Assembly: GCA_963753755.1 (NCBI GenBank)
Contig: CAVWDM010000016.1
Span: 96,381 to 160,380, forward strand
Direction: 5' to 3'
Length of the DNA stretch: 64,000 nucleotides
Source: an uncultured Gammaproteobacteria bacterium
GTDB lineage: Bacteria > Pseudomonadota > Gammaproteobacteria > UBA9214
Part shown: positions 1 to 64,000 of the stretch, piece after piece
Layout: each line of letters opens with the position of its first letter
How positions within the stretch are numbered: the stretch's first letter is position 1
Position numbers and translations under genes: made by a program
Notes under the pieces: generated by a model
Seen by the model: only the letters and a program-made list of their open reading frames with translations
Databases searched by the model: none
Told to the model about the DNA's origin: nothing

Positions 1-281
1 GGTTACGCCCAGGCCCTTACCCCCCTCACCCACTGACAGGGATAAGCCGTCACCGGTGTCTGCTAGCGAGTGGTGGCAGGTGCCACAGGAAATGTTCCTG
101 TTGCCACTCAGTATCTTGTCGAACATCAGCAGTCGACCCAGCTCCACCTTTTCTGCGCTTGGTGTGCGGAAGTCATAATTGGGGGCCGGTAGTTCCGGGT
201 CGCCCCTGGCCATGACGACCGGGCCACTAACGACCAGTAGGGCAGCAGCCACAGCAGTAACGCTTCGTTTAATTGTTTTCA
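1..281 (-). CDS. Di-haem cytochrome c peroxidase (CCP/MauG family), N-terminal part only. The 5' end is in the window; the gene continues past the left edge.
   Basis: Minus-strand translation from the ATG at 279..281: [25 protein letters not shown] (signal peptide), then [24 protein letters not shown], which carries the CxxCH haem motif typical of bacterial CCPs. An AAGGAGA RBS lies 7 nt upstream. Confidence 0.55.
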
Positions 282-503
282 TTAGGTTATTCTCCTTGTT
301 CATATAACAATATATTTATTCCATTTTGATCAAATAAATCAGGCGGTGTCTCACTGCATAGCCTTGCCGATTGAATAAACTGCTGGTGTGATTTTTGTCA
401 CAGCCCCGTCAATCCATGCTTCATGACTGGTTGTCCTGATTTATTTTTTCATCCTCAAGTCAAGGCTTAAAGATCCCGGTTCGCTGAGGAACCGCCCATT
501 ACG

Positions 504-534
504 AAAAAATGGCGGCTGTATCTGGCAGCCGCCA
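504..534 (-). terminator. Putative rho-independent terminator oriented for minus-strand transcription, with no cognate ORF.
   Basis: Perfect 9-bp stem TGGCGGCTG (510..518) / CAGCCGCCA (526..534) with a 7-nt loop. On the minus strand it is followed by a 6-T run (A-run 504..509 on the plus strand). Confidence 0.4.
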
Positions 535-853
535 TGACTGAAGAGACTTCGATGAAAAAGTCACTACACACGTCTCAACGGGGGAAGCATGACGCGTGTT
601 AATAATGCTATCAGTTAAACATTGTGATCGCGTGTGGCATAGTGTCGCATCTGAATCAGATCATGCAGACATTAATAATAGTTACATCATCAGGGAAGCC
701 GTGTGAACCGGCACATTGAAGAACGCGTTTGCAAGGTCAGGGGGCCGTTGTCCTTATCGTGGACGATTACTTTTTTAATGGATGTCAGTCAGGTCTGTAA
801 CAGCAATCCCTGGATATACAGTAACTCCAGCAAAACGGTGCGAGGTCAATAGA

Positions 854-1768
854 ATGAGAGAATACATACTCGGTGCGACGTCCGGGGTCATGAGAAAGTA
901 CCGAGGCATACTGGCTGGTGTTGTGATCGCACAGATGCTGATCGCTAGTCCTGTATTTGCACAAGATGCTAACGTCATGGCAGCCCAGCAGGCGTTACAG
1001 CTGCAGGGTTTTGATCCAGGGCCGGCCGATGGTCTTTGGGGTAGCAAGACGGAGCAGGCAGTGCGGGGCTTTCAGCAGGAAAAGGGGCTGCTGGCTACGG
1101 GTAAGCTCGATGCAGCGACAGCCAGGCGTCTGGGTGTACAACCATATACACCCGCTGCACGTACAGGCATTAGCAAGCAAGTGATTTCGCAACAAACTAA
1201 AGACGCAAACATCATGGCAGCCCAGCAGGCGTTACAGATGCAGGGTTTTGATCCAGGGCCGGCCGATGGTCTTTGGGGTAGCAAGACGGAGCAGGCAGTG
1301 CGAGGCTTTCAGCAGGAAAAGGGTCTGCTGGCTACGGGCAAGCTCGATGCGGCGACAGCGAGGCGCCTGGGTGTGCAACCGTCTGCACAAGGTGCACGTA
1401 CGGGCACTAGCAAGCGTATGACCTTACGCTGTGAGATTGAAGCAGTGGATAATACGTTTATGGGCGTTGACAGGCTCGGAGATAAATTTACTGAAGTGCT
1501 TACCATCCACCTCGACGAGATGAAATATTTTGAATTCGGTGATGATGGTAGTGTTACATCCTATGACATCGAGAAAGTAGACAAGAGCGTTATCTACCTG
1601 CAAATTTTTGAGAAACCGCCTGTGTCCGCTTATTTGAAGATCGACAGCAAGACGCTTGAGTACGATTATACGTCAATGGGAGAAAGCAGGATTTTTGGAA
1701 ATAGTGATGCCCGCAGGGGGGCATGCCAGACAATCGAATACCGCCCTGCGCCGGCTAACGGTTATTGA
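854..1768 (+). CDS. Secreted protein with two tandem peptidoglycan-binding (PG_binding_1-like) domains and a C-terminal domain of unknown function.
   Basis: The ORF 782..1768 probably starts at M854 or M893 (MRKYRGILAGVVIAQMLIASPVFA reads as a signal peptide). The motif AAQQALQ(L/M)QGFDPGPADGLWGSKTEQAVRGFQQEKGLLATGKLDAATARRLGV occurs twice and matches the PG_binding_1 signature. Confidence 0.75.
   Translation: MREYILGATSGVMRKYRGILAGVVIAQMLIASPVFAQDANVMAAQQALQLQGFDPGPADGLWGSKTEQAVRGFQQEKGLLATGKLDAATARRLGVQPYTPAARTGISKQVISQQTKDANIMAAQQALQMQGFDPGPADGLWGSKTEQAVRGFQQEKGLLATGKLDAATARRLGVQPSAQGARTGTSKRMTLRCEIEAVDNTFMGVDRLGDKFTEVLTIHLDEMKYFEFGDDGSVTSYDIEKVDKSVIYLQIFEKPPVSAYLKIDSKTLEYDYTSMGESRIFGNSDARRGACQTIEYRPAPANGY
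969..1413 (+). repeat. Intragenic tandem duplication with a 240-bp period and two copies at about 95% nucleotide identity, encoding the duplicated PG-binding domain.
   Basis: Copy 1 runs about 969..1175 and copy 2 about 1209..1413. The translated peptides are nearly identical. Confidence 0.8.
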
Positions 1769-2626
1769 CGACAGGGTATGCACTCACTCCATTGCTGGTC
1801 GTCGAGGAAGGGCAGGTTCCGCTTCGGTATGACATATCATGTCGATGTATAAGTAGTTTCCACAATGCATGTCATTCTGCGAGGCTGCTATATTTGACCT
1901 AATAGTCGAAGACACACTGACTTAATTTAGTTGGCTTTGAGTTACACGGGAACCACCGATGAATGAAGTATATCTGGCCGGTGACGTGTGCGCCTGCGCT
2001 ACAGGTATCCCAACATCAGCTCATTCACAACCATTGAAAAGAAAGCGAGACAAGAGTGACCCTGATTACAAGGCAGAAAGATAGTCGTCGTCGAAGACTG
2101 GCAGCGAAATACCCGTTAACCGATAGCCGGGGACTTATTGTGATTCATGACCGAAGACGATTGCCTGATCGACGTGAGAAAATATATGGCATCGATGCTT
2201 TGAAGGTCATACTCTCGAAGATGGGGTGTGGTTAAGCGCTTGAACAATTATTTTCCTCAGGGCGGCCTACGGGGCTTCGCGATTATCGTGCTACAGGTCG
2301 TATGTGGTCGATTCTTTTGATAAGGAATAACCAGCGCAAAGTATAAACAGACGCTGCGGCCGTTTCCTGTACAAGGCGCGATGATCAGCAAACCTCAGTT
2401 GCACCTCTTGCCAACTGTTCCGTCCGTTCATATCCGTCGGATTGCTGTCTGCGTCGCATGGGTACGGTGACAGTCTCGTCGAACAAGTCAGCGGCGACAC
2501 AGGATAAATCCCATTGTTTCAATGTGGTATTAATGGTACCCTCCCTCACCATACGAACCCACTGCCTGTGCCTGCAATTGAGTCGGCTATACCCGGGCAA
2601 GTATCGTGTCGAGAGGAGGAACTAAA

Positions 2627-3046
2627 ATGGGAATTAAGCGTTTATTGCTACTGGTTGGCTTTATCCTGGCAAGCAGTATTGCAACACCAGGTTGGGCCAC
2701 GATGATTAACGATGATGGTGGTTCTGGCGAGATCGATGTCTGGAATACTGACGCCTTCAGCCCGGGGAACGCCACTCGTATCATCATCGACTGGCGAGTA
2801 TTCGGCCCGTTTGACATGGGAACTCTCGTCTCAGGACTTATGAGCAGTCGCATGAACCTTCCGGATGACGGGGGTACATCAGGAGTGGCAGGCAGTGGAA
2901 CCGAACTCCCCGATGACGCGCTGACTGCAAGCCCTGTAACAGATTTTGATGGTCATGATCACGCAGTGCCGGAGCCCGGTGTACTGGGTCTGCTTGGTAT
3001 TGGCCTGATCAGTATCATACTGCGGCGTCGCTACCTTGCTGCATAA
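2627..3046 (+). CDS. PEP-CTERM sorting-domain protein, a putative exosortase substrate.
   Basis: GGAGG RBS before the ATG at 2627. N-terminal signal peptide, a D/G/S-rich region, and a C-terminal VPEPGVLGLLGIGLISIILRRRYLAA (PEP motif, TM helix, basic tail). Confidence 0.7.
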   Translation: MGIKRLLLLVGFILASSIATPGWATMINDDGGSGEIDVWNTDAFSPGNATRIIIDWRVFGPFDMGTLVSGLMSSRMNLPDDGGTSGVAGSGTELPDDALTASPVTDFDGHDHAVPEPGVLGLLGIGLISIILRRRYLAA

Positions 3047-3071
3047 ACGTCGCTACCCCTGAACGACGCAG

Positions 3072-3100
3072 AAAAAACGGCGACCTGGTCGCCGTTTTGC
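3072..3100. terminator. Rho-independent terminator after the PEP-CTERM gene, possibly bidirectional.
   Basis: Stem AACGGCGAC / GTCGCCGTT with loop CTG, flanked by an A-run upstream and a T-run downstream. Confidence 0.55.
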
Positions 3101-3513
3101 ATTCATGCACCGCCGTAACTGAATTTCGGCCCGTGAGAACCGTCCTGTTGACGGCGTTCTTCTGTCGCCTGCATGGGAATGACTCGAATAACCTAATCCA
3201 GGGGGGGCGCTGATCAATTTATCGCTCGTCATTACGGCGCTGGCTGGACAATGCGCGTAGTGCGTTGAACGCCCGGGGGCGACCTGCAGGTGAGCAAGGT
3301 GAATGATCCAGCAACTGGTCGAATACAAGTCCTGGATTCCAGGGCTAGGTTGCGTTGCGCCCTGAATGACGAATTGATGAGGGCATCCCTTAAGCTATCA
3401 GTAACGTGCACAGCTGCACCGTAAACTTGCAGACCCACTTTCACTGGGCTACGCTCGAAATCATAGTCTGTTCATGGTATTTAAATCTCCGGTTTGCACG
3501 TTTTGGTCTTCAA

Positions 3514-4395
3514 ATGAAATGGCGTAACAGAAAACAAAGCACGAATGTAGATGACAGAAGAAGTCGCAGTGGCGGGGGCGTTGGTTTACCTTCCATTGGA
3601 ACTGTATTGTTCGTTTGGCCTGTCATCAAAGGTCTGTTCCGTTCCAGGCTCGGCCTTGCCATTCTGGGGATCGCTGCCGTGGCCTATTTCGCTGGTTTTA
3701 TTGACCTGCCTTTCCTGGGGGGAGGCAGTAGCAAAGTCGTTAATGAAGAAGCCGATAATGAGCAGGCAGCCTTTATCAAAACCGTGCTGGCGGATACAGA
3801 GGCCGTCTGGTCCGGTGTTTTTTTACAGGCAGGGAGAAACTATCCCGCCCCGACGCTGGTACTCTACCGTGGCTCAACCGTTAGTGGATGTGGACATGCA
3901 AGTGCTGGCATGGGGCCTTTTTATTGCCCTGAGGATCAGAAGGTTTATGTGGACCTTGGTTTTTTTGCAGATTTGAAGAATGAGCAGGGGGCAGGCGGCG
4001 ATTTTGCCCAGGCCTATGTGCTGGCGCATGAGATTGGCCATCATGTTCAGAACCTGGAAGGGACCCTGGCACAGGTTCAAATGGCTAAACAACAGGTGCG
4101 GGGGGAAGCCGGTAAGAATCAGCTACAAGTGCGTCTCGAGTTGCAGGCTGATTGCTATGCAGGTGTCTGGGCAAACCATGCTCATAAACAATTCGATATT
4201 CTCGAAGAGGGTGATCTTGAGGAAGCCGTGGTTGCCGCTGCGTCAATCGGCGATGATCGTTTGCAAAAGCAGGCGCGGGGGTTCGCCATCCCGCATACGT
4301 TTACACACGGTAGCTCAAAGCAGCGCGTCGAGTGGTTCACTAGGGGTGTAAAGAACGGTCGGCTAAGCGATTGTGAAACCTTTGGGGAACAGTAA
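3514..4395 (+). CDS. YpfJ-family putative neutral zinc metallopeptidase.
   Basis: Starts MKWRNRKQSTNVDDRRSRSGGG, then a TM segment, as YpfJ proteins do. Carries an HEIGHH zinc-binding motif (YVLAHEIGHHVQN). Confidence 0.8.
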   Translation: MKWRNRKQSTNVDDRRSRSGGGVGLPSIGTVLFVWPVIKGLFRSRLGLAILGIAAVAYFAGFIDLPFLGGGSSKVVNEEADNEQAAFIKTVLADTEAVWSGVFLQAGRNYPAPTLVLYRGSTVSGCGHASAGMGPFYCPEDQKVYVDLGFFADLKNEQGAGGDFAQAYVLAHEIGHHVQNLEGTLAQVQMAKQQVRGEAGKNQLQVRLELQADCYAGVWANHAHKQFDILEEGDLEEAVVAAASIGDDRLQKQARGFAIPHTFTHGSSKQRVEWFTRGVKNGRLSDCETFGEQ

Positions 4396-4569
4396 CGCGG
4401 TCAGTCTTTCCTTACCTGTTATCTGCAGACACTGGTTTGTATGGCCAGCGCTGATACCGTTGCTTGATACGCTAACCTTTGCACAGGAATCGATAAGGAA
4501 CAGTGCAGGAAAGCTTTGCACTCGATCGCATGAGGGAACATCGGCGGCGTGCTCATGGTCACTCACTGT

Positions 4570-7698
<3,129 letters not shown>

Positions 7699-8064
7699 GA
7701 TAGTCGCGTGTTCATGGTGTTCACAGGATCAGCGTACCTGAAATCAGAGTGATAATAATAACCACGTATACACAGACCTGTCTGTGCCCGCGTTTGCGAA
7801 TGGTGAATCTCGTTGACCCGTTAACGAAACCCTGGACTGCGGCGAACCTTCGTTCTAGTCTATCGCAGTGCTGCGCAGCCCTGTACATGTTCCCGCGAAT
7901 ACGCGATGAGTGGCAGCAGACTGTGTCGTTGCACGGCACGGCGCATCAACAGCCAGGGCAGGGGTGTTCCTTTTCAGGATGACAGAGCAGGAATCGGGTG
8001 CGCTGAACTAGACCCTCTACGTCGAACATTTGCAGCAATCTTTACAGACACAGGAGACCACGTT

Positions 8065-8568
8065 ATGAAGCACCGAGTCATTGGCGTCATTACCGGGCTG
8101 ATATGGCTGTTTGCAGGCCCGCCCGTGTTTGCCGGCAGCCCGGCCATCGATGATCAGGCTGCACTGGCCGGTCTGAAAACGGGTAAAGGGGTATTCCTGA
8201 TCGACATAGGTGATGCCAGTAAATTGAATTTTTACCTGGAAGTCATTCAGGGGACCTACAAGGGGATGAAAGAGCAGGGCACGGAGCCGGATTTCGTGCT
8301 GGTCTATATCGGGCCCAGTGTAAAATACCTCAGTACGTCGCCATCGGTGGCGGTTGAGCAGGCGGCAGGTGGTGTGCTGATGGAGATCGAGTCAAATGTG
8401 CAGGCACTGGAAGAGCTTGGTGTCAGGCAGGAGGTTTGTGCCGTCGCAACGCGGGTATTTGCTATCGATAATAAGGCCATGTTGCCTGGCCTGACTCTCG
8501 TGGGTGATGGCTTTATCTCCCTGATCGGTTACCAGGCTCAAGGCTATCATCTGGTGCCGGTGTTCTAG
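8065..8568 (+). CDS. Exported hypothetical protein, possibly with a DsrE/DsrF-like fold.
   Basis: AGGAGA RBS before the ATG at 8065. Signal peptide MKHRVIGVITGLIWLFAGPPVFA. Function not recognisable. Confidence 0.5.
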   Translation: MKHRVIGVITGLIWLFAGPPVFAGSPAIDDQAALAGLKTGKGVFLIDIGDASKLNFYLEVIQGTYKGMKEQGTEPDFVLVYIGPSVKYLSTSPSVAVEQAAGGVLMEIESNVQALEELGVRQEVCAVATRVFAIDNKAMLPGLTLVGDGFISLIGYQAQGYHLVPVF

Positions 8569-8903
8569 TATTTGTTCTGGAACATAACCATTTCGCTTAA
8601 CTTACTGCTCGCATTTGCTGTATACATGCGTCATTGTGTTGACGGCCAGCGATCTGGCCGAGAAAGACCGGCGCCTGGCTGATTGAGGCTGAAGTTTTTC
8701 TGCGTTGTCAATGCCCTTGATTCTGTGCCTGCAGGTTTAACTGTGGCAGCGAATGTGTTTAAATCCAGTCCTCCATCGAATCGGGTAAATCCTGCTTATT
8801 TTCAGTAACCGTCGGTCACTATAAGTCCGTACCGGCGCTGTAACCTGTTTTTTTAACGAGTGCTAAACCAAATCCATTTATCAACAAAACCAAGGACATC
8901 ATC

Positions 8904-9749
8904 ATGAAACAGTTATTACGTCGTTACGGGGTGCTTTTTTCCCTTCTCATCCTCACTGTCGGCAGCACGGCCGCAGTGGCAGCAGGTGGCACGCCCGTCA
9001 TGTCGCGCATTCAGACAAGCGGTGAACTGGTACTGGGTACATCTGCGAATATGCAGCCCATGACATTCAAGCAGCCTGATGGCACTATTGCCGGTCTGGA
9101 TATCGACCTCGCCAAGTTAATGGCCGATGCCATGGAAGTGAAACTCGTCACCAAGGTGATGCCATTCAAGGATTTAATCCCGGCGCTGCGCAGTGGCAAG
9201 GTCGATGTCGTACTCTCCAACATGACCATCAATCCCTCCCGTAATATGGACGTCGCCTTTATTGGTCCCTACCTGACATCCGGTAAATGTGTCGTTACCA
9301 AGGAAGAGACGCTGGCCAAGGCGGAAGAAGCAACGGAGCTCAATGCCAAGGATGTCAGCTTCGCTGTCCTCAAGGATTCCACCAGTGAAAAATTTGTTCG
9401 CACCCTGATGCCGAACGTGATCGTAAAACCGGTCAAGAACAGCGAGGAAGGTGCTGAATTGGTCGCCTCTGACAAGGTCAGTGGTATGTTGACTGATCTT
9501 CCCGTGTGTCTCTCGACCATCAAGAATAACCCGGATGCGGGCTTCGTCTCAGTCCTGTCGCTATTGTCCTACGAGCCAATCGGTGTTGCCGTGCCGGGTA
9601 ATGACCCACTGTTCATCAACTGGACCGGGAACTTTCTCGAGCGTATCACCCAGACTGCCTTGCTGGACGTGCTCGCCGTCAAATGGTTTGGAGATCTTGC
9701 TCCCCAGCAGGCTGATCTCGATTCCAGCCAGGCTGACGAGGAAGAGTAA
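8904..9749 (+). CDS. Periplasmic substrate-binding protein, family 3 (amino-acid ABC-type SBP).
   Basis: Signal peptide and SBP_bac_3-like sequence (ELVLGTSANMQPMTFKQPDGTIAGLDIDLAKLMADAMEVKLV...). No permease or ATPase genes are adjacent. Confidence 0.75.
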   Translation: MKQLLRRYGVLFSLLILTVGSTAAVAAGGTPVMSRIQTSGELVLGTSANMQPMTFKQPDGTIAGLDIDLAKLMADAMEVKLVTKVMPFKDLIPALRSGKVDVVLSNMTINPSRNMDVAFIGPYLTSGKCVVTKEETLAKAEEATELNAKDVSFAVLKDSTSEKFVRTLMPNVIVKPVKNSEEGAELVASDKVSGMLTDLPVCLSTIKNNPDAGFVSVLSLLSYEPIGVAVPGNDPLFINWTGNFLERITQTALLDVLAVKWFGDLAPQQADLDSSQADEEE

Positions 9750-9764
9750 ACCCAGTCAATATGT

Positions 9765-9798
9765 GCAAAAAAGGCCGGTGCAATCGCCGGCCTTTTTT
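9765..9798. terminator. Bidirectional rho-independent terminator between two convergent genes.
   Basis: AAAAAAGGCCGGTGCAATCGCCGGCCTTTTTT: a GC-rich 8-bp stem flanked by A- and T-runs. Confidence 0.7.
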
Positions 9799-9981
9799 GT
9801 GTGCGGGTGAATAGTTATTGCATCAAGTAAGAAGCGTTCCGTCTCCTTCCGGGAGAAAGACAGCACGAGGGGACACAGAAATCAGATTGTTAGCAGTATT
9901 TTACCCCCTTTCCCGGAGGGAGAGGGAGTTAATGGCCGGAACGCGATCGTTGACGTTCATGTCGCAGGAGTATTCTGAGGG

Positions 9982-11238
9982 CTAGACGGTGTTTACGGCT
10001 AGTGATTCGATAAAATCCAGCCACTGCTGTGCAGACCGGCTTGTTTTCGGGAATTGCCGTGCCTGTGTAAATGCCTCTCGGGCAGCATCAGTTTCACCCA
10101 GCTCGAAATAGGCCATACCCAGCAACATCCTGGCCTGTGAGCTGGTACGGTCGTTTGCAATGTCGTTAAAGGGCGCGAGTACTTCGGTCACGGCGCGCCA
10201 TTTTCCTACCTCGACATACCACTGGGCCAGTCTCAGGCGCAGTTCGGGCGTGGCCTTATCCTCCAGCGCCCGCTCAAGTGCGTTAATGGCCTGTGTGCGT
10301 TCCCGTGCACTACTCCAGGCGTACGCGAGTAATTCACGGTGTTGCGCCGTGTTGCTGATCACACCGCTGTTCAACTGCCGCTCAATCAAACGGGCTGCCT
10401 TGTAGGGCACACCAGTGGCCAGATAGAGTTGTGCCAGTTGCAGCAGTGACTGTTCGCTGGTCAATACACCGTTCCTGAAGGCGAGTTCCAGTGCGGCAAG
10501 GGCGGCATCGCGGTCGTTCAACGCCATGTAAACGCTCGCCAGTTGCTGCCAGTATTGATCCTGTTGTGGAAACAGGCGGATCATCTTTTTCAGCAGTGGT
10601 ACACAGCCCCTGTAGGACTGCAGTTCATAGTGCATGGCCAGCAGTGCTTCATACCACTCGGCATGTGGCACCTCGGACAGTTTGTTTGCCTTCTGTAACA
10701 GCGGGATGGCCTTACGGTAGCGTTTTTTATATGCCAGTGCCTGCGCAAGCAACACGTGTGCCTGTGCAGAGGGTTCCGATTCCTTGTCGAACCAGACCTC
10801 AAGGATGCTGATGGCCTTGTCCGGCTGCTGCTGATCCAGATAGAGTTGTCCGAGGTTGTAGCGCAGGTTTTGTTCTGTGTTCTCGGGTAATTGCTCAAGC
10901 GCGAGGCTGCCTTCGAAGGCCTTCACTGCTGCAGCGTAGGCGCCACGGTTTATCTGGACATACCCGAGCATTTGTTGTGTAACGGCCTGCTCGTATGCAG
11001 ACAGTCCGGATTCATCGATCAGCTGTTGCAATTCCGTAAGGGCCGCCTTGTCCTCGCCCTGATCCATTTGCTGCTGGATGGTGGTGAGCTTCTTGTAAGT
11101 ATATGGTGACAGTGCCTGGCCAGTTGCCGCGTGTGCCGGCAGTGGCAATGACGTCAACGTCAATGCCAGCAGTAGTGGCGATATATAGCCACTGGCGCGA
11201 CGCAGCAACTTCGGTAGCCGGGTTGCGACAGTGTTCAT
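9982..11238 (-). CDS. TPR-repeat protein with signal peptide, the last gene of the TonB cluster.
   Basis: Signal peptide and multiple TPR-like helical repeats. The position after tonB is typical for this cluster type. Confidence 0.75.
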   Translation of the reverse strand: MNTVATRLPKLLRRASGYISPLLLALTLTSLPLPAHAATGQALSPYTYKKLTTIQQQMDQGEDKAALTELQQLIDESGLSAYEQAVTQQMLGYVQINRGAYAAAVKAFEGSLALEQLPENTEQNLRYNLGQLYLDQQQPDKAISILEVWFDKESEPSAQAHVLLAQALAYKKRYRKAIPLLQKANKLSEVPHAEWYEALLAMHYELQSYRGCVPLLKKMIRLFPQQDQYWQQLASVYMALNDRDAALAALELAFRNGVLTSEQSLLQLAQLYLATGVPYKAARLIERQLNSGVISNTAQHRELLAYAWSSARERTQAINALERALEDKATPELRLRLAQWYVEVGKWRAVTEVLAPFNDIANDRTSSQARMLLGMAYFELGETDAAREAFTQARQFPKTSRSAQQWLDFIESLAVNTV

Positions 11239-11240
11239 AG

Positions 11241-11864
11241 TTACTTTTCGAGCTCGAACTCGACGATTTGTGAGGCCTTGCCCGGTACCGCATGGCCATC
11301 GATGACGCGTGGCTTGAAACGCCAGCGGCTCACCGCACGAATGGCTGCGTTGTCGAAGACCCCGGGGGGATCAGATTCGATGACTTCGACATTTTCAACA
11401 TGTCCCGTCTCGTTAACAACGAATGCAACCCGAACCCATCCCTCGATACCGCGACGGGCTGCCTTGTAGGGATATTCCGGTGGCTGCCGGGAGAGCGGAA
11501 CGAAGCCACTGTCCAGCTGGGTGGCAGCCACCGGTCCGAGATAGGGACCGTCACCAAAGCTTAACGGAATATCGAGGTTCATGGCCATATCGAGTCGCGG
11601 CATGACCGGCTGCGGTGCACTGTGCAGGTCGAGCTGTGGCCGAGGTGGTGGCGTGGTTTTTTCTGGCGGTGGCGGCGGCGTACGCTCTTTGAGTTCTACA
11701 TGCTCATCGCGCTTCAGCCGCACAAAGTCGATCAGGCGTACAGACTCGGCTGTCGGCAGTCCTTGTGACGGCGAGGTGACCAGCAGCTGCATCATCCACA
11801 GCATGAAGATCGCCACGCCTGTGCCCGCCAGTGCCGAAAGAGGGTAGCGCAGCGCTGACATCAC
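11241..11864 (-). CDS. tonB: TonB energy transducer.
   Basis: N-terminal TM segment, a Pro-rich spacer (PPPPPEKTTPPPRPQ), and a C-terminal TonB domain. Confidence 0.85.
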   Translation of the reverse strand: MMSALRYPLSALAGTGVAIFMLWMMQLLVTSPSQGLPTAESVRLIDFVRLKRDEHVELKERTPPPPPEKTTPPPRPQLDLHSAPQPVMPRLDMAMNLDIPLSFGDGPYLGPVAATQLDSGFVPLSRQPPEYPYKAARRGIEGWVRVAFVVNETGHVENVEVIESDPPGVFDNAAIRAVSRWRFKPRVIDGHAVPGKASQIVEFELEK

Positions 11865-12271
11865 TTGTCCGTTGTCGCCGCGATCGACACGTTGACTATC
11901 CCTGCCTTGCGTACCTGGTCCATGACCTTTACCAGCAAGCCGATTTGCGCTTCACGATCGCCCTGGATGATAACACTGCCTTCCGGGTTTTCCGTGACCA
12001 GGCGTTCTACCACGGCACGGACCGCGCGGATATCAACGGCACGTTTGTCGATCCAGATCTCCCCGTTCGGGGCAATGGCTATCAGTATGTTGCCGTGGTC
12101 ACGCCGTTCAGCCGTTTGCGCGGTTGGCCGGTTCACCTCGATACCGGACTCCTTGACAAAGGACGTGGTCACCACGAAGAAAATCAGCATGATAAACACG
12201 ATATCGAGCATCGGTGTCAGGTTGAGATCGTTTTCCTCATTGCCATAATCAGTGTGTCGACGTCTCCTCAT
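11861..12271 (-). CDS. exbD: ExbD/TolR biopolymer transport protein.
   Basis: Contains NLTPMLDIVFIMLIFFVVTTSF. Overlaps tonB by 4 bp. Confidence 0.9.
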   Translation of the reverse strand: MRRRRHTDYGNEENDLNLTPMLDIVFIMLIFFVVTTSFVKESGIEVNRPTAQTAERRDHGNILIAIAPNGEIWIDKRAVDIRAVRAVVERLVTENPEGSVIIQGDREAQIGLLVKVMDQVRKAGIVNVSIAATTDK

Positions 12272-12807
12272 GAGGCCACCTGCTGGAAACGCAGACGGTC
12301 GGCGAGCCGTTCCAGCGACAGCGCCACGCGCTGTTCAAGCTGCAGGCAAAAATACAGGCCGGGCAGGGCGACCACCATGCCGGCCATCGTCGGCAGGGTA
12401 GCTCGGGAAATACCGGAGGCCATTGCCCTGACATTGCCGGTGCCTGACACGGTGACGACGTCAAAGACCTCGACCATGCCGGTAACGGTACCGAGCAGAC
12501 CCAGTAACGGGCACAGTGCAACCAGCGTCTTCAGAAAGGGCAGCCAGTGACCCAATTCGATGCGCGCCTGTGAAATCAGCGCACTGCGTATCGGTCTGGC
12601 AAGGTTTTCTTCCTGCTGGCGTAACGTTTGCCAGGTGGCCTGGTAGCCGAGCACGCGCCGCGGGAAGATGCCGAGTACGAACCAGTAGCGTTCAGCCACG
12701 ATAAAACCGATGACGGCCGCGAGTACCAGTATCGCCCAGAGTACCGGCCCGCCGGCGTGCAGAAAACCGCGTACATCCTCAATTTGCCAGAGTATCAGGT
12801 CAATCAC
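12268..12807 (-). CDS. exbB: ExbB/TolQ (MotA/TolQ/ExbB proton channel).
   Basis: The ORF 12268..12921 overlaps the upstream gene, so the likely GTG start at 12805..12807 forms a GTGA start/stop overlap. MotA_ExbB-like TM core. Confidence 0.8.
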   Translation of the reverse strand: MIDLILWQIEDVRGFLHAGGPVLWAILVLAAVIGFIVAERYWFVLGIFPRRVLGYQATWQTLRQQEENLARPIRSALISQARIELGHWLPFLKTLVALCPLLGLLGTVTGMVEVFDVVTVSGTGNVRAMASGISRATLPTMAGMVVALPGLYFCLQLEQRVALSLERLADRLRFQQVAS

Positions 12808-14146
12808 GACGGCATACCTGGCGTGCGATGAGCCCAGCCGACTGTTCGTCGAGAATCTGTATGAGCGTACGACTGCGGCTTGCCAGCAGGGTATGTGAAA
12901 ACAGCAGTGGTATGGCGACAATCAATCCCAGCACCGTGGTGACCAGGGCCTGGGAAATGCCACCGGCCATGAGTTTCGGGTCGCCGGTGCCAAACAGGGT
13001 GATCGACTGGAAGGTCAGGATCATGCCGGTGACAGTACCCAGCAGTCCCAGTAGCGGTGCGACAGCCGCCAGTAGTTTCAACAAGCCAAGTCCGCGCTGC
13101 AATGCCGGTGTTTCTCTCAGGATTGCTTCGTCCAGTACCAGCTCGATGGCGTCGATGTCACGTTCGCCGGCGTCTTCGGCAGCCAGCAGTACCCGCCCGA
13201 GCGGGTTGTTATCACGGGCTTTACCGGGGTCAGCCAGTTGTTTTTTCACACGGCGGGCCACGCGTCCGAGAGCGCTGAGACGCAGTAGCACCAGCAGCAG
13301 TCCGAACACGCCGATGCTGAGGATGATGTAGCCGATGGCGCCGCCTTGCTGAACCCGTTCAGGCAGGGTAGGAGTTTTTGTCAGCATGCTGAGCAAACCG
13401 CCACGCGTTGGGTCAATAATCATCGGCGCATAGCCGCTAGCCTGGCCGGTAAAGGATGCCGCCAGCTTTTGCAACCGTCCCCCGGGTTGCCTGGAAAGCA
13501 CAGTAAAATGATTTATCTCCGGCTGAAAATGCAGGTACTGCCCATCCGCAATCGCGGTAAATACGCTGATTCGAATGACTTCACGCGGCTCGGTGACGCC
13601 GTCAGTATTGGTGACCTGTGCCTTGAAGCGACTCACCTGGCCTGACTGGATGATTTCCTGCTGCAGCAGCAGCCAGAAACGTTCCAGCTCGGTAATACTG
13701 GGTAGTTGCTTGCTTTTCGCCAGGATATCGAGCCATTCCGCGCGTTCAGGGTACTGTGCACTTACCAGTGAATCACGCAGCAGTGCCTGCAGGTCACCGG
13801 CAGTGTGCCTGACCGTTCCAAACAATTCACCGAGGTTACCGGAGCGGGTATTCAGTTCTGCTTGCAGTGTCTGCAGTGTCTCTTCATTGTCAGCATGCTG
13901 TTGCCTGAGTTGCTCTCCGCGATCACGTTCGGCGGCCACCCTGGCCCGCAATTCCGCCAGCAGAGCCTTCTGATCGGCGTTTTCCGCGAGGAAGCGCTGC
14001 TCTCGTTCCTTGCGAATACGTGCATCCTGCTTGTGTGCGACCTCTACCTGACGCAGCAGGTGATCGAGGCTGCTGGGATGATCGGCGCTGGCGAGCGTGC
14101 TACAGACAGCCAGCAGCAGGAACAGACCCGTCTTCAGCCTATTCAT
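12800..14146 (-). CDS. Large MotA/TolQ/ExbB-family protein with a long N-terminal periplasmic coiled-coil extension (TtpC-like).
   Basis: Start trimmed to MNRLKTGLFLLLAVCSTLASA (signal peptide). C-terminal ExbB-like TM domain (LGLLGTVTGMILTFQSI). Confidence 0.8.
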   Translation of the reverse strand: MNRLKTGLFLLLAVCSTLASADHPSSLDHLLRQVEVAHKQDARIRKEREQRFLAENADQKALLAELRARVAAERDRGEQLRQQHADNEETLQTLQAELNTRSGNLGELFGTVRHTAGDLQALLRDSLVSAQYPERAEWLDILAKSKQLPSITELERFWLLLQQEIIQSGQVSRFKAQVTNTDGVTEPREVIRISVFTAIADGQYLHFQPEINHFTVLSRQPGGRLQKLAASFTGQASGYAPMIIDPTRGGLLSMLTKTPTLPERVQQGGAIGYIILSIGVFGLLLVLLRLSALGRVARRVKKQLADPGKARDNNPLGRVLLAAEDAGERDIDAIELVLDEAILRETPALQRGLGLLKLLAAVAPLLGLLGTVTGMILTFQSITLFGTGDPKLMAGGISQALVTTVLGLIVAIPLLFSHTLLASRSRTLIQILDEQSAGLIARQVCRRD

Positions 14147-14948
14147 CGCCATCACCGGCGGCTGTGACCGGTAACTCGAGCAGTTCCGGTGCCAGTTGCT
14201 GACTGGCGATGCGCAGGCCTCGCTGGATGGCGCGCCGCTGTGCGCTATCGGCGGGAATCCATGCCTTTTGCCGGTTGTTCCAGTAGGCCGCGGCTTGTCG
14301 GTCGAGCGTCTGGTAGTACAAGCCGGTTCGTCCGACCCTGAGGACATCAACGGTGCGCAGTACGCCGTCGACCGGCAGTTCTTCCTGGCTGGCTTCCAGA
14401 GTGCGGCTGTAATCGAGCTCGATCTGGTAGGCTTCCAGAATGCGCCGGTATTTTTCCGCCAGCGTTATGTCTGCACGATCCATGAGATCGGTTAACTGTT
14501 GTACGCGGCTGCTGCGTTCGGCGAGCAGAAAGGGACGATCGGTGCTGATAAACGTCTCCAGCTGTTCGATCATGCGCAACATCAGGGGTACGATCTGCTC
14601 CCGGGTGAGATCGATATCCTCTATCTGTTGCGCGATCAGCAGTTTTTCCTCTGCCTGGGAGTCGACCAGTCGCTGCATCTGGTCGTTGTAGACGGTCAGG
14701 CCATCGAGTTCGCGGCTCAGGGCCTGGTATTCACCGAGCAGGGTTTGTGTTTCTTCACTGAGCTCGTCGATGTGTCTTTGCGTGCGCTGTTCACTGTGGA
14801 TGTTGTCCTCGCTTTTGGATAACACCTTTTCGACCGCGTCTGCGGCTGCCAGCGGTATTGGCAGCATGGCAGCACAGAACGCAAGTACCGGTACGGCATG
14901 TCGCATCGACAACAGCTTCAGCTTCATGCGCACCGTACTCACTCGCAT
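14139..14948 (-). CDS. DUF3450-type periplasmic coiled-coil protein, first gene of the TonB2-type cluster.
   Basis: Signal peptide and a coiled-coil-rich sequence. Position and size are typical. The start may instead be at 14927. Confidence 0.65.
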   Translation of the reverse strand: MRVSTVRMKLKLLSMRHAVPVLAFCAAMLPIPLAAADAVEKVLSKSEDNIHSEQRTQRHIDELSEETQTLLGEYQALSRELDGLTVYNDQMQRLVDSQAEEKLLIAQQIEDIDLTREQIVPLMLRMIEQLETFISTDRPFLLAERSSRVQQLTDLMDRADITLAEKYRRILEAYQIELDYSRTLEASQEELPVDGVLRTVDVLRVGRTGLYYQTLDRQAAAYWNNRQKAWIPADSAQRRAIQRGLRIASQQLAPELLELPVTAAGDGDE

Positions 14949-14956
14949 CGACCTGG

Positions 14957-17065
14957 CTAGTTGAAGCGGTATTGCAGGGTGGCGTAGTAATTTCGGCCCG
15001 CACCGGGAACCCGTTCACCAACGGGGACGTCCGAGTCCGTTACCCGGTTGATACCGGACAGGTGGTTCTGGTATTGCTTGTCGAAGATATTCTCGACGCC
15101 CACATTGACCGAGAGGTTGCGCATCACTTCGATACCACCACGCAGGTTCGCCAGGCCGTAGCCGGCGGATTCGGTTTCATCGTTGGTCTTCGAGACGTCA
15201 TTCTGCCGAGCGTAGGCCACAGCTTCGAGGCCGACCCACCAGTTCGCGCGGTTGTAGGACAACGTGGCGCTGCCGTTGAGTGGTGCGATACGGTAGAGGT
15301 TGTCATTGATGTCGTCGCGTTTACCTCGCACATAGCTGATTACACCGTCGAGCGACCAGTGGCTGCTCAGGGAAGCACCCCAACCCATATCAATGCCATA
15401 GAGCTTGGCATCAACGTTGCTCCATTGCAGTGGATTGGGATCACCATTTGCGGTGCTGACCATGATCACCGTGGGGTCGGTAGCGGGTGTTCCCTGGATA
15501 TAGTTATCGACGTAACGGTAGAATACCCGTGGTGTGAGATAGCCCCTTGGTGTGTTCCAGTCCAGCCCGAGGCCGGCCTCGTAGGCAGTTTCCTTGTCAA
15601 GATCAATATCGCCGACATAGTTGTGCCCGTCCGCCAGGCCATTGGTGGCTTGCAGCGGTACCCACAGGTAGAGCTGCTGGTAGGACGGTGCGCGGTTCTT
15701 GATACCCGCCTCGATATTGAATCCCAGCTGTGGTGAGTAGGCGTAGTCCAGCCGGCTCATCAGGTCAAAATTATTCTGGTTGTTGTCCTTGTCCGCGTCG
15801 TTGAATTGGGTCTGCAGCGTGTTGATCGCCGGATTCATGCCGGCCATAAAATGGGAAACGTCCCCGGACGAGCTATTCACCCGCGTATAGCGTCCGCCGA
15901 GTAACAATCCCCAGTCGCTGGCAATGCTACCGTCCCACTCGGCAAACGCGCCAAAGGCATCGCGCTTGACGTCGTTAAATCCCTCCACATAGAAGTTCGG
16001 GTTGTTTATGGGATCGGTTATGGTGGCATCGTGTTTATCGAACTGCCCATCCGTGCCCAGCAGCAGACGCCCCGTGCCCAGCGCAAAGCCGACATCGGCG
16101 CGATACCCCAGACCGTCACTGGTTGTGTAGTTCTCGCGGGTCATCATCGGCATGGGCGGATTGCGCAGGCTGTAGTTGTTCATCTTGTGTTCGACATCAT
16201 TATAGAACACCTGGCCGTGCACATCGTAAGCACCGAAGGCTCCGTTGTATTCGGATTGATAAATATCGGTATCGATATATATGATGTCCATCGGTAGTGA
16301 TGGTGTGCCGGTATCGTTGGTGCGGTTCTGTCGATAATCTAGGCCGATTTCCTGGCCGTTGTCCTGGAAGCCATAGCCGATACCGCCGTTCTTGCGATCG
16401 TATTCAGAAGGCGTTACCTTGCCGTCAGGGATCTTGTAGTCATCGCCTTTTTCCTTCGATCCATAGACATGCATGCGGTGGTTCCTGTTGGCCATCGCGC
16501 CAAAAGCGCCCAGCGTGTAGGATGAATCAACTGTTGCGCCACCCAGTGAGACATCCGCACTCGGGATGAAGTTGTCTCCGCTGCCAAAATGGCTGGTTCT
16601 CGCCGTGGCCTTCATGGTGCCGCCTATGGTTTCCAGTCCGGTGCTGACCGGGGCGATGCCGCGTATCACTTCCAGTGACTCCAGTTGAGCACGGGGAATA
16701 TAGGACAGTGGCGGGTCCATACCGTTGGGGCCGCCCGTGTTGAGATGAATGCCATTCACCAGCACATTGATCCGGTCGCCATACATGCCACGGTACTGGG
16801 CGAGACCGGTCAGCGGGCCGTTGCGGTTAACGTTTGCCCCGGGTGCCCGTTCCAGCAGCGCGGCGGTATCCGCAGTGGTCAGCGGAGCCTGTTGCAGCTC
16901 TATCGGGAATATATCCGGGCCATCTGGTGTTTCTCCCTGTACCGTCATTTCCGGCAGTTGCTGGGCTTCCTCGGTCTCGGCGCTGGCGCATGGCGATACC
17001 CCTAGTGATGTTGCCAGTAGCCACCAGTTAACCTGCCTGGCGGCAAATTTTTTCTTGTACAGCAT
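14957..17065 (-). CDS. TonB-dependent outer-membrane receptor.
   Basis: Start trimmed to MLYKKKFAARQVNWWLLATSLGVSPCASA, with an AGGGAGA RBS. TonB-box/plug region (EMTVQG), and a beta-barrel sequence rich in Y, G and N. Confidence 0.85.
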   Translation of the reverse strand: MLYKKKFAARQVNWWLLATSLGVSPCASAETEEAQQLPEMTVQGETPDGPDIFPIELQQAPLTTADTAALLERAPGANVNRNGPLTGLAQYRGMYGDRINVLVNGIHLNTGGPNGMDPPLSYIPRAQLESLEVIRGIAPVSTGLETIGGTMKATARTSHFGSGDNFIPSADVSLGGATVDSSYTLGAFGAMANRNHRMHVYGSKEKGDDYKIPDGKVTPSEYDRKNGGIGYGFQDNGQEIGLDYRQNRTNDTGTPSLPMDIIYIDTDIYQSEYNGAFGAYDVHGQVFYNDVEHKMNNYSLRNPPMPMMTRENYTTSDGLGYRADVGFALGTGRLLLGTDGQFDKHDATITDPINNPNFYVEGFNDVKRDAFGAFAEWDGSIASDWGLLLGGRYTRVNSSSGDVSHFMAGMNPAINTLQTQFNDADKDNNQNNFDLMSRLDYAYSPQLGFNIEAGIKNRAPSYQQLYLWVPLQATNGLADGHNYVGDIDLDKETAYEAGLGLDWNTPRGYLTPRVFYRYVDNYIQGTPATDPTVIMVSTANGDPNPLQWSNVDAKLYGIDMGWGASLSSHWSLDGVISYVRGKRDDINDNLYRIAPLNGSATLSYNRANWWVGLEAVAYARQNDVSKTNDETESAGYGLANLRGGIEVMRNLSVNVGVENIFDKQYQNHLSGINRVTDSDVPVGERVPGAGRNYYATLQYRFN

Positions 17066-17214
17066 GATAATCTCCCTTGAATCGGTACTTTGTGCTATTT
17101 TTTTTAAAACATAGTTAACACTGCAAATGCTAGCAGGATGTACCCTTTCAGAGCATGTGACCAATTGTCGCACCCTGATGAGGACGGCTCGGTGACAGTG
17201 GATATGACGATACG

Positions 17215-18192
17215 ATGATGACGACAGCGCAGCAGAGCATTGCCCGTCAACGTGATGCGCTGGGTATTTTCCTGCAAATGCCATTGACGCAACTCGCAAC
17301 GGTCTGCGCACGCGTCTGGCCCGATCGCGGGGCGCTGGAAGTGGCATTGCGAGCCGGTCTCGAGACCTTGCCTTACTGCGACCATTTATTCATCATGAAT
17401 CTGCAGGGTGTGCAGATAACGGCGCAGATCGGTGCCGGTGGGGATGATACCCGCTACATCGGCCTGGATCGGTCACAGCGACCGTATATGAAGGATGTGC
17501 TGACAACGTCTGATTTTGTACTCACCGAAGCCTATATCAGCGAACACAAGAAGCGTCCCAGCATCACAGCGATGCTTAAGGTGAAGCAGGAAGGTATCCC
17601 TGCCGGCTATTTGAGTGCACATTTCGACCTGCGCGATCTGCCATTGACGGCGCCCCTTTACGAGGAATCAACGGTCTGGCGGCAGATGAAAGGGGATCCA
17701 TCGATACGTGGCACACTCTTTCTCCAGCAACGTTTTGAAAGCGTACTCGACCAGCACATTGAGACCGTCATTGCCGTGATCGAGGAATTGATTGTCGATC
17801 ACGGTGTCTTCCATTGCGAAATCCATTTTTCCAGCAATCGCGCTACCATGTGGAGCCAGACTGACCCGTTCCGCTACCATATACTGGCTATCGATGAACT
17901 GGTTGATCCAGACATTTGCCTGACATTTACGCGCAGTACGTATCCGGAATCAGCGGTGATACCTGCCACAAACATCCGCCACTTGCTGGAATCGTTTCGT
18001 GACCTGCGCTTTGCTGACGAGACGATTTACCTGCGCACTGCTTCACTGAATGTCTACAACGGACTGGTGGGGCTGACGTTCTCCTGCGATGGTTCTCACA
18101 GCATCTTCGCAGACGAATTCCTCGACAAAGGGCTTGAGTTCTGGGTTGGCCGCGCAGCAGCGGGAATAACGACTGTACCCGGTGCGTCTTGA
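17215..18192 (+). CDS. Hypothetical cytoplasmic protein, possibly with a PAS/Cache-like fold, sitting immediately upstream of the Anbu module.
   Basis: Clean 325-aa ORF with no TM or signal peptide. No family recognised. Confidence 0.5.
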   Translation: MMTTAQQSIARQRDALGIFLQMPLTQLATVCARVWPDRGALEVALRAGLETLPYCDHLFIMNLQGVQITAQIGAGGDDTRYIGLDRSQRPYMKDVLTTSDFVLTEAYISEHKKRPSITAMLKVKQEGIPAGYLSAHFDLRDLPLTAPLYEESTVWRQMKGDPSIRGTLFLQQRFESVLDQHIETVIAVIEELIVDHGVFHCEIHFSSNRATMWSQTDPFRYHILAIDELVDPDICLTFTRSTYPESAVIPATNIRHLLESFRDLRFADETIYLRTASLNVYNGLVGLTFSCDGSHSIFADEFLDKGLEFWVGRAAAGITTVPGAS

Positions 18193-18297
18193 ACATCAGA
18201 CGTGACGCAGGCCTGCCATGAGGCGCGCAGCGGGATTCACGATCATCGTCTTGCAACCGTGTGCCTGTCCCCGCCTGCGCACCAAGCAGGTAGTGCA

Positions 18298-19206
18298 ATG
18301 ACTGTCCGCGTGGCCATGCACCACCAGACCGAGTACCGCTTTGACCGGCTGGTGACACTGGGGCCGCATATTCTGCGGCTGCGTCCGGCGCCGCACTGCC
18401 GGACGTCAATCCTGTCCTATTCGCTGAACATTCAGCCTGAGCACTATTTCATCAACTGGCAACAGGATCCCTTCGGTAACTTCCAGGCGCGCGTGGTCTT
18501 CACGGACAGGATGCGGCTGTTGCGCATCGATGTTGACCTGGTTGCTGAAATGGCCGCTATCAACCCATTCGATTTTTTTGTAGAGGAAAGAGCCGAATAC
18601 TGGCCTTTCGAATACGAGGCGAAATTACGGCATGATCTGATGCTCTATCTGGAACGTGAAGATGCCGGACCAGAACTGCGCAACTGGCTGGCGCAGCTGT
18701 CGCATGAGCGCACCAATACCATTGAGTTTCTGGTTGCCCTCAATGGCCGCCTGCAACAGGCTATTCACTACCAGCAGCGCATGGAGCCCGGATACCAGAG
18801 TTGCGAGGAGACGCTGGCAAAGACCTCGGGCTCCTGCCGCGATACAGCGTGGCTGCTGGTGCAGGTTCTGCGCCATCTTGGCATCGCCGCGCGTTTTGTG
18901 TCCGGCTACCTGATCCAGCTGGCGCCGGATACCCCCAGCCGTGACGGGCCGTCCGCTGCGCAACAGGACACCACCGATCTGCACGCCTGGGTGGAAGTTT
19001 ACCTACCCGGTGCCGGCTGGATCGGGCTCGATCCGACCTCGGGGATGTTCGCCGGTGAGGGGCACATCCCGCTATTCTGTACCCCCGATGCCGGCAGTGG
19101 CGCGCCGGTCAGTGGTAGCGGCGATGTATGTGAAACAGGGCTTTATTATCACAATCGCGTTACCCGCATCCGCGAGGGTGCGCATGGCAGCAAACCCGGT
19201 AGTTAA
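18298..19206 (+). CDS. Transglutaminase-like cysteine protease-fold protein with a Bact_transglu_N-type N-terminus.
   Basis: Start at MTVRVAMHHQTEYRFD. Predicted catalytic Cys in GSCRDTAWL, His in DLHAWVEVY and Asp in GLDPTSG. Confidence 0.85.
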   Translation: MTVRVAMHHQTEYRFDRLVTLGPHILRLRPAPHCRTSILSYSLNIQPEHYFINWQQDPFGNFQARVVFTDRMRLLRIDVDLVAEMAAINPFDFFVEERAEYWPFEYEAKLRHDLMLYLEREDAGPELRNWLAQLSHERTNTIEFLVALNGRLQQAIHYQQRMEPGYQSCEETLAKTSGSCRDTAWLLVQVLRHLGIAARFVSGYLIQLAPDTPSRDGPSAAQQDTTDLHAWVEVYLPGAGWIGLDPTSGMFAGEGHIPLFCTPDAGSGAPVSGSGDVCETGLYYHNRVTRIREGAHGSKPGS

Positions 19207-19354
19207 TACCTGCGATGAAGGGGGTTTTGTCCAGATTTACAACGCTTTCCCCGTCAAGAACTTAGCGGATCGCTAAAACATGTGTTGACGGCGACTGTCC
19301 ACACTTCCTACCATACAGACAGCTTGCGGCGCTCGCCGCGCGAGGTTGTTGAAT

Positions 19355-20116
19355 ATGACGTATTGTGTTGCAGTTAGAGTTGATGAAGGCTTGGTGTTTG
19401 TCTCGGATTCGCGCACCAATGCCGGTATCGACCGTTTAAGTACCTATAGCAAAATGTTCACATTCGGACGTGATGGTGAACGTTCGTTTGTGGTACTCAC
19501 GGCCGGTAATCTGGCCACCACGCAGTCCGTCATTTCCCAGATCAAGCGCGATATCAAGCAAAAGAATGTCCCCAATCTGATGACGGTCGAGAACATGACC
19601 GAAGCCGCCGAGTACGTCGGACAGTTGAGCGCATCCCAGCAGCAGAAGCACAGTACAGCGACGGCCGGAGGCGGCTTTGATGCCAGTGCCAGCTTTATAC
19701 TCGGTGGCCAGATCAGCGGCGGTTCACATCGAGTGTTCATGATCTATCCGCAAGGCAATTTCATAACGGCAACTGCAGAGAATCCCTACCAGCAGATCGG
19801 TGAGATCAAATATGGCAAACCGGTCCTGGATCGCATCATCATGCGCGACACCAGTCTCGAGGAAGCTGCGCTCGCGGCTCTGGTTTCGATGGATTCCACG
19901 ATGCGCTCCAATGCGACCGTGGGACCACCACTCGACGTGCTGATTTATGCGAAAGACAGTTTAAGCCTGAATCGTCATTTCATATTGCAGGCTGACGACC
20001 CCTACCTGCTCGAGATCAAGGCGGCCTGGGACGAGAAGCTCAAGGAAGCTTTTGCGGAACTCAGACGAGTTAACTGGAACGAGCCGACGTCCGTGTCAGT
20101 CGCCGACGAAGATTAA
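19355..20116 (+). CDS. Anbu, a proteasome-type Ntn-hydrolase homologue.
   Basis: Begins MTYCVAVRVDEGLVFVSDSRTNAG, so Thr2 is the predicted N-terminal nucleophile. About 250 aa, the size typical of Anbu. Confidence 0.85.
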   Translation: MTYCVAVRVDEGLVFVSDSRTNAGIDRLSTYSKMFTFGRDGERSFVVLTAGNLATTQSVISQIKRDIKQKNVPNLMTVENMTEAAEYVGQLSASQQQKHSTATAGGGFDASASFILGGQISGGSHRVFMIYPQGNFITATAENPYQQIGEIKYGKPVLDRIIMRDTSLEEAALAALVSMDSTMRSNATVGPPLDVLIYAKDSLSLNRHFILQADDPYLLEIKAAWDEKLKEAFAELRRVNWNEPTSVSVADED

Positions 20117-20326
20117 CCCGATGATTGAATTAATATTACTGTAGAAACGGCGTCACCTGCAGGGATGTAGGTGAGGGGCGTGAGCAGGACGCGGAAGTTT
20201 CTCGCCGCGCTTCGCGCCGGTGACGGTGCTCCTGCAGGGCTGAGCCAGAATCGCGGTATCGGTCATTATATTAATAAATACAGTAATTTACCACATACAG
20301 GAAACGTCTACTTGATCGCGGCGCTG

Positions 20327-21271
20327 TTACACCGCTTCCTGCAGATCGAGTGAGAACCAGGTAGCGGAAATCTGCTGGTGCAGGTTGCCGAATTCAAACT
20401 GCAGTTGGTCGATGAAGTCGTGCAGCCCCTCGGCGTGGAGTTTTTTCGTATCGGCTTCCGCCACCAGGCGCTGCAGACGCAACACCGCGCGCAGTGGTTC
20501 CTCGTTATGCGGCAAACTTTTCTCAAAGCAGGAGGCGATCTCGCCAAGCGTGTGCGCCACCGCACGTGGAAAAAGCATGTCCTTTAGCAGAAACGCCAGA
20601 ACCTGGTCTGGCTGGACCCGACGGCGGACGTACTGACGGTACATCTGGTGTGCGCTCAGCGAACGCAATACATAGGTCCAGAGACGATTTTCCAGGCGCT
20701 CCAGTTCCACACCGGGTGCGATCAGCGTTGTCGAGCCGACATCGATCATGCGCGTGGTCATGTCGGCACGTTCCAGATTGCGTCCCACGCGCACGAACTG
20801 GTAGGCCGGGCCATGGCTCATGGTGCCGGCCAGCAGCCCGGTGACCTGCTGGCAGCGCATCACGATTTCTGACAGAAACTCGTAGCGGTCCTTGGGGATT
20901 GTTTTTCCAGCGAGTTTTTTCCTTGCGAACAGGTACAGTTCATTGACGTGTTCCCAGCCCTCGCTGGGCACCAGGTCGCGGGTAGTGCGTATGTTTTCCC
21001 GCGCCATGGCCAGACTGGAGATTACCGAGCTGTGGGTGTCGGTGTCACTGAGCATGAACTTGATAACATTGCGTTCACCGGAGGTGCGGTAGTTCCTGTC
21101 GTAGTGATCGTGCGCGCCACTGACATCCACCAGTTGTCGCCAGTTGAGCCCGACCCCGTTGGGGAGGTCCAGCATCATGTTGGAATATACCTTCACCAGC
21201 CGGGCAGTGTTCTCGGCGCGTTCCAGATAGCGTGCCGTCCAGTACAGTCGTTCCGCTACGCGCGATAACAT
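20327..21271 (-). CDS. Alpha-E domain protein.
   Basis: Start at MLSRVAERLYWTARYLERAENTARL, the conserved alpha-E N-terminus. Its ATG abuts the stop of the upstream ATP-grasp gene. Confidence 0.85.
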   Translation of the reverse strand: MLSRVAERLYWTARYLERAENTARLVKVYSNMMLDLPNGVGLNWRQLVDVSGAHDHYDRNYRTSGERNVIKFMLSDTDTHSSVISSLAMARENIRTTRDLVPSEGWEHVNELYLFARKKLAGKTIPKDRYEFLSEIVMRCQQVTGLLAGTMSHGPAYQFVRVGRNLERADMTTRMIDVGSTTLIAPGVELERLENRLWTYVLRSLSAHQMYRQYVRRRVQPDQVLAFLLKDMLFPRAVAHTLGEIASCFEKSLPHNEEPLRAVLRLQRLVAEADTKKLHAEGLHDFIDQLQFEFGNLHQQISATWFSLDLQEAV

Positions 21272-21272
21272 C

Positions 21273-22724
21273 TCACTTGCCTCCCGTGTCCACGATCCAG
21301 GTGTCCTTGCTGCCGCCACCCTGCGAAGAATTTACCACCAGTGAACCCTTGCGCAGAGCCACTCTTGTCAGACCGCCAGCCGTCACGTAGGTACGGTCGG
21401 ACTGCAGGATAAACGGGCGCAGGTCAAGGTGGCGCGGCTCCACGTGCTGTCCGCAGATAGTCGGTGCGGTCGACAGGCTCAGGGTTGGCTGGGCGATGTA
21501 ATTGCGCGGATTGCGCTTGATGAGGTTGACGAACTTGCCGCGCTCCACGGTGGTTGCGTGCGGCCCCACCAGCATGCCGTAACCGCCCGATTCGTTGGCC
21601 GGCTTGACCACCAGCTTGTCGAGATTGGCAAGCACGTATTCGCGTTGCTCGCGGTCTTCGCAGCGCCATGACGGCACATTGGGAATGATCGGGTCCTGGT
21701 CCAGATAATACTTGATGATTGCAGGCACGTAGGTATAGATGACCTTGTCATCCGCGACGCCGGCGCCGGGGGCATTGGCAAGCGCCACGTTGCCGGCGCG
21801 CCAGGCGCGTAATAGACCGGGCACACCCAGCACCGAGTCTTCACGGAAGGCTTCCGGGTCGAGGAATTCATCGTTCACCCGCCGGTAGATGACATCAACG
21901 CGCTGTAGCCCGCCGATGGTTTTCATGTGGACACAGTCATCGTTGCTGACTACCAGGTCGCCGCCCTCCACCAGTTCAGCCCCCATCTGCTGCGCCAGGT
22001 AGGCGTGTTCAAAATAAGCCGAGTTATAGATGCCAGGCGTCATGACCACGATCTCGGGATAGTCCAGCGGTCGCGGCGACAGTGAGGCCAGCATATCGAA
22101 CAGGTGCGAGGGATAGTCATCAACCGGCAGGATACGGTGTTTGCGGAACAGTTCCGGGAACACGCGCTTGGTGATGCTGCGGTTCTCTATCATGTAGGAA
22201 ACGCCGGAGGGTACGCGCAGGTTGTCTTCGAGGACATAGAAGGTGCCGTCGCTGTCGCGGACCAGGTCTGACCCGCAGATATGTGCCCACACATTAAATC
22301 GCGGGCTGGCACCGACGCACTGCGGCAGGAAGCTTTTCGAACCGCTGATCAGTTTCCGCGGTAAGATGCCGTCGTGGAGAATCTTCTGGTCATTGTAGAG
22401 GTCATGGATGAACATATTGAGTGCGGTCATGCGCTGCTGCAGACCTTCCTCGATACGTGACCATTCCTTTAGCGGAACGATACGCGGGATAATGTCAAAC
22501 GGCCAGGTGCGGTCGATGTTGGTGCCTTCGCTGTAGACCGTAAAGGTCACGCCCATTTCCGCGATGGCCAGGTCGGCTGCATGCTGACGACGCCCCAGCT
22601 GCTTGGCACTGAGCCTTTGCAGGTAGCTTGCAATGGCATGCGCGGCACGGCGCGGATTACCGGGCGAACTGATCATCTCGTCATAGAATTCGCCCGGATC
22701 ATAGCTCGTCCACTCAATTTGCAT
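21273..22724 (-). CDS. Circularly permuted type-2 ATP-grasp protein (putative amidoligase).
   Basis: About 480 aa, starting MQIEWTSYDPGEFYDEMISSPGNPRRAAHAIASYLQRL, which is characteristic of the CP_ATPgrasp_2 family. Confidence 0.85.
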   Translation of the reverse strand: MQIEWTSYDPGEFYDEMISSPGNPRRAAHAIASYLQRLSAKQLGRRQHAADLAIAEMGVTFTVYSEGTNIDRTWPFDIIPRIVPLKEWSRIEEGLQQRMTALNMFIHDLYNDQKILHDGILPRKLISGSKSFLPQCVGASPRFNVWAHICGSDLVRDSDGTFYVLEDNLRVPSGVSYMIENRSITKRVFPELFRKHRILPVDDYPSHLFDMLASLSPRPLDYPEIVVMTPGIYNSAYFEHAYLAQQMGAELVEGGDLVVSNDDCVHMKTIGGLQRVDVIYRRVNDEFLDPEAFREDSVLGVPGLLRAWRAGNVALANAPGAGVADDKVIYTYVPAIIKYYLDQDPIIPNVPSWRCEDREQREYVLANLDKLVVKPANESGGYGMLVGPHATTVERGKFVNLIKRNPRNYIAQPTLSLSTAPTICGQHVEPRHLDLRPFILQSDRTYVTAGGLTRVALRKGSLVVNSSQGGGSKDTWIVDTGGK

Positions 22725-22786
22725 GCACTTGGCCCCAGTTCACTATTGATTCAGTCCGGAATCGCTGCACCCTGTTTGCATCATGC

Positions 22787-24265
22787 TCAGTAGCGAGCGG
22801 CGCGCATATGGTCGAGTCGACGGACAAATTCACCCATTATGATACGGTAAAGTTCATCACCGAGGTAGGCATCCTCCACGCCGCTGTCGATGGACGGATT
22901 GTCATTGACCTCGATAACAACAGCCCGCTGATCGTTCGATTTTATATCAACACCAAACAAACCGTCTCCGATCAGGCGCGCTGCACGGGTCGCTATTTTG
23001 CTGACTTCACGCGGCGCATGCTGGATGCCGACGGTTTCCGAGTTGCCGGCACGGTGCGTGCTGGCAGAATGGTTATAGATTTGCCAGTGCCCCCGTGCCA
23101 TATGATATTTACAGGCATAAATGGGACGGTTATTGAGAATGCCGATACGCCAGTCATAATCCGTCGGCATGAATTCCTGCAATAGCACGATTGCCGAACG
23201 CCTGAACATCTTCTCGACACGTTGCTCGAGTTCGGCACGGTTTTCTGCCTTCTCCACACCGATGGAGAAGGAGCCGTCCGGAATTTTCAGGATCACAGGG
23301 AAGCCCGGTTCCTTTTCGAGCTGCTCATAGTCAACGGGCTGGCCACGCAGCAACAGCTGTGTAACGGGGCGCGGAATATTGTGGGTATCCAGAAGTTCAT
23401 TAAGAAATACCTTGTTCGAGCAGCGCAGGATGGCATCAGGTGAATCGATAACGGTCAGTCCTTCATTCTCCGCACGTTTAGCAAACCGGTAGGTGTGATG
23501 GTTTACCGCGGTGGTTTCGCGGATAAACAGGGCATCGTACTCGGCCAGCCGGCCAAAGTCGTCCGGGGTGATCAGGTCCACGTCAAGTCCCAGTTCGCCA
23601 CCGGCGCGAATGAACTTGTTCATTGCGGTGCGGCTGCTTGGTGGCAGGGCTTCCTGTGGATTATGCAGGATGGCCAGGTCATAGCGGTAACGGCGCCGCG
23701 AGCGGGGCCGGCGCCAGACGCTTTTGCAGAAGGCATCCAGGCTGTCGCCAAACAGGGTTTGTTCCGCCTCGTCGAGTTCCTGCAATTTACCAAAGTCTAC
23801 CTTCACGATCTTCCAGGCCGGACTCCCGGTCAGTTTTACACGCAGAATGGGGGCGCTGTAGCGTTCGAAGAGGGTGCGGGCAAACGGGGCCAGCGTGGTT
23901 ATGGCACATTTGCCAAACACGATTAACAGCTCCAGTGTATCCAGGTCCGTCTGGTCCAGCTTGCGCAGGTAGGATTCGACCGCACGTTCCAGCTCGTTGT
24001 CGAACAGCCGGTAGTGATCGAAATTATGCAGGTCATTGATGGTGTTGACGGATGGAATGACCTTCCCACCCCTGGCTTCGCCGAGCAGTGAACAGTAATA
24101 GCCGTTACCCAGGTACTCGAGGCCGCTGCACAGGTTGATGATGTAGCCGGGATTTTGACTTGCCTGGGTCTGCTGCAGGTAAGCCTCTACAGTCATGATC
24201 TTTTCGCTGGGGTAGTACGGCGACCAGGCAGCAGCATCATCGACGATGATGCGGAATTGTTTCAT
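22787..24265 (-). CDS. RimK-like ATP-grasp ligase with an N-terminal domain of about 250 aa (RLAN-like).
   Basis: The C-terminal half aligns by eye with RimK (VILKIPDGSFSIGVEKAENRAELEQRVEKMFRRSAIVLLQEFMPTDYDWRIGILNNRPIYACKYHMARGHWQ...VIEVNDNPSIDSGVED). The N-terminal half is unrelated to RimK. Confidence 0.8.
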   Translation of the reverse strand: MKQFRIIVDDAAAWSPYYPSEKIMTVEAYLQQTQASQNPGYIINLCSGLEYLGNGYYCSLLGEARGGKVIPSVNTINDLHNFDHYRLFDNELERAVESYLRKLDQTDLDTLELLIVFGKCAITTLAPFARTLFERYSAPILRVKLTGSPAWKIVKVDFGKLQELDEAEQTLFGDSLDAFCKSVWRRPRSRRRYRYDLAILHNPQEALPPSSRTAMNKFIRAGGELGLDVDLITPDDFGRLAEYDALFIRETTAVNHHTYRFAKRAENEGLTVIDSPDAILRCSNKVFLNELLDTHNIPRPVTQLLLRGQPVDYEQLEKEPGFPVILKIPDGSFSIGVEKAENRAELEQRVEKMFRRSAIVLLQEFMPTDYDWRIGILNNRPIYACKYHMARGHWQIYNHSASTHRAGNSETVGIQHAPREVSKIATRAARLIGDGLFGVDIKSNDQRAVVIEVNDNPSIDSGVEDAYLGDELYRIIMGEFVRRLDHMRAARY

Positions 24266-24474
24266 GGGTGTTAGAGCGCCTCCAAGCTACATGCCACCAC
24301 GTGTGACGGCGCACAATGTCGCACCAATAATAGCGGCTGGCAAGTAATTTCAGTGTACCGTCAGCGGCGGTTGGCTTGTCGGCTCACGCTGGCTGGCAGC
24401 ATTGAAAAAAGCTTCCATGAAGCAATGCACTGCCATCATTATACCGGGATGGACCTGACTATTGCAGATGACTC

Positions 24475-25599
24475 ATGAACCGTGTCGCTACCCTGGACGA
24501 TATCGAGGCCCTGCTCGCGATAGAGCAGCAGAGTTTCGCTGCGGACCGCATCAGCAGGCGGCAGTTTCGCCACATGTTGACCCGGGCGAACGCTGCGGTG
24601 CTGGTGGAAGAGTGTGCGGGTCGAATCGTCGGCGATGTCGTGGTGCTGTTCTCGCGTGCCACGTCCGTCGCGCGCCTCTATTCACTGGCGGTTGATCCGG
24701 GTGCGCGTGGCCAGGGGGTGGCGAAAAACCTGATACAGGCTGCAGAGCAGGCTGCCTGGTCCAGGCGCCGTGCCTACATGCGTCTCGAGGTGCGCAAGGA
24801 CAACAGCGCGGCGGTTTCCCTGTATCAGCGTCACGGCTACCGGCGCTTTGGCGAGTGGGTGGATTACTATGACGACCATGCCGATGCCTGGCGCTTTGAA
24901 AAATCCCTGTCACCTGAACTGCGCCCGTCCTTGCGCAATGTCGCGTGGTACGAACAGAGCCTGGATTTTACCTGTGGTCCTGCTGCGCTGATGATGGCCA
25001 TGGCCACACTGAACCCGGCACTGCAGCCCGATCGCACGCTGGAATTGCGCCTCTGGCGCGAGGCAACCACGGTGTTCATGACCTCCGGTCATGGTGGTTG
25101 TGGTCCCTATGGCCTGGCGCTGGCCGCCGCGCGGCGCGATTACAGGGTGCGGGTATATGTCAGTGACAAGGGGGTACACCTGGTGGATTCCGTGCGCAGT
25201 GAAGACAAGAAGGAGGTCATGCGCCTGGTACAGGAGGACATGAGGCAGCAGTTAAGTACGCTCGGTGTGCCGGTTTATCACCGGGCCATGTCCATCGACA
25301 GAATGGAGGCCAGTTTCAATGGCGGGGCCATTCCGCTGGTACTGATTTCCTCCTGGCAGATCTACGGTGAACGCTTTCCACACTGGGTTGTGGTCACCGG
25401 CTTTGATGCGAACTTTGTTTACGTCAATGACCCCTATGTGGATTACGAGGCAGGGGAGACTGCGCTGGACTCGATCCACATGCCCATCGCGCGCGAACGC
25501 TTTGCGACCATGACGCGTTACGGACGGGTGAAACTGCAGGCGGTGGTCGTGTTGACCGCCCCTGCTGAATTCAACACGGCGACTGCGGGAAAGTCCTGA
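24475..25599 (+). CDS. Fusion of a GNAT N-acetyltransferase and a C39-like (papain-fold) cysteine peptidase.
   Basis: GNAT motifs (RGQGVAKNLI, LYQRHGY). C-terminal LDFTCGPAALMMAMATL and HWVVVTGFD are consistent with a C39-like Cys/His peptidase. Confidence 0.8.
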   Translation: MNRVATLDDIEALLAIEQQSFAADRISRRQFRHMLTRANAAVLVEECAGRIVGDVVVLFSRATSVARLYSLAVDPGARGQGVAKNLIQAAEQAAWSRRRAYMRLEVRKDNSAAVSLYQRHGYRRFGEWVDYYDDHADAWRFEKSLSPELRPSLRNVAWYEQSLDFTCGPAALMMAMATLNPALQPDRTLELRLWREATTVFMTSGHGGCGPYGLALAAARRDYRVRVYVSDKGVHLVDSVRSEDKKEVMRLVQEDMRQQLSTLGVPVYHRAMSIDRMEASFNGGAIPLVLISSWQIYGERFPHWVVVTGFDANFVYVNDPYVDYEAGETALDSIHMPIARERFATMTRYGRVKLQAVVVLTAPAEFNTATAGKS

Positions 25600-25620
25600 C
25601 GCGCGATCCACGTGGCCGTG

Positions 25621-26862
25621 TCAATGGTCGTGGTTGTGGCGGGTCAGCGGCTCATTGGCCCGGATCGAGGCGGCCGACAGTGTTCCTGACTGAGCCGTTA
25701 GCGCCAGGCATGAGACCTTCAATATCCGCCGTGCTGCCAGGATCCAGAACGGGCTGGCAAGCAGTGACAGTGCAATCACCGCAATCGTATACTGGTAGGC
25801 GATCTCGGTGATAATGCCGGCTGTCAGCCCAACGGCAGCCAGGACAAAGGAAAATTCGCCAATCTGGCTGAGCATTGCGCCGGCATAGAAACTTTCCCGC
25901 CATCGATAACCAAGGAAACGCAGGATAATGCCGTTCAGCAAGGTGTTGCCGACCAGTACGCTCAGCACCAGCAATAGCACCTGTACTGCATGCGAGGTAA
26001 TGAACGCGACATCAACCAGCATGCCAACGGAAACAAAAAACAGGGCAACAAAAATTACCCGGAACGGCTCCAGGGAGTGATGCACCCACTGGGTCTCGCG
26101 CGCCGCGGTTACCAGTATCCCGGCTGCAAAAGCACCCAGTGCGGTTGAAAGTTCCGCCATCCCCGTTAACAGGGACAGCCCGAGACAGATCAGCAATGCC
26201 GCGAATACCTGCAGTTCGGGGTCGCTGCGCAATAGCTGCCCGTAGGGAAAATGAAATGCGTCCTGCGAGAGTGCCCATAGCAGCACCGAGACAATGGCGA
26301 TTGATCCGGCGATCTGCAGGCCGAGGTCATTCCAGGCCGGTGTTTCACCACCAAGCAGCCCGATAATGATCAACATGGGGATGACAACCAGGTCCTGCAC
26401 CAGCAGAATGCCGAGGATGTCCTGGCCTTCCTTGATGTTAAGTTCCCCGGAATCACGCAGCAGCTTGATGATAACGGCCGTGCTGCTGAGGCTCGTGACG
26501 AAACCCAGCAGGATGATGCGCTCCAACGGCCAGTCGAACCACAGGCCGATCGGGATGACCAGGGCAACACTCAGAGCAACCTGTACCAGCGTGCCGACTA
26601 CGGCAATGCGCCATCCTGAAAGGAGCTGTCGTGGCGCGACCTCCATGCCGACGAAGAACAGCAGCAAGACAACCCCAAAGTCACCCATTCGGGAAGCAAG
26701 TGCCGTATCTGTCAAAAGGGCAAAGCCGAAAGGGCCGATGGCGACTCCGGCAATCAAATAGCCAATGACCTGGGGTTGTCGCAGCAGTTGTAGTGACAGG
26801 CCGATGAGCAGCACGATGGCGATGATGGCAACCATCGTCGGCAGCAGGGGGTCAATATGCAT
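25621..26862 (-). CDS. Cation:proton antiporter (CPA/Na_H_Exchanger family).
   Basis: About 12 TM segments. Contains AGVAIGPFGF and LLLFFVGMEV. Confidence 0.85.
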   Translation of the reverse strand: MHIDPLLPTMVAIIAIVLLIGLSLQLLRQPQVIGYLIAGVAIGPFGFALLTDTALASRMGDFGVVLLLFFVGMEVAPRQLLSGWRIAVVGTLVQVALSVALVIPIGLWFDWPLERIILLGFVTSLSSTAVIIKLLRDSGELNIKEGQDILGILLVQDLVVIPMLIIIGLLGGETPAWNDLGLQIAGSIAIVSVLLWALSQDAFHFPYGQLLRSDPELQVFAALLICLGLSLLTGMAELSTALGAFAAGILVTAARETQWVHHSLEPFRVIFVALFFVSVGMLVDVAFITSHAVQVLLLVLSVLVGNTLLNGIILRFLGYRWRESFYAGAMLSQIGEFSFVLAAVGLTAGIITEIAYQYTIAVIALSLLASPFWILAARRILKVSCLALTAQSGTLSAASIRANEPLTRHNHDH

Positions 26863-26875
26863 GTAATGACACCCG

Positions 26876-28033
26876 TCAGGTACGGTACAACCAGTTGCGC
26901 AGTAATACCGGGACGAGGAGGGTGGTGATCAGGCTCATGAGTACCAGTGCGACATAAGCCGGTTGTTCGATCACGCCGCGATTCAACGCCAGCAGTGCGA
27001 TCACCATGGCTACCTCGCCACGCGGCGCCATGCCGACACCGATAATCATGCTCTCTCTGGTCGCGATACCGGTGGCGCGTGCGCTCAGGCCGCAGCCAAT
27101 AAATTTGGAAAGGAAGGCAACAACTGACAGTGCCCCGGCAAAGACCAGTGTTTCGGCGCCGAGGAAGCGTAAATCAGCGAGTACTCCAAGCGACACAAAG
27201 AACACCGCGCCAAACGCCGCGCGCACATAGCCTGCGCCGATATGTACGGACTGGCTTTTGTTGACATGGATGCCCTCGAAGACCACGCCGGCAACAAAGG
27301 CGCCGACAATGGCGGAAAGATGCAGGTATTCCGCTACCAGGGCATAGACAAATGCCGTCAGCAACCCGAGGACGAAGACAAACTCCGGTGACCGCACGGC
27401 CAGTTGCGAGGCATCGATCCGGGCAGAGAGCGGCGCGAGCAAGCGCTGTCCCAGCCAGGCGCCCACGCCGATGAACAGAATGGCCTTGATCGCCATCAGT
27501 GCAATCTCGACGGTATCGATGACCCCGCTGCCGAGTTGATCGACCATGGAGAGGGCCAGCAGGGCCAGCACGTCGTCAATCACCGCTGCGCCGATAATCA
27601 GCCTGGCCTCCGGCGACTGCAGTCGGCCCAGTTCTCGTAACGCATCGGCGGTGATGGCAATACTGGTGGCGCTCAGGGCGACGCCAATCAACAATGCGCG
27701 GTCGTTATCGAAACCAAACCACAGCGCGACCAGATAGCCAGTGAACCAAGGCACAATGATGCCCGCCACGGCAATGATAAAGGGGCGCATACTGGCCAGC
27801 TCGCGCGCGCGGAATTCCAGGCCGACGACGAACAGCAGCACAATGGCACCGAGGTGGGCAATATTGGCGACAAATGTTGTGTACGTAATCAAGCCGAAGA
27901 CGCTTGGCCCGACAATCAGGCCGGCCAGGATCTGTCCGACCACGGCAGGCTGGCGGACCAGTCCGGAGATCAGGTGCCCGGCCAGTGCAACTGCCAGTAA
28001 CAGGCTCATCTGGAATTCAATGGATTCGTGCAT
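26876..28033 (-). CDS. Cation:proton antiporter (CPA family), a tandem paralogue.
   Basis: Contains ILAGLIVGPSVFGL and LLFVVGLEF. Confidence 0.85.
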   Translation of the reverse strand: MHESIEFQMSLLLAVALAGHLISGLVRQPAVVGQILAGLIVGPSVFGLITYTTFVANIAHLGAIVLLFVVGLEFRARELASMRPFIIAVAGIIVPWFTGYLVALWFGFDNDRALLIGVALSATSIAITADALRELGRLQSPEARLIIGAAVIDDVLALLALSMVDQLGSGVIDTVEIALMAIKAILFIGVGAWLGQRLLAPLSARIDASQLAVRSPEFVFVLGLLTAFVYALVAEYLHLSAIVGAFVAGVVFEGIHVNKSQSVHIGAGYVRAAFGAVFFVSLGVLADLRFLGAETLVFAGALSVVAFLSKFIGCGLSARATGIATRESMIIGVGMAPRGEVAMVIALLALNRGVIEQPAYVALVLMSLITTLLVPVLLRNWLYRT

Positions 28034-28200
28034 TGACTGCTTGTCCCAGGGTAGTGATAGGCACCGGCCTCAGATTATAAATACCGGAAAAAGGGCGTTG
28101 CATACCCAAATAGCGACGGGAGTAGCTGTGCCCGGCGTGCTGTTGGGCTCAGGCATCATGGGTTACGGCACACAGGCAACACCATGGTATCTGCTTATAG

Positions 28201-29187
28201 TCATAACCATTTTTTTCTGTAGAAGATGATCAGCAGGCCGACCACGATGGCAAGCATCAGGCCGAGCAGGTTGTAATAGCCGGACGGTGAATGCAGTTCC
28301 GGCATGTTTTCAAAATTCATACCATAGATACCGGCGAGGAAACTCAACGGTACGAAAATAGCCATCACCACGGTCAGTACTTTCATGATCTGGTTGAGTC
28401 GATGCGAGGCAACCGATATATAGCCGTCAGCCAGGTCCGAGGCCATTTCGTAATAGAGACTGGCAAGGCTGCTGGCGCGTTCCTGTTGCTCATAGACATC
28501 GACGATTTGGTGATCATGTTGGTCTGCGATGGCGGGGTAGGTGCCGGATTTTAGTGCAGCGAAGACCTGCTGGTGGTAGAGAAATACCCGTCTGAATTTC
28601 TTCAGTTCGGTTTTGTAATTGAGTAGTTCTGCGAGTATCGTGTCGTCGGGATGTTCCATGATTTCGCTTTCCAGCGACTCCAGACGAGGTTCCAGTTTGA
28701 GCAGAATGTCGAGATAACGATCCACCAGCCTGCGGCACAGACGCAGCGCCAGTGTTGCCGGTCCGTCAGCTAAAATTTCTGCATTACTTGTTGCCTGATC
28801 GAACAGTGTATCGGTAATGGGTGATACGCCATTGCGCCGGGTCACCAGGAATCGATCGCCGATAAAGAGTGCCAGTTGAATGGTGGAAAAATGCAGGCTC
28901 TCGGAGTCGGCACTCAACGGCTTCAGCAGGATGAAGGTGGAAGCATCGAATGCCTCGATCTTGGGCGGATGACGCGATCGCTGCGCATCCTGGATTGCCA
29001 TGGGATGCAGGCCGAAACTGTCCTGCAGAAACCGGGCTTCCGTAGCATCGGGTTCTGCAGAACAATCGAGCCAGATACAGCTGTCCGCATTCTGCCGCCA
29101 GACGGCCACCAGTTCCTGTCCGCCGCTGATGACTTCGTTGCTCGACCTGTTATAAAGAAGTGTCCTGATCATGGCATGTTTCTCCAA
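28201..29187 (-). CDS. corA: CorA magnesium/cobalt transporter.
   Basis: C-terminal two TM segments with the YGMNF (GMN) motif. Confidence 0.9.
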   Translation of the reverse strand: MEKHAMIRTLLYNRSSNEVISGGQELVAVWRQNADSCIWLDCSAEPDATEARFLQDSFGLHPMAIQDAQRSRHPPKIEAFDASTFILLKPLSADSESLHFSTIQLALFIGDRFLVTRRNGVSPITDTLFDQATSNAEILADGPATLALRLCRRLVDRYLDILLKLEPRLESLESEIMEHPDDTILAELLNYKTELKKFRRVFLYHQQVFAALKSGTYPAIADQHDHQIVDVYEQQERASSLASLYYEMASDLADGYISVASHRLNQIMKVLTVVMAIFVPLSFLAGIYGMNFENMPELHSPSGYYNLLGLMLAIVVGLLIIFYRKKWL

Positions 29188-29280
29188 TTAATCGCCGGAT
29201 TGTCACATATAATTCCCTGCAAACGCGAGCGCCGGTCTCTATTGTCATTGTAGTGGTCCGCGGACCACCTCGCTTTGTTG

Positions 29281-30666
29281 CTATACCAGCAAATATGGCA
29301 TGAATAACGTCGCCAGGCTCAGTACCAGGAAGAAGCCGGCCATGTCTGTGACGGTGGTGAGCAGGGGACCCGATGCGACTGCGGGATCAACGCCAAAGCG
29401 CTTGAGCAGCAGGGGCACCGTGCCGCCGATGGACACGGCGATCACCGTATTGGCCGCCAGCGCCAGTCCAATCACCAGGCCGAGGTAGGGACTGCCTTTC
29501 CAGAGCCACGCCACGATGCCGATCATAATGCCCAGTACGATACCGTTGATCAGTCCGACACCGACTTCCTTCTTCCACACATGAAAAACATCAACAGGCC
29601 GGGCGAGTCCCAGCGCCAGTTCCCGCATGCTTACACCGACCGCCTGGTTACCGGAACAGCCGCTCATGTCAGAGACCATGGGAAGGAAAACCGCAATGGC
29701 GATGACTGCGGCCAGTGTTTCCTCGTAGGCCGAGATGACGCTGGCCGCGATGATATTCAGAACAATGTTCGAGCTCAACCAGGCCAGCCTGCGTCTGGAG
29801 CGAAACCAGGTGGGCATGGAGCGCAGTTCGTCGCTCATGCGCTGACGTGACAGGCTTTCCTGTTCGGATCGCTTCAGTGCGGCCTCTGCGACCGCGGCCC
29901 GTGAGACGACTCCCAGGGGAATGCCCTGCTCATCGACCACCGGCACGCCGAGGAACGGATGTTCCTCAAGCAGTTCTTCCAGAGCGTCCTGCGTCTCGTC
30001 TGGCATGACAGTCAGTGGTGCAGACATGATCTCTGCAAGGGCAGCTGCACGCCTGCTGGTCAGCAGGCTGCGCAAGGACACGACACCGACCAGTTTGCCG
30101 GTCTTGTCGATGACATACGGGTGCTGCCCGCGGTAACGCTCGAATTCCTCATCACCCTTCGCCAGGCGCGCCAGCACGGCACCGACTGTTTCAGAGGTTT
30201 GGAACGAGAAGATATCACTTTCCATGAGACCGCCGGCGCTGTCTGGCGGATACTCTGCAAGTTTTCGAACACTGGCAGCCTCGTCCGGGTCCATCTCGGA
30301 GAGAATGGCCTCGGCCTCATCCGGCTCCAGTTCAGTGACGATGTCAGCCTGGGTATCGCTCTGGAGCTCTTCCATGATCTTTGCCGCTACCGGTGACTCC
30401 AGACCCTCGATCAGGGAGGCAGCAAGGTTCTCCGGCGCCTCTTCAACCAGTGTGGCGGCCGCTTCCGGTGTAATCAGTGACACCACCCGGTCACGTTCTT
30501 CTGCATGCAGACGCGAGAAATGGCGCAGGGCGTCCTGGGTCGGGATCGATTCCATGATCTCGGTGAGCCGCTCGCCATCGGCATTTTCGAGCGCTTGATC
30601 TATGGCTTTCCTGACGTCCTTGTCTTCAGGGATCAGGTCGTCGGTATTATCAGCTGTATCTTTCAT
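29281..30666 (-). CDS. mgtE: MgtE magnesium transporter.
   Basis: MgtE_N helical domain, a CBS pair, and a TM domain (TVTDMAGFFLVLSLATL). Start trimmed to MKDTADN. Confidence 0.9.
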   Translation of the reverse strand: MKDTADNTDDLIPEDKDVRKAIDQALENADGERLTEIMESIPTQDALRHFSRLHAEERDRVVSLITPEAAATLVEEAPENLAASLIEGLESPVAAKIMEELQSDTQADIVTELEPDEAEAILSEMDPDEAASVRKLAEYPPDSAGGLMESDIFSFQTSETVGAVLARLAKGDEEFERYRGQHPYVIDKTGKLVGVVSLRSLLTSRRAAALAEIMSAPLTVMPDETQDALEELLEEHPFLGVPVVDEQGIPLGVVSRAAVAEAALKRSEQESLSRQRMSDELRSMPTWFRSRRRLAWLSSNIVLNIIAASVISAYEETLAAVIAIAVFLPMVSDMSGCSGNQAVGVSMRELALGLARPVDVFHVWKKEVGVGLINGIVLGIMIGIVAWLWKGSPYLGLVIGLALAANTVIAVSIGGTVPLLLKRFGVDPAVASGPLLTTVTDMAGFFLVLSLATLFMPYLLV

Positions 30667-30875
30667 GCGGTGTTTTTCCCTGTTGAAATATGCTGGTGAC
30701 GAATCGTTTCGTTCAATTGTGTAACGAAGTGATACGATGGAGTTGTGCACGGGATGCCCTTAGGCTTATTAATCCCGGCATTCGCTGGCTTCTTAGTGAT
30801 AGCGAAAAAGTGGATAGTATCAGCGCTGAGGTCGTGTGACACTCTCGTGTATATGCGCTTGACCATGAGAAATCT

Positions 30876-30912
30876 CCCGGACCCCGGACCCTCGACCCTG
30901 GACCCCGGAGCC
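30876..30912. repeat. Degenerate heptamer tandem repeat (CCCGGAC-like, 5 units) in the divergent Mg-transporter intergenic region.
   Basis: Sequence CCCGGACCCCGGACCCTCGACCCTGGACCCCGGAGCC. Confidence 0.6.
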
Positions 30913-30997
30913 AAAGGTCGGGTAAATGTTGAACGCGCCGGGCTGGGCTGTAATCACTACTGCGAGTGTAAATCCAGACCGGGCGGGCACTGGAAAA

Positions 30998-31063
30998 GTC
31001 ACAGTGCTGCACCGCGGTACCCCGGGTGAAATGCGATAAGACTGACATCAGCTGTGACTTTTT
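30998..31063 (+). promoter_or_regulatory. Structured 5' leader hairpin with a U-run, a candidate attenuator, ending 50 nt upstream of the CorC/CNNM gene.
   Basis: Stem AGTCACAG / CTGTGACT enclosing a GC-palindromic loop, followed by TTTTT. Confidence 0.3.
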
Positions 31064-31113
31064 CCTGTCATGCGGCGTCCAACCCTTAACCACACCAGGA
31101 ATAAACGGTTTTC

Positions 31114-32451
31114 ATGCCTTCACTCACTCTCAGTCTCGTTGCCGTAATAGTGTTGCTTGTCGCGAACGCGTTCTTCGTTGCCGCGGAGTTTGCGCTGGTG
31201 AAGGCGCGCGGTTTTCGCCTGGAAACTTACGCTATCGAGGGCAGTTCTGCCGCCAAGCTCACATTGCGAATCCAGCTGAATCTCGAGGCCTACCTGGCCG
31301 CCTGCCAGCTGGGCATCACCATGGCATCACTGGGTCTGGGTTGGGTAGGTGAACCTGCGGTTGCTGCCATTCTCGAACCGTTATTTCACAGCCTCGGTAT
31401 TCCGGAAACGATACTGCACACGGCAGCGTTCATGGCCGGTTTTCTGATTTTCTCGTCACTGCATATTGTTGTCGGCGAGCAGGTCCCCAAGACCTTTGCC
31501 ATACGCCGGGCCGAGCTCGTGTCGGTCTGGGTGGCGTATCCACTGCATATAGCCTATCTGATGGTGTATCCCCTCAACTGGTTGCTGAACCGTGCATCAC
31601 GGTCGATCCTGTCGATGTTCAATGTCGAGGAGGTATCCCACGCCGATGTGCTGAGTGGTGAGGAGCTGAAAGGACTGGTGGCTACCTCACGCGAGCATGG
31701 CGAGATTGAGCAGAACAAGGCGGATATGTTGCACAATCTATTCGAGTTCGATCAACGGCAAGTGGGTCGCGTGATGATCCCCCAAGGATCGATAAAAATG
31801 CTGGACTTGAGTAGCGATCCGGATCGCAATCTCGAAACAATACGCGACAGTGGCCACTCGCGATTTCCCGTCATCGACTCGGCCGCTGATGACAAGATTG
31901 CAGGAATCGTGCTTGCGAAGGATCTCTATACCGCGATGCTTTCAGGTAATCCGGAGCCCTGGCGTGACCTGAAGCCGTTTTGCCGTGAGCCACTGCTGGT
32001 GCCGGAAAGTCAGAAGATTGCACGCTTGTTCGATAGCATGCGTAGCAATCGCGCGCATATGACCTTTGTCGTTGATGAGTACGGTGAACTGGCGGGGATC
32101 ATAACCCTGGAAGATCTGCTTGAGGAGATTGTCGGTGAGATCCATGATGAAACCGATCCGGAAGAAGCGGCGTCACCCGTCATCGGCGTTGCCGAAGGAG
32201 AGTGGCTGGCGGATGGCATGACCACATTGACCGATGTGGAACGTGCCATAGGCCTCAAGGTCCCGCCCGAGATGGATGCCAACACCCTTTCAGGATTGTT
32301 TATGCTGCGACTGGCGCGCATGCCGGAGGTAGGCGATGCAATTGATGAAGCCGGATTCCGGCTTGTGGTGCAGTCGTTTGACGATCGTCGTGTCGGCGAG
32401 ATTGCTATCGCGAAGCTGGCGGATGTCGATGCACCGGGGTCGAACGACTAA
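31114..32451 (+). CDS. HlyC/CorC-family (CNNM) Mg2+/Co2+ transporter: DUF21, CBS pair, CorC_HlyC.
   Basis: DUF21 N-terminus (VANAFFVAAEFALVKAR), CBS domains, and the C-terminal transporter-associated domain. Confidence 0.9.
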   Translation: MPSLTLSLVAVIVLLVANAFFVAAEFALVKARGFRLETYAIEGSSAAKLTLRIQLNLEAYLAACQLGITMASLGLGWVGEPAVAAILEPLFHSLGIPETILHTAAFMAGFLIFSSLHIVVGEQVPKTFAIRRAELVSVWVAYPLHIAYLMVYPLNWLLNRASRSILSMFNVEEVSHADVLSGEELKGLVATSREHGEIEQNKADMLHNLFEFDQRQVGRVMIPQGSIKMLDLSSDPDRNLETIRDSGHSRFPVIDSAADDKIAGIVLAKDLYTAMLSGNPEPWRDLKPFCREPLLVPESQKIARLFDSMRSNRAHMTFVVDEYGELAGIITLEDLLEEIVGEIHDETDPEEAASPVIGVAEGEWLADGMTTLTDVERAIGLKVPPEMDANTLSGLFMLRLARMPEVGDAIDEAGFRLVVQSFDDRRVGEIAIAKLADVDAPGSND

Positions 32452-32495
32452 CGGCTGGTCATTTTGAGCCTGCGCAGCTTGTTGTGATGAAACGA

Positions 32496-33380
32496 CTAAC
32501 TGATCACTTGGCCAGCGTTACCGGTCCCGCCAGTATTAATACCGTCTTGTTTGAAGAGCTCCAGACATTTGTCGATCAACCCGGTTTTTGCACCGCGCAA
32601 CGGATAGATGGCAGAGACCGGTCGTTCGATTGCGGGGGCATCAGGTACCCGGTGCAGCCGGCCGCTGAGAAGGTGCCCGGTGACCAGCGGTGCCGGCAGA
32701 TAGGCGAATCCCCCGAGTTCGAGCAGGTGGGCGAGCGCCATTGTCGACTGCGAGACCCTGACCTGGGGTTCCGGTGCATCGGGGAACAGTCGCCGATGCT
32801 CCAGCGCATGGGCAACACCCCAGTCCACCATCAGGTACTCGTCGGCCAGTGCTGCCTCTGTACTTGCGATCGGGCGGCTGCCCACCAGCAGCAGTTCGAT
32901 TACACCCACTGCTGAGATCTGCAGGACTTCCAGGTTGGGCGGCTCAACCATGAATGCCAGATCGAGTACTCCATCGAGCAGGCGTCGTGTCAGCTGCTCG
33001 GCAGGCAGTGACTCGGCGATGATCGCCAGCTGCGGCTGCTGCCGGCGCAGTCGGTGAAACCAGTCCTGCAATATGATGTCCCATAGCCGCAGGGTGCCAC
33101 CCGCGCTGAGCTGCTGGCGTGCGCCGCCAGGCGCCACTTCCTGCCGCGCCTTGCGCCACTCGGCGATCAGCAGGTCAGCATGGTTCAGCAGCCGGTTTCC
33201 CTCCGGGGTAAGGCGAATATCGCGGCGCAGACGGTCGAACAGGCGCACCCCGAGGATGCTCTCGAGCTGTTTGATGCGGGCGCTGACCGCTGCCTGGGTG
33301 AGGTTCAGGGCCTGTGCCGCATTGCCAAAATGCCGGGTGCGGTTGACTTCGAGAAAGGTACGTAGCAGTTCCAGATCCAT
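32496..33380 (-). CDS. LysR-family transcriptional regulator.
   Basis: N-terminal HTH (MDLELLRTFLEVNRTRHFGNAAQALNLTQAAVSARIKQLE). Confidence 0.9.
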   Translation of the reverse strand: MDLELLRTFLEVNRTRHFGNAAQALNLTQAAVSARIKQLESILGVRLFDRLRRDIRLTPEGNRLLNHADLLIAEWRKARQEVAPGGARQQLSAGGTLRLWDIILQDWFHRLRRQQPQLAIIAESLPAEQLTRRLLDGVLDLAFMVEPPNLEVLQISAVGVIELLLVGSRPIASTEAALADEYLMVDWGVAHALEHRRLFPDAPEPQVRVSQSTMALAHLLELGGFAYLPAPLVTGHLLSGRLHRVPDAPAIERPVSAIYPLRGAKTGLIDKCLELFKQDGINTGGTGNAGQVIS

Positions 33381-33509
33381 GCCGCGATTATGATAAAAAT
33401 AAATTTAATATTCTACAAATATATATAGTTATATTTGTCGAATTGCGACTCCTATAGTGCGCCTTCTGAATACGCGGCCTTTTGTTTGGCCGGGAGAAGG
33501 TGGCGATAG

Positions 33510-34130
33510 ATGGACAAGTCGAAAGGCAATTCTGCACTGCATGCGAGTCCTGCAAACTACGCGTTGCGTGACGATGCGGAACTGGTAGCGCTGGTGCGCC
33601 GGCGCGGCCTTGGCTGGAAAGTCGCCCTCGATGCACTGCTGGACCGTTACCGCAGCTGGATTTTCAATTTCTGCCTGCTGCGCCTGGGTAATCACCATGA
33701 TGCGCAGGATGCCACGCAGGAAGTGGTGATCCGCGTATGCAATGCGATTGTCCGCTTTGAAGGACGCTCTGCCTTCAGGACCTGGCTGTACAGGATCTGC
33801 GAAAACCAGTGCCGCACTTTCGCCGTCAGGCGTGCACGCTATGTTCAGGTGGAACACATCGAGGCGCTGATCGATCTTGGGCGTGATGATCTTGCCCTGC
33901 CACAGTCCGATGCCGTTTCTGACAAACAGACAGTGACCGTGATTCTGGACAGCGTTTCTCCCCAGGCACGCGAAGTCCTGCAACTGCGGTTCTTCGAGGA
34001 TCGATCTCTGGACGATATAGCCGGCTCGCTGGATATCAGCCTGAGTGCGGCGAAGATGCGACTCTACCGGGCCCTGGATCAGTTCAGGGCACGCTATCTT
34101 GAGCTGGTGGGGTTGCCACACGTCACCTGA
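33510..34130 (+). CDS. ECF-type RNA polymerase sigma-70 factor.
   Basis: Region 2 (DAQDATQEVVIRV, RTWLYRIC) and region 4 (DIAGSLDISLSAAKMRLYRALDQFRARY). Confidence 0.85.
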   Translation: MDKSKGNSALHASPANYALRDDAELVALVRRRGLGWKVALDALLDRYRSWIFNFCLLRLGNHHDAQDATQEVVIRVCNAIVRFEGRSAFRTWLYRICENQCRTFAVRRARYVQVEHIEALIDLGRDDLALPQSDAVSDKQTVTVILDSVSPQAREVLQLRFFEDRSLDDIAGSLDISLSAAKMRLYRALDQFRARYLELVGLPHVT

Positions 34131-34243
34131 ATCCTGTCAGTGTATCGCGGCACGCAATCAAGCACATCTTCAAGACAGCGCGCTGTGACTTTTTTGCTGC
34201 TTTGAAGGTCTGATTGTCTCGAATGGATTGATTGATAAAAAGG
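34026..34243 (+). repeat. Direct repeat copy A, covering the 3' end of the ECF sigma gene and its downstream region.
   Basis: About 80-90% identical to 36776..37030. The core GCTGGATATCAGCCTGAGTGCGGCGAAG(A/G)TGCGACTCTACCGGGCCCTGGATCAGTTCAGGGC is nearly identical in both copies. Confidence 0.8.
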
Positions 34244-34392
34244 GCGTCTACACTTGCGAAAGCTGATTACACGCATGCGGAGTGCAAAATGCACCCTGAA
34301 CCTTGTGCGCTGTGATTACCAGGGAAAGGACACATAATATTCATGCACGGTCCTGTGCGTTAACCAGTTCTCAACCGAAGGTGGATACAAGC

Positions 34393-36222
34393 GTGCTGAA
34401 AAAAATTCTGCTTCCTAGCATTCTACTGGTGCTTGCCTATGGCTTCTGGGTAAGCCCCAACTTCAAAGCCATTGCCGCCGGCGTCGCCATTTTTCTGTTC
34501 GGCATGTTGTCCCTGGAGGAGGGGTTTCAGGCCTTCACTGGCGGGGCCCTTGACCGGATACTGAAGCGCACCACATCGTCTACCGGAAAGAGTGTGATGT
34601 TCGGTATCGTGAGCACATCGCTGATGCAGTCCAGTTCGCTGGTCTCGGTGATTACAATCTCCTTTCTCAGCGCCGGACTCATCACCCTGACCGCCGGTAT
34701 TGGCATCATCTTCGGTGCTAACCTGGGGACCACGACAGGGGCCTGGCTGATCGCCGGATTCGGTCTCAAGGTCAACATCGCCGCCTATGCTATGCCTCTG
34801 CTGGTGTTCGGTGTGGTCCTGATATTCCAGTCGTCGAAGTCGCTCAAGGGTATCGGCTATATCCTGGCGGGACTGGGGTTCCTGTTTCTCGGCATTCACT
34901 ACATGAAGGAGGGCTTTGAGACCTTCAAGGAAACCATCAATCTGGCCGAGTACGCGGTCTCCGGGTATACCGGGGTGCTGCTGTTCACGGCCATCGGCAT
35001 CTTCGCCACTGTCGTGATGCAGTCCAGCCACGCCACCCTGGTATTGATTATCACCGCACTTGCAGCCGGGCAGATTACCTATGAGAATGCGCTGGCGCTG
35101 GCTATCGGCGCCAATGTGGGTACCACGATCACCGCGATCCTGGGGTCCATGAGCGCCAACGAGGCGGGCAAACGCCTGGCGGTAGCGCACCTTGTCTTCA
35201 ACGTGGTGACCGGCGCACTCGCTATCGTTTTCATCTATCAGCTGGTTGATCTCGTGAACGGAGTATCGGCCATGGTAGGGATCGCGAACGATGACCACAC
35301 CCTCAAGCTGGCCGTGTTCCACTCGATATTCAACCTGCTCGGTATCGTCGTGATGCTGCCACTGCTGAATAAGCTGGTTGTCTGGCTGGAGAAAATTCTC
35401 CCGGAGAAGAAACCCGAAGTGGACCAGCCGATATACCTGTCAGAATCTTCGGCGGCGTTTCCTGGCACAGCGCTGGAGGCGGTCCGCCTGGAGACCTTGC
35501 GGGTGTACGAGGCGGCAGTGCGCATCATTATTGACGGGCTCGGCATGAAGCAGGCTGACATACTCTCCACTGTTGATCTGGAGCAAGTGGTTGCGACCCA
35601 GACTCAGGTACACCAGTTCGACATCAACGCGATGTACGAGAGACATATCAAGGGTATTTACAGCGCCATCGTAGCCTTTATCAGTGACACCGCGTTTTCC
35701 CGCCGGGAAGAACAGTCAGCCAGCCTGCAGTGGCTCAGGGAAGCGAGCACTCACCTGGTGGAGGCGGTAAAGGATACCCGGCAGCTGCAGAAGAACCTGA
35801 TATATTATACGGGTTCGGAAAACCGGAATATGCGCGAAGCCTACAACCGGGTCCGGGTGCAGATCGGACTGATCATCCGTGACCTGGAGGAGATGCGTGC
35901 CTCTGGCGGCGGGGTGATGGATGTTCTGTCGCTGGACGGTCTGAAACTGCTGGTGGAAGAGGACCAGAAACGTATCAACCAGACCATGACCGAACTGATT
36001 GGCAAGCGTATTATCACCCCGGAAATGGGATCCTCGCTGATCAACGACAGCGTGTTTGCGCGCGATATTTCCATGAACCTGATCCGCGCTGCACAGACTC
36101 TGTTCGTGGCGGGTGAACAGGATTTGACTCAGGCAGCACACGATATCGTGCTGGACGAGAGCGATCTTACACAGATAGCCGGGCAGATTGTCACGGAGAA
36201 ACCCGAACAGGTAAGCCACTAG
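34393..36222 (+). CDS. Na/Pi-cotransporter family protein (NptA/YjbB-like) with a C-terminal PhoU-like domain.
   Basis: Probable GTG start after an AAGGTGGA RBS. Na_Pi_cotrans motifs (QSSSLVSVITISFL, GANLGTTTG, QSSHATLV, GANVGTTIT). Confidence 0.85.
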   Translation: MLKKILLPSILLVLAYGFWVSPNFKAIAAGVAIFLFGMLSLEEGFQAFTGGALDRILKRTTSSTGKSVMFGIVSTSLMQSSSLVSVITISFLSAGLITLTAGIGIIFGANLGTTTGAWLIAGFGLKVNIAAYAMPLLVFGVVLIFQSSKSLKGIGYILAGLGFLFLGIHYMKEGFETFKETINLAEYAVSGYTGVLLFTAIGIFATVVMQSSHATLVLIITALAAGQITYENALALAIGANVGTTITAILGSMSANEAGKRLAVAHLVFNVVTGALAIVFIYQLVDLVNGVSAMVGIANDDHTLKLAVFHSIFNLLGIVVMLPLLNKLVVWLEKILPEKKPEVDQPIYLSESSAAFPGTALEAVRLETLRVYEAAVRIIIDGLGMKQADILSTVDLEQVVATQTQVHQFDINAMYERHIKGIYSAIVAFISDTAFSRREEQSASLQWLREASTHLVEAVKDTRQLQKNLIYYTGSENRNMREAYNRVRVQIGLIIRDLEEMRASGGGVMDVLSLDGLKLLVEEDQKRINQTMTELIGKRIITPEMGSSLINDSVFARDISMNLIRAAQTLFVAGEQDLTQAAHDIVLDESDLTQIAGQIVTEKPEQVSH

Positions 36223-36235
36223 TGGAGCAGTATCA

Positions 36236-36484
36236 ATGAAAAGAAAAAGGCTGTTGAAGACACTGGGCGATTTGCTCGACATGGAAGGACGCAAGCAGCG
36301 TAAACACCGTGATGAGTTGAAGGCGCTGCTGAAAAAGCTCAAGAAAAAGGAAGTCGAGTTAAAAGCAAAGATGCAGCTGGAGAAAAATGAGCGCAAACAA
36401 AAGCGCCTGGGAAAGGAGCTCGAGATTATCAAGGCCCAGCGCACGAAAGGGGTGATGACCCTGCGGGGTCTCAAGGTGTCCTGA
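36236..36484 (+). CDS. Small Lys/Glu-rich coiled-coil protein (82 aa), hypothetical.
   Basis: GGAGCAG RBS. Sits 13 nt after the Na/Pi gene stop. Highly basic and low complexity. Confidence 0.4.
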   Translation: MKRKRLLKTLGDLLDMEGRKQRKHRDELKALLKKLKKKEVELKAKMQLEKNERKQKRLGKELEIIKAQRTKGVMTLRGLKVS

Positions 36485-36775
36485 GTGTGCCGGCACGGGG
36501 CCTGACGTGTGCTGGTCAGGATCACTTCACCGGGGCATAAGAGGGGTCGGATCCCTCAATCGAACGCCATTATTGATCTGCTGGGCTATCCGTGGACGGC
36601 CAAAACACGGGTTGAGTCGTTTCGGTTCGACGATGACCCGGATGAGTTCAGGTGATGGCCCTTTGGGCAGGGCCTCCTGCCTTTTAGGGATGACAGAATA
36701 CAGCCGTCGGTACTTTCGCTGCTTGAACAGGCGGTGGAACCTCAACAGCGTAGATGGCCGGATAATGACGGCAGC

Positions 36776-36982
36776 CTGCTGGATATCAGCCTGAGTGCGG
36801 CGAAGGTGCGACTCTACCGGGCCCTGGATCAGTTCAGGGCTCGCTATCTTGAGCTGGTAGCGGATGCCACACATAATCTGAGTCATGACGGGCAACCCAC
36901 TCGGCCTTACCCCCGGATCAACATTCAACGCCACCCTGCACTGCAAGGCATCGAACACTTATTTTCAGACGGTGTTATGTGA
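36776..36982 (+). pseudogene. Remnant of sigma-70 region 4 (a fragment of the ECF sigma factor duplicate).
   Basis: Translates to LLDISLSAAKVRLYRALDQFRARYLELV, matching the C-terminus of the 33510..34130 product. There is no region 2 and no proper start. Confidence 0.6.
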
Positions 36983-37030
36983 CTTTTCTGCGGCTTCGCA
37001 GGTCTGATAATCCCGACTAGAGAAAAACCT
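36776..37030 (+). repeat. Direct repeat copy B, a diverged duplicate of the sigma-factor 3' region.
   Basis: See copy A. It carries an internal insertion of about 50 bp relative to A. Confidence 0.8.
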
Positions 37031-37099
37031 CAATAATCGCCAGTTACTCGACCTGCAAGGTGCAGATAGACACGGTCTGGCAGAGACAGGAGTCCTGAT

Positions 37100-38020
37100 A
37101 TGAAAATTGCCATCTTATCCAGAAATCCAAAGTTGTATTCAACGCAACGATTGGTTGAAGCGGCGCAGCAACGAGGTCACGAGGTTCGTGTACTGGACGT
37201 GCTACGTTGCTACATGAACATCGCAACTCACAAGCCACAACTGCACTATAAAGGCGTGGCACTTGAGGATTTTGATGCCGTCATACCGCGTATAGGTGCT
37301 TCGGTCACATTCTATGGTGCCGCTGTGCTACGCCAGTTTGAGATGATCGGCGTGCTGCCACTGAACGAATCGGTCGCCATTACGCGCTCCCGGGACAAGC
37401 TGCGGTCCCTGCAACTGCTATCGCGGAAAGGTGTCGGTTTGCCATTAACAGGCTTTGCTCACAAACCTGACGACATCAAGGACCTCATCAGAATGGTTGG
37501 TGGTGCGCCACTGGTCATCAAACTGCTGGAAGGCACACAGGGAATCGGCGTGGTACTTGCCGAGACCCACCAGGCCGCGGAAAGCGTGATCGAGGCCTTT
37601 ATGGGATTGCGTGTCAATATCCTGGTTCAGGAATTTATCGCAGAGGCGGGCGGTGCCGATCTGCGCTGTCTGGTGATTGGTGACAAGGTCATTGCGGCGA
37701 TGAAACGCCAGGGAAAAGAGGGGGAGTTCCGCTCGAATCTGCATCGGGGTGGATCGGCAAGCCTGATCAAGATTACGCCTGAAGAACGGTCCACTGCCGT
37801 GAGGGCTGCACAAACGATGGGCCTCAATGTCGCAGGTGTCGATCTGCTACGTTCAAATCACGGGCCTGTGGTGATGGAAGTTAACTCATCACCGGGCCTG
37901 GAAGGAATCGAGTCGGCAACAGGAAAGGATATTGCGGGCACTATCATACAATTTCTCGAGAAACGTCAAAGCGAGCTCGCTGGAAAATCAAGCGGAACAC
38001 GCACCCGCGGAAAAGGCTGA
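37100..38020 (+). CDS. rimK: RimK-type ATP-grasp ligase (ribosomal protein S6 glutamate ligase family), an orphan paralogue.
   Basis: [29 protein letters not shown]... with a high fraction of residues identical to the 59574..60479 paralogue by eye. AGGAG RBS. Confidence 0.9.
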
Positions 38021-38461
38021 TGAACATACCGAGGCAGACTGGTTCTGGCCTGGCAGGCGTTTCGCGAAGGAATATCTGGTTAATTCGTCATTCCGGGCGG
38101 AGCGCAGCGCAGACCCGGAATCCAGTTGTTGCTATTCAATCTGTTACTGGATTATTCGTTGCGCTCACCCTGTGGGCGTTCAACGCGCTACGCGCTTTTC
38201 TCCGCTATGCACCGGAACCACGAATGATGAATTAAACAGACCCACCTTGACAGCTGCAGAATGTAACTCGTTCCTGACGTCCTTATCTCAGGAGTTATGT
38301 CACCCGTGTTATCAGCTGTATCTTCCATGAAAATCATTACCTGTTGATTTTGTGTTCATCTGCCAGATCCATGGCGGAGTTGCATCCCTGCAGAGTATGA
38401 AGCACGTTGTAATCGGGGTTTGTAATAATATATCTTCTTTAGGAAAGTGAATCACTGCCAG

Positions 38462-40663
38462 ATGAAGCATGCAGCTGACGCTGGCCCGCAAAAAGCCGGG
38501 GTTGCATGCGTGAAAACATTGTTTGGAATCCTGCTGCTGGTGTCACTCGTCTCACTGGTGAGTGCTGCTGACCAGCTACCGGTAAGCATCCCCCTGAATA
38601 TCGAGTTCAGCTTCCTGCAACAGGCACTGCGCAGGCAGTTATACACGGGGCAAGATCAGGCAATGGACATTCGGGTTGACGACCAGGGCTGCAGCAGGAT
38701 TAGACTGTCTGATCCACGTATCGACGGCCAGCAAGGTCTGCTACGCATTACCAATCGAACCGTCGTTGACGTCGGTCTGCCTATGGGGTCCAAGTGTATC
38801 CCCGTGTACCAGTGGTCAGGCACAGTTGAAACCTATCACAAACCACGAATTGCTAGTGGGCGCACCGCTTTGCGTTTTGAAATTATTGATGCGAATGCGT
38901 ACAGCGCAGACATGACACCGCTTAATCAGGGCCGCGAATTTGAATTGCTCAAGCAGTTTGCCGGGCCCCGGCTTTCGGATTTGCTCATCGATTTGCAGCC
39001 TGTGCTTGCTGCAATCAGGCAATTGCTGCCCGAGGTCATCCCGGAAAGCAATATCGCAACAACCAAGACAATACTGAATTCACTGTCGTTCACGACAGCC
39101 GCTGTAAACCCGGAATCCCTGGAGCTGATGCTGGAGTTCTCGGCAGGCAATAACCCGCCTGTGAAAAGGTTTGAGCCGCCGCTGACGAAAGTGGAGCTGG
39201 ATCGCTGGGAACAAACTTCCAGGCAATGGGATGCCTTTCTCACTTACACGGTTAAACAGATTGCCACCCGGAGTAAATCCGATGCCGTTAGAGAGGCGTT
39301 GCTGAATCTACTGATTGAGGCGCGCTACGACATACTCATGGCGTTATCAGACACCGCGACCCAGGATGACCCGGTCAGGCGAATGTTTGTCAACGCCTGG
39401 AGTCGACTCGCGCCGCTATTGAGCGAGGTATCTGATGATCTGCAAGGTGACTTGCCGCTGCAATATATGACATTTATAGCCGCTGGCGACATGTTGCAGG
39501 TACTGGAGAGGCTGGGACCTGACATTGGTCTGGAGATTACAGCAGGTGGTCTGCGGCGTTGGGCGCGCATGCTGGTGCCTGATGACAGTGTTGACCCACT
39601 GGAATACAGCCAGGAGGTTGATCCTGCGTTGCGAAGATTGTTTGGTTTTGGTCCGCCGGAGTCGACCGAAGAGCAGATTCCTGCTGATACACTATCCTGG
39701 TTCATAAAATCCGCACGTGCGTCGATCGACAGCGCAGCATTACGGAACAAGTTGAAAAACTGGGTGCCGGCTCGCAACGAGATCGGTGAATACCTGTCAC
39801 TGGTCCATCAGTTACTGAGCGAAACCACGAACAACACGATTAACCGGGAGAAGCTGGATTCGTTATACAGGAAACAATATCACGATATGTTACTGGCAAC
39901 TGCATGGCAGGAAAGTTGCTGGCGCCAGTTCATTAGAACGGACAAGGGTATTAAACCGATCACATCAGGCACCGGCTCTGTCGGCATCATGCAGGTAAAC
40001 CGAAAAGTCTGGCGCGGGTTATATGATGCAGGAAAACTGGAAACAGATATTGCCTATAACGCAGGTGCGGGTAGCCAGATTCTGCTGCATTACTTCAAGG
40101 ATTATGCCCTGAAAAATGAACTTGGCAAGAGTAAGGTTGCTGACAGTCTTGCGCGAGCCACCTATGCGGCCTACAACGGAGGTCCGCGACAGCTCGCACG
40201 TTACCGTGATTCCACTACCCCGGAACGGCTGCGAAAAATAGATGTGTCGTTCTGGGAAAAGTATGAAAAGATCAAAAGCGGAGATATCAAATCCGTCGCA
40301 GGCTGCTATGGAGAAACGGCGGGCGCTGTAATGGTGAACAGCCCGCCAGTGAAAAGCAATAAAACGAAGGAATCTGCCGGCCGCCCAACCGGGCTGTTAC
40401 AGTCTGGTCCGGATAATTACACTATCCAGTTGATGTCATCAAGAAACAAGGCACAGATGGAAAAATACATTCAGGAGAACAAACTTGCCGGTAAAGCCGA
40501 GTATTATACTTACCGGCATAATAACGAAACCTGGTATGGACTCGTTTACGGTAGCTTTGCTACCCGCGCTGCTGCCGAGGCCAGGGCGCAATCCCTGAAA
40601 AAATCCATGGGCCTGTCCGGAACATGGGTGCGTCAAATATCGAGCATTGAAAAGCTGGAATAA
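38462..40663 (+). CDS. Exported lytic transglycosylase (SLT domain) with a C-terminal SPOR peptidoglycan-binding domain.
   Basis: SLT motifs (AWQESCWRQF, GIMQVN, AYNAGAG, AAYNGGP). The C-terminal YTIQLMSSRNKAQMEKYI...WYGLVYGSFATRAAAEA is SPOR-like. Start ambiguous (38447, 38462 or 38510). Confidence 0.8.
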   Translation: MKHAADAGPQKAGVACVKTLFGILLLVSLVSLVSAADQLPVSIPLNIEFSFLQQALRRQLYTGQDQAMDIRVDDQGCSRIRLSDPRIDGQQGLLRITNRTVVDVGLPMGSKCIPVYQWSGTVETYHKPRIASGRTALRFEIIDANAYSADMTPLNQGREFELLKQFAGPRLSDLLIDLQPVLAAIRQLLPEVIPESNIATTKTILNSLSFTTAAVNPESLELMLEFSAGNNPPVKRFEPPLTKVELDRWEQTSRQWDAFLTYTVKQIATRSKSDAVREALLNLLIEARYDILMALSDTATQDDPVRRMFVNAWSRLAPLLSEVSDDLQGDLPLQYMTFIAAGDMLQVLERLGPDIGLEITAGGLRRWARMLVPDDSVDPLEYSQEVDPALRRLFGFGPPESTEEQIPADTLSWFIKSARASIDSAALRNKLKNWVPARNEIGEYLSLVHQLLSETTNNTINREKLDSLYRKQYHDMLLATAWQESCWRQFIRTDKGIKPITSGTGSVGIMQVNRKVWRGLYDAGKLETDIAYNAGAGSQILLHYFKDYALKNELGKSKVADSLARATYAAYNGGPRQLARYRDSTTPERLRKIDVSFWEKYEKIKSGDIKSVAGCYGETAGAVMVNSPPVKSNKTKESAGRPTGLLQSGPDNYTIQLMSSRNKAQMEKYIQENKLAGKAEYYTYRHNNETWYGLVYGSFATRAAAEARAQSLKKSMGLSGTWVRQISSIEKLE

Positions 40664-40695
40664 AACGATGAGGTAAAGCGAGCAGGGGCGCTGCG

Positions 40696-40968
40696 TTGTC
40701 ATTGACAATGGGCAGGAAACATCACAGCAGTCATAATAAACAAGCAGGTGATCATCACGGACGACTGCGATTCCTCGAGGACGTTTACAGCCGTGATGGG
40801 GCTCAGCTGGAGTCGGATGCTGACAAGTATTGTCTTGACGTACAGCCAGGCCAGTGCCGTATTGTGAACCGCATAAGTGTCAATAAACCCAATGTCAGTA
40901 AAGTATGTACCCGTGAGTTGATGGTGGACAGGATACAAACATTACGTGAGCCTGGAACTGGTCGCTAA
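40696..40968 (+). CDS. Hypothetical small His-rich protein.
   Basis: ORF only. It lies in an AT-rich segment and has no recognisable motifs. Confidence 0.2.
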   Translation: MSLTMGRKHHSSHNKQAGDHHGRLRFLEDVYSRDGAQLESDADKYCLDVQPGQCRIVNRISVNKPNVSKVCTRELMVDRIQTLREPGTGR

Positions 40969-41120
40969 AAAACAATGTAGATTGAAGGGTTCGGTAGTAC
41001 ACGGTTAGCAGAAAAATGTACCGCTTACCTCGGCAACTACCGAGTACGGCCATAGTGCACATCATAAAATAATACCAATGAACGTCCGTAAATCTGATAC
41101 GTTCCAAGACCTGATTCGTG

Positions 41121-41615
41121 CTAGACACACTCATCCGTCTTGGGATATTTCTCCCGTACTCGGCGAATTCTCTCATCTATCTTGTTTTGTTCGGCCTTAT
41201 TCCCCTGACGCGCTTGGTATGCAGCTGCGAGTTGTTCCTCTACACTCGGGTACTCCATCCGCCTCATGGCGGCATATTTTTGCTCGTGGCGAACATCCGT
41301 GATTTCCCGCAGGGCGGATTTGATCTCTTTGTCGGTAGGTCGATTTGTGTTGGCTATCCATTCTGCGATATACGGTTCCTGCTCCGGAGAATCGTGCCTG
41401 ATGACATAGTCAACGCCCGCTGTAAGATTCGGGTTCAGCATGTGTATGGCACGGCAAAGCGTACGTGCACGCTCATCGTGCCCGACAAGCCCCTGTTGTT
41501 GTGCAATCAGCATGATGGCATCCTTGGTTCTTCGAGAATTCTTCCACAGAATGTATATAAAGACGCATGCAACTATCAGCACCAAAATAACAATATTAGT
41601 GACTCCTTTGTCCAT
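41121..41615 (-). CDS. Hypothetical membrane-anchored protein (N-terminal TM segment plus a soluble domain of about 130 aa).
   Basis: The ORF sits in the AT-rich islet. TM helix IVILVLIVACVFIYILW. Confidence 0.5.
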   Translation of the reverse strand: MDKGVTNIVILVLIVACVFIYILWKNSRRTKDAIMLIAQQQGLVGHDERARTLCRAIHMLNPNLTAGVDYVIRHDSPEQEPYIAEWIANTNRPTDKEIKSALREITDVRHEQKYAAMRRMEYPSVEEQLAAAYQARQGNKAEQNKIDERIRRVREKYPKTDECV

Positions 41616-41990
41616 GATGTGTTGTTCCTCTGGTGTTTGGTTTACATATGTTATTGCAAGAAGCTTTAAACGATGCCCCGTAATTAAACATTACCCGCTT
41701 GTTTCGCAAAAGGCCAGCTGAAAGCGAACGTCAGTGTCTGCCCGGTTGCGGAGTTACTTGCGGTCCAACTATTTTTTCAATGCAGATTGCTGTTGAGTAA
41801 ATAAACGGAATCAACCAGCCTGCTGCAGCCCTTCATGGACGAACAACGTATGGTAAGTTACTGCTCATCTCAATTATATAATTCTACAGAATGTGATTTA
41901 TATATGCTTTTCGCCTTTGTAATAGCCACCTGGCAATTGTATTCATGATGGAAATGATTACCAAAAATAATAAGAACGATTATTGATAGG

Positions 41991-42419
41991 GTGGTAGATG
42001 CAGTATTCGGAATTATACTTTTATTCATTATTCTTGGTGTTGCAATTGGGACGATACAGCATTTTTCGACAACATGGAGATTATTGGCATTAGTAGGAAT
42101 CACCGGCCGCTATACTGATCTCATTGCCGATGTGTTGACGCTCTATGTGTTCATTGAGTCATTCAGATCACTCATTGCGTATTTCAGTACACGAAAATCT
42201 CGACCTGCTTTTATACTGGATGCCGCAATTGTGTTCGTTATTCGCGAAATCCTGATTGCACTTTTTAAGCATGAGCTTGAACCAGAAAGGCTTTACGCAT
42301 CTTCAGCGTTTATAGTTCTACTTGGTGCGCTGCGGATAGGATCTGTTCTGGTGTACAACAATAATACTGTATTTCACATCAAGTCGGTATCTGACGCTGC
42401 ATATGCTCCGACTATATAA
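41991..42419 (+). CDS. PsiE-like small inner-membrane protein (phosphate-starvation-inducible family), tentative.
   Basis: About 140 aa with 4 TM segments. The hydrophobic pattern resembles PsiE. Confidence 0.5.
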   Translation: MVDAVFGIILLFIILGVAIGTIQHFSTTWRLLALVGITGRYTDLIADVLTLYVFIESFRSLIAYFSTRKSRPAFILDAAIVFVIREILIALFKHELEPERLYASSAFIVLLGALRIGSVLVYNNNTVFHIKSVSDAAYAPTI

Positions 42420-42688
42420 GCATCGCGCCTTCATCGAACGGTTATAGTGTCGGTGATACGAAGCACTTGGTCTCTATGATATTCTCTGCAGACTCATTAA
42501 TCCCTATACGCGGATGGCCGGAACCGTGATGAATTCTCTTTTTTTGATGCTTGGCGTGACCTCGCGTAACGTTGGTGGTGAAGCATTGATACGAGGCGCG
42601 TTGGCTGCTGCAAGGCGACTCGGTATTTCACCATTGCTGAGTGGTCTCCTTATTGTAGGCCTCGGCACATCACTTCACTGAATCAAAG

Positions 42689-43894
42689 ATGGCAGTCCAC
42701 GACTTTTTTCTTACCCTGCTTATTATCCTGCTTACGGCGCGAATATTCGCCGAGCTGGCCACACGCGTGCAGGTGCCGTCGGTGATCGGTGAATTGTTCG
42801 CCGGTGTTGTACTGGGCCCCAGTCTGCTGGGGTGGATCGCGCCGACGGAGGCGATTCGGCTGATGGCGGGTATCGGTATTATCCTGTTGCTTTTTGAGGT
42901 GGGGCTGGAGACGGATCTCAAACGCCTGGTCAGCACCGGCGTGGAATCCATTATAGTCGCTACTGCCGGTTTTATCCTGCCATTTCTGTTTGGCTTTGGA
43001 CTGGCTTACTGGATATTCGAGTTGCCGTTACTGATGTCCCTGTTTGTCGGTGGCACAATGACCGCGACCAGCATTGGCATCACCGTGCGGGTGCTCGGCG
43101 ACCTCAAGCGCCAGCATTCGAAAGAGGGACAAATCGTGCTGGGCGCGGCGGTGCTTGATGATGTAATGGGTGTTGTGCTGCTGGCCTTGCTCTACGAGTA
43201 CTCCATCGGTGGCGGGGTAAGCCTGGTGAATACCGGCAAGGTGCTCATATTTGTTGCGGCATTCTTTGTACTGTCGCCGGTGGCTGCCAAGCTGATGTCC
43301 CTGGTCATCAAACGCTTTGATGCGAGCAGCAAGATCCCCGGGCTGATCCCAACGACCATTGTCTCTTTGGTGCTATTTTTCGCCTGGCTGGCTCACGCCA
43401 TAGGTGCGCCGGAGTTGCTGGGCGGCTTCGCCGCCGGACTGGCGTTGTCGCGGCGTTTCTTTCTGCCGCTGGGCATCGCCTTACGCGCCGACGAACTCTT
43501 CGCGGAACGCATCGAAACACAGATGAAACCCATTGTGCAACTGTTCACGCCGATATTCTTTGTCCTGGTCGGGCTGTCGCTGAACCTGCACGAGGTTGAC
43601 TGGAATTCACCCTTCATCTGGTTGTTCTCGCTGTCATTGCTGGTTGCTGCTGTCGCCGGGAAGCTCATCGGGGCAATGATGGTGCAAGAGGGCTGGCCCA
43701 CCCGCTGGATGATCGGCACGGCGATGGTCCCCCGTGGTGAGGTGGGATTGATCTTTGCAGAACTTGGACGTGAAAGCAGGATCTTCAGCAACGAGGTCTA
43801 TGCCGGCATGGTCATTGTCATCGCCCTGACCACGTTGCTGCCGCCGTTTGTCATGAAGTGGTATTACTCGCGTTATGGAGCGCAGATGCTTTAG
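42689..43894 (+). CDS. Cation:proton antiporter (CPA family), third copy in the window.
   Basis: Contains ELFAGVVLGPSLLG and LLLFEVGLETD. Confidence 0.85.
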   Translation: MAVHDFFLTLLIILLTARIFAELATRVQVPSVIGELFAGVVLGPSLLGWIAPTEAIRLMAGIGIILLLFEVGLETDLKRLVSTGVESIIVATAGFILPFLFGFGLAYWIFELPLLMSLFVGGTMTATSIGITVRVLGDLKRQHSKEGQIVLGAAVLDDVMGVVLLALLYEYSIGGGVSLVNTGKVLIFVAAFFVLSPVAAKLMSLVIKRFDASSKIPGLIPTTIVSLVLFFAWLAHAIGAPELLGGFAAGLALSRRFFLPLGIALRADELFAERIETQMKPIVQLFTPIFFVLVGLSLNLHEVDWNSPFIWLFSLSLLVAAVAGKLIGAMMVQEGWPTRWMIGTAMVPRGEVGLIFAELGRESRIFSNEVYAGMVIVIALTTLLPPFVMKWYYSRYGAQML

Positions 43895-44003
43895 CCGATT
43901 GCTGGCAGTGTTTCAGTCGAAGTTTGGTGGTTCCTCTATTTGTGGTCGGGTAACCAGCCGTTTCATGATAAAGTCCAGGGGTATCTATACAGAGGGTCCG
44001 TTT

Positions 44004-44561
44004 ATGTATGACTATTCAATTTTGCACAAGGATGCAATCCAGTATGTTGTCTACCGACTGCTATTGGGATTGCTGGCACTCTCGGTGGTTAACACCGCAT
44101 TCGCGGAAGCTGATGCTGCCTTGCAGGCGCGCATTGAGTCCCAGGTGCAGCATGAGCCAGTGCTTGATGGAACCGCTGTCAGGATTATCTCCGCTGCCGG
44201 TCATGTGGTGCTGAGCGGCCAGGTCAGGCTGCTTTCGCAAAAGATGCTTTATGAACAGATTGTCTGGAAGACAGGGGGAACCGTCGATGTTGGTAGCGAA
44301 ATCCGGGTTGTGCCTGCTGCACCGGTTTCGGATCAATCACTGGAAGCACAAATACTCGTGCTGGTGCATGCGCATAAACGATTTGAAGATATTGATGTGA
44401 GTGTGAAAGAAGGGCTCGTTTCCCTGCAGGGTACTTTCGAAAGTGCAGCGGATGTGTTGTTTCTGAAATGGCAGATTGCTGAGATCGAAGGTGTTATTCG
44501 TATCTTGTTTGAATCACGTATTGTTGCACAGGTTCAGGCGTACGATACTGTGCAAAGGTAA
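44004..44561 (+). CDS. BON-domain protein (OsmY-like, two BON domains).
   Basis: AGAGGG RBS. Signal peptide. Repeated BON-like segments (VSVKEGLVSLQGTFES...). Confidence 0.7.
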   Translation: MYDYSILHKDAIQYVVYRLLLGLLALSVVNTAFAEADAALQARIESQVQHEPVLDGTAVRIISAAGHVVLSGQVRLLSQKMLYEQIVWKTGGTVDVGSEIRVVPAAPVSDQSLEAQILVLVHAHKRFEDIDVSVKEGLVSLQGTFESAADVLFLKWQIAEIEGVIRILFESRIVAQVQAYDTVQR

Positions 44562-44650
44562 TGCCTCGATCAACTTCATTTTCGGGCAGACTGCATACGT
44601 AGCGTAAGGTTCTCACGGGATTGACTCATGGACTAACCATAGACACCAAC

Positions 44651-47374
44651 ATGGATACCTTGCTTTCAAGACACTGGCATCATATGCCACGCAACGAGAT
44701 CGCCACACTGCTGGAGTCAGACGGCACCAGGGGACTCGATATCTTCGAGGTGGCGCACCGGCAGACACATTTCGGAGCAAATCGCCTCACGCTGAAGAAA
44801 GGCAAAAGTCCGCTGCTGATATTTCTGCTGCAGTTTCATCAACCCCTTGTTTATATCCTGCTGGGCGCCGCGGCAATCACCTTCGCATTGCATGAATGGG
44901 TCGACAGCGGTGTCATCTTCGCTGTCGTGCTGGTCAATGCCATCATCGGTTTTATACAGGAATCAAAGGCATTAAAGGCCATCGAGGCACTGGCATGCGC
45001 CATGGAAGGTACGGCCAGCGTCATCAGGGCAGGAAAAAAGGAAAAGATTGCCGCCAGCGAACTGGTACCCGGCGATCTGGTGGTGCTGCAATCCGGTGAC
45101 AAGGTGCCCGCGGACCTGCGCCTGTTGCGTACCCGCGAACTGCAGATCGATGAGTCAGCGTTGACCGGTGAGTCCGTGCCGGTGCAGAAACAGCCGGAGC
45201 ATCTGCCACAGCAAACGTTGCTTGCCGACCGCAGCAACATCGCCTATTCATCTACCCTGGTGACCTATGGCACCGGTGCGGGCATTGCCGTCGCCACGGG
45301 TGACGCTACCGAGATCGGACAGATCAATGCGCTGATCGCCGGTGCGGATACCCTGGCGACTCCGCTGACAAAGAAAATCAACCACTTCAGCGGCATCCTG
45401 CTGTGGGTCATCCTGGGACTTGCCGGCCTGACGCTGCTGGCTGGCTGGTATCACGGAACACCGCTGCTCGATAACTTTATGGCGGCGGTGGCACTGGCCG
45501 TCGGTGCGATACCGGAAGGCCTGCCTGCGGCGATGACCATCATGCTGGCAATAGGCGTGGGCAAGATGGCGCAGCGCCATGCAATTATCCGCCGGATGCC
45601 GGCTGTTGAAACCCTGGGCAGCACGACTGTCATCTGTTCCGACAAGACCGGCACCCTGACCCAGAACCAGATGACGGTGCAGCAGGTCTGTGCCGGTGGT
45701 AACTGTTACGAGTTCACAGGCGTGGGCTATGCGCCAGAGGGGGAGGTATGCATTGATCAATCCGCCATCGATCCAGACGCGCACCCGGCACTTCTGGAGT
45801 GCCTGAAGGCAGGACTGTTATGTAATGATTCAGCTTTAATCAACAAGGGCAAGCAGTGGGGCATCGAGGGAGATCCAACAGAGGTGGCGTTGATTACCGC
45901 GGCGGCCAAGGCAGGACTCTCACGGGAGGCGCTGGAACAGGAACTGCCGCGTATCGATACGCTGCCGTTCGAATCCCAGCACCAGTACATGGCCACGCTA
46001 CACGCAGCAGCAACGGAGTCAGTGGCGATCATATATTTGAAAGGTTCGGTTGAAAGTGTGTTATCGCGTTGTCGCGACGCCTATGCCGCAGGTAAGGAAC
46101 CCGGGACGCTGGACCCGAAAAGGATTCATCGCGAAGTCGATGAGATGGCCACAAGGGGGCTGCGGGTACTGGCCTTTGCCCGCAAGCGAGTGACTGCCCC
46201 GACTGAATCAGTCTCGCATGCCGAGGTAGCCGATGGCCTGAGCTTTCTTGGGTTGCAGGCCATGATGGACCCGCCGCGGCAGGAGGCGATAGCGGCCGTG
46301 CGTGCCTGCCAGGATGCCGGCATCCAGGTGAAGATGATCACCGGCGACCATGTGGCCACGGCAGCTGCCATTGCACACCAGATTGGTCTCAAGAGCGCAG
46401 AGGGAAGCGACCTGGACAGCTTTGCGGTCAGCGGACACTCGCTGTCGCAATCAAGTGACCTTGAATTGGTAGATGTTGCGCAGCGGACGGCAGTGTTCGC
46501 ACGGGTGACGCCGGAACAAAAGCTGCGTCTGGTGCAGGCCTTGCAGGCCAATGGACATGTCGTGGCAATGACCGGTGATGGTGTTAACGATGCGCCCGCG
46601 CTCAAGCAGGCCGATATCGGTGTGGCCATGGGTGTGGGTGGCACCGAGGTGGCCAAGGAAGCGGCGGACATGGTGCTCACCGACGACAATTTCTCGACCA
46701 TTGAGGCAGCCGTCGAGGAAGGCAGGGCGGTGTTCGACAATCTTGTTAAATTCATCACCTGGACCCTGCCCACCAACATCGGTGAAGGGTTGGTGATTCT
46801 CGTTGCCGTATTCGCCGGACTTGAGCTTCCGATTACACCGGTACAGATTCTGTGGATCAACATGACGACCGCCGTGTTACTTGGCCTGATGCTGGCCTTC
46901 GAAGTCAAGGAACCGGGGATCATGAAACGACCGCCGCGACGACCGCAGACCCCCGTCATCACTCGGGAGCTTGCAGTACGTGTCGGGCTGGTGAGCCTGA
47001 TGCTCCTATTGGGATCTTTTGGTCTTTTTGAATGGACGTTGCTACATGACAGGAGTCTTGAGACGGCACGCACCGTCGCCGTCAATATGTTTGTCTTTGG
47101 TGAACTCTTCTATCTGTTCAATTGCCGCTCGTTGCGCTACTCGATGTTCAGACTGGGTGTATTTTCGAACCGCTGGCTGGTGCTCGGTGTGGCCGCCATG
47201 GTCCTGTTACAGATCCTGTTCACCTATTTTCCGGCAATGAACCATCTATTCGGCAGCGCACCCATGACGCGAACCGAATGGCTCTGGGTCCTCGGTGGCG
47301 GTGTGACAATCTACGCGGTGGTTGGCGTTGAAAAGTGGTTACGCTGTTGTGCCGGTCACGGCAAGGGGGTTTGA
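44651..47374 (+). CDS. Cation-transporting P-type ATPase (type II/III, Ca2+/Mg2+ family).
   Basis: Contains ICSDKTGTLTQN, TGDGVNDAPALKQADIGVAMG and TGES. Cation_ATPase N- and C-terminal TM domains. Confidence 0.9.
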   Translation: MDTLLSRHWHHMPRNEIATLLESDGTRGLDIFEVAHRQTHFGANRLTLKKGKSPLLIFLLQFHQPLVYILLGAAAITFALHEWVDSGVIFAVVLVNAIIGFIQESKALKAIEALACAMEGTASVIRAGKKEKIAASELVPGDLVVLQSGDKVPADLRLLRTRELQIDESALTGESVPVQKQPEHLPQQTLLADRSNIAYSSTLVTYGTGAGIAVATGDATEIGQINALIAGADTLATPLTKKINHFSGILLWVILGLAGLTLLAGWYHGTPLLDNFMAAVALAVGAIPEGLPAAMTIMLAIGVGKMAQRHAIIRRMPAVETLGSTTVICSDKTGTLTQNQMTVQQVCAGGNCYEFTGVGYAPEGEVCIDQSAIDPDAHPALLECLKAGLLCNDSALINKGKQWGIEGDPTEVALITAAAKAGLSREALEQELPRIDTLPFESQHQYMATLHAAATESVAIIYLKGSVESVLSRCRDAYAAGKEPGTLDPKRIHREVDEMATRGLRVLAFARKRVTAPTESVSHAEVADGLSFLGLQAMMDPPRQEAIAAVRACQDAGIQVKMITGDHVATAAAIAHQIGLKSAEGSDLDSFAVSGHSLSQSSDLELVDVAQRTAVFARVTPEQKLRLVQALQANGHVVAMTGDGVNDAPALKQADIGVAMGVGGTEVAKEAADMVLTDDNFSTIEAAVEEGRAVFDNLVKFITWTLPTNIGEGLVILVAVFAGLELPITPVQILWINMTTAVLLGLMLAFEVKEPGIMKRPPRRPQTPVITRELAVRVGLVSLMLLLGSFGLFEWTLLHDRSLETARTVAVNMFVFGELFYLFNCRSLRYSMFRLGVFSNRWLVLGVAAMVLLQILFTYFPAMNHLFGSAPMTRTEWLWVLGGGVTIYAVVGVEKWLRCCAGHGKGV

Positions 47375-47458
47375 ATGAGCGGGTTTGCCGATATCGTAAC
47401 GGCGCTGAGGAGCGGCCATCCTCAGCATCCCTGAAGAATTCCAGAGGAGGTGAATGAA

Positions 47459-48439
47459 ATGCAACGATTCAAGGATATTCTTTGCGTGGTTGGCGATGTA
47501 ACGGCCGACGGGCATGTCCTGGAGCGTGCTGTCACACTGGCCGGGAACAACCAGGCCAGCCTGACGGTTGTCGAAGTGGTTGATCGTGTCACTGCCGGTA
47601 TCGGGATGCCTGAGGGTGGTCCGATCTCCGCCGATCTGCAGACCGCGCTGGTTAGCGCTCATGAAGCAGGGCTGGAAACGCTGGTTAATTCTTATCGCGC
47701 ACGTATCGGTATCCAGACCAGGGTACTGGTCGGCGTATCCTTCCTGGAAATCATCCGTGAGGTACTGCGCAACAGACATGACCTGGTCATCAAGAGCCCC
47801 GAAAATCGGGATTGGCTGGACCGCTTGTTTGGCAGTGAGGATATGCACCTGTTGCGCAAGTGCCCGTGCCCTGTCTGGCTCATCAAACCCGGTAAACGAA
47901 AATCCTACCGACGTATCCTGGCAGCAGTCGATGCCGGAGACGCCTACCCGGAGGAAGAGCTGGCATCACGGCGCGCACTGAGGCGGCAGATCGTTGAGAT
48001 GGCGAGTTCCCTGGCACTGTCAGAGTTTGCCGAGCTGCATGTTGCGCATGCCTGGGACGCGGTTGCCGAAGGCGCCATGCGCGGCGCGTTTATGTATACA
48101 CCAGAGGAGAAGATTGTTGCCTACGTCGAAGAGGAGAGACGCTATCACGCGACCAGTCTGGATGGGTTGATGCGCGAGGTGACGGGCGATCTGGGACAGG
48201 ATGCCCTGGATTACCTCAAACCGCAAACATACCTGGTAAAGGGAGATGCTCGCAAGGAGATTCCGCTACTGGCAAAACAGATCGGGGCCGACCTTATTGT
48301 CATGGGGACCGTGGCCCGCACCGGTATACCCGGATTTATCATGGGCAATACAGCGGAGTCGATTCTCAATCAGATCGATTGTTCCGTGCTGGCTGTCAAG
48401 CCACCCGGCTTCGCAACCCCGGTCACACTGACTGGTTGA
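47459..48439 (+). CDS. Tandem universal stress protein (two Usp domains).
   Basis: GGAGG RBS. Two Usp-like halves, each ending in a (V/I)(L/V)(V/I)MGT...G motif. Confidence 0.85.
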   Translation: MQRFKDILCVVGDVTADGHVLERAVTLAGNNQASLTVVEVVDRVTAGIGMPEGGPISADLQTALVSAHEAGLETLVNSYRARIGIQTRVLVGVSFLEIIREVLRNRHDLVIKSPENRDWLDRLFGSEDMHLLRKCPCPVWLIKPGKRKSYRRILAAVDAGDAYPEEELASRRALRRQIVEMASSLALSEFAELHVAHAWDAVAEGAMRGAFMYTPEEKIVAYVEEERRYHATSLDGLMREVTGDLGQDALDYLKPQTYLVKGDARKEIPLLAKQIGADLIVMGTVARTGIPGFIMGNTAESILNQIDCSVLAVKPPGFATPVTLTG

Positions 48440-48582
48440 ACGCCTGCAAATCCGTTACTGTGGACTGCCGCGCTGACTGTTGCTGGTAAAAGGCACCATG
48501 GAGTAACGTGCGCATTACAATGGCTTGATAGCTGCAGTACAACCACAAGCACCGGCAACCAGAAAACATCGGAGATTACCCA

Positions 48583-49080
48583 ATGTTGATACGCCACCTG
48601 TTGTTCGGACTGCTCTTGACCGCGACGGCAACCGCGAACTCCGCAGAACGCTTCGATATGAAAATCGAGTTGACCCGGGGCGAGAAATTGATCGAGCGGG
48701 GAAATACCATCGTTACCCGGAATGCATACACCTGGAGCAGGGGGCTTGAACGCAGCTATCTCAGGCTGCGCTGCGACCTCACGAAGCCGGGTAAACTGAT
48801 TAAATTATATTCCACGGTAGCCCTTTTCGACGGGTTGCGTATCACTCACCAGTTAAAAGGGGATAGCGTGGAACTCACGGTGGCGCGCAACATCGTGCAG
48901 CCACGTCTGACCGAAATCCGAGCCCTGGGCAAGACTGAGTGCAAAGACCTGTCACCGATTGTCACAACTACGACGCTAAGTTATAGCTTCCCTGCGCAAG
49001 GCGGTATGACTGAAACCCGTCCCTTCGGAAATGACATGACCTTCCGGTCTACACTCCAGTCAGTGGATGGAAAACGCTAG
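48583..49080 (+). CDS. Hypothetical secreted protein.
   Basis: GGAGA RBS. Signal peptide MLIRHLLFGLLLTATATANSA. Confidence 0.55.
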   Translation: MLIRHLLFGLLLTATATANSAERFDMKIELTRGEKLIERGNTIVTRNAYTWSRGLERSYLRLRCDLTKPGKLIKLYSTVALFDGLRITHQLKGDSVELTVARNIVQPRLTEIRALGKTECKDLSPIVTTTTLSYSFPAQGGMTETRPFGNDMTFRSTLQSVDGKR

Positions 49081-49155
49081 ACAGACAATTTACTCAGTAA
49101 ATTTCTGACATAGAAAGCATGCATGCATTTACCTGCTTGTGTTTACAGAGGACCC

Positions 49156-49329
49156 ATGACCCATCCGACGCGTGACCTGCTGGAAATCTTGCTCAAGGAT
49201 GCCGCATCTTTGCAACAGCGCGATGTGGAATGGGTGAACAAGCGACGCCGCCGGGACGGTAAAGCGGAAATCGAGCCACTCCACTCCATGGAGGCTGCAC
49301 TGGCACTCTGCGAGGGGCTTCTTCCATAG
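49156..49329 (+). CDS. Small hypothetical protein (57 aa) immediately upstream of the Na/Pi cotransporter gene.
   Basis: AGAGGA RBS. A 4-nt gap to the next gene suggests co-transcription. Confidence 0.35.
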   Translation: MTHPTRDLLEILLKDAASLQQRDVEWVNKRRRRDGKAEIEPLHSMEAALALCEGLLP

Positions 49330-49333
49330 CGAT

Positions 49334-51010
49334 ATGCAACAGGGGCTAATGACCATCGGACTACTGGCAGGCGGGCTGGGCCTGTTCCTGCTGGCAGTGA
49401 ATATGATTACCGATGGCCTGACGCAGGCCGCCGGCCATGCCTTGCGTGACATGCTGGGTAAATGGACCCGTACACTTGGCCGCGGCATTGTGAGCGGTTT
49501 AACGATCACGGCCATAGTACAGTCATCCAGTGCTGTTACGGTTGCGACCATCGGCTTTGTCAATGCCGGCCTGATCGGCCTGTATCAGTCGCTGGGTGTC
49601 GTCTACGGCTCCAATATCGGTACCACCATGACCGGCTGGCTGGTCGCGGCAATCGGTTTTCAACTCAAGGTGGACGCCTTTGCCATGCCAATGATCGGCA
49701 TCGGCATGCTGTTGCGCCTCACCGGTGCCGGCAGTCGGCGTGCACCGGTGGGGATGGCGCTGGCTGGCTTTGGCCTGTTCTTCATCGGTATCGACGTGCT
49801 CAAGGATGCCTTTGAAGGGCTGGCGGCTGCTATTGAACTGGAAAAATTCACCCTGGATGGTATTGCAGGCGTGTTTATGTATGTCGGCATCGGTTTTCTC
49901 ATGACCGTGCTGACACAGTCTTCCAGCGCGGCCATTGCCATTACACTGACGGCGGCCACCGGTGGCATTGTCGGCCTGTATGCGGCAGCGGCCATGGTCA
50001 TCGGTGCCAATGTCGGCACCACATCGACAGCGGCGCTTGCAGTTATCGGTGCAACTTCAAATGCCAAACGGGTGGCCGCCGCCCATATCATTTTCAATGT
50101 AGTCACGGGTGTGGTGGCGCTGATGATTATGCCGCTACTGTTCTGGACCGTGAATGTGACCGGTCAACTGCTGGGGATGCAGGATGTACCGGCCGTCACC
50201 CTGGCGCTGTTCCATACGACGTTCAATGTCCTCGGTGTGCTGATGATGTGGCCTGTGAGTCGCCGCTTGACGCGGTTCCTGGAAATGCGCTTTGTCACCC
50301 AGGAAGAAATCGAGGGCCGCACCCGGTTTCTTGACAAGACCGTTGCCGTGTCGCCGGAACTGGCGCTGCATGCACTGGTGCTGGAATTGTCGCGTATCGC
50401 TGACGTTGCAAGACGCATGGCACTGGAAGCATTAAGCACCGAGTCCGTTCCGGGTAAGCGCATTGCAAGCGACCATATGGTGGCGAAAAAGCTTGCCTAC
50501 GCGGTCGCCGGGTTTGTTATGCAGCTGGAAAAGCGGACACTTAGCGGTGTGGTGGCCGGACAACTGGCAAAACTGCTGCGCGCGGAGCAACACCTGTTGG
50601 CCTGTGCGGACCAGTCGCTGGAGGTGGTCGGCATGCAGTCCGAGCTGGAAGCGGTCGATGATGCCGAACTGATTCAGGACCTGGCCCGCTACCGGGTGGA
50701 GGTCGTCACGCTGATGGAACTGGCCAATCCTGACCTTGAAGGCTTTTCTATCACAGACTGTGAAACACAGTTGCAGCAGGTGCAGATTGCCTATGAGGAT
50801 GTCAAGGAGAAACTGCTGCTCGCCGGGGCAGAGTTGCACATCCCCATTCCCGATATGATCGATCACCTGGAACAGAATAGTCGCATCCGGCGCGTGGCAC
50901 GGCAGATGTTCAAGGCAATACGACTTATCGGTAGCCCATTTACTGTCGCTGAGGATCAGGTTCCGGATATGGCGGAGCCAGCGGTAGAACAAGACAGCGC
51001 TGCCGGGTAG
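49334..51010 (+). CDS. Na/Pi-cotransporter family protein with a C-terminal PhoU-like domain, second copy.
   Basis: Contains GGLGLFLLAVNMITDGL, QSSSAVTVATIGFV, GSNIGTTMTG, QSSSAAIAITL and GANVGTTSTA. Confidence 0.85.
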   Translation: MQQGLMTIGLLAGGLGLFLLAVNMITDGLTQAAGHALRDMLGKWTRTLGRGIVSGLTITAIVQSSSAVTVATIGFVNAGLIGLYQSLGVVYGSNIGTTMTGWLVAAIGFQLKVDAFAMPMIGIGMLLRLTGAGSRRAPVGMALAGFGLFFIGIDVLKDAFEGLAAAIELEKFTLDGIAGVFMYVGIGFLMTVLTQSSSAAIAITLTAATGGIVGLYAAAAMVIGANVGTTSTAALAVIGATSNAKRVAAAHIIFNVVTGVVALMIMPLLFWTVNVTGQLLGMQDVPAVTLALFHTTFNVLGVLMMWPVSRRLTRFLEMRFVTQEEIEGRTRFLDKTVAVSPELALHALVLELSRIADVARRMALEALSTESVPGKRIASDHMVAKKLAYAVAGFVMQLEKRTLSGVVAGQLAKLLRAEQHLLACADQSLEVVGMQSELEAVDDAELIQDLARYRVEVVTLMELANPDLEGFSITDCETQLQQVQIAYEDVKEKLLLAGAELHIPIPDMIDHLEQNSRIRRVARQMFKAIRLIGSPFTVAEDQVPDMAEPAVEQDSAAG

Positions 51011-51081
51011 GCAGCGATATCAATCGTCACTGAGTGAAGATACAGTACACGCTACAGAACACGATAATCGGAATACTATAA

Positions 51082-52140
51082 ATGGAAACAGTGTCGGTCA
51101 ATGCCCTGGTATGGGCAGGAATTCTGTTTTGTGTCAGCCAGTCTGCGATGTTTTCCGGTCTGAATCTGGCATTACTGGGTATCAGCCGTTTGCGTCTTGA
51201 AGTGGAAGCCACGGCGGGTAATCCCGCTGCCGTGAAGATCCTGGCATTACGCAAGGATGTCAATTTTCTTCTCACGACCATTCTCTGGGGCAACGTCGGT
51301 ATCAATGTACTATTGACCCTGCTGTCCAATTCCGTGATGACCGGACTGACCGCCTTCTTCTTCTCAACCATTCTTATTACATTTGCCGGTGAAATAACGC
51401 CACAGGCATATTTCTCCCGCCATGCCATGCGTATGGGATCATTGCTGGCCCCGGTGTTGCGATTTTACCAGTTGCTGCTGTACCCGGTCGCCAAACCCAG
51501 TGCCATGGTACTGGACCGCTGGCTGGGTGAGGAGGGCATCAGTTATTTCAGGGAACGCGACCTGCACACGGTGATCCGCAAGCATATCGAGGCGGATGAT
51601 TCGGATGTGTCGCACCTGGAGGGCATGGGTGCCATGAATTTTCTGGCACTGGACGATATCGAGATAACCCATGAGGGTGAATATGTCGACCCGGACAGTA
51701 TCGTTCAGCTGCCGCTAGACAATGGTTTGCCGGTGTTCCCGGCATTTGAACGCCATGCCCTTGACCCGTTCTTGCTTGATATAAACAGTTCCGGAAAGAA
51801 GTGGGTGATCATTGTAGACGAACACAACGAACCCGCCCTGGTGTTGAACGCCAATAACTTTCTTCGCGATGTCTTGTTTGGCAAGGAGGCCTTTAACCCT
51901 TACAGCTATTGTCACCGACCTATCATCGTCAGGGATTCCAGTACCCTGCTCGGAAAAGTGTTAACGCGCTTGAGTATACATGGTACCAGCGAGGTGGATG
52001 ATGTCATCGACCATGACCTGATTCTGTTGTGGTCCGATGAAAAGCGGGTGATTACAGGCGCTGACATACTTGGTCGCCTGATGCGGGGTACTGCTGTGCA
52101 AGACATCAGACGCTCGAAGTCGGATCTGGCAAAGCGCTAA
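51082..52140 (+). CDS. DUF21 (CNNM-type) membrane protein with a degenerate CBS region and no CorC_HlyC domain.
   Basis: N-terminal DUF21 TM domain. The C-terminal region is soluble. Confidence 0.75.
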   Translation: METVSVNALVWAGILFCVSQSAMFSGLNLALLGISRLRLEVEATAGNPAAVKILALRKDVNFLLTTILWGNVGINVLLTLLSNSVMTGLTAFFFSTILITFAGEITPQAYFSRHAMRMGSLLAPVLRFYQLLLYPVAKPSAMVLDRWLGEEGISYFRERDLHTVIRKHIEADDSDVSHLEGMGAMNFLALDDIEITHEGEYVDPDSIVQLPLDNGLPVFPAFERHALDPFLLDINSSGKKWVIIVDEHNEPALVLNANNFLRDVLFGKEAFNPYSYCHRPIIVRDSSTLLGKVLTRLSIHGTSEVDDVIDHDLILLWSDEKRVITGADILGRLMRGTAVQDIRRSKSDLAKR

Positions 52141-53924
52141 CCGGGCTGCTGGGTGGGTGCAGTCGCAATCTGTGTGGCGCCGTTTGCCGTTGCTTCGGGC
52201 TGTTGACCGGGTCCTGTTGCACTGTTGCCTGAATGGACCGTGATCTGGGTGAAAGGAATGATCCAGCCTTCCCGGTTACAGACGTCCACGCAGGCTTGTT
52301 GAACCATGCGCTGTGCCCTGAAATAGGCCTTCGCTGCACGGCCATTAAGGATCATGTAGATCTGGTAGTCCAGTGAACTGGCGCCGGCCTCCTTGAATTC
52401 CACCAGCATGTCCTCGATATCTTCTTTCATGCCGGCTTGTTCAAAGCGTGCGGTGATTGCCTCCCGGAAGCGCGCGGGTACCATGTCCAGGCAGATTGCC
52501 TGATGCTGGTAGTCAATGCCGAACGCGCCGGCAACACCAAAGCCCTCGCGCGACAGGTTGCGCACGTGCTGACCGAGGAAGTCTTTGCTAGGGATCTGCA
52601 CCTTGCTGTCCCGAACCATGACCTCGACCAGTTCGATTGTCTGGCGCGATACCTGGCCAAAACTACCGTCGGCCAGCAGGACGAAATCCCCGGGCTGGCA
52701 GGGAAACCACGGTTCCTGGCTGGCAGGTCTTGAAACGAGCGCATTCATGTCATGCAGGGGTAAGCGCACAACCCCCTCGAGGGCAGGGTTCTTCAATATT
52801 GTGTAGACGCTGAGCGATTCCACGATGAACGGCACACCGTCAAGCACGAGGCGTTCTTTCTCACGTACGGGGCCGACTCCAAGCAACAGCCGTAATTCGG
52901 CAGCGTAACGCGGCAGGGTTTGCCGTAAAGTGAGCGCGGCGCCGGCCAACGCAAGCAGGGCGAGGGTGAGAAACAGCACATCACCACGTATATAAAATAC
53001 CATCAGTATAGCGAGCACGATGATGATCGCCGTGGCGAGGCGGTAACTGTAGTAGACCAGCGGTGCCCGCTTGATACCGACATCGCGTTCTGCTCGAAAC
53101 AGCCAGCGCCAGTAGACCGTGAGCAGCCACTTTGATAGCAGCCAGATGGCGACACTGACCAGTATGGCCAGCAGCAGGGTCAGACCGCGTCCACCAAGAA
53201 ACTCCTTGAGTGTTTCCCCGACCGAGGTGTACCACGCAATACTCTCCGTTTTAATGACGGCGAGCTTGAAATGTGTTATCTCCAGAGCGCGCTTTACGTC
53301 ATCCCCGCGTTGTTCCCAGTCAAGCAGCAACTGCTCGAGTGGTTCTGCTGCCAACGGTGGTAATGACTGTTGCTTGAAGTGGTGGATTGAATCAATCGCT
53401 TTCTGGATCACCTTCAGCTGGTCTTCCAGTCGCGCGGCTTCCCTGCGCAGACTGTCTACCTGGCGTGGCTTTGCGGTCAACTCCTTGAGTGTGGAGAGCA
53501 GCGGCCTGCTAACCTGCTCGAGCTCGACACGCCAGTCGATCTGCTGTTCCGGCTGGTCAGTCAGCACCGAAAGATTAGGGCTACCCAGTGCGATATTTTC
53601 GAAAGCCAGTTGCAGGCTTGTTATATCCTTGTTGGTACGTTCAATCTTCTGTTCCAGTGTCTGCTTCTCGGATACATCCTCCAGCTGTTTGAGTTGTTCC
53701 CTGAGCTCGCGAACCGTGGTTCGTTTTGATTCGAGGGATTGCTGGATATTCACCAGATTCTCTACGGCGGTATATGACCTGGCGGTTGTTGCATTGAGCT
53801 CTGCAAAGTCCATCTTGTCCTGTGCAACGACCTGGCCATGCGCGCATACCAGAAGCAGGACCAGGCAGGCCAGGTGGCAGAACAGGAAGGCTGTCGGGCG
53901 GTCTGTTTGGTGAGTTGAAAACAT
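52137..53924 (-). CDS. MscS-family mechanosensitive channel with a periplasmic coiled-coil N-domain.
   Basis: Signal peptide and coiled coil, TM helices, and an MscS beta-domain-like PGDFVLLADGSFGQVSRQTIELVEVMVRDSKVQIPS. Confidence 0.75.
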   Translation of the reverse strand: MFSTHQTDRPTAFLFCHLACLVLLLVCAHGQVVAQDKMDFAELNATTARSYTAVENLVNIQQSLESKRTTVRELREQLKQLEDVSEKQTLEQKIERTNKDITSLQLAFENIALGSPNLSVLTDQPEQQIDWRVELEQVSRPLLSTLKELTAKPRQVDSLRREAARLEDQLKVIQKAIDSIHHFKQQSLPPLAAEPLEQLLLDWEQRGDDVKRALEITHFKLAVIKTESIAWYTSVGETLKEFLGGRGLTLLLAILVSVAIWLLSKWLLTVYWRWLFRAERDVGIKRAPLVYYSYRLATAIIIVLAILMVFYIRGDVLFLTLALLALAGAALTLRQTLPRYAAELRLLLGVGPVREKERLVLDGVPFIVESLSVYTILKNPALEGVVRLPLHDMNALVSRPASQEPWFPCQPGDFVLLADGSFGQVSRQTIELVEVMVRDSKVQIPSKDFLGQHVRNLSREGFGVAGAFGIDYQHQAICLDMVPARFREAITARFEQAGMKEDIEDMLVEFKEAGASSLDYQIYMILNGRAAKAYFRAQRMVQQACVDVCNREGWIIPFTQITVHSGNSATGPGQQPEATANGATQIATAPTQQPG

Positions 53925-53989
53925 GGTGTGCTGTTTACCGTGATTGATCTGGTGTCACTGTCGTTACCCGGCTACTGCTCAGGGCTGTC

Positions 53990-55297
53990 TCACAGCAACG
54001 CGGAGAACAGGGTTGCCAGCCCAAGGAAACTGAAGAAACCGACAACGTCGGTCACTGTCGTGAGTATGATAGAGGCCGACTGCGCAGGGTCCTGGCCCAG
54101 ACGTGTCAACAGCAGCGGTATAGCGGCTCCGGAGAGACCTGCCAGTGCCATCGAAATGACCATCGCCACGCCGATGACCACGGCGAGACCGATTGACTGG
54201 CTCCATATCAGGACGCCCAGCCCCGTGACAATAGCGATGGCAATGCCATTGAGTGCGCCGGCAAGTACTTCTTTAAACAGCACGCGTTGCCAGTGGCGTA
54301 GCTGGATCTCCCGTAGCGCCAGGCCACGCATGATAACGGCGAGTGCCTGCGCGCCGGTGTTACCGGACTGGCCGGCGACGACCGGTAACAGCACTGCCAG
54401 TGCCGTGAATTGCGCAATGGTGTTCTCGAACAGGCCAACGACTGCGGCCGCGAGAAAGGCTGTCAGCAGGTTGACGTTGAGCCACGGCAGGCGCTTGCGC
54501 ATCGCGGACAGGGGCGATGACAGCGCGCGTTCATCGCGACTGACACCAACCATGGCCTGAATATTTGTTGCCGCTTCTTCCTGCGTGGCCTTGATGACGG
54601 CGGACTGGCGGATGACGCCGAGCAGACGGTTGTCGATATCGACCACCGGAAGCAGGCGCAGTCGGTAGCGTGTAAAAAGATCGATGATTTCTTCCCGGGG
54701 CGTCGTCGCAGTGACGCGAACCGGTGTGGTGATATGCAGCAGTGACTCCAGGCGGGCCTCGGGATCTGCCTGGACGACATCGACCAGATCCACCAGGCCA
54801 ACCAGCTTGCCGCTGTCATCTGTAACCACGAGCACCGCTGTCTCACGGGATGGAAACCGCCGCAAGCGATTCAGCACCTGTTTGACGGTCAAACGCGCGG
54901 GGATGCTGGGCGCGCGCGGCTGCATCAGGCGACCTGCGCTGGCCTCCGGATAGGTCATCAGGTCGCGCAGTTCTCTTGCCAGTCCTGCATCCAGATTGTT
55001 CAGTTGCTTTTCCCGTGCATCCGGAGCCAGACTGCCGAGCAGCAATGCGGCAAGGAGCGGATCCATGGCGGCCATAATATTCCGTGCGAGTGCCGGTTCC
55101 AGTTGTTGTAATACGGTCGTCGCCAGGGCAGTAGACAGGCGACCGAGGATGCGTGCGCCCCTTTCCACAGTCTGTGTCTGTAACAGCTCAACGAGTTCGG
55201 CGACAGGCGCCGTTTCCAGCGCCTCGGTCGTTTCCTGTGGAAACCCGTCAATAAAGGCATCAGCCAGCGCATGCGTGAGGGCGCGCAGGTCAGCCAT
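53990..55297 (-). CDS. mgtE: MgtE magnesium transporter, second copy.
   Basis: MgtE_N, a CBS pair, and the TM domain (ILTTVTDVVGFFSFLGLATL). Confidence 0.9.
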   Translation of the reverse strand: MADLRALTHALADAFIDGFPQETTEALETAPVAELVELLQTQTVERGARILGRLSTALATTVLQQLEPALARNIMAAMDPLLAALLLGSLAPDAREKQLNNLDAGLARELRDLMTYPEASAGRLMQPRAPSIPARLTVKQVLNRLRRFPSRETAVLVVTDDSGKLVGLVDLVDVVQADPEARLESLLHITTPVRVTATTPREEIIDLFTRYRLRLLPVVDIDNRLLGVIRQSAVIKATQEEAATNIQAMVGVSRDERALSSPLSAMRKRLPWLNVNLLTAFLAAAVVGLFENTIAQFTALAVLLPVVAGQSGNTGAQALAVIMRGLALREIQLRHWQRVLFKEVLAGALNGIAIAIVTGLGVLIWSQSIGLAVVIGVAMVISMALAGLSGAAIPLLLTRLGQDPAQSASIILTTVTDVVGFFSFLGLATLFSALL

Positions 55298-56135
55298 GCG
55301 GATCCCTGTGTGTCAGCGATGTGCCGGTCGCTATCAAGGTGGCCAGTAACTGTCCCGCCGTGACAGCAAACAATTCGCCGACGGTTATAAAGGATTCCAG
55401 GCCGTTGCTGACGGCGCCTGTATGTAAGGATGCTTCCTGGAAGCGCCGCATACTTTTCTGACGGATGATACCCAGCAGAACGTTATTTTCGTCGGTGACA
55501 GGTAATGCATGGTATTCCTGCCAGTACGGGCTGTTGAATACGGTCAGTATCGACTGTACCGGGGACAGACTGATGATGTGTCTGTGCATGATCTCGCTGA
55601 TCCGCGCGGCTGACGGCGCACTGATCATTTCATGCAGCGTCATCACACCGGTTAACTGGCCCGCGGCATTGGCGGCATAGACATAAAATTTCATACCACG
55701 CCGTATCCGCTTGATACGTTTAACTGCCTGTCGAACGGACAGTTCCTCCGGTACGCTTGCCAGCGGCGCTTCCATGAGGTTTCCGGCAGTACCGCGGGGA
55801 TAGGGAAGCAGTCGCCTTATCGAGGCAGCCTGGTCCGGTCGCAACGCTCTCAATAACGACTCGCGTGTATCCTCATCGAGTTGACGTAACAGCATTATCT
55901 GAAGATCTGGAAGCAACAGGCTGAATATCTGGCCTGCCGCCTGTGATTCAATCACACTCAAACAGCTTGCGGCAAACCCCGGCGAGAAATGCTCGATGAC
56001 TGACTTTGCCGTGAGTGGATTAGCAACCCCAAGATATTGCGCGGCTATTTCTGCGGGAAAGTCTTCGAGTACGCGTGCTGCAGCGGCGGGCTGGCTTCTC
56101 AGAAAGGTTGCACCGAGACGGGAATGCGGGTTCAT
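55290..56135 (-). CDS. Stand-alone MgtE N-domain plus CBS-pair protein, with no TM domain.
   Basis: Start trimmed to MNPHSRLGATFL. MgtE_N-like helices and CBS motifs. ATGA overlap with the upstream gene, and an 8-bp overlap with the downstream mgtE. Confidence 0.7.
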   Translation of the reverse strand: MNPHSRLGATFLRSQPAAAARVLEDFPAEIAAQYLGVANPLTAKSVIEHFSPGFAASCLSVIESQAAGQIFSLLLPDLQIMLLRQLDEDTRESLLRALRPDQAASIRRLLPYPRGTAGNLMEAPLASVPEELSVRQAVKRIKRIRRGMKFYVYAANAAGQLTGVMTLHEMISAPSAARISEIMHRHIISLSPVQSILTVFNSPYWQEYHALPVTDENNVLLGIIRQKSMRRFQEASLHTGAVSNGLESFITVGELFAVTAGQLLATLIATGTSLTHRDPHG

Positions 56136-56989
56136 GGAGTTTCGGTTCTGGCGAGATGCACAGATTCCCGTTCGCTGAAGCGCTTTGCAGGGATCAGTGT
56201 CTGGCCGTCCTGTGTCTCCAGGATCACGTTTGTGCGGGTAATACGCAGTATTTTCCCTTCGATACACCCAATCCGTATACGTTCACCCGGGCTGTACTCA
56301 TGTACAATCGATTGCACGGCCAGCAGGTTTTCGATCGTGGTCTTTGCGCCGAGGGAGAAGGCCAGTGCGATTGCCCCGAACATTACCCCGAAGAGTATGG
56401 CCACCAGGGCGACCAGCAGGGTGTTGTCGATACCGATCTGTCCGGCAGCGACAGAAAAGACAATCAGCAGCACCAGTATCTGGCCGAGACGTCCCAGCAC
56501 GTCACCCTGCGCGATATTCATACGGGTGCTGCTGCGCCGGATGACAGCCCGCGTGACCTCGGCAAGCCACAAACCGACAAACAGTATCAGCAGTCCGGCC
56601 AGCAGGCGTGGGAGGTAGGCAGTGATGCTGCCGAGCAGACTCGAAATGACCTTCAGTTCGAGCACCTCGGAAGCCGCAATCACAAAGAACAGCAGCACCA
56701 CCCAGAACACGATACGGCTGGCAATCTTCGGCGCGGCATTGTAGGAACTTGGTTGCTGCACACGGGTGTCCATTGGCCGGGTGTGTGCAAGTTGAACAAC
56801 CGTCTTTTCGGTAAGTTTTTCTGTGCCGTAGCGTAAGAGCCGTGCCACACCCCAGCCGACCAGCAGCAGTACCACGGCCCCCAGAACCGCCGGCAGATAT
56901 TCGAGGACCTGTATCGCGACCCGGCTGACGGATTCGGTCAGGGTGGCGGTCCACTCCTGGATTTCAACAATAGGATTCTGCTGTTCCAT
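56132..56989 (-). CDS. Small MscS-like mechanosensitive channel.
   Basis: Three TM segments and a beta-domain-like GERIRIGCIEGKILRITRTNVILETQDGQTLIPAKRF. Confidence 0.7.
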   Translation of the reverse strand: MEQQNPIVEIQEWTATLTESVSRVAIQVLEYLPAVLGAVVLLLVGWGVARLLRYGTEKLTEKTVVQLAHTRPMDTRVQQPSSYNAAPKIASRIVFWVVLLFFVIAASEVLELKVISSLLGSITAYLPRLLAGLLILFVGLWLAEVTRAVIRRSSTRMNIAQGDVLGRLGQILVLLIVFSVAAGQIGIDNTLLVALVAILFGVMFGAIALAFSLGAKTTIENLLAVQSIVHEYSPGERIRIGCIEGKILRITRTNVILETQDGQTLIPAKRFSERESVHLARTETP

Positions 56990-57256
56990 GATGTCGCCAT
57001 CATAGGGCCTGGCTGTTGTTGTCGCAATATATGCCTGTATCCGCGGTTGTTACCGCAGTAGTCGTATTGGCCCGTCCGGGGCTTTGCAGTTCACACAGGC
57101 GACAGATCATCGGTTAATATAGCGCCTGTGAGACCAGCGCATGGGTAGTACCGATCCCCTACTGTTGTTCAATGCCGTTGCCGCCGGGCGATAACCCCCG
57201 GCGAGGTGCGCTGTATCACAGCTACCTGAGAACATTAACTTAACAGAGAATTGATA

Positions 57257-57913
57257 ATGACAAACGAGACAAATGTTACCTGGCACGAGCACAGTGTCAC
57301 TCGAGAGGCCCGCGAAAAGAAAAATGCTCACAAGGGTTGTGTGATCTGGTTTACCGGCCTGAGCGGTTCCGGAAAAAGCACGGTCGCGAATACGCTGGAC
57401 CACAAGCTTCACCAGGTGGATATCCACAGTGTCGTGCTGGATGGCGATAATGTCCGTCATGGACTCAATGCCGGTCCGGGAATGCTGAAAGATACACATG
57501 GCGATGAATTTTCGAACCGTTTCGGGCTGGGGTTTTCCGCCATAGACCGGGAAGAAAATATTCGCCGCATAGGGGCGGTGGCCGAGATATTTGCACAGAC
57601 GGGTATTATTGCACTGACCGCCTTTATCAGCCCCTACCGCACCGATCGAGACAAGGTTCGCAAGACGTTAAAAGACGGTGAGTTTATCGAGGTCTTTGTA
57701 GACACGCCCATCGAGGTCTGTGAACAACGGGATCCAAAAGGACTTTACAAAAAGGCGCGCGCCGGGGAAATCAAGGGGTTTACCGGCATCGATGATCCCT
57801 ATGAGGCACCGCAGCACCCTGAACTGGTGCTGTTTGCGGCGGAAAAAACACCTGATATTCTCGCTGATGAAATCATCGCCTATCTTAAGGATAGAAACAT
57901 TATCGGCGGGTGA
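57257..57913 (+). CDS. cysC: Adenylyl-sulfate kinase (APS kinase).
   Basis: P-loop GLSGSGKST and the characteristic APS kinase sequence. Confidence 0.9.
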   Translation: MTNETNVTWHEHSVTREAREKKNAHKGCVIWFTGLSGSGKSTVANTLDHKLHQVDIHSVVLDGDNVRHGLNAGPGMLKDTHGDEFSNRFGLGFSAIDREENIRRIGAVAEIFAQTGIIALTAFISPYRTDRDKVRKTLKDGEFIEVFVDTPIEVCEQRDPKGLYKKARAGEIKGFTGIDDPYEAPQHPELVLFAAEKTPDILADEIIAYLKDRNIIGG

Positions 57914-58066
57914 ATGTTTCTCTTCGCAGACCGGCGACCATGAACAATTCGTCACTCAGGTAAAGCCGGGACCAGAATGTTGATTCTTCTGGATTCCGTC
58001 TTCGCCGATGTAATGACAAACTGTAAAAATCCATGGATCAAATGGTAGTCTTACACAGAGGCAAGC

Positions 58067-58966
58067 ATGAATTTCGAACAATTACTTCAGTACGAAATTA
58101 AAGGTGAACTTGAGTTTGTTGAGATCGAGCATGGATTCACCTATATCGAGATCAACAACGCCAGGGCTCATGCCACCATATCGACCTATTCCGGCCAGGT
58201 TCTGTCTTACCGCCCAAATGGTCGGGCACACGATTTGCTGTTTGTCAGTGACAAGGCTTACTACGAGGACGGTAAGGCGATCAAGGGGGGCATTCCGGTT
58301 TGCTGGCCCTGGTTCGGTCCCGACCCTGAAGACCAGGGAAGGCCGGCGCATGGTTTTGTGCGCAATCGTCAGTGGCAGGTAGCCGCCAGCGAATCACTCG
58401 CGGACGGCTCAACAAAAGTGGTCATGAGTCTGACCGACAGCGATGCAACGCGCAAGCTGTGGCCGCACCCTTTCAGGCTCAACCTTGAAATTACTGTCGG
58501 GGATTCACTCAGGGTTGAGCTGGTGACGCATAACAGCGGGGATAAACCTGTCACTGTCAGCCAGGCGCTGCACACCTATTTCCAGGTGGGCGACATCAGC
58601 AAGGTTACAGTACGGGGTCTTGAAGGTGCTGACTATATCGACAAGGCCGATGATTCTGCCCGCAAGACACAAGTGGGCCCGGTAACGATTGGTGGCGAAG
58701 TCGACCGCATCTACACGGGTGTGACGGGTGATCTGGCGATTGATGATGAATCGCTGGGTCGCATCATTCACATCACATCGAAAGGGTGCAGTACGGCAGT
58801 GATATGGAATCCATGGGCTGCAACAGCGGCGTCGATGGCTGATCTCGATGACGATGACTATAAAAAAATGATCTGTGTTGAGACCGCTAATGCCGGGCCG
58901 GAGACAGTGGAAATAGCCGCCGGCAGCTATTACCGGTTGCTGGCGGAGTATACAATCGAGAACTAG
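58067..58966 (+). CDS. D-hexose-6-phosphate mutarotase (aldose 1-epimerase family, YeaD-like).
   Basis: Contains [11 protein letters not shown] and [11 protein letters not shown]. Confidence 0.85.
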
Positions 58967-59084
58967 TAAGCCATGCTGTCACCGCGAGCGGTGTGGCAGT
59001 GAATGCCCGCAGTGTGACCCGAACCCTGATCCGGCCTGGCAGCAGCAGCGTGGACATCAATCAGGACATGCAATAATCGTCATA

Positions 59085-59555
59085 ATGAATACAAAGAAAA
59101 CTGAGACAAGAACAGACCCGTTACCCCTGATTGGCTGGCGCGAATGGGTTGGTCTGCCTGAACTGGGCATCACGCGCATCAAGGCCAAGATTGACACGGG
59201 TGCCCGCACCTCGGCCTTGCATGCCTTTTATCTGGAACCGTTTGAACGGGAGGGTGCGCTGTGGGTTCGCTTTGGTGTGCACCCGAAGCAGGGCAGGGAT
59301 GATTTCGTGGTGAATTGCGAGGCACCGGTCCATGACCAGCGACTGGTGACGGACTCCGGCGGGCATACAGAAGAACGTTTTGTTATCAGCACAAGCGTCC
59401 GGCTGGCGCAGCTGCACTGGCCAGTCGAATTGACCCTCACCAATCGCGATACAATGCGCTTTCGCATGCTGCTTGGACGTACGGCACTGAAAGACCGGTT
59501 TCTTGTTGACCCTGCTGCATCCTACCCGATAAGTAAAGCGGTCTCACGGCAATAA
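59085..59555 (+). CDS. ATP-dependent zinc protease-like protein (DUF785, retropepsin-like; RimK-associated).
   Basis: Contains [13 protein letters not shown]...[15 protein letters not shown], with a D-T/S-G aspartic-protease-like motif. Confidence 0.8.
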
Positions 59556-59573
59556 GCCATCAAGGAGATATTT

Positions 59574-60479
59574 ATGAGAATTGCAATCCTGTCACGTAAC
59601 TCGAAGCTGTACTCGACCAGCCGTCTGGTCGAGGCAGCAAAGAAACGGGGGCATGAGGTACGGGTGCTGGACACACTGAAGTGCTACATGGATATTGCGT
59701 CCATGCGTCCCAGCGTGCATTACAAGGGTGAGAAACTGGAGCCCTTTGATGCGGTGATACCGCGAATCGGCGCCTCGATCACCTTTTATGGTGCAGCCGT
59801 CCTGCGGCAGTTCGAGATGATGGGCGCCTACCCGGCGAATGAGTCGGTTGCTCTGACAAGGTCCCGTGACAAGTTGCGCTCCCTGCAGATCATGGCACGG
59901 GCGGGCATTGGTCTTCCCCTGACGGGGTTTGCCAGTTTGCCGGATAGTACCAAGGACCTTATCAAGGTTGTTGGCGGGGCCCCGCTGGTTGTTAAATTGC
60001 TTGAAGGTACCCAGGGTAAAGGGGTCGTGCTGGCAGAAACGCAAAAGGCGGCGGAAAGTCTCATCGATGCCTTCCGCGAGCTCAATGCCAACTTCCTGGT
60101 GCAGGAATTCATCAGGGAAGCCGGTGGTGCCGATATCCGCGCCTTTGTGATCGGAGACAGGGTGGTCGCCGCCATGCAGCGCCAGGCCAAGGAGGGCGAA
60201 TTCCGCTCCAATCTGCATCGCGGTGGTACGGCCAAGATCATCAGGCTGACACCGGAGGAACGCTCGACCGCTGTGCGTGCGGCACGCAAGATGGGGCTGA
60301 ACGTGTCGGGTGTCGACATACTGCGTTCCAACCACGGGCCGGTGGTGATGGAGGTAAACTCCTCACCGGGTCTGCGCGGCATCGAGGAGGCGACAGGCAA
60401 GGATGTTGCCGATCTTGTCATCCAGTTTATCGAGAAAAACGCCAAGCCGCACTCGACACGCACGCGGGGTAAGGGGTGA
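59574..60479 (+). CDS. rimK: Ribosomal protein S6 L-glutamate ligase RimK.
   Basis: Canonical RimK sequence with an AGGAGA RBS. Confidence 0.9.
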
Positions 60480-60480
60480 G

Positions 60481-61515
60481 GTGAAGGCGACTATCGAAAT
60501 TGGTGATGAGAAGGTTATGCCGGGCGAACGCAAGATCGTCAATCTCCCCGTTGCACGTCTCTATACACATACCGATCTCCATATGCCGGTGGAAGTAATC
60601 AATGGCCGCCATGACGGGCCACGCTTGTTTGTCAGTGCGGCCATCCATGGTGACGAACTGAACGGTGTCGAGGTTATCCGCCGACTGCTGCGACATTCCG
60701 CGCTGAAACGCCTGCGCGGTTGCTTGATTGCGGTACCCGTCGTCAATGTTCATGGCATGTTGCACCGCTCCCGCTACCTGCCGGACCGGCGCGACCTCAA
60801 TCGCAGTTTTCCCGGCAGCGACCGTGGCTCTCTGGCGGCTCGCATCGCCAGCCTGTTCATGCGGGAAATCGTTGCCAATTGCACGCATGGTATTGATCTG
60901 CATACCGGTGCAATTTACCGGGACAACCTGCCGCAGGTGCGTGCCGATCTCAACGATCCGGATACGCGCTCGCTGGCCGAGGCATTCGGGACGCCGGTGC
61001 TGATCAATTCGGATCTCCGCGACGGTTCACTGCGGGAAGCCGCCTCGGAGTCCGGTATCCCGATGTTGCTCTACGAGGCGGGGGAAGCGCTGCGTTTTGA
61101 CGAGGTCGCTATCAGGGTGGGCCTGCGTGGCGTGCTCCGCGTCATGCGTTCACTGGGCATGATTCCAAGCGTGAAGCGCAAGGGGCCGCGGGTGCAACCG
61201 GTGATTGCACAGAGCTCCACCTGGATTCGGGCACCTGAAAGTGGAATCCTGTGGTCCAATCACAGACTGGGTGCACATGTGACAAAAGGCGATGTCATCG
61301 GACGCATTGCCGCACCGCTGAGTCATTCGGAACATGCAGTGAGGGCACTCACTGACGGTATCCTCATCGGACGAACGCATTTACCGCTGGTCTTTGAGGG
61401 CGAGGCCTTGTTTCATGTCGCACGTTTCAAGGGGGTTGCCTCTGTCGCCGAGCAGGTGGAGGCGCTGCACCAGGACCTGGAGCCGTCGCCACCCGTTATT
61501 GGTGAACCGGATTGA
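60481..61515 (+). CDS. Succinylglutamate desuccinylase/aspartoacylase-family (AstE/AspA) zinc hydrolase.
   Basis: GTG start 1 nt after the rimK stop, with an AAGGGG RBS. Contains HGDELNG and E...H zinc-site-like motifs. Confidence 0.8.
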   Translation: MKATIEIGDEKVMPGERKIVNLPVARLYTHTDLHMPVEVINGRHDGPRLFVSAAIHGDELNGVEVIRRLLRHSALKRLRGCLIAVPVVNVHGMLHRSRYLPDRRDLNRSFPGSDRGSLAARIASLFMREIVANCTHGIDLHTGAIYRDNLPQVRADLNDPDTRSLAEAFGTPVLINSDLRDGSLREAASESGIPMLLYEAGEALRFDEVAIRVGLRGVLRVMRSLGMIPSVKRKGPRVQPVIAQSSTWIRAPESGILWSNHRLGAHVTKGDVIGRIAAPLSHSEHAVRALTDGILIGRTHLPLVFEGEALFHVARFKGVASVAEQVEALHQDLEPSPPVIGEPD

Positions 61516-61699
61516 CAGCAGCGGTATCCACCGGCGACACGTAAAAATTTTACCCCACAGTTCATGGGCTTATCTGTCCCGTGTTTCGGTTTTCCCTAAT
61601 AGATTCGAGCCGCTGACTATGGAATAGTGCGGGTTACCGAGGCCATTGAAATTATTAACATAATCAGTCGATAACCACTTTCCGGTTGGTGCTCTGCCC

Positions 61700-63445
61700 A
61701 TGACAGAAGAGGATGTTTCAACACTAACCATCAAGCCAGCGCAGCATTTTACCCTGATCTGGGTCGCTCTGTTGGTCGGTGTGGGTTTTTGCATCGCCGA
61801 CATCTTTGTTGATGCCATACCGTTTAATGAAGTGACACTGCGCAGACAGTTGCTGCAGCCGTCGGCATCCGAGCTGTGGATGCGCTTGAGTGTCATCGCT
61901 TTTTTTCTCGGTTTCGGGATTTACGCCTTCACTGTTCTGCGACGCGAGCAGATTGCCAGCACACGCAAGCAGGAAGCGGAAATGCGCTTCAAGGTCCTGT
62001 TCGATTCGGCAGCGGAGTTCATCTTTCTCATCGATGCGGAAGGGACCATCCTGCATGCCAACCAGAACGTATTTACAGTCAGTGGTTATCGTGAAGACGA
62101 AGTCATCGGCAGGCATATCAAGGCGTATTTCACCCCGGATTCGCAACATACCTGTGATTGCAGTTTTCCCGGTTTGCGGGAACGCGGCCACAACCGGGCA
62201 GACATCGAGTTTGTTTGCAAGGATGGCCGCATCCTTCACATGGAATGCTCGGCCACCGCTGTCCCCGATGAACACGGAAATTTCACCAGTTTCCTGATCA
62301 TTCAGCGGGATGTCTCGCAACGGCTGCAGGTGGCCCGTGAGCTCGAGCAGAGTGAGCGGCGCTTTCGTGCCATTTTCAATTCCACTTATCAGTTCATCGG
62401 CCTGCTCAACCCGAATGGAACGGTACTTGAAGCTAACCAGACAGCGCTTGATTTTATCGGACTCAGCAACGACGATGTTGTCGGTAAGCCGTTCTGGGAA
62501 ACACCCTGGTGGACACATTCAGCAGCGCTGCAGCGTCGCATCAGGGAGGGAATACACGAGGCGGCGCATGGCAAACGGGTGCGCTTTGATGCCGAGCATA
62601 TCAGCAAGGATGGGCAGAGAATCGATATCGAATTTTCGCTGAAGCCGGTTCTGGACGAGCAGGGCGAGATCGTGCTGCTCATCCCCGAAGGTCATGATAT
62701 CAGCGAGCGCAAACACGCCGAGGAAAACGCGCGCCGCATGCAGCAGGAATCTGCTCACATGATGCGTGTCAATATCATGGGTGAGATGGCTTCCGGCATG
62801 GCCCACGAGCTCAACCAGCCACTGGCTGCACTGGTCAGCTACTGCGGTACGGCGCTGAAGATGGTACGGGATGCACCGTCGCTGCCGGATGGTCTTGTGG
62901 ATATACTCGAGCGCGCCTCCGGGCAGGCACATCGTGCGGGGGATGTGATCCATCACTTGCGTGAGTTCGTCAGCAAGGGCAACAATAACAAGTCCAGGGT
63001 TATACTGGATGATATGGTACAGGATGTGATCGATTTCATCAGCTGGGAAACGCGCAACAGTGACATACAGATTAATTTCCTGCCGGCTGCCTTCACGCGT
63101 GAAGTATCTATCGACAAGGTCCAGGTCGAGCAGGTGCTGATCAACCTGATACGGAACAGTATCGAGGCGATCAGGCTGGCCGCTATTTCCGGCGGACGGG
63201 TGGATATTGCAACCCGTCCGACAGCGGATGGCTCAATCGAGGTGAGCGTTGCCGATAACGGACCCGGTATCGATCCGGCAGTGGCTGACTCGCTGTTTGA
63301 ACCCTACCAGACCAGCAAGGAGACCGGCATGGGTATGGGGCTGTCTATCAGCCGCTCGATCATCGAGGCTCATGATGGCAAATTGTGGGTAGAGCAGCAG
63401 CAGCAGGGTGCCGTTTTCTGCATAAAGTTACCGGAGTGTGCTTGA
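61700..63445 (+). CDS. PAS-domain sensor histidine kinase (FixL/NtrB-like).
   Basis: N-terminal TM segments, two PAS domains, an H-box (MAHELNQPLAAL), an N-box, and G-boxes (DNGPGI, GMGMGLSISR). Confidence 0.85.
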   Translation: MTEEDVSTLTIKPAQHFTLIWVALLVGVGFCIADIFVDAIPFNEVTLRRQLLQPSASELWMRLSVIAFFLGFGIYAFTVLRREQIASTRKQEAEMRFKVLFDSAAEFIFLIDAEGTILHANQNVFTVSGYREDEVIGRHIKAYFTPDSQHTCDCSFPGLRERGHNRADIEFVCKDGRILHMECSATAVPDEHGNFTSFLIIQRDVSQRLQVARELEQSERRFRAIFNSTYQFIGLLNPNGTVLEANQTALDFIGLSNDDVVGKPFWETPWWTHSAALQRRIREGIHEAAHGKRVRFDAEHISKDGQRIDIEFSLKPVLDEQGEIVLLIPEGHDISERKHAEENARRMQQESAHMMRVNIMGEMASGMAHELNQPLAALVSYCGTALKMVRDAPSLPDGLVDILERASGQAHRAGDVIHHLREFVSKGNNNKSRVILDDMVQDVIDFISWETRNSDIQINFLPAAFTREVSIDKVQVEQVLINLIRNSIEAIRLAAISGGRVDIATRPTADGSIEVSVADNGPGIDPAVADSLFEPYQTSKETGMGMGLSISRSIIEAHDGKLWVEQQQQGAVFCIKLPECA

Positions 63446-63449
63446 TACC

Positions 63450-64000
63450 ATGGTTACAGAGAGACGTGTTTTTCTAATCGATGACGACATGGCCGTATGC
63501 CATGCACTGTCGGTGTTTCTGGAATCCTGTGGCTACATCGTGAGCATGTACCACTCTGCAGAGGCCTTCCTGGCGGAGGCAACGCCTGTCAGCAATGGCG
63601 TTATGCTGCTGGACCAGCGCATGACCGGAATGTCCGGCCTGGAGTTGCAGGATGAGTTGGGCAGGCGCCACGTTGAGTTGCCGATTATCTTCATTACGGG
63701 TCACGGGGATGTGCAGATGTCCGTGAAGGCCGTCAAGGCCGGTGCCATAGATTTCCTTGAAAAGCCGTTTAGCAATGAGGCCCTGCTCGCGAGCATTAGT
63801 GAGGCCTTTTTACAATTCGATAGCCAACAACATCACCGCGACTCGGTTACCGAGATGAATCGACGCTTTGCACGCCTGACGGAACGCGAACGGGAGGTCA
63901 TGAAGCATGTCGTTGCCGGTTTATCAAACAGGCAACTGGCAAAACGACTGGGTGTCAGTGACCGCACGGTTGAAGTACATCGCTCCAGGGGCATGAAAAA
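63450..64000 (+). CDS. FixJ/NarL-family response regulator, truncated at the 3' end by the window edge.
   Basis: Receiver-domain sequence VFLIDDDMAVCHALSVFLESCGY...LLDQRMTGMSG. The LuxR-type HTH begins near the edge. Confidence 0.8.
   Translation, partial: MVTERRVFLIDDDMAVCHALSVFLESCGYIVSMYHSAEAFLAEATPVSNGVMLLDQRMTGMSGLELQDELGRRHVELPIIFITGHGDVQMSVKAVKAGAIDFLEKPFSNEALLASISEAFLQFDSQQHHRDSVTEMNRRFARLTEREREVMKHVVAGLSNRQLAKRLGVSDRTVEVHRSRGMK

Follow-up and report, generated by a model that had tools for sequence, protein, structure and literature searches.

Between positions 18298 and 22724 of the window (the whole 64,000-nucleotide stretch of DNA analysed here, from an uncultured gammaproteobacterium) lies what is almost certainly an intact four-gene Anbu-1 module, in which genes for a transglutaminase-like enzyme (TGase), an Alpha-E domain protein and a circularly permuted (CP) ATP-grasp are all located at most 2.7 kb from the gene for Anbu (Table 1). 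The TGase and Anbu genes converge on the Alpha-E and ATP-grasp genes, and a further open reading frame, here called the fifth gene, precedes them; all five reading frames (5/5) were confirmed at the positions tabulated. Spacers measure 149 bp between a TonB-dependent receptor gene and the fifth gene, 105 bp from there to TGase, 148 bp between TGase and Anbu, 210 bp between Anbu and Alpha-E, 1 bp between Alpha-E and CP-ATP-grasp, and 62 bp between CP-ATP-grasp and the next gene. No gene for an AAA+ partner was found among the annotated neighbours in the window. The start codons are backed by Pfam profiles that begin at residues 1-7 and by homologues that align from residue 1; for TGase, a Pfam N-terminal domain beginning at residue 7 and the alignment of homologues from residue 1 favour ATG 18298 over GTG 18202.

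Table 1. Genes and predicted elements at the Anbu locus (window positions)
Feature	Position	Strand	Length	Characteristics
Fifth gene, soluble stand-alone double-PDC/dCache-like protein (predicted)	17215..18192	+	325 aa	no transmembrane segment, no output domain; judged outside the module
Transglutaminase-like cysteine enzyme	18298..19206	+	302 aa	Bact_transglu_N + Transglut_core; Cys180/His229/Asp245 triad
Promoter-like element	19285..19314	+		TTGACG, 18-nt spacer, TACCAT (consensus scan)
Small conserved hairpin	19326-19339	+		GCGGC-GCTC-GCCGC; after the promoter-like element, followed by a GAGG ribosome-binding site
Anbu, Anbu-1 subtype	19355..20116	+	253 aa	proteasome-beta/Ntn fold, no propeptide; Thr1/Asp17/Lys32 (mature numbering)
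Alpha-E domain protein	20327..21271	-	314 aa	ATP-grasp partner; start 1 nt past the ATP-grasp stop codon
Type-2 circularly permuted ATP-grasp	21273..22724	-	483 aa	predicted ATP-dependent carboxylate-amine ligase

Pfam searches on each product, supplemented for Anbu by comparison with PDB Anbu chains, upheld all four family assignments of the earlier note; judged by sequence, these matches are far above chance, with domains present at full length and catalytic residues intact. The TGase product combines both domains of the bacterial transglutaminase-like family (Bact_transglu_N, E = 1.4e-24; Transglut_core, E = 1.4e-20) with a triad that is invariant in 42/42 homologues. The Alpha-E protein matches its Pfam profile from position 1 to 294 of 294 (E = 2.8e-86) and contains the motif RYLERAEN, with R14, E17, R18 and E20 invariant in 48/48 sequences. 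The CP-ATP-grasp likewise covers CP_ATPgrasp_2 completely (1-374 of 374, E = 4.1e-166), members of its cluster bear the name 'circularly permuted type 2 ATP-grasp protein', and its identity of 61-94% to the ATP-grasps adjoining Anbu places it in the Anbu-associated orthologue group. ATP-grasp and Alpha-E are adjacent and co-directional in nearly every related locus in which both were detected, and appear to form a translationally coupled pair.

Placement of Anbu in the proteasome/Ntn-hydrolase fold was supported by a match to Proteasome (PF00227, E = 4.4e-7, exceeding the gathering score) and by phmmer matches over residues 2-241 to the Anbu structures 5LOY (1.2e-76), 5NYW (6e-69), 5LOX (1e-65), 5NYJ (5e-62) and 5NYF (1.9e-61), the best of which is the Anbu-1 consensus design 5LOY. 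The protein starts Met-Thr-Tyr-Cys, with Thr directly after the initiator Met and no propeptide, and among relatives T2 is kept in 80/81 and D18 and K33 in 81/81 (precursor numbering), in agreement with the earlier proposal that Thr2 is the likely Ntn nucleophile, becoming Thr1 once Met is removed. The S1 pocket (T20/Y30/T48/L52/T55, mature numbering) differs from that of Pa-Anbu (T20/F30/T48/L52/S55; PMC5666114) by two conservative changes and contains no Arg, which makes it of the Anbu-1 type and not the basic Anbu-2 type. Both Pa-Anbu and a consensus Anbu form an open split-ring/helical dodecamer, in which proteasome inhibitors bind covalently at Thr1 (PMC5666114).

The spacer between TGase and Anbu holds a promoter-like element, both hexamers of which are invariant or nearly so in six loci with Anbu identity as low as 78%, the remainder of the spacer diverging. 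Over the region as a whole, the consensus scan gave about as many promoter-like sites as expected by chance. In one relative (L046) the stretch from 19226 onwards was retained despite deletion of TGase. Consensus match and phylogenetic footprint point to the element as a putative promoter of Anbu's own, suggesting that Anbu is (also) transcribed alone and that TGase-Anbu may not be one simple unit. Of the two convergent transcription units described in the earlier note, the orientation stood, and the reading of TGase and Anbu as a single unit calls for qualification.

Linkage and strand arrangement in related loci

Among the 80 nearest species-representative Anbu loci, 44 carried the orthologous ATP-grasp (at least 55% identity) and Alpha-E within 10 kb of Anbu, so that synteny does extend to other genomes. 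Counting only loci that have the pair or 5 kb or more of sequence to either side of Anbu, linkage was 44/64; in the other 20, all of them flanked by 5 kb or more on each side, ATP-grasp and Alpha-E were absent nearby. The pair lay on the strand opposite Anbu in 44/44 informative loci (27 convergent, 17 divergent). An opposite-strand split is usual in this Anbu clade, and closeness maintained despite it in all 44 loci argues that the genes are kept together for reasons other than co-transcription. The same four-gene arrangement was found amid unrelated flanks in four loci (L009, L010, L173 and L174), a recurrence that marks the module as a self-contained cassette. TGase (at least 50% identity) was missing nearby in 55/80 loci, and L046 has lost it while keeping the other three module genes; the four proteins thus need not be an obligate unit.

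These observations bear on the possibility that Anbu works on its own as a self-compartmentalising protease, expressed from a separate promoter, and that ATP-grasp and Alpha-E, with or without TGase, constitute a separate amidoligase system, the two being only co-regulated or historically linked. The strand opposition in every informative locus, the 20 further loci without the pair nearby and the conserved promoter-like element just ahead of Anbu are all in keeping with it, as are the existence of second, paralogous ATP-grasp/Alpha-E/TGase sets (for example, L058-L075), the finding that the Yersinia proteins showed neither complex formation nor mutual stimulation (PMC6376114), and the view of Fuchs et al., who favour a degradative role and consider peptide synthesis less likely (PMC5666114). 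Nonetheless, adjacency has survived many rearrangements (convergent, divergent and variably spaced) and is kept in cassettes moved to unrelated flanks, which would hardly be expected if the genes were not functionally coupled, and P. putida co-induces Anbu and ATP-grasp (PMC8050072). We regard so loose a neighbourhood as rather unlikely.

The module could also be part of a larger unit, with a gene for an RLAN-RimK ligase (22787-24265) co-transcribed with CP-ATP-grasp and Alpha-E and forming, together with a divergent GNAT and C39-like peptidase gene (24475-25599), TGase and Anbu, one peptide-modification system. The RimK gene is on the same strand as the pair across the 62-bp spacer, with no terminator predicted, no conserved promoter could be recognised ahead of ATP-grasp, the arrangement is kept in L169-L172, and both systems are predicted sets of an amide ligase and a peptidase. 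However, neither the RLAN-RimK nor the GNAT-DUF3335 gene occurred in any of the 80 surveyed Anbu loci, save for a 44-residue RimK remnant in L046, which deleted both genes and retains ATP-grasp, Alpha-E and Anbu. Three loci (L173, L174 and L009) have the cassette without RimK/GNAT genes, and elsewhere the RimK/GNAT set accompanies DUF2817 and no Anbu genes, making a two-ligase unit very unlikely.

The fifth gene

The earlier note had called the fifth gene unrecognisable and possibly lineage-specific. Neither description held: although no Pfam or NCBIfam family was found at E <= 0.01, the gene belongs to a large family (4,743 homologues at E <= 1e-3, some named 'PDC sensor domain-containing protein') with a predicted dCache/PDC-like fold. 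Its AF2 model (mean pLDDT 83) comprises a helix at residues 4-33 followed by two PAS-like alpha/beta modules, and the top 50 Foldseek matches in PDB are almost all dCache/PDC sensor domains, led by those of KinD (4JGP), CtaA (6PYI), Tlp3 (6W3R), PctA (5T65) and DctB (3E4O). With these it shares the long N-terminal helix and the two PAS-like modules (Foldseek probability 1.0, E about 3e-6), although the TM-scores, taken over some 150 aligned residues, reach only 0.3-0.5, and the invariant features of the family (motifs FSCDGSH, HFSSxRA and GDPxIR; Cys55, Cys235, Cys291, His200 and His295) have no known counterpart. The match to Pfam dCache_1 (E = 0.011, 15.8 bits) falls below the cut-off of 45, and 15/26 family members match it weakly at E <= 0.1 (best 3.5e-7). 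What the model indicates is a resemblance to the dCache fold and not membership in the curated family. No 19-residue segment exceeds a Kyte-Doolittle hydropathy of 1.6, and no further domain was found in the 325 aa, so that the layout of an extracytoplasmic sensor with an output domain is missing; lacking a signal peptide, transmembrane helices and any output domain of the kinase, MCP or GGDEF kind, the protein is predicted to be soluble and stand-alone.

It had also been suggested that the fifth gene is an additional module component, in which case its product would serve this lineage as a sensor or regulatory subunit, and the gene would be transcribed together with TGase and Anbu. The 105 bp separating it from TGase on the same strand contain no predicted terminator-like site, and a dCache-like ligand-binding fold might in theory detect a metabolite. 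The gene probably already adjoined the module in the ancestor shared by the window, L169 and L046; a 5' remnant of it persists in L169, and the fifth gene and TGase are missing together in L046. Against a five-gene system, Anbu, TGase, Alpha-E and ATP-grasp were found in none of the 80 metagenome loci carrying a fifth-gene homologue, nor were Anbu-module genes found in five further neighbourhoods; conversely, a homologue was present in only 1/80 Anbu loci, about 8.5 kb off. An 85%-identical orthologue is flanked by an RLAN-RimK gene and a Na+/H+ exchanger, without Anbu genes, and outside this genus-level lineage the gene occurs in the context of cation-transport genes. Exactly 17229-18283 of the window is missing from L169 and L170 (neighbourhood 89-96% nucleotide identity), where the short 5' remnant is left, and 17176-19225 is missing from L046. 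From the aligned sequences, with their different breakpoints, the closest relatives deleted the fifth gene in two independent events, while the module stayed intact at 91-96% identity. The four-gene cassette also recurs without it in unrelated flanks. Its membership in the module is largely refuted, and we consider a five-gene system extremely improbable; the fifth gene is a bystander, by its predicted fold a soluble dCache/PDC-like ligand-binding protein that merely abuts the module here.

Relation to known systems and proposed mechanism

The co-occurrence of these four families, as the earlier note stated, is documented: ATP-grasp, Alpha-E, transglutaminase-like protein and Anbu make up the Anbu operon of proteobacteria (Valas & Bourne 2008; Iyer et al. 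2009; PMC5666114; PMC6376114), with examples in the P. aeruginosa PA1733 region, Yersinia bercovieri and P. putida PP_2685-2688. Like that operon, the window encodes the same families at full length and an Anbu-1-type protein with Thr1/Asp17/Lys32 and no propeptide; no difference in domain content was found. What differs is gene order only and not family membership. In the literature the four genes form one operon of conserved order (PMC6376114), whereas the window lacks the canonical order of ATP-grasp, Alpha-E, transglutaminase and Anbu, and here, as in the 44/44 informative clade loci, Anbu is opposite ATP-grasp/Alpha-E; in the window, TGase lies ahead of Anbu, for which there is a separate promoter-like element.

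Anbu-less triads of CP-ATP-grasp, Alpha-E and transglutaminase (the amidoligase systems of Iyer et al. 2009; the NtrC-dependent B. cenocepacia cluster I35_5080-83, PMC5491218) share the coupled pair and a Bact_transglu_N/Transglut_core protein with the window, the copy in which is unlike them in being of the Anbu-associated orthologue group. Paralogous sets of the triad kind (ATP-grasp 37-39% identical) are located upstream of Anbu in Methylococcales loci. The window TGase is short and not of the long, DUF2126-containing form seen in L174. With pupylation (Pup-PafA-Dop-20S) and the ubiquitin-proteasome system the likeness is one of analogy only, in that genes for an ATP-dependent amide ligase, for an enzyme of the amidase/transamidase type and for a proteasome homologue with a Thr nucleophile occur together. 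In contrast to those systems, the locus has no gene for a Pup- or ubiquitin-like tag, no conserved small spacer ORF and no AAA+ unfoldase, and its ligase has a circularly permuted ATP-grasp fold, compared with the glutamine-synthetase-like fold of PafA. The spacer between Anbu and Alpha-E is of variable length, from overlapping ends up to 210 bp. Anbu rings are open and split, as opposed to the closed barrels of proteasomes (PMC8665760).

The module is a further copy of an already described system whose function is still unsolved, as the earlier note had correctly stated (no Anbu operon has a known substrate, product or physical interaction; PMC6376114), and the window offers no new handle on that function. 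Anbu of Yersinia, Hyphomicrobium and Pseudomonas were inactive on standard proteasome substrates, and pull-downs gave no complexes (PMC6376114); proteasome inhibitors do bind Pa-Anbu (PMC5666114), and the Yersinia ATP-grasp orthologue releases orthophosphate from ATP (PMC6376114). Nitrogen limitation induces PP_2685 and PP_2688 of P. putida (PMC8050072) and also the B. cenocepacia cluster I35_5080-83, the latter in an NtrC/sigma-54-dependent manner (PMC5491218). No sigma-54-type promoter above chance was found in the window, the sequence of which thus leaves nitrogen control unsupported here.

An intact Anbu-1 module beside a bystander gene, operating by the mechanism that follows, is very probably the best explanation of the locus as a whole; the mechanism taken by itself, from ligation through TGase processing and Anbu hydrolysis to nitrogen turnover, is put forward tentatively. 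Together with Alpha-E, which would be an obligatory partner or specificity subunit, the ATP-grasp would spend ATP on converting a carboxylate into an activated acyl-phosphate and then form an amide bond with the amine of an amino acid, peptide or protein. Through its Cys thiol, the transglutaminase-like enzyme may transamidate or trim such amide or gamma-glutamyl linkages or release ammonia from them, and Thr1 of Anbu would cleave peptide bonds in the resulting or associated substrates. The role of such a system would probably be the turnover of peptide or protein nitrogen under nitrogen limitation.

The Anbu-1 module and its arrangement across the clade

All five open reading frames claimed in the earlier note on this DNA are present in the window, and the family names it gave to four of them, a transglutaminase-like protein (TGase), the proteasome homologue Anbu, an Alpha-E protein and a circularly permuted ATP-grasp (CP-ATP-grasp), were borne out by Pfam and, for Anbu, also by solved Anbu structures. 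NCBIfam held no model for any of the four products. The Anbu product matched all solved Anbu chains over its own full length (5LOY, E = 1.2e-76; 5NYW, 6e-69; 5LOX, 1e-65; 5NYJ, 5e-62; 5NYF, 1.9e-61), and these matches make its identification far more secure than Pfam alone would.

Features of the window around the Anbu module, with Pfam E-values where available
Feature	Position	Strand	Content or match
TonB-system cluster	9982-17065	-	TPR protein, TonB, MotA/ExbB-family protein, DUF3450, TonB-dependent receptor
Fifth gene	17215-18192	+	325 aa; dCache_1, weak match (0.011)
TGase	18298-19206	+	Bact_transglu_N (1.4e-24), Transglut_core (1.4e-20)
Conserved footprint	19247-19345		CCCCGTCAAG..CTTAGCGG block, promoter-like pair, hairpin
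Promoter-like pair	19285-19314		TTGACG-18 nt-TACCAT
Small hairpin	19326-19339		GCGGC-GCTC-GCCGC
Anbu	19355-20116	+	Proteasome PF00227 (4.4e-7), above gathering score
Convergent spacer	20117-20326		210 bp
Alpha-E	20327-21271	-	Alpha-E (2.8e-86), entire profile covered
CP-ATP-grasp	21273-22724	-	CP_ATPgrasp_2 (4.1e-166), entire profile covered
RLAN-RimK	22787-24265	-	RLAN plus RimK-type ATP-grasp
GNAT-DUF3335	24475-25599	+	GNAT acetyltransferase fused to C39-like peptidase domain, DUF3335
Cation-transport genes	25621-32451		Na_H_Exchanger twice, CorA, MgtE, CNNM (the last three at 28201-32451)

Thr2, Asp18 and Lys33 of Anbu (precursor numbering) are present and conserved among relatives, as are Cys180, His229 and Asp245 of the TGase in 42 of 42 sequences and R14, E17, R18 and E20 of Alpha-E in 48 of 48. 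The S1-pocket positions of the window Anbu (T20/Y30/T48/L52/T55) have the Anbu-1 pattern, which in Pa-Anbu is T20/F30/T48/L52/S55, and are unlike the basic pocket of Anbu-2 (PMC5666114). Hydrophobic segments were found in none of the four module proteins or the fifth protein, and 1 nt separates the CP-ATP-grasp stop from the Alpha-E start. The module is a member of the Anbu-1 type, with every defining feature of its proteins that sequence can test present; the sole defining feature missing, conserved gene order in one operon, is likewise missing across the surrounding clade.

The opposite-strand arrangement, described in the earlier note as a departure from a single operon, is real but is the rule in this clade. 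Among the 80 nearest Anbu loci from species-representative genomes, an orthologous ATP-grasp (at least 55% identity) with Alpha-E flanks Anbu in 44, which upholds the synteny of these families, and in all 44 the pair lies on the strand opposite to Anbu (27 convergent, 17 divergent). No orthologous ATP-grasp/Alpha-E was found in 20 of the 80, each of which extends 5 kb or more to either side of Anbu, and a TGase (at least 50% identity) was in the flank of just 25. The exact order TGase, Anbu > < Alpha-E, ATP-grasp recurs in the related loci L009, L010, L169-L172, L173 and L174 (78-96% Anbu identity). Since the flanks in L009, L173 and L174 are unrelated to those of the window, the four genes behave as a self-contained cassette.

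The window comes from a gammaproteobacterium related to Thiogranum-like MAGs, and several of the related loci have peculiarities of their own. Of the species representatives, L009 (CAVYIJ010000006.1; Anbu 79%, ATP-grasp 89% identical) has the cassette most like that of the window; its record bears the title 'uncultured Halobacteria archaeon', probably an error of labelling or binning given the gammaproteobacterial look of its genes. The 88%-identical L173 (10902-13303) has Alpha-E and CP-ATP-grasp each called as two fragments, either through pseudogenisation or through frameshift errors of a long-read assembly. Upstream of Anbu in L174 (6615-9863; a Thiogranum MAG) lies a 1,082-aa transglutaminase with Bact_transglu_N, Transglut_core and DUF2126, long beside the 302-aa TGase of the window, and in this MAG Anbu and Alpha-E overlap at their 3' ends. 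Methylococcales loci (L058, L063, L065, L068, L069, L074 and L075) carry a paralogous set co-directionally upstream of Anbu (CP-ATP-grasp 37-39%, Alpha-E about 24%, TGase about 25% identical), with the orthologous high-identity TGase further upstream; these genomes seem to have two ligase sets close to one Anbu.

The fifth gene

The protein encoded next to the TGase, previously called unrecognisable, belongs to a large family with a dCache-like fold. Pfam and NCBIfam gave nothing at E <= 0.01, and 4,743 database proteins matched at E <= 1e-3, among them entries called 'PDC sensor domain-containing protein' and others with a precomputed dCache_1 match; 15 of 26 relatives matched dCache_1 itself at E <= 0.1. 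AlphaFold2 modelled the protein, with a mean pLDDT of 83, as two alpha/beta modules preceded by a long N-terminal helix. In a Foldseek search of the PDB with this model, nearly all of the top matches were dCache/double-PDC sensor domains, including those of KinD, CtaA, Tlp3, PctA and DctB (E about 3e-6, probability 1.0, TM-score 0.3-0.5). From the homologues, the family alignment, the model and the weak dCache_1 match, we conclude that the protein is soluble and dCache-like, stands alone and has no output domain. The 26-member alignment has very strong motifs (DRSxRPY, GDPxIR, HFSSxRA, FSCDGSH) and invariant Cys55, Cys235, Cys291, His200 and His295, which might point to a metal or cofactor site. 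Large, with invariant Cys/His and no Pfam model, this soluble dCache-like family may merit its own study.

The earlier note's suggestion that this gene is a lineage-specific extra component of the module was refuted by three independent tests. Viewed from the gene's own side, no Anbu-module gene lies near its homologues: none occurs in five homologue neighbourhoods (53-85% identity), and tblastn with the window proteins found Anbu, TGase, Alpha-E or ATP-grasp in none of 80 metagenome loci drawn from the family alignment. Clustering of the flanking ORFs of these 80 loci revealed no family-wide neighbour, the best cluster (Rnf-type genes) reaching 8. From the Anbu side, a homologue was present in 1 of the 80 nearest loci (L081, 47% identical, about 8.5 kb from Anbu).

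Natural deletions provide the third test. The loci L169 and L170 (Anbu at least 90%, DNA 89-96% identical to the window) have the order TonB-dependent receptor, TGase, Anbu > < Alpha-E, ATP-grasp, RLAN-RimK, GNAT-DUF3335 > < Na+/H+ exchangers, as in the window, and lack window positions 17229-18283, almost exactly the fifth gene, of which the first 14-30 nt or so are kept. L046 (Anbu 95% identical) lacks 17176-19225, comprising the fifth gene and the TGase, and separately 22880-25489, comprising RimK and GNAT-DUF3335, the 3' ends of both genes remaining. As the breakpoints differ, two or more separate events removed the fifth gene and left the rest intact. With all three tests negative, its position beside the module is an old accident of this genus-level lineage and reflects no functional requirement. 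The module proposed in the earlier note thus stands as real and correctly named; the fifth component, the sole element that would have made it unusual, can be dropped.

Closer relatives of the fifth gene (at least 65% identity), and only these, recurrently sit beside a Na+/H+ exchanger or Mrp antiporter, often convergent, in a cation-transport context that also includes MscS, CNNM, CorA and MgtE; genes of the same kinds lie just past the module in the window. Some 16.5 kb of the window (28055-44633, which includes CorA, MgtE and CNNM) has no counterpart in L046 (9138-9562), where it would fall between two syntenic blocks, and could represent a gene-content difference or a rearrangement. On the other side lies the TonB-system cluster, to which gene calls in the syntenic L169 add ExbD and a second MotA/ExbB gene; a long ORF at 14957-17347 over-extends, the TonB-dependent receptor probably starting near 17065.

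A candidate Anbu promoter and the adjoining RimK set

The 148-bp spacer between TGase and Anbu contains a promoter-like pair; across six loci, with Anbu identity as low as 78%, its two hexamers vary little or not at all, while the rest of the spacer diverges outside a conserved footprint that also takes in a small hairpin; a ribosome-binding site follows. Sequence from 19226 onward is kept in L046 despite loss of the TGase. We infer that this candidate promoter drives at least part of the transcription of Anbu. Upstream of CP-ATP-grasp no conserved promoter was recognised, the ribosome-binding region alone being conserved. Promoter and terminator scans of 16900-25700 gave counts at chance, with no terminator between any module genes. 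The convergent spacer was considered as a structured or inserted element with flanking AT-rich inverted repeats and rejected: its folding z-score is -1.2, no repeat of it occurs in the window or 88 loci, and it is shorter or absent in relatives. No Rfam family reached gathering score across the window, and the module spacers, either length-variable or filled by the promoter-like footprint, contain neither a tag gene nor a small ORF that is conserved.

A second predicted amide-ligase/peptidase set, the RLAN-RimK and GNAT-DUF3335 genes, adjoins the module. CP-ATP-grasp begins 62 bp downstream of RLAN-RimK on the same strand in the window and in L169-L172, which places the ligase pair directly behind a predicted RLAN-RimK poly-amino-acid ligase in this genus; no other Anbu locus surveyed shows this adjacency, which L046 has lost by deletion. 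L004 carries a 43-49% identical RimK/GNAT pair together with a DUF2817 gene that is missing in the window. The TGase is itself deleted in L046 and absent near Anbu in most relatives. It is conceivable, and we consider it very improbable, that re-wiring has put the parts of the clade's Anbu system under separate control (Anbu with its own promoter and 5'-UTR hairpin, a dispensable TGase, and the ligase pair behind RLAN-RimK), and that the two ligases, if RimK, CP-ATP-grasp and Alpha-E formed one transcript, might build and extend one peptide tag or polymer for processing by GNAT-C39, TGase and Anbu. If true, this composite would be a system not yet described.

One pathway or an independent protease

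Published work shows that the Yersinia ATP-grasp releases orthophosphate from ATP, that Anbu proteins have proteasome active-site geometry yet are inactive on standard proteasome substrates, and that the operon proteins were not seen to form stable complexes (PMC6376114). Proteasome inhibitors that imitate the initial steps of cleavage bind to Pa-Anbu (PMC5666114), which assembles into a dodecameric split ring of open form (PMC5666114; PMC8665760). Module orthologues are induced under nitrogen limitation (PMC8050072; PMC5491218): Pseudomonas putida PP_2685 and PP_2688 are up by log2 4.4 and 4.0 with nitrate as compared with ammonium (PMC8050072), and a Burkholderia cenocepacia DUF404/407-DUF403-transglutaminase cluster is NtrC/sigma-54 dependent (PMC5491218). 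Our literature search found no later functional study of Anbu. A scan of the window for TGGCAC-N5-TTGCW (up to 2 mismatches) gave 48 matches against 46 expected, and the one match close to where a module gene begins (24281-24296, upstream of RimK) is without the -12 GC; with no above-chance promoter of this class, NtrC/sigma-54 nitrogen control finds no support in the sequence here.

Drawing on this literature and on family knowledge, and not on the window itself, we tentatively favour a scheme to which we give somewhat below even chances: the ATP-grasp and Alpha-E would take an amino acid, peptide or protein as substrate and make an amide bond on it by way of an acyl phosphate, the Cys/His/Asp enzyme would transamidate or trim these linkages, Anbu would hydrolyse the resulting peptides, and the whole set would serve nitrogen-scavenging turnover. 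The main rival, which we consider unlikely, is that Anbu is an independent protease, tied to the ligase pair only by shared regulation or history. The opposite-strand rule, Anbu's own promoter-like element, the frequent absence of the TGase and the negative interaction data speak for this rival; for coupling speaks the adjacency of Anbu to the ligase pair, which survives many rearrangements and relocations. Any likeness to pupylation or ubiquitin is by analogy only, since the module has no tag gene or conserved small ORF, no AAA+ unfoldase, and a ligase of a different fold.

The Anbu module is among the few widespread proteasome-related systems without a known substrate or role, which makes every instance a candidate for functional studies. 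The window itself adds little, its proteins being ordinary members of the Anbu-1 type, and the leverage of this copy is limited to its candidate Anbu promoter and its natural deletion variants, which reveal dispensable genes: one variant does without the fifth gene, another without the fifth gene, TGase, RimK and GNAT. That Anbu in this clade is kept near the ligase pair, never co-directional with it and with its own promoter-like element, bears on whether these genes form one pathway.

Follow-up and report, generated by a model that had tools for sequence, protein, structure and literature searches.

What does a divergent gene pair that couples a RimK-type ligase to an acetyltransferase-peptidase fusion produce, and does it work together with the Anbu genes that lie beside it? 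The question is raised by a 64,000-nucleotide stretch of DNA (hereafter the window) from an uncultured gammaproteobacterium of the UBA9214 lineage (contig CAVWDM010000016.1). The two open reading frames that a sequence-only reading had placed here are both present, are transcribed divergently and are parted by a 209-bp spacer. Their features are as follows.

22787..24265, minus strand: RLAN-RimK gene, 492 aa plus stop (open reading frame, Pfam RLAN and RimK, AF2 model)
23717..24265, minus strand: RLAN domain, residues 1-183; predicted truncated, degenerate ATP-grasp-like module
23681..23716, minus strand: basic linker W184-RRPRSRRRYR-Y195, predicted disordered
22790..23680, minus strand: three-domain RimK/LysX-type ATP-grasp ligase, complete, residues 196-492
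24266..24474: putative divergent control region, 209 bp
24475..25599, plus strand: GNAT-DUF3335 gene, 374 aa (open reading frame, Pfam)
24475..24924, plus strand: GNAT domain, residues 1-150, N-alpha-acetyltransferase (RimI/Naa10) type
24925..25599, plus strand: DUF3335 / C39-like papain-fold domain, residues 151-374 plus stop
24955-7, 24973-5, 25381-3 and 25429-31, plus strand: predicted catalytic codons Q161, C167, H303 and D319

The pair is a real, widespread and already predicted system, and the dyad in the window is an ordinary member of it. An RLAN-RimK / GNAT-DUF3335 pair was reportedly predicted computationally by Iyer, Abhiman, Burroughs and Aravind in 2009 (Mol Biosyst 5:1636). The genes of the window share the architectures (PF14401, PF11814), the pairing and the ligase/acetyltransferase/peptidase chemistry of the predicted pair, and nothing essential sets them apart. 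As the sequence-only reading stated, the GNAT-DUF3335 fusion has been described before, in a passage of PMC10318531 that refers to Iyer et al. 2009. The NCBI names of the two proteins are 'RimK family protein' and 'GNAT family N-acetyltransferase/peptidase C39 family protein'. A literature search on RLAN, PF14401 and 'RimK family protein' returned nothing functional; a probable P. aeruginosa homologue was listed in 2025 as 'hypothetical ATP-binding protein', and a Klebsiella ATP-grasp paper was set aside as concerning an unrelated TupA-like enzyme. What is new here is the reading of RLAN as a dead ATP-grasp, together with the recurrent accessory genes and neighbours. A small peptide, or a peptide tail, is probably what the pair assembles, caps and trims; identifying it would bring to light a new N-acetyl-peptide metabolite of bacteria or else a new way of modifying protein ends.

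Judged by its residues and its predicted structure (AF2 model, pLDDT 82.9), the 492-aa protein comprises RLAN and an intact RimK/LysX-type ATP-grasp ligase. Pfam places the RimK ATP-grasp PF08443 at residues 283-460 (E 3e-13), preceded at residues 196-283 by the ligase's own ordinary pre-ATP-grasp domain. The ATP and Mg2+ residues of this C-terminal RimK-type ATP-grasp are intact, K285, K327, Q363/E364, D440, E452 and N454 are conserved, and the nearest solved structural relatives are RimK, LysX and ArgX. A carboxylate would therefore be activated as an acyl-phosphate and joined to an amino acid. Which amino acid is less readily predicted: the RLAN-RimK family has HWQ in place of the arginine of the RimK 'GEFR', a point against the product proposed below. 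NCBIfam scores fall below threshold both for the RimK family (TIGR00768, 93.9 vs a cut-off of 143.4) and for S6--L-glutamate ligase (NF007764, 51.3 vs 331), and MptN and CofF are also among the matches. Its homologues fall into more than 8000 clusters, which bear the annotation 'RimK family protein'. No identical sequence is on record, and its closest relatives (83-88% identity) belong to uncultured, Thiogranum-like Gammaproteobacteria.

The earlier reading was right that an extra N-terminal part precedes the ligase and right in the name it gave, for PF14401 matches residues 27-174 with E 5.7e-42 and 143-146 bits vs a cut-off of 25, over 148 of 150 model positions. It overestimated the size: RLAN takes up about 183 aa and the basic linker 12 more, against the supposed 250 or so; the ordinary RimK N-domain and RLAN are both there. 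Its description of the N-domain as unrelated to the ATP-grasp half fails, since by predicted-structure comparison the RLAN fold is itself ATP-grasp-like. RLAN had so far been on record only as an uncharacterised alpha+beta domain; the view that it is an ATP-grasp-like module, truncated, catalytically dead and stripped of the nucleotide and Mg residues, is fairly well supported. This reading draws on the predicted-structure comparison only, because hhalign aligned RLAN with the C-terminal half colinearly but not significantly (probability 1.4%, P 0.038). RLAN was probably born by internal duplication, and we presume its role to be that of a docking or regulatory pseudo-enzyme domain; read as a dead ATP-grasp, it offers a concrete experimental handle. 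In the linker that follows, pLDDT drops below 50 at residues 183-192, W184 is invariant, and R185 and R194 are nearly so.

The 374-aa protein likewise appears from its residues to be intact in both halves, as an acetyl-CoA-binding GNAT and as a papain-type Gln/Cys/His/Asp set. Acetyltransf_1 matches residues 26-122 (E 7.7e-15), the acetyl-CoA motif reads R78-G79-Q80-G81, and E105 and Y117 are also conserved. The top PDB profile matches of the GNAT are Naa10, bS18-Ala N-acetyltransferase and archaeal NATs (E ~1e-13 to 1e-14); the best NCBIfam match, TIGR01575 rimI, stays below its equivalog cut-off (76.0 vs 86.4 bits). The earlier C39-like call is upheld by a strong match to PF11814, DUF3335 'Peptidase_C39 like', at residues 157-360 (E 1.6e-85, 286-288 bits). 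Peptidase_C39_2 also scores above its cut-off (30-32 bits vs 24), and PF03412, Peptidase C39 proper, scores below it (E 0.063, 13.5 bits vs 22). The CGPAAL...H signature noted before is conserved as FTC167GPAAL and PH303WVV. Q161, C167, H303 and D319 are invariant in homologue sets of 20, 43 and 56 sequences, the Cys and His thus without exception in the 43 and in the 56, and C209 is a second, near-invariant Cys of the domain.

With the C39 bacteriocin-processing peptidases and with BtrH and CtaG, the DUF3335 domain shares the papain-fold clan, the Cys-His-Asp triad and a preceding Gln. Unlike the C39 peptidases of ABC transporters, the DUF3335 domain belongs to a cytoplasmic protein and has a GNAT, not an ABC transporter, as its fusion partner; no ABC transporter adjoins its gene in the window. 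Against the PDB, the domain gives marginal matches around the catalytic His, to BtrH-N-domain proteins (E 0.013) and to the PCAT double-glycine protease (E 0.2). These matches lend something to a variant of the model favoured below, in which the domain would be a transacylase or transpeptidase that moves a peptide via a Cys thioester onto an acceptor, like BtrH and CtaG; transacylase activity has been demonstrated by experiment for CtaG, a protein that matches PF11814 and BtrH (PMC7183216). We regard this variant as improbable, given that the PDB matches are marginal, that no carrier-protein or acceptor-related gene is conserved nearby in the loci examined, and that the DUF3335 domain is optional.

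This optionality emerges from a comparison of loci. The GNAT gene adjoins the RLAN-RimK gene in 86 of 89 loci, with adjacency in 78 of 80 genome loci (the other two being cut at a contig edge) and in 8 of 8 close relatives; the P. aeruginosa homologue is an exception. The GNAT-DUF3335 fusion, by comparison, occurs in 50 of the 89 and is absent from about 40% of dyads. The conserved dyad proposed by the sequence-only reading thus stands for ligase and GNAT, which are indeed co-conserved, but not for an obligatory peptidase half, and because the peptidase domain is optional, the core dyad is a ligase plus an acetyltransferase. The two genes are mostly divergent and occur in Gamma- and some other Proteobacteria, in hundreds of species and thousands of sequence clusters, with hosts that include fluorescent pseudomonads, Idiomarina, methylotrophs, the Dyella and Frateuria group, Azospirillum and Legionella. 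Besides the GNAT there is no other universally conserved neighbour, only lineage-specific housekeeping genes (aroE-like, Ku, DnaJ-like, DegP, sugar kinase). A PLP-enzyme cluster common to Idiomarina and Pseudomonas was discarded as a single-linkage artefact at about 30% identity.

Some genes nevertheless recur beside the dyad. In six of nine close-relative loci, and in L090, the two dyad genes enclose an ArgE-like M20 gene; at 368 bits it passes the ArgE equivalog cut-off of TIGR01892 (298), so that it may be a housekeeping argE rather than a dedicated dyad peptidase. A DUF2817 hydrolase with a weak AstE/AspA-like match is found in 12 of 84 loci. Neither gene is in the window, which carries the bare two-gene version. 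Cation-related genes stand beside the dyad in the window (two Na+/H+ exchangers, CorA, MgtE and CNNM), a CorA-like gene lies 16-59 bp downstream in 14 Pseudomonas loci, and a Na+/H+ exchanger lies downstream in six Lysobacterales loci; transporter neighbours of this kind are limited to about 22 of 84 loci and may be there by chance. In L087 and L088, the dyad adjoins polyamine genes encoding AdoMet decarboxylase, spermidine synthase and Orn/Arg decarboxylase.

The window's dyad also has the genes of the Anbu module as neighbours, and Pfam confirms their presence.

21273-22724, minus strand: CP_ATPgrasp
20327-21319, minus strand: Alpha-E
18202-19206, plus strand: transglutaminase
19346-20116, plus strand: proteasome-like Anbu

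This adjacency had been taken to suggest that the dyad belongs with the CP-ATP-grasp, Alpha-E, transglutaminase and Anbu genes to a single linked peptide-modification pathway. On the same strand of the window, the CP-ATP-grasp gene comes 62 bp after the RLAN-RimK gene, without a terminator-like hairpin, the neighbourhood is seen also in the near relatives L085 and L090, and both systems have predicted peptide-ligase and peptidase chemistry (PMC5666114). The enzyme families of the two are unrelated, however, and they are not co-conserved. Anbu-module genes flank the dyad in one of 89 dyad-anchored loci (none of the 84 first examined, then one of five), and none lies within 10 kb of the dyad in those 84, Thiogranum-like relatives at 81-84% identity included. 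Conversely, of 80 loci chosen by a relative of the CP-ATP-grasp gene in the window, one has the dyad, and the dyad is missing from the 3-8 kb upstream flank of relatives whose CP-ATP-grasp is 87-93% identical. Even in near relatives the contact loosens: in L085 (86% identical) an opposite-strand LysR gene and two small ORFs part the module from the dyad, and in L085 and L090 the distance is about 1.9 kb. The published Anbu operon contains no dyad genes (PMC5666114). Co-occurrence in one of 89 and one of 80 loci, both near relatives, is a quirk of one narrow lineage and not a shared pathway; synteny has already largely refuted the link, which we hold to be very improbable, and the window's dyad should not serve to interpret the Anbu system.

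In our view the dyad is likely to work without Anbu, as a peptide-ligase module that caps its product with acetyl. On that product we are more hesitant and propose, tentatively and by analogy with NAAG and NAGGN, a small acidic peptide, a dipeptide or oligopeptide, that is N-acetylated and built from free amino acids. The ligase would link amino acids, possibly in repeated rounds, to give a short acidic peptide, and glutamate is the likeliest building block, with the RimK family as the guide; RLAN and the basic linker would hold the growing product or a partner protein. The GNAT would acetylate the free alpha-amino end as a cap, and the Cys-peptidase domain would limit or recycle the product, to which the ArgE-like M20 or DUF2817 metallo-hydrolase may contribute in other genomes. 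In the cytoplasm, such a peptide may act as a counter-ion or as a solute.

Several lines of evidence argue for this small peptide, namely the domain identities, the intact catalytic residues, the tight co-conservation of ligase and GNAT, the small-molecule glutamate ligases within the RimK family, the recurrence of hydrolases of the N-acyl-amino-acid deacylase/carboxypeptidase kind (M20, DUF2817), the cation-related neighbours in separate lineages and the polyamine genes in L087 and L088. So does the lack of a match to defence systems, no family of the PADLOC-DB 2.0 models matching either protein at E up to 0.01. A further point is that no conserved small ORF fit to encode a substrate peptide lies near the dyad in any lineage examined; in the window the gaps around the dyad measure only 209, 62 and 21 bp and leave no room for one.

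The analogy itself is one of enzyme sets. Those of NAAG (NAT8L, RIMKLA/RIMKLB, GCPII, aspartoacylase) and NAGGN (Ngg, AsnO, PA3461) likewise combine a GNAT, a RimK-type or other ATP-grasp ligase and a metallo-hydrolase, and both make and degrade an N-acetylated dipeptide (PMC3872778; PMC8070244). RIMKLA/B make NAAG from N-acetyl-aspartate (PMC3872778), and in the NAGGN operon, which also holds a peptidase, a GNAT plus ATP-grasp enzyme makes N-acetyl-Gln-Gln (PMC8070244). The dyad is not orthologous to the latter: the Ngg model TIGR03103 scores 40.3 bits vs a cut-off of 569 and in the GNAT region only, there is no asnO near the window's dyad, and the dyad has a papain-fold domain and RLAN besides. 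The LysX/ArgX-LysW-LysK system holds the closest structural relatives and joins a RimK-like ligase to an M20 enzyme (ArgE/LysK-type), as do the M20-bearing dyads of close relatives, but no LysW-like carrier, kinase, reductase or aminotransferase genes lie near the dyads examined.

Other observations sit less well with a small peptide and lead to the main rival. RimK, LysX and ArgX all act on protein C-termini, the closest relatives of the GNAT are protein N-terminal acetyltransferases, and a docking-type RLAN together with an endopeptidase-type fold would be no less suited to a macromolecular substrate; the M20 may be a housekeeping enzyme, and the window lacks it and DUF2817 alike. The ligase might thus extend the C-terminus of one specific protein of the cell, docked by RLAN, with a (poly)glutamate-type tail, much as RimK extends ribosomal protein S6 and LysX/ArgX extend LysW, with the GNAT acetylating the N-terminus of that protein or of a partner, as RimI does on S18, and the C39-like domain processing the substrate or trimming the tail. 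In essence, these Pfam families already carry this prediction, for which PMC10318531 is the citing source. The GNAT profile matches, all protein N-terminal acetyltransferases including the bS18-Ala enzyme (E ~1e-14) and with rimI as best NCBIfam model, agree with it, and the non-catalytic extra domain and conserved basic linker could bind an acidic tail or rRNA. We nonetheless rate tailing as possible but doubtful. In none of the lineages examined do the neighbouring genes include a candidate substrate, about 40% of dyads do without the peptidase domain, the ArgE-like, DUF2817 and transporter or polyamine neighbours fit metabolite chemistry better, and the scores lie under the RimK and RimI family cut-offs. 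The dyad also departs from RimK/RimA/RimB poly-glutamylation of S6 in that its ligase has RLAN and an HWQIYNH loop and is partnered by a GNAT rather than by RimA/RimB. Furthermore, at least some relatives carry a RimB-like gene elsewhere, which implies a separate canonical RimK system and counts against tailing.

The polyamine genes raise another alternative. GspSA pairs an ATP-grasp ligase with a Cys-His amidase, and a comparable amine-conjugate cycle of the glutathionylspermidine synthetase/amidase type would have the dyad's ATP-grasp link a carboxylate to ornithine, a polyamine or an acetylated derivative, the papain-fold domain act as the matching amidase and the GNAT neutralise the free amine. 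The polyamine genes abutting the dyad in L087 and L088, the gene for an ArgE-like acetylornithine deacetylase inside the dyad of close relatives and the nearby Mg2+ transporters (Mg2+ and polyamines being interchangeable cations) are consistent with such a cycle. It seems improbable all the same, as the polyamine genes are confined to one sub-lineage, the GNAT is nearer to N-alpha-acetyltransferases than to polyamine acetyltransferases in the same PDB profile search, and the nucleophile of RimK-family ligases is an amino acid and not a polyamine.

An extension of the small-peptide proposal, which we think unlikely, would make the dyad a cation-homeostasis device in which the ligase polymerises glutamate and the resulting short, N-acetyl-capped, poly-anionic peptides buffer or counter-balance Mg2+, K+ or polyamines in the cytoplasm. 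RLAN, as a dead ATP-grasp, would hold these peptides together with the basic linker, until cleavage by the Cys-peptidase and the metallo-hydrolases sets the charge free. If true, it would account for the CorA, MgtE, CorC and Na+/H+ transporters and the polyamine genes in unrelated lineages.

The spacer between the two genes (24266..24474) shows two blocks that are kept in close relatives when aligned with L001, L081 and L086. One, at 24305-24344, overlaps a promoter-like site found on the plus strand by a promoter scan, and the other is a TATAAT on the minus strand at 24437-24443.

The RLAN-RimK ligase gene and the divergent GNAT-C39 gene form an ordinary, minimal member of a type of gene pair whose architecture and pairing were reportedly predicted by a computational study in 2009. 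Both are already reflected in Pfam and NCBI names, and no experimental work on the pair was found in the literature. The two open reading frames (ORFs) and their layout are as the sequence-only reading described, and Pfam confirms the domain names that it had given, for the pair as well as for the Anbu-module genes at its left (CP-ATP-grasp, Alpha-E, transglutaminase and Anbu).

22787..24265, minus strand: RLAN-RimK gene, ORF of 492 aa
Residues 27-174 of the 492-aa protein: RLAN, PF14401 (Pfam, E 5.7e-42)
Residues 283-460 of the 492-aa protein: RimK-type ATP-grasp, PF08443 (Pfam)
24475..25599, plus strand: GNAT-C39 gene, ORF of 374 aa
Residues 19-126 of the 374-aa protein: GNAT (Pfam)
Residues 157-360 of the 374-aa protein: DUF3335, PF11814, 'Peptidase_C39 like' (Pfam, E 1.6e-85)
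Within the 374-aa protein: Peptidase_C39_2 (Pfam, over its cut-off)

The first protein is an intact RimK/LysX-type ATP-grasp ligase. Its ATP- and Mg-binding residues (K285, K327, Q363/E364, D440, E452 and N454) show no or almost no variation in sets of 15 and 56 homologues and line up with their counterparts in Pseudomonas RimK, and because they are conserved the enzyme is predicted to be active. Unlike canonical RimK, it scores under the rimK_fam and S6-ligase cut-offs, and an invariant loop particular to the RLAN-RimK family, G-H-W-Q-I-Y-N-H, replaces the GEFR of RimK. The extra N-terminal part, previously put at about 250 aa, comprises instead residues 1-183 and a disordered, conserved basic linker (W184-RRPRSRRRYR-Y195). 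A structure model of RLAN alone (pLDDT 86.6) matched ArgX and LysX in a Foldseek search of the PDB (E 4e-5, probability 1.00, TM 0.50-0.56). Profile-profile comparison of RLAN with the C-terminal half of its own protein gave an alignment that was colinear but not significant (P 0.038), pairing RLAN 18-162 with residues 226-383 and 'GYYCSLLGEARGGKVIPS..TINDL' with 'HTYRFAKRAENEGLTVIDS..ILRCSNK'; in this register the nucleotide-binding lysines are gone and the C-terminal Mg-binding sub-domain is missing. We conclude, on the basis of the model, that RLAN would be a truncated pseudo-ligase, a dead ATP-grasp-like domain that plausibly originated by internal duplication and most likely serves docking or regulation. 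This predicted pseudo-ATP-grasp nature is a modest new point.

The second protein carries an intact N-alpha-type GNAT with conserved E105/Y117 and a conserved acetyl-CoA motif, R78-G-Q-G81. The best solved relatives of its family profile are protein N-alpha-acetyltransferases (E ~1e-13 to 1e-14), with matches to Naa10, bS18-alanine acetyltransferase and archaeal NATs; the top NCBIfam model is rimI, yet the score is under its cut-off. The DUF3335 domain holds an intact papain-type catalytic set: Q161, C167, H303 and D319 do not vary among 43 fusion proteins (42 genomes, 40-80% identity) or among 56 database homologues, and the Gln stands six residues ahead of the Cys, at the same distance as in papain. 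Another cysteine that hardly varies is C209, in GHGGCGP. Against solved structures the domain gave marginal matches only (BtrH-N proteins, E 0.013; PCAT double-glycine protease, E 0.2). Among papain-like enzymes, DUF3335 has been assigned to the C39/GUCD1 branch, with its GNAT fusion noted (PMC10318531), and CtaG, a PF11814/BtrH-like protein, has been shown to be capable of transacylase activity (PMC7183216).

At least 592 loci came up when one genome per species was scanned; we examined the best 80 (47-83% identity), among them a Thiogranum MAG, Idiomarina and relatives, Methylophaga, methanotrophs, the Pseudomonas fluorescens group, Hahella, Marinobacterium, Microbulbifer and the Dyella/Frateuria/Dokdonella group. 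In 78 of these best 80 a GNAT homologue adjoins the ligase gene, most commonly in the divergent arrangement seen in the window, which vindicates the earlier interpretation of the two genes as a conserved dyad; the remaining two loci have the ligase gene at a contig edge. DUF3335 is present in just 42 of the same best 80, and about 33 loci have a stand-alone GNAT of ~155 aa with no DUF3335 within 10 kb (three loci cut by a contig end excluded). Ligase and acetyltransferase, whose pairing is regarded as obligate, thus make up the conserved core, to which the peptidase is a frequent add-on; the dispensability of the peptidase is a modest new point. Eight additional loci, taken from the closest relatives (74-88% identity), all have the fused GNAT-DUF3335 form. 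The pair is seldom found on plasmids, and matches in a plasmid collection are mostly to megabase-sized replicons.

The ligase homologue of P. aeruginosa (locus L089; NZ_CP133752.1, 38432-40021; 48% identity) is flanked by an SDR gene and a class I/II aminotransferase gene and has no GNAT neighbour. The gene order, with ggt, aatJQMP and pagP beside it, points to PA1345 as its probable name, and PA1345, taken as this gene, has a CpxR-box-like motif upstream (PMC12802237). A glutamate/aspartate ABC transporter and ggt are nearby, and this 'plasmid' record has genes that look chromosomal. In Thiogranum-like relatives, a RimB-like retropepsin gene (PF05618; 531-980 in locus L081, 2631-3095 in L086) lies 7-9 kb from the dyad. 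RimB is the customary partner of canonical RimK, which suggests that these genomes also own a separate classical RimK system.

The 209-bp spacer between the two divergent genes contains two blocks (24305-24344 and 24437-24443) that four relatives share although their proteins are no more than 81-84% identical. One block, whose minus-strand sequence is CTTGCCAGC..TTGGTGCGACATTG..CGCCGTC, overlaps a plus-strand promoter-like site, and the other is TATAAT on the minus strand. Such conservation suggests back-to-back promoters or an operator.

As for mechanism, the ligase would join amino acids, most likely Glu, via an acyl-phosphate intermediate, the GNAT would cap the alpha-amine of the product, and the Cys domain would cleave or transfer it. 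The product may be a small acidic peptide, N-acetylated and assembled from free amino acids, a tentative reading to which we give slightly less than even chances. The main alternative is that the dyad tails and acetylates a protein, which we consider somewhat less likely; the nearest structural relatives of ligase and GNAT are all protein-end modifiers, and a docking-like extra domain such as RLAN would fit a protein substrate. A small peptide is favoured because there is no linked substrate gene, no conserved small ORF able to encode a substrate peptide being found near the dyad; because, by analogy, NAAG in animals (PMC3872778) and NAGGN in bacteria (PMC8070244) are products of the same enzyme classes; and because deacylase-type, cation and polyamine neighbours would fit a metabolite.

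These recurring cation-transporter, ArgE-like and polyamine neighbours are themselves a modest new point. Among 84 loci, about 22 carry a cation-transporter gene no farther than 3 kb from the dyad. In 14 Pseudomonas loci the ligase gene is followed, 16-59 bp away, by a CorA-like gene, and in six Lysobacterales loci by a Na+/H+ exchanger. CorA flanks GNAT-C39 in L084 and L085, from close relatives, and in L090, found through its CP-ATP-grasp. Right of the window dyad (25621-32451), two Na+/H+ exchangers, CorA, MgtE and CNNM/CorC stand in a row. Some dyads come with a third gene, for a hydrolase of the M20 or DUF2817 kind. An ArgE-like M20 deacetylase gene, found in L090 and in six of nine close-relative loci, is inserted between the GNAT-C39 and RLAN-RimK genes (L082-L085, L087, L088 and L090); its protein passes the ArgE equivalog cut-off (TIGR01892, 368 vs 298 bits) and the gene may therefore be an ordinary argE. 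No M20 gene lies inside the dyad of Thiogranum-like MAGs. A DUF2817 gene, with a weak AstE/AspA-type match and MpaA as its sole NCBIfam match (E 5.7e-06), occurs in 12 of 84 dyad loci, mostly between the ligase and GNAT genes. The window has neither M20 nor DUF2817. In a lineage with 74% identity (L087, 4072-4527; L088, 3621-6075), the dyad directly adjoins genes for AdoMet decarboxylase, spermidine synthase and Orn/Arg decarboxylase. The dyad gave no defence-system match. Farther right in the window (42767-43867 and 53993-56054) there is one more homologue of the Na+/H+ exchangers, as well as two MgtE-like matches, and the window holds several copies of Mg2+ transporter families.

The sequence-only reading had joined the dyad and the adjacent Anbu module into one peptide-modification pathway, a link that is wrong or at least unsupported. 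No Anbu-module homologue lies within 10 kb of the dyad in the 84 loci L001-L084, and among the loci examined the two occur together, as they do in the window, only in L085 and L090. Thiogranum-like genomes, at 81-84% identity, have no such homologue near the dyad, and their flanks are quite different. In L085 (86% identity) CP-ATP-grasp lies 1.9 kb downstream of the dyad, with an opposite-strand LysR gene and two small ORFs in the gap. The reverse test started from relatives of the window CP-ATP-grasp (67-93% identity) in 80 metagenomic loci. Only L090 contained the dyad, and it was missing from several loci that reach 87-93% identity and include 3-8 kb of sequence upstream. The adjacency is thus limited to a narrow sub-lineage, and the published Anbu operon has only transglutaminase, ATP-grasp and Alpha-E as partners (PMC5666114); we therefore regard it as local synteny, with no shared pathway. 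Within the window, the RLAN-RimK gene of the dyad and CP-ATP-grasp lie on the same strand with 62 bp (22725-22786) between them and no terminator-like structure was found in this gap, so read-through transcription is possible.

The Anbu module itself (17215-22724) consists of two convergent units, a minus-strand unit of CP-ATP-grasp and Alpha-E and a plus-strand unit of an unknown ORF, transglutaminase and Anbu. Its left border involves two features:

14957-17347, minus strand: TonB-dependent receptor (best model copper receptor, 220 vs cut-off 472 bits)
17215-18192 or from 17347, plus strand: ORF of 281-325 aa, directly upstream of transglutaminase

The receptor ORF borders the module and is overlapped by the 5' end of the opposite-strand ORF 17215-18192, which has no Pfam or NCBIfam match and a homologue in one of 80 Anbu-anchored loci (L098, 50% identity). 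The convergent layout of the module is kept in metagenomic relatives at 76-94% identity.

Follow-up and report, generated by a model that had tools for sequence, protein, structure and literature searches.

Direct repeats that flank an insert are the classic product of Campbell-type integration, and DDE transposases leave target-site duplications of a few bp. Homology-facilitated illegitimate recombination (HFIR) has reportedly been observed in naturally transformable bacteria, among them Acinetobacter and Streptococcus pneumoniae (de Vries & Wackernagel 2002; Prudhomme et al. 2002). The locus we investigated, within a window of 64 kb (the whole stretch of DNA that was analysed), resembles HFIR products in that one side lies in homologous DNA (LysR-sigma) and the other is a microhomology join of a few nt in unrelated sequence, with foreign or ectopic DNA carried between the two sides; however, HFIR products usually delete recipient DNA, whereas here about 245 bp appear duplicated. 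The locus shares with Campbell-type integration the direct, partly reciprocal repeats of a homologous segment around an insert, but no circular replicon or integrase functions were found, the core of the second repeat (copy B) is not donor-like, and an illegitimate join is still needed. A segment at the right end of the insert shows homology to IS481-like rve transposases, in their N-terminal HTH region; unlike an element, this scrap is an internal fragment of about 74 codons without ends or DDE domain, and thus debris. As in flexible genomic islets, which are presence/absence cassettes swapped through homologous recombination of conserved flanks, haplotypes with and without the cassette occur in lineages whose flanks are 92-100% identical, with sharp identity breakpoints; the differences are that this cassette is bracketed by a duplicated gene end and putative promoter, and that its cargo moves within one conserved neighborhood (CNNM, LysR, sigma, rimK). 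The features of the locus, in window coordinates, are the following.

33510..34130, plus strand: intact ECF (SigX-like) gene of the sigma-70 family (Pfam Sigma70_r2, Sigma70_r4)
34028..34227, plus strand: repeat copy A, the last 34 sigma codons and the stop codon (core 34028-34108, tail 34109-34136), then an A-type spacer with the putative promoter block 34173-34227
34184..34213, plus strand: ECF-type promoter-like motif of copy A, about 180 nt upstream of NaPi; recurs with unrelated spacers in other loci
34393..36222, plus strand: Na/Pi cotransporter family gene (NaPi), GTG start, 609 aa (Pfam Na_Pi_cotrans, NCBIfam Na_Pi_symport)
36236..36484, plus strand: orf82, a Lys-rich ORF of 82 aa, conserved partner downstream of NaPi in most related loci
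36501..36520, plus strand: hairpin CCTGAC-N8-GTCAGG after orf82, conserved in the alignment of the window, L164 and L082
36562..36786, minus strand: internal scrap (about codons 70-143) of an IS481-like DDE (rve) transposase gene; 30 protein homologues, best family IS481
36778..37021, plus strand: repeat copy B, an orphan sigma 3' stump (core 36778-36858, frameshifted tail 36859-36887), then a B-type sigma-rimK spacer with the putative promoter block 36967-37021
36978..37007, plus strand: ECF-type promoter-like motif of copy B, about 95 nt upstream of rimK; conserved in L001, L002 and L164/L081
37100..38020, plus strand: rimK (ATP-grasp ligase; Pfam RimK, Rimk_N; synteny with cassette-free relatives)

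Copies A and B form an imperfect direct repeat with a spacing of 2750 bp, the distance given in the first-pass annotation, and their alignment score of 168, against 19.7 +/- 2.6 (maximum 28) for 200 shuffles, confirms its claim that the 3' end of the sigma gene is duplicated. The repeat search of the window returned two pairs, one of 106 nt (34003-34108 and 36753-36858, spacing 2750) and one of 55 nt (34173-34227 and 36967-37021, 75% identity, spacing 2794). In the gapped local alignment 79 of the 81 core positions are identical (34028-34108 vs 36778-36858), as are 21 of 28 in the tail (34109-34136 vs 36860-36887), where copy B has a 1-nt insertion. Identity over all aligned columns is about 79% (157/199) and outside the core about 70-75%; a 43-nt stretch is found in copy B only, with a gap at the matching place in copy A. 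The earlier estimates of an indel of about 50 bp and 80-90% identity were thus roughly right, with the identity at their low end. Copy B starts abruptly at 36778 and is, as had been proposed, an orphan fragment that still translates as sigma sequence (...LLDISLSAAKVRLYRALDQFRARYLELV) before the frame is lost.

The sigma protein (206 aa) matches Sigma70_r2 (E = 5.6e-15) and Sigma70_r4 (E = 3.7e-11) and scores above the cut-off for TIGR02937; with sigma-70 regions 2 and 4 only and a length of about 200 aa it has the make-up of an ECF factor, and its best NCBIfam match, below cut-off, is SigX. Exact look-ups of this protein and of ORF P0001 matched no contig, and the sigma proteins of the related loci L001, L002 and L164 are 91-93% identical to it. 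In the close relatives L001 and L002 (about 90% nt identity) and in the deeper relatives L004, L005, L167 and L168, the sigma gene is followed directly by rimK without the cassette, as had been predicted. Cassette-free relatives align to window positions 30897-34133 and 36778-38061, one 106-bp segment being common to both stretches, and the single copy of this segment in L001 and L002 aligns with both window copies. Because of this single copy and the adjacency of sigma and rimK, we regard the interior as an insertion relative to these relatives, bracketed by a target duplication. Copy A is orthologous to L001/L002 up to the stop codon and beyond it A-type, as in L082, L164 and L166, while copy B is collinear with L001/L002 from 36778 into rimK, its core, spacer and rimK being L001/L002-like at 90-98%. 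The spacers fall into two groups, with identities of 77-88% within the A-type, 78-92% within the B-type and 54-66% between them; both are 50-56% identical to L167. Between the A-type and the B-type spacers the difference is about 26% within the promoter block and about 40% across the 105 nt compared, against only 2.5% in the core.

Between the copies lie, as noted before, a Lys-rich ORF of 82 aa and non-coding DNA beside the NaPi gene. The NaPi protein matches PF02690 (E = 5.6e-49) in 2 stretches, the two-repeat arrangement of the family, and scores above the cut-off for NF037997. The former label of Na/Pi cotransporter-PhoU therefore holds in its first part and finds no support from Pfam in its second, with no PhoU match in the C-terminal 270 aa (residues 340-609) even at E <= 1. 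The protein is 95% identical in amino acids to that of L081 and 91% to that of L082. In most of the loci L081-L120 orf82 comes directly after NaPi (tblastn); neither Pfam nor NCBIfam assigns it to a family. Homology with L082 stops at 36527, and this module has its native 3' end at about that position.

The first-pass annotation recognised no transposase and took a minus-strand peptide to the right of this module to be probably spurious. A large protein search, the only one to identify it, reveals a genuine transposase scrap that forms the junction with copy B. Besides ORF P0001 of the window, this segment of about 225 bp has 30 protein homologues (51-71% identity, E down to 1e-18), some of which are named 'putative transposase' or carry PF13565, and in their own contigs rve/rve_3 ORFs come after them. 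Nucleotide homology to L161/L162 (70-76%) ends at 36562 and 36786, both ends lie inside transposase coding sequence, and 4-8 nt of microhomology are found at the junction with copy B (36777/36778-36786). The scrap ORF itself matched nothing in Pfam or NCBIfam and has no rve domain, and its peptide matched nothing among PLSDB plasmids. An intact IS481 element has a full-length DDE gene, terminal inverted repeats and a short target-site duplication, and a composite transposon has two IS copies around its cargo; here IS ends and a catalytic domain are absent from the scrap, the repeat search of the window found no inverted repeats bracketing scrap or cassette, and tblastn of the scrap together with self-blastn of the window found no second IS copy in the 64 kb. 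The integrase and tRNA/att border of an integrative island are not seen either: there is no tRNA in 25000-45000, no integrase or other mobility domain in the 13 ORFs scanned with Pfam (26876-43894), and the repeats are a gene end and putative promoter, not att-like. The 119-aa 'hypothetical protein' annotated here is an artefact composed of the antisense sigma stump and the transposase scrap.

Judging from its relatives, the insertion event is old and no recent cassette hop, because the same haplotype is found in L164/L081 with a decayed copy B and because the A-type junction occurs in L082. L164/L081 carry both the cassette and the transposase scrap, and their junction has about 89-93% nt identity to that of the window; their sigma stump has lost 169 bp through a deletion between two look-alike stretches of 18 nt. 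The window's spacing recurs in a Logan contig of 2.3 kb obtained from the rimK look-up. L082 (84% nt identity) has the sigma-to-NaPi-orf82 junction with the same A-type spacer, and in the approximately 350 nt between its orf82 and the contig end copy B is absent and an inverted CNNM gene is present. This suggests that the two junctions need not represent one step. The earlier view of a cassette insertion that duplicated its target thus stands, given the cassette-free relatives, for the insertion, which need not have been completed in a single step; a relative with the same arrangement and no second sigma fragment had been named as evidence against it, and L082 comes close to being one within its roughly 350 nt.

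Among near-identical lineages, some haplotypes have the cassette and others lack it, and these haplotypes are mosaics. On its left side L164 resembles L001 (95% identity), on its right side L002 (96%). The identity between L081 and L002 leaps at about 36940 from 59-68% (stump and proximal spacer) to 92-100% further right, and the change from L001-like to A-type sequence falls exactly on the sigma stop codon. The architecture of L001 and L002 corresponds to A-left plus B-right. We considered L002 as a recent excision product of an L081/L164-like allele and rejected this because of the 59-68% identity across stump and proximal spacer; L002 cannot be derived from the near-identical L164/L081 by repeat recombination, and we find no evidence for the repeat-mediated excision or amplification once proposed. 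The former interpretation as a whole is therefore supported in part: insertion with target duplication holds, a transposase trace is recognisable after all, and excision through the repeats has found no support.

The explanation that we favor, with somewhat better than even confidence, is an old structural variant produced by illegitimate recombination and not an active mobile element. The ancestral order would have been the ECF sigma gene, a spacer of about 210 bp in which a TGTGACTT-N17-GTCTGA promoter lay, and rimK. A block composed of the NaPi-orf82 module (leader, two genes and a terminator-like hairpin) and a piece of an IS481-like transposase gene would have lodged just downstream of the promoter in an ancestor shared by the lineages of the window, of L164/L081 and probably of L082, with simultaneous duplication of the approximately 245 bp upstream of the insertion point, a stretch that holds sigma codons 173-206 with the stop codon as well as the promoter. 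On the right, the junction would be a microhomology-mediated illegitimate join of the interior of the transposase gene to the interior of the sigma gene; because this join lies inside both genes, illegitimate recombination, for example HFIR or a replication template switch, appears more plausible than transposition. Copy A would provide the working sigma end and the putative promoter for NaPi-orf82, and copy B would be a dead stump that keeps the original putative promoter before rimK. Later, homologous recombination in the flanking genes would have reassorted the coexisting haplotypes with and without the cassette, in exchange tracts that stop at the limits of homology, which are the sigma stop codon on the left side and about 36940 on the right side.

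Three observations argue against the illegitimate insertion as outlined. The L082 junction without copy B means that the junctions are possibly separate events, which leaves the polarity unproven. L031, L009 and L083 carry NaPi-orf82 on the downstream side of rimK, and L001 has an orf82 remnant about 2.9 kb past its rimK; in view of L001, L031 and L009 the module may be a former neighbor, and this would favor intragenomic rearrangement over import. Furthermore, the 81-bp core of copy B has diverged from copy A by only 2.5%, whereas the event predates lineages that are 7-16% diverged. Because the divergence of this core is too small, an added assumption is needed: gene conversion from copy A, or refreshment from cassette-free alleles, may have kept it A-like. 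The core of copy B is A/L001-like and has 0 of the 8 core substitutions of L082; an L082-like donor for copy B was rejected on these grounds.

A reversed polarity seems unlikely, although several observations would fit it. The arrangement sigma-NaPi-orf82 plus IS would have come first, as in L082; a sigma-spacer-rimK segment from a cassette-free relative would later have been attached by an illegitimate join inside the IS, leaving only the 3' stump of the incoming sigma gene, and an L001-like allele would then have taken the place of the resident sigma gene, as far as its stop codon, by homologous recombination. The A-type junction without copy B in L082, the L001/L002-like stretch from the core of copy B through rimK, and the exact position of the switch at the stop codon are all in line with this order of events. 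However, it demands at least two more recombination events, the sigma-rimK adjacency is the deep ancestral state, and the right side of L082, with its inverted CNNM gene and its contig end so close to orf82, may be secondarily rearranged. The reciprocal look of the repeats, A joining the resident sigma to a diverged spacer and B a diverged tail to the resident spacer, and their position on both sides of the insert are what one homologous crossover near the sigma stop codon would give if a circle carrying a sigma-3'/promoter homologue, NaPi-orf82 and the IS scrap had integrated. This Campbell-type integration is quite unlikely: for copy B, a donor as diverged as the A-type spacer is unsupported by its A/L001-like core, none of the ORFs scanned in and around the insert showed a function in replication, integration or plasmid biology, and the closing junction of the circle still demands the same illegitimate join.

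Very unlikely, in our view, is a tandem duplication in which unequal or illegitimate crossing-over copied a larger segment, composed of the sigma 3' end, rimK, the genes in between, NaPi-orf82 and the IS, after which the first copy lost rimK with the genes in between and the second lost NaPi. The junction between IS scrap and sigma stump resembles a tandem-duplication joint, and the positions of NaPi-orf82 and the orf82 remnant downstream of rimK in relatives agree with it; but three events are needed, the intermediate is seen in no relative, and the A and B spacers, predicted to be initially identical, differ far more than the core and by a 43-bp deletion. That an IS481-like element, or a composite transposon based on it, carried NaPi-orf82 into the sigma-rimK spacer is suggested by the transposase scrap at the right junction, but is largely refuted and extremely improbable, since only about 225 bp of gene interior remain, without IS ends, catalytic domain or second copy in the window, the junction lies inside coding sequence, and the flanking duplication of 200-245 bp is far above the few bp that DDE transposases leave.

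Both repeat copies contain the ECF-type promoter-like motif TGTGACTT-N17-GTCTGA, conserved inside the duplicated segment and overlooked by the first-pass annotation. It fits the AlgU-type consensus GAACTT-N16/17-TCTNN (PMC7641640), and the sigma factor is SigX-like by NCBIfam; the SigX consensus is not precisely defined (PMC7641640). Similar to sigX-oprF in Pseudomonas, the motif precedes OmpA-like genes next to the sigma gene in L031 and L009. In contrast to the AlgU/RpoE/SigX promoters, the -35 element of the motif has TGAC, not GAAC, and its link to this sigma factor is a predicted one. Its conserved -35/-10 pair, fixed spacing and enrichment near the sigma gene are the sequence features of an ECF promoter. 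The window holds 3 matches (upstream of mgtE, NaPi and rimK) against 0.30 expected; the motif occurs in 11 of 75 regions upstream of NaPi (1.0 expected) and 8 of 30 upstream of rimK (0.3 expected), and 64 times across 1.84 Mb of loci (10.5 expected). The enrichment is seen before NaPi, before rimK and after sigma, where the spacers are unrelated. Upstream of sigma it was counted in 5 of 79 loci (1.35 expected); a candidate autoregulatory motif of the window, at about 33445-33470, is a look-alike with a spacer 4 nt shorter and was not counted. Rfam at E <= 1 found nothing over 28000-42000, so that a riboswitch or leader RNA is not the reason for the conserved spacer block, and sigma-70 promoter and terminator scans gave results at chance level. 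Since both copies contain the motif, which many related loci also have in front of NaPi, rimK and mgtE, the duplication has probably provided NaPi-orf82 as well as rimK with a candidate promoter.

The locus is a fairly ordinary recombination scar and does not overturn current understanding. It presents a clean, dated case of operon-neighborhood rewiring, in which cargo would land behind a promoter and the duplicated promoter and gene end would let new and old downstream genes keep their predicted expression. It also points to a candidate regulon of an uncharacterised SigX-like ECF sigma factor of uncultured marine or sediment Gammaproteobacteria, comprising mgtE, NaPi-orf82 and rimK and, in relatives, CNNM and OmpA-like genes; such a regulon would tie Mg2+ and phosphate transport to RimK. 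A more speculative reading, to which we assign a low probability, is that sigma-dependent promoters are fixed 'sockets' behind which cargo (NaPi-orf82, rimK, mgtE, a lipoprotein gene) is swapped repeatedly, by template switching or illegitimate recombination that leaves short ectopic gene copies as filler at breakpoints. If this were the case, the duplicated sigma end and promoter would not be a one-off scar but would arise repeatedly from a specific, promoter-preserving kind of rearrangement by which an ECF regulon is rewired. Three such filler copies are found: the sigma 3' stump at 36778, an internal sigma fragment of 234 bp at the place in L002 where mgtE is replaced, and a 60-bp copy of the mgtE 5' end at 38271-38329, near the end of synteny downstream of rimK (about 38061). 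Insertion of the whole block 30668-38270 into mgtE is contradicted by the adjacency of CorA and CNNM in L003/L006-L008 and of mgtE and CNNM in L164, which identifies the orphan mgtE piece as the ectopic one.

The direct repeat that the first-pass annotation reported at the 3' end of the ECF sigma gene is present, and it comprises the end of that gene and the spacer downstream of it (copy A, 34028-34227; copy B, 36778-37021). In a gapped local alignment 34028-34108 and 36778-36858 are identical at 79/81 positions and the next stretch at 21/28, where copy B carries a 1-nt insertion; this alignment scores 168 compared with 19.7 +/- 2.6 in shuffles. A repeat search of the window returned two pairs, 34003-34108 with 36753-36858 (spacing 2750) and 34173-34227 with 36967-37021 (75% identity, spacing 2794), and a four-way alignment shows a 43-nt stretch found only in copy B, after which similarity resumes across a promoter-like block (40/54) and ends at about 34227 and 37021. 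Copy B starts abruptly at 36778, codes for LLDISLSAAKVRLYRALDQFRARYLELV, and is out of frame with sigma after that. The genes of the locus are:

32496-33380, minus strand, LysR
33510-34130, plus strand, ECF sigma factor
34393-36222, plus strand, Na/Pi cotransporter
36236-36484, plus strand, orf82 (82-aa Lys-rich ORF)
37100-38020, plus strand, rimK

The sigma factor is SigX-like (NCBIfam). The transporter had been described as the product of a Na/Pi cotransporter-PhoU gene; the first half of this name stands, and the second gains no support from Pfam, with no PhoU domain detected in the C-terminal 270 aa. The native 3' end of the module of transporter gene and orf82, here called the cassette, lies at about 36527, just past a conserved hairpin (36501-36520). 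The sigma gene is housed in an ion-transport cluster of Na/H exchanger, CorA, MgtE and CNNM/CorC genes (26876-32451). MgtE-like and CorA-like genes recur beside homologous sigma genes in many related loci (L012-L014, L031, L036, L076), which hints that the ECF sigma factor is tied to Mg2+ or phosphate homeostasis.

Relatives were sought with the sigma protein, using one genome per species, and the two close ones, loci L001 and L002 (sigma 93% and 91% identical in aa), are free of the cassette. Both are about 90% identical in nt and collinear with the window to 34133, starting from 30897 in L002 and from 31360 in L001, where the L001 contig begins; collinearity resumes at 36778 and continues through rimK to 38061 (L002) or 38027 (L001). 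In these loci about 210 nt separate the sigma gene from rimK downstream of it, and a single segment of L002 (4054-4159) matches both window copies. This adjacency, which the first-pass annotation had proposed to look for, also occurs in the remoter L004 and L005 (sigma 52-56% aa) and in L167/L168 (76% aa). Together with the single segment, it argues that the interior was inserted and its target duplicated. Cassette-free L001 retains a remnant of the 3' two-thirds of orf82 (6624-6792, 78% nt identity to the window) about 2.9 kb downstream of rimK, adjoining a hipA-like gene, which suggests that the module formerly resided at another site of this neighborhood.

The minus-strand peptide to the left of copy B had been set aside as probably spurious, and no transposase had been recognized. 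The peptide has 30 protein matches besides the window's own ORF (51-71% identity, E down to 1e-18), several of them named 'putative transposase' or carrying PF13565; in their contigs rve/rve_3 ORFs come after the matching ORFs, and IS481 ranks as the best family. Two such loci are homologous to the window at the nucleotide level (70-76% identity) between 36786 and 36562, approximately codons 70-143, which identifies this stretch as a fragment of an IS481-like transposase gene. IS ends and a catalytic domain were not found in the fragment, nor was another copy anywhere in the window. On the minus strand the junction passes from sigma sequence ...GGCTGATATCCAGC to transposase sequence (ATTCAGC)GGGCTGCCGT..., with an overlap of 4 nt if exact, or 7-of-8. 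Such a junction is the hallmark of illegitimate recombination at microhomology and speaks against transposition. A 119-aa protein on record at NCBI and ENA (P0001, from a 439,756-bp contig) has the exact sequence of window 36530-36886 (minus strand); this chimera of the antisense sigma stump and the transposase fragment in all likelihood reflects an annotation artefact.

Searching metagenomes with the transporter, and looking up close sigma homologues, yielded additional haplotypes. L164 and L081 are 99.6% identical to one another; L164 has the order mgtE (minus strand), CNNM, LysR (minus strand), sigma, transporter, orf82, about 430 nt, rimK, and aligns to window 29287-36650 at 89% and to 36820-38061 at 91%. 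Both are without window 36651-36819, a deletion bounded by the 18-nt look-alikes GACCCGGATGAGTTCAGG (36636-36653) and GCCCTGGATCAGTTCAGG (36822-36839), which indicates that they derive from a window-like structure and that the junction is older than the lineage split. The sigma gene is followed by the transporter gene in L165 and L166 as well. The more distant L082, with 75% aa identity in sigma and 84% nt identity overall, is collinear with the window over 32490-36527 (LysR, sigma, spacer, transporter, orf82), and past orf82 it has an inverted CNNM gene in place of the stump and rimK. Its spacer is of the type that follows copy A, the 43-nt gap included. A-type spacers (window, L164, L166, L082) are 77-88% identical among themselves and B-type spacers (window, L164/L081, L001, L002) 78-92%, whereas between the types identity is 54-66%, and to the L167 spacer it is about 50-56%. 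From this grouping, the duplication postdates the separation of the L167-type lineage and precedes, or roughly coincides with, that of L082; the event is thus old and common to several lineages. The transporter-orf82 pair is kept as a unit in a variable slot around CNNM, LysR, sigma and rimK (L009, L031, L083, L091, L092, L094): after rimK in L009 and L083, between CNNM and LysR in L092 and L094, and about 3 kb past rimK in L031. No family is assigned to orf82.

L164 matches cassette-free L001 at 95% over CNNM, LysR and sigma, to 3 nt beyond the stop codon; right of the cassette its identity to cassette-free L002 is 96% and that to L001 only 86%. Identity between L081 and L002 is 59-68% over 36823-36942 (stump and proximal spacer) and 92-100% from there onward. 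These shifts reveal that haplotypes with and without the cassette coexist as mosaics in very close lineages. The 59-68% identity also shows that L002 did not arise recently by excision from an L081-like allele, and no evidence of the repeat-mediated excision envisaged earlier was found among these haplotypes. Exact runs of 28, 34 and 17 nt shared by the A and B cores make RecA-dependent deletion conceivable; if it occurred, it would give a sigma protein with the altered C-terminus of copy B. The B core has diverged 2.5% from A, whereas the matching L081 remnant has diverged about 21% from window B, which suggests gene conversion, or that B was refreshed through recombination with cassette-free alleles.

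The best-supported explanation is a duplicative insertion, in which one illegitimate microhomology-mediated join would have been combined with homologous pairing in LysR-sigma, by an HFIR-like route or a template switch, and long-term recombinational shuffling would have followed. The original interpretation is supported in part, for the insertion with duplicated target and not for the dismissal of the peptide as spurious. L082 leaves room for the reverse polarity, with the sigma-transporter arrangement first and the stump-rimK segment joined later. A larger tandem duplication followed by two deletions is hinted at by the cassettes downstream of rimK in L031, L009 and L083 and by the orf82 remnant in L001; however, it requires more steps and leaves the uneven divergence unexplained. 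Integration of a Campbell-type circle would account for copies that look partly reciprocal but is weakened by a B core that is not donor-like. Transposition is essentially excluded.

Both copies contain the motif TGTGACTT-N17-GTCTGA (34184-34213 and 36978-37007), which fits the AlgU-type consensus GAACTT-N16/17-TCTNN (PMC7641640). The core pattern TGACTT-N16-19-GTCT occurs 3 times in the 64-kb window (0.30 expected) and 64 times in 1.84 Mb of related loci (10.5 expected). The third window occurrence, TGTGACTT-N16-GTCT, lies on the minus strand at about 30976-31003, approximately 310 nt upstream of mgtE, and is kept in L164 and also in L002, which has a 148-aa lipoprotein gene behind the motif instead of mgtE. 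A looser motif is found upstream of the transporter gene in 11/75 loci (1.0 expected), upstream of rimK in 8/30 (0.3 expected), the spacers being unrelated, and downstream of the sigma gene in 11/80; the motif also precedes OmpA-like genes adjoining the sigma gene in L031 and L009. We infer that it is a cognate promoter of the ECF sigma factor, in which case the duplication gave the cassette and rimK one copy each. The A/B similarity stops about 15 nt past the -10 element, so the cargo is set essentially at the predicted transcription start. The duplicated unit is a gene end with its downstream putative promoter, and the cargo shifts inside one conserved ion-transport/sigma neighborhood. All parts are of known kinds (illegitimate-recombination scar, IS debris, ECF promoter, flexible islet shuffled through homologous recombination); the locus is a tidy example and not a new category.

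Further repeats and fragments were noted in the window and its relatives. The first 58 or so nt of mgtE (29281-30666, minus strand), ATG included, form an outer direct repeat, 30608-30667 and 38271-38329 (minus strand; 82% identity, score 63 compared with 19.9 +/- 2.4 in shuffles). The orphan piece, at 38271-38329, lies about 210 nt past the end of synteny with L001, L002 and L164 downstream of rimK (~38061) and is nearest to the window's own mgtE, not to that of L164. Just beyond the same synteny end, a hairpin-forming inverted repeat (ATTCCGGGC...GACCCGGAAT, 38079-38114) is possibly a terminator or REP-like element. In L002 a gene fragment likewise fills a breakpoint: an orphan internal sigma fragment (242-476, residues 45-122), 94.9% identical to the L002 sigma gene 3.2 kb away, sits exactly at the mgtE-replacement junction. 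A second rimK paralogue (59574-60479, about 72% nt identity to 37100-38020) is flanked by ORFs of 156 and 370 aa, and two rimK genes near the sigma gene also occur in several relatives (L009, L083). Finally, the ORF at 782-1768 contains a 216-bp internal tandem duplication (963-1178 and 1200-1415, 91% identity), whose units translate as ...QQALQ.QGFDPGPADGLWGSKTEQAVRGFQ... and look like a peptidoglycan-binding repeat.

Follow-up and report, generated by a model that had tools for sequence, protein, structure and literature searches.

A conserved three-gene cassette encodes a minimal MscS-like protein, a stand-alone MgtE-type sensor and a divergent MgtE

An uncultured gammaproteobacterium carries a module of three genes, about 3 kb in size, in which a pore-less paralogue of the MgtE cytosolic sensor (gene B) lies between the genes for a minimal MscS-family membrane protein (gene A) and a full-length Mg2+ channel that belongs to a divergent MgtE subfamily (gene C). 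The window analyzed here was a 64,000-nucleotide stretch of its DNA (GCA_963753755.1, CAVWDM010000016.1:96381-160380), and the gene trio was conserved far beyond the gammaproteobacterial clade of the window. The reading that we favor, with confidence balanced about evenly between its being right and wrong, is that B acts in trans as a sensor subunit of C and that A is their co-functioning partner. No published description of the module was found in the literature searched, in agreement with the initial annotation, whose author knew of no characterization of the arrangement; a 2022 review of Mg2+ transporters described MgtE as a homodimer only and left accessory subunits unmentioned.

Gene layout and conservation of the cassette

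The cassette is formed by three overlapping ORFs on the minus strand, the strand of all the features given below. Gene A (56132..56989; ORF, PF05552) encodes the minimal MscS-family protein of 285 aa, gene B (55290..56135; Pfam MgtE_N and CBS) the stand-alone sensor paralogue of 281 aa, and gene C (53990..55297; Pfam MgtE_N, CBS and MgtE) the divergent MgtE of 435 aa. As read from the sequence, the stop of A and the start of B overlapped as ATGA (56132..56135), and the stop of B and the start of C overlapped by 8 bp (ATGGCTGA, 55290..55297), exactly as had been described in the initial annotation. Overlaps of 4 or 8 bp are frequent in operons; alone they prove little, and they need not mean that the products interact. 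The junctions exceed chance because they were conserved across relatives, not by virtue of the overlap itself. Identical 4-bp and 8-bp junctions were present in nearly all of the roughly 22 related species, and an RTGA overlap at the A-B junction was found in 21 of the 22 related loci with sequence across that junction. In the distant loci, for which start codons were estimated, 46 of the 52 A-to-B spacings lay between -11 and +2 nt, 39 of them at -4 or +1 nt, and B overlapped C in 27 of 50. Because A and B usually overlapped or abutted, all three proteins are probably produced together.

The order A-B-C was observed in every one of the approximately 22 related species wherever the contig extended. 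The distant set consisted of 81 distinct loci from a metagenome scan, picked solely by motifs in B (with 15 closer sequences). Among these B-selected loci, an MgtE gene was located directly downstream of B and in the same direction in all 48 that were assessable, and A adjoined B in 48 of 49 (37 co-directional and 11 divergent). All six annotated distant loci, including those from Calditrichaeota, Gemmatimonadales and Nitrospirota, had A-B-C, and the genes flanking the trio varied between loci. The synteny search for stand-alone MgtE_N-CBS genes beside mgtE, which the initial annotation had proposed, thus revealed an arrangement conserved across phyla.

Gene D (52137..53924), an ORF for a 595-aa membrane/coiled-coil protein, was located 65 bp downstream of C. 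It followed C in 9 distinct related loci only and is a clade-specific accessory outside the conserved core. Neither Pfam nor PDB gave a match for D, and no terminator-like site was detected in the C-D gap. Residues 408-461 of D appeared beta-domain-like by eye, but hhalign gave E = 0.046 and a probability of 1.2%, and D was rejected as a second MscS-like channel. In the window, and likewise in a few relatives, a CNNM-domain gene was found close to the cassette, outside the conserved core. The 261-bp intergenic region upstream of A (56990..57250) is the likely operon promoter region, as judged from the sequence. It contained two sigma-70-like matches (57053..57026 and 57027..56999), a count not exceeding that of shuffled sequence, and the promoter and terminator scans yielded nothing above the shuffled expectation. 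No Rfam family, the M-box (ykoK) and other riboswitches included, reached its gathering score anywhere in the window.

The stand-alone sensor and the divergent MgtE

Pfam analysis of B matched MgtE_N (53.7 bits; aa 15-114, 55794..56093) and two CBS domains (45.6 bits; CBS pair at aa 119-232, 55440..55781), confirming both predicted domains, and did not detect the MgtE pore domain PF01769 in B. The N domain formed ten helices in the AF2 model and holds D77, which corresponds to the Mg4 ligand D91 of Thermus MgtE. On TIGR00400, B scored 85.5 bits over profile positions 25-242 only. The B profile matched MgtE cytoplasmic domains in the PDB (2oux, 1e-26; 2yvy, 3.5e-21), and the top ten Foldseek matches of the AF2 model (pLDDT 70) were all MgtE structures, matched in their cytoplasmic domains. 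B therefore has the fold of the MgtE cytoplasmic sensor, in which a tandem CBS pair comes after the N domain, and its domains are arranged as in the first 240 aa of MgtE. B was only 27% identical to C, and the duplication is therefore old.

The B family was fixed in length at 281 aa (147 database matches). The B profile search retrieved 545 representative clusters (50% identity) at E<=1e-30, and the best 150 of these 545 were almost all 263-305 aa long and matched from their own N-terminus. The dN/dS of B was 0.15-0.19 in all three of its parts, similar to those of A and C, and B is under purifying selection. Furthermore, B was monophyletic with respect to the cassette MgtEs and Thermus MgtE in 42 of 50 NJ bootstraps. 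The fixed length, dN/dS, old duplication and monophyly indicate that B is a real stand-alone gene and not a pseudogenized mgtE fragment, the outcome that would have overturned the initial annotation. B-type proteins now carry no annotation beyond 'CBS domain-containing protein' or 'magnesium transporter'.

The initial annotation had assigned to B only an N domain and a CBS pair. The lack of a pore was upheld, and B was found to carry, in addition, a conserved hydrophobic helix at its C-terminus (aa 244-272, GLESFITVGELFAVTAGQLLATLIATG, 55320..55406), recognized from conservation in the clade and the wider family, with low pLDDT. V252, F256, A260 and L263 of this helix were invariant within the clade, and the wider-family motif, LGELYWxGL, was kept in distant members. 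This one-sided conservation looks like that of a docking surface. The 19-residue hydropathy maximum of the tail was 1.63 in the window protein (clade median, 1.65); in the wider B family the median was only 1.32, 21% of the members reached 1.6 or more, and polar tails followed the helix. The hydropathy is borderline, and a peripheral docking helix seems more likely than a TM anchor. A MAFFT alignment hinted that the B tail might be a relic of MgtE TM2, a candidate that was rejected at an hhalign probability of 0.3%. Likewise, the single long match that might have been a natural A-B fusion (P0258, 380 aa) had an N-terminal extension without similarity to A.

In C, Pfam matched MgtE_N, CBS and MgtE (PF01769, 113.6 bits). 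The MgtE transmembrane domain (aa 304-427, 54017..54388) was very strongly conserved. The fold of the cytosolic N domain and CBS pair was present by Pfam (aa 20-240, 54578..55240), with an N domain that was poorly conserved. C scored 240.4 bits on TIGR00400, only just above the curated cut-off of 232.75. The pore Asp that marks MgtE (Thermus D432) was kept in all 20 clade C sequences, and the plug residue D259 was kept in 41 of 49 distant C proteins. On an HMM of their own last 180 aa, the cassette MgtEs scored about 300 bits and Thermus MgtE 103 bits. Judged by these scores, the cassette MgtEs are a distinct subfamily.

Residues of B and C were mapped to Thermus MgtE, in which the roles of the ATP- and Mg2+-binding residues have been described (PMC5529423, PMC5882242), by alignments at about 25% identity that are least reliable for the N domain (D91, E59 and D95). 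Y151, H168, E169, E207 and Y208 of B corresponded to the Thermus ATP/Mg5 positions Y170, R187, D188, D226 and F227. The window C, by comparison, had L81, V155, V172, R212 and L213 in place of D91, Y170, R187, D226 and F227, the canonical cytosolic ATP/Mg2+ ligands, and the same replacement classes were found in 49 distant cassette MgtEs across phyla. At the Y170 position, Tyr was present in B in 51 of 68 distant and 21 of 21 clade sequences and never in C. Arg occupied the R187 position in 48 of 68 distant B proteins, with His instead in the window clade (H168), and C had mostly Gln, Ala or Val. The D91 position was acidic in B (56/68 distant, 21/21 clade) and Ser, Asn, Ala or Val in C. At the D226 position, B was acidic (42/68 distant, 20/21 clade) and C had Arg or Lys (36/49 distant, 20/20 clade). 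The F227 position was Val in 29 of 68 members of the wider B family, and ATP binding by B is therefore not assured. Cytoplasmic Mg2+ sites vary among MgtE orthologues (PMC10200709). Therefore, loss of the Thermus ligands in C is no proof of lost sensing, and the replacement is to be read as a mark of the subfamily that does not exclude C from MgtE. The initial view that this MgtE has its own complete sensor was thus correct for the domains and the fold, whereas several of the ligand-binding residues have been replaced.

Evolutionary distances of B and C were correlated (r = 0.81, 25 trios), a value in which shared phylogeny and the common fold are confounded. The partial correlation r(B,C given A) was 0.69, versus 0.15 for r(A,B given C) (25 trios, likewise confounded by shared phylogeny). 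B distances correlated best with the cytosolic part of C (0.80, 25 trios), with which B shares one fold.

Compared with known systems, C was like the canonical MgtE of Thermus thermophilus (PDB 2yvx, 2zy9 and 5x9h) in its N domain, CBS pair, 5-TM pore, D432 and D259, and the fold of the cytoplasmic domain of that protein was present in B. In published accounts, canonical MgtE forms a homodimer whose own tethered domains detect Mg2+ and ATP (PMC5882242, PMC5529423, PMC9276622). In contrast, the cassette encodes a second, pore-less sensor apart from the channel, its tethered sensor is altered at Y170, R187, F227, D91 and D226, an MscS-like gene is adjacent (48 of 49 distant loci), and the window has no M-box riboswitch. 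CNNM/CorB proteins are likewise Mg2+ transport proteins regulated by a CBS pair; however, their membrane domain is unrelated, and their CBS pair is fused rather than separately encoded.

The MscS-like protein

A matched PF05552 (MS_channel_1st_1) with 63 bits in Pfam. Its family had a fixed length of 285 aa and was 73-100% identical among the matches listed; a search with A returned only close relatives, at 73% identity or more among the 120 matches listed. A had about 5 TM helices, with TM segments placed by hydropathy at 34-52, 89-107, 122-140 and 191-209, and ended directly after a beta domain. Profile alignment and AF2 assigned residues 171-283 (56141..56479) to an MscS-type pore-lining helix and beta (Sm-like) domain. 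The A profile matched residues 202-318 of Arabidopsis MSL1 with E = 1.3e-5 and bacterial MscS chains with E = 7e-4 to 5e-3. In the AF2 secondary structure, a long helix (189-231) led into 4 strands (238-270) at a pLDDT of only 60, and the monomer model (pLDDT 60, pTM 0.29) was too poor for a fold search. A thus has the TM3-type pore-lining helix and subsequent beta domain by which the MscS family is recognized. PF00924 was undetected in the window A by Pfam and gave weak matches in some A orthologues, and A scored 46.5 bits on NCBIfam 'msc', below the cut-off of 100.

A shares the pore-lining helix, beta domain and PF05552 helix with the MscS family (E. coli and T. tengcongensis MscS, Arabidopsis MSL1), but the alpha-beta domain and C-terminal barrel that form the MscS vestibule were absent from A, which ends a few residues past the beta domain. 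Short MscS forms exist, and 171-residue PDB chains (9sdb and others) aligned to A 119-269. The link between Mg2+ uptake and osmotic state drawn in the initial annotation did not find support; the resemblance of A to MscS is confined to the pore helix and beta domain, and the rest of the cytoplasmic cage is missing. Current annotation of A-type proteins goes no further than 'mechanosensitive ion channel domain-containing protein' or 'hypothetical protein'.

Proposed mechanism and alternatives

We read B as an old paralogue of the cytosolic MgtE sensor in which the pore has disappeared and the conserved C-terminal hydrophobic helix has been acquired. Because the ATP- and bridging-Mg2+-binding residues of canonical MgtE persist in B and are replaced in the tethered sensor of C, subfunctionalization is the most likely mechanism. 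B may sense cytosolic Mg2+ and/or adenine nucleotide and may dock on C through CBS-type contacts with the cytosolic domain of C and/or through its C-terminal helix. Docked B would set the gating of C. A, the constant third partner, may add a second conductance that is controlled in the same way, or it may serve as a scaffold in the membrane. In this scheme we infer the physical complex, the ligand of B, the direction of regulation and the conductance of A. Regulation in trans, as suggested in the initial annotation, has become more plausible through the B-C distances and through the sensor residues that persist in B and are lost in C. Of the roles suggested for B, that of a decoy is less likely than that of an obligate partner, because an MgtE gene was found beside B in 48 of 48 (B-selected) loci. 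More tentatively, the multi-phylum MgtE subfamily may be a multi-subunit machine in which sensing has moved to B, docked by its helix, in one complex with A that links Mg2+ influx with a second conductance or with membrane tension.

In MthK (with a soluble RCK domain made from an internal start), KtrAB and TrkAH, a soluble RCK/KTN sensor assembles with a K+ membrane protein and gates the pore. The logic proposed here would be the same, a soluble sensor copy made with the membrane protein; the fold (RCK versus MgtE_N and CBS), ion and stoichiometry differ. Assembly of B with C would be supported indirectly by the synteny (48 of 48 loci) and the distance correlation (0.81). The soluble copy of MthK is identical to the tethered one, whereas B is a paralogue at 27% identity that has a C-terminal helix of its own.

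Alternatively, B may be a regulatory subunit of A and not of C, that is, an Mg2+/nucleotide-sensing module docked by its C-terminal helix on the cage-less A, with MgtE merely co-expressed for paired influx and release. A ends after its beta domain without the alpha-beta domain and barrel of MscS, adjoins B in nearly every locus, and is joined to it at -4 or +1 nt in 39 of 52 co-directional loci, tighter than the estimated B-C spacing; the helix of B is family-specific and occurs in no MgtE. A co-directional A-B junction at least as tight as that of B-C would equally suit an A-B partnership. However, A was divergent in 11 of 49 loci, whereas B and C were adjacent and co-directional in all 48, and the partial correlation was far lower for A and B than for B and C. 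It is B and C that complement each other in their residue pattern, and the heptameric ring expected for MscS would not match the symmetry of a dimeric CBS module, as inferred from the known families. We therefore consider a partnership of B with A in place of C unlikely.

We give similarly little credence to the absence of any complex, in which three independent proteins would be co-regulated for ion homeostasis. In that case B, as a soluble CBS protein that binds Mg2+ or nucleotide, would serve as a buffer, as a decoy or in the regulation of another target. Operon overlaps are common without implying interaction, and stand-alone CBS-pair proteins are widespread (PDB matches of the B profile included MJ0100, AcuB and others). 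Nevertheless, the genes are adjacent almost without exception in several phyla and between unrelated flanks, a far closer association than mere co-regulation tends to leave; the divergence of B follows that of C, and the one-sided conservation of the B helix resembles a docking surface. That B is a decaying piece of a duplicated mgtE whose TM region was lost, as its shared domain order with the first 240 aa of MgtE and the MAFFT placement of its tail on TM2 might suggest, is extremely improbable given its fixed length, low dN/dS throughout, hundreds of 50%-identity clusters across phyla and monophyly, and a tail without significant similarity to any MgtE TM segment.

MgtE is among the main prokaryotic Mg2+ channels and the model for the human SLC41 family, and its gating has been explained within a single homodimeric protein. 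The module is small and directly testable in existing assays, namely complementation of Mg2+-auxotrophic E. coli and Co2+/Ni2+ sensitivity (PMC5529423). If B is indeed a trans-acting sensor subunit of C, auxiliary subunits would enter the MgtE picture through a widespread subfamily accompanied by a pore-less sensor paralogue and a minimal MscS-type protein, and functions would be assigned to two protein families, A-type and B-type, that are now under generic annotation. The cassette would then represent a natural experiment in dividing sensing and conduction between polypeptides.

Gene structure of the trio and its surroundings

Three minus-strand genes overlap in the window: gene A (MscS-like; 56132..56989, 285 aa), gene B (55290..56135, 281 aa from the ATG at 56135) and gene C (53990..55297, 435 aa). 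The sequence near 56135 reads ctccATGAacc, so that the TGA of A and the ATG of B overlap, and that near 55297 reads cgcATGGCTGAcc, which places the ATG of C 8 bp ahead of the end of the TGA of B. Pfam gave PF05552 (MscS-associated TM helix) in A with 63 bits, MgtE_N (53.7 bits) and a CBS pair (45.6 bits) in B, and MgtE_N, CBS and MgtE in C, the last at 113.6 bits. In the Pfam/NCBIfam search the pore domain was absent from B, and C barely exceeded the cut-off of TIGR00400 (240.4 against 232.75 bits, NCBIfam). These data confirmed the anatomy claimed in the initial annotation, namely three overlapping minus-strand genes with a pore-less middle member. A longest-ORF listing stretches B to a GTG at 56267 (55290..56267, minus strand; 325 aa, 136 bp overlap with A); this was rejected as an artefact of the longest-ORF rule, as the lengths (281 aa) and starts of the orthologues, which begin at an overlapping ATG or GTG, point to the ATG at 56135.

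The MscS-like label of A held for its core. In a profile comparison, residues 171-283 of A matched Arabidopsis MSL1 across its pore-lining helix and beta domain (E = 1.3e-5) and, more weakly, bacterial MscS chains, some of them 171 residues long. A stops after the beta domain and thus lacks the rest of the MscS vestibule, namely the alpha-beta domain and the C-terminal barrel. Hydropathy gave four clear TM segments, with a fifth likely; the AF2 model was poor (pLDDT 60). To judge from its sequence, A is a minimal MscS form of putative mechanosensitivity. PDB 9sdb, 9seh, 9sdg and related entries each contain seven 171-residue chains named small-conductance mechanosensitive channel, which align to residues 119-269 of A. 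Solved MscS structures thus include forms far shorter than that of E. coli, and these might serve best as a template for modelling A. Among the related gammaproteobacterial loci (the window clade), A is most conserved at residues 66-83 (56741..56794, minus strand; LAHTRPMDTRVQQPxSY, with R71, P72, D74, T75, Q79, P80 and Y83 invariant), a loop rather than a TM helix, which would lie on the cytoplasmic side if topology follows homology. This motif was not found in the distant A proteins of loci L026-L030, and it may serve as an interaction site peculiar to the clade.

Gene D (52137..53924, minus strand, 595 aa) starts 65 bp past C, and no terminator-like site was seen between them. D combines 3-4 TM segments with a hydrophobic segment at the N-terminus and a long region resembling a coiled coil, and gave no Pfam or PDB match; a likeness by eye of its residues 408-461 to an MscS beta domain was not significant by hhalign (E = 0.046). 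Convergent with D, and overlapping its stop by 4 bp, is a CNNM (DUF21) gene (51082..52140, plus strand, 352 aa) with its membrane domain at residues 14-173; the other 180 residues gave no match to a CBS pair or a CorC_HlyC domain. Its product is a second Mg2+-related membrane protein near the cassette. Divergent from the operon, an ORF at 57251..57913 (plus strand) carries the P-loop GLSGSGKST and, by eye only, reads like an adenylylsulfate (APS) kinase.

B as a functional gene and the spread of the cassette

B shares only 27% identity with the first 240 residues of C, indicating that the duplication is old. A database search found 147 relatives of B; among the matches listed, the lowest identity was 54% and nearly all were exactly 281 aa long. 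Nei-Gojobori dN/dS between the window genes and four orthologues was 0.15-0.19 for B, 0.13-0.20 for A and 0.09-0.13 for C, and the N domain, CBS pair and tail of B were alike under purifying selection. The profile of B matched solved MgtE cytoplasmic domains (2oux, 1e-26; 2yvy, 3.5e-21), its AF2 model (pLDDT 70) comprised an N domain of ten helices plus the CBS pair, and the best ten Foldseek matches of this model in the PDB were all MgtE structures. Constant length, dN/dS, and profile and fold matches together rule out that B is a pseudogenised mgtE fragment, the outcome that the initial annotation had named as fatal to its reading, and we give it practically no credence.

Residues 244-272 of B form a conserved hydrophobic helix, in which the invariant V252, F256, A260 and L263 place the conserved positions on one face. 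Its median hydropathy was 1.65 in the window clade, borderline for a membrane span, and 1.32 in the wider family, under the threshold, with about 20 polar residues after the helix. No homology to any MgtE TM helix was found by hhalign (probability 0.3%), and a MAFFT match to TM2 was spurious by the same measure. We read the tail as a putative docking helix; a membrane anchor is a lesser possibility.

Sampling one genome per GTDB species, we found 22 loci, all from uncultured Gammaproteobacteria, among them Thiogranum and Ectothiorhodospiraceae bins. The order A, B, C was identical wherever the contig extended far enough, and the 4-bp RTGA and 8-bp overlaps were retained with almost no exceptions. 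In the closest locus (L004), the proteins of the cassette, D and the CNNM gene were 88-95% identical to those of the window, which therefore belongs to the group of that locus. D lay behind the cassette in 9 distinct loci, only related gammaproteobacterial ones, and the CNNM gene beside or close to it in four (L004, L009, L016 and L019); other flanks varied. The conserved core is A-B-C. One of these loci, L016 (CAWKAE010000017.1), comes from a record titled 'uncultured Halobacteria archaeon', although it has the D and CNNM genes and its cassette shares 61-77% identity with the gammaproteobacterial version; it is probably a mis-binned contig or mislabelled MAG.

Searched exhaustively with HMMER, a set of 1.84 billion cluster representatives yielded 545 proteins that matched the B profile at E<=1e-30. 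Among the best 150 of these, almost all were stand-alone (263-305 aa, aligned from their own N-terminus), the few exceptions being P0258 (380 aa) and some short partial sequences; they were 25-30% identical to the window's B and shared the C-terminal consensus LGELYWxGL. Named sources included Calditrichaeota, Gemmatimonadales, Nitrospirota and Thermodesulfobacteriota. All six distant members checked on contigs had a 264-282 aa protein upstream (PF05552 recorded in 5/6; none for L028, 264 aa) and a 432-444 aa MgtE following B, amid unrelated flanking genes. A metagenome scan with two B motifs as the only query gave 80 further loci, which were scored with HMMs for A, for B and for the C-terminal 180 residues of C; because loci were picked by B alone, their neighbours are an unbiased sample. 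Across 81 distinct loci, MgtE lay directly downstream of B in 48/48 where the sequence ran on for 1.4 kb or more. A adjoined B in 48/49 where 1 kb or more was available (37 co-directional, 11 divergently transcribed), the sole exception, L032, having glgE upstream instead. With start codons estimated, the A-to-B spacing was -11..+2 nt in 46/52 loci and B and C overlapped in 27/50. Alpha-glucan or glycogen enzymes flank the cassette in three distant loci: Glyco_hydro_77 in L029 (1082..3298), CBM_48/isoamylase, Glyco_hydro_57 and alpha-amylase in L030 (1..4154 and 7185..10118), and GlgE in L032 (1701..3716). Such flanks may be fortuitous or particular to certain lineages.

Residues that set B apart from C

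The B family (68 distant, 21 clade) and C family (49 distant, 20 clade) were aligned with Thermus MgtE. The numbering of the sequence used reproduced all 19 residue identities given in PMC5882242 and PMC5529423, and it agreed with the 2yvy alignment. In these alignments, at about 25% identity, the ATP phosphate contact Y170 was Y in 51/68 distant and 21/21 clade B proteins and never in C, and the phosphate contact R187 was R in 48/68 distant B and H in the window clade, against Q, A or V in C. The adenine-stacking F227 was aromatic in B (35/68 distant, 21/21 clade) and L, V or I in C. The Mg4 ligand D91 was acidic in B (56/68 and 21/21) and S, N, A or V in C, and the Mg5 ligand D226 was acidic in B (42/68 and 20/21) and R/K in C (36/49 and 20/20). 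The window's B has D77, Y151, H168, E169, E207 and Y208, against L81, V155, V172, D173, R212 and L213 in C. C retained the plug residue D259 (41/49) and pore residue D432 (20/20); its TM domain was almost invariant and its N domain poorly conserved. A TM HMM of the cassette MgtEs scored about 300 bits for these proteins versus 103 bits for Thermus MgtE, and by these sequence measures they are a distinct subfamily. Besides the low identity of the alignments, a caution for the residue comparison is that cytoplasmic Mg2+ sites are known to vary among MgtE orthologues (PMC10200709).

Probable partnership of B and C

B has no family of its own in NCBIfam (release of June 2026) or Pfam, and A has none there that spans its full length. 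Full-text searches, in which subscription journals were thinly covered, found no literature on MgtE sensors that stand alone, on accessory subunits of MgtE or on MscS and MgtE genes as neighbours, and a 2022 review describes MgtE as a homodimer only.

Pairwise distances over 25 distinct complete trios gave r(B,C) = 0.81, r(A,B) = 0.60 and r(A,C) = 0.66; among the parts of C, the cytosolic part correlated best with B (0.80). An NJ tree set B apart from C and Thermus MgtE in 42/50 bootstraps, and mean identities were 0.39 (B-B), 0.43 (C-C) and 0.26 (B-C), a pattern that fits one putative ancient duplication followed by co-diversification. B and C were always co-directional, and the correlations, tree and orientation indirectly favour a probable B-C partnership. 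That B instead regulates A would suit their very tight junction; however, r(A,B|C) was 0.15 against 0.69 for r(B,C|A), and A is divergent at some loci, so we consider it unlikely. We think it similarly improbable that the three act independently and are merely co-regulated.

The reading in which B serves C stands, in our estimate, at about even. After the duplication, the sensor function would have been split: B would have kept ligand binding and gained the docking helix, and C would have been left with pore and plug plus a sensor that is present as a structure but poor in ligands. In logic, not in fold, the scheme would be closest to that of MthK, with its soluble RCK subunit, and of K+ transporters with KtrA/TrkA subunits. 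B would then gate C in trans, and A would belong to one unit with them, as a second conductance or a scaffold.
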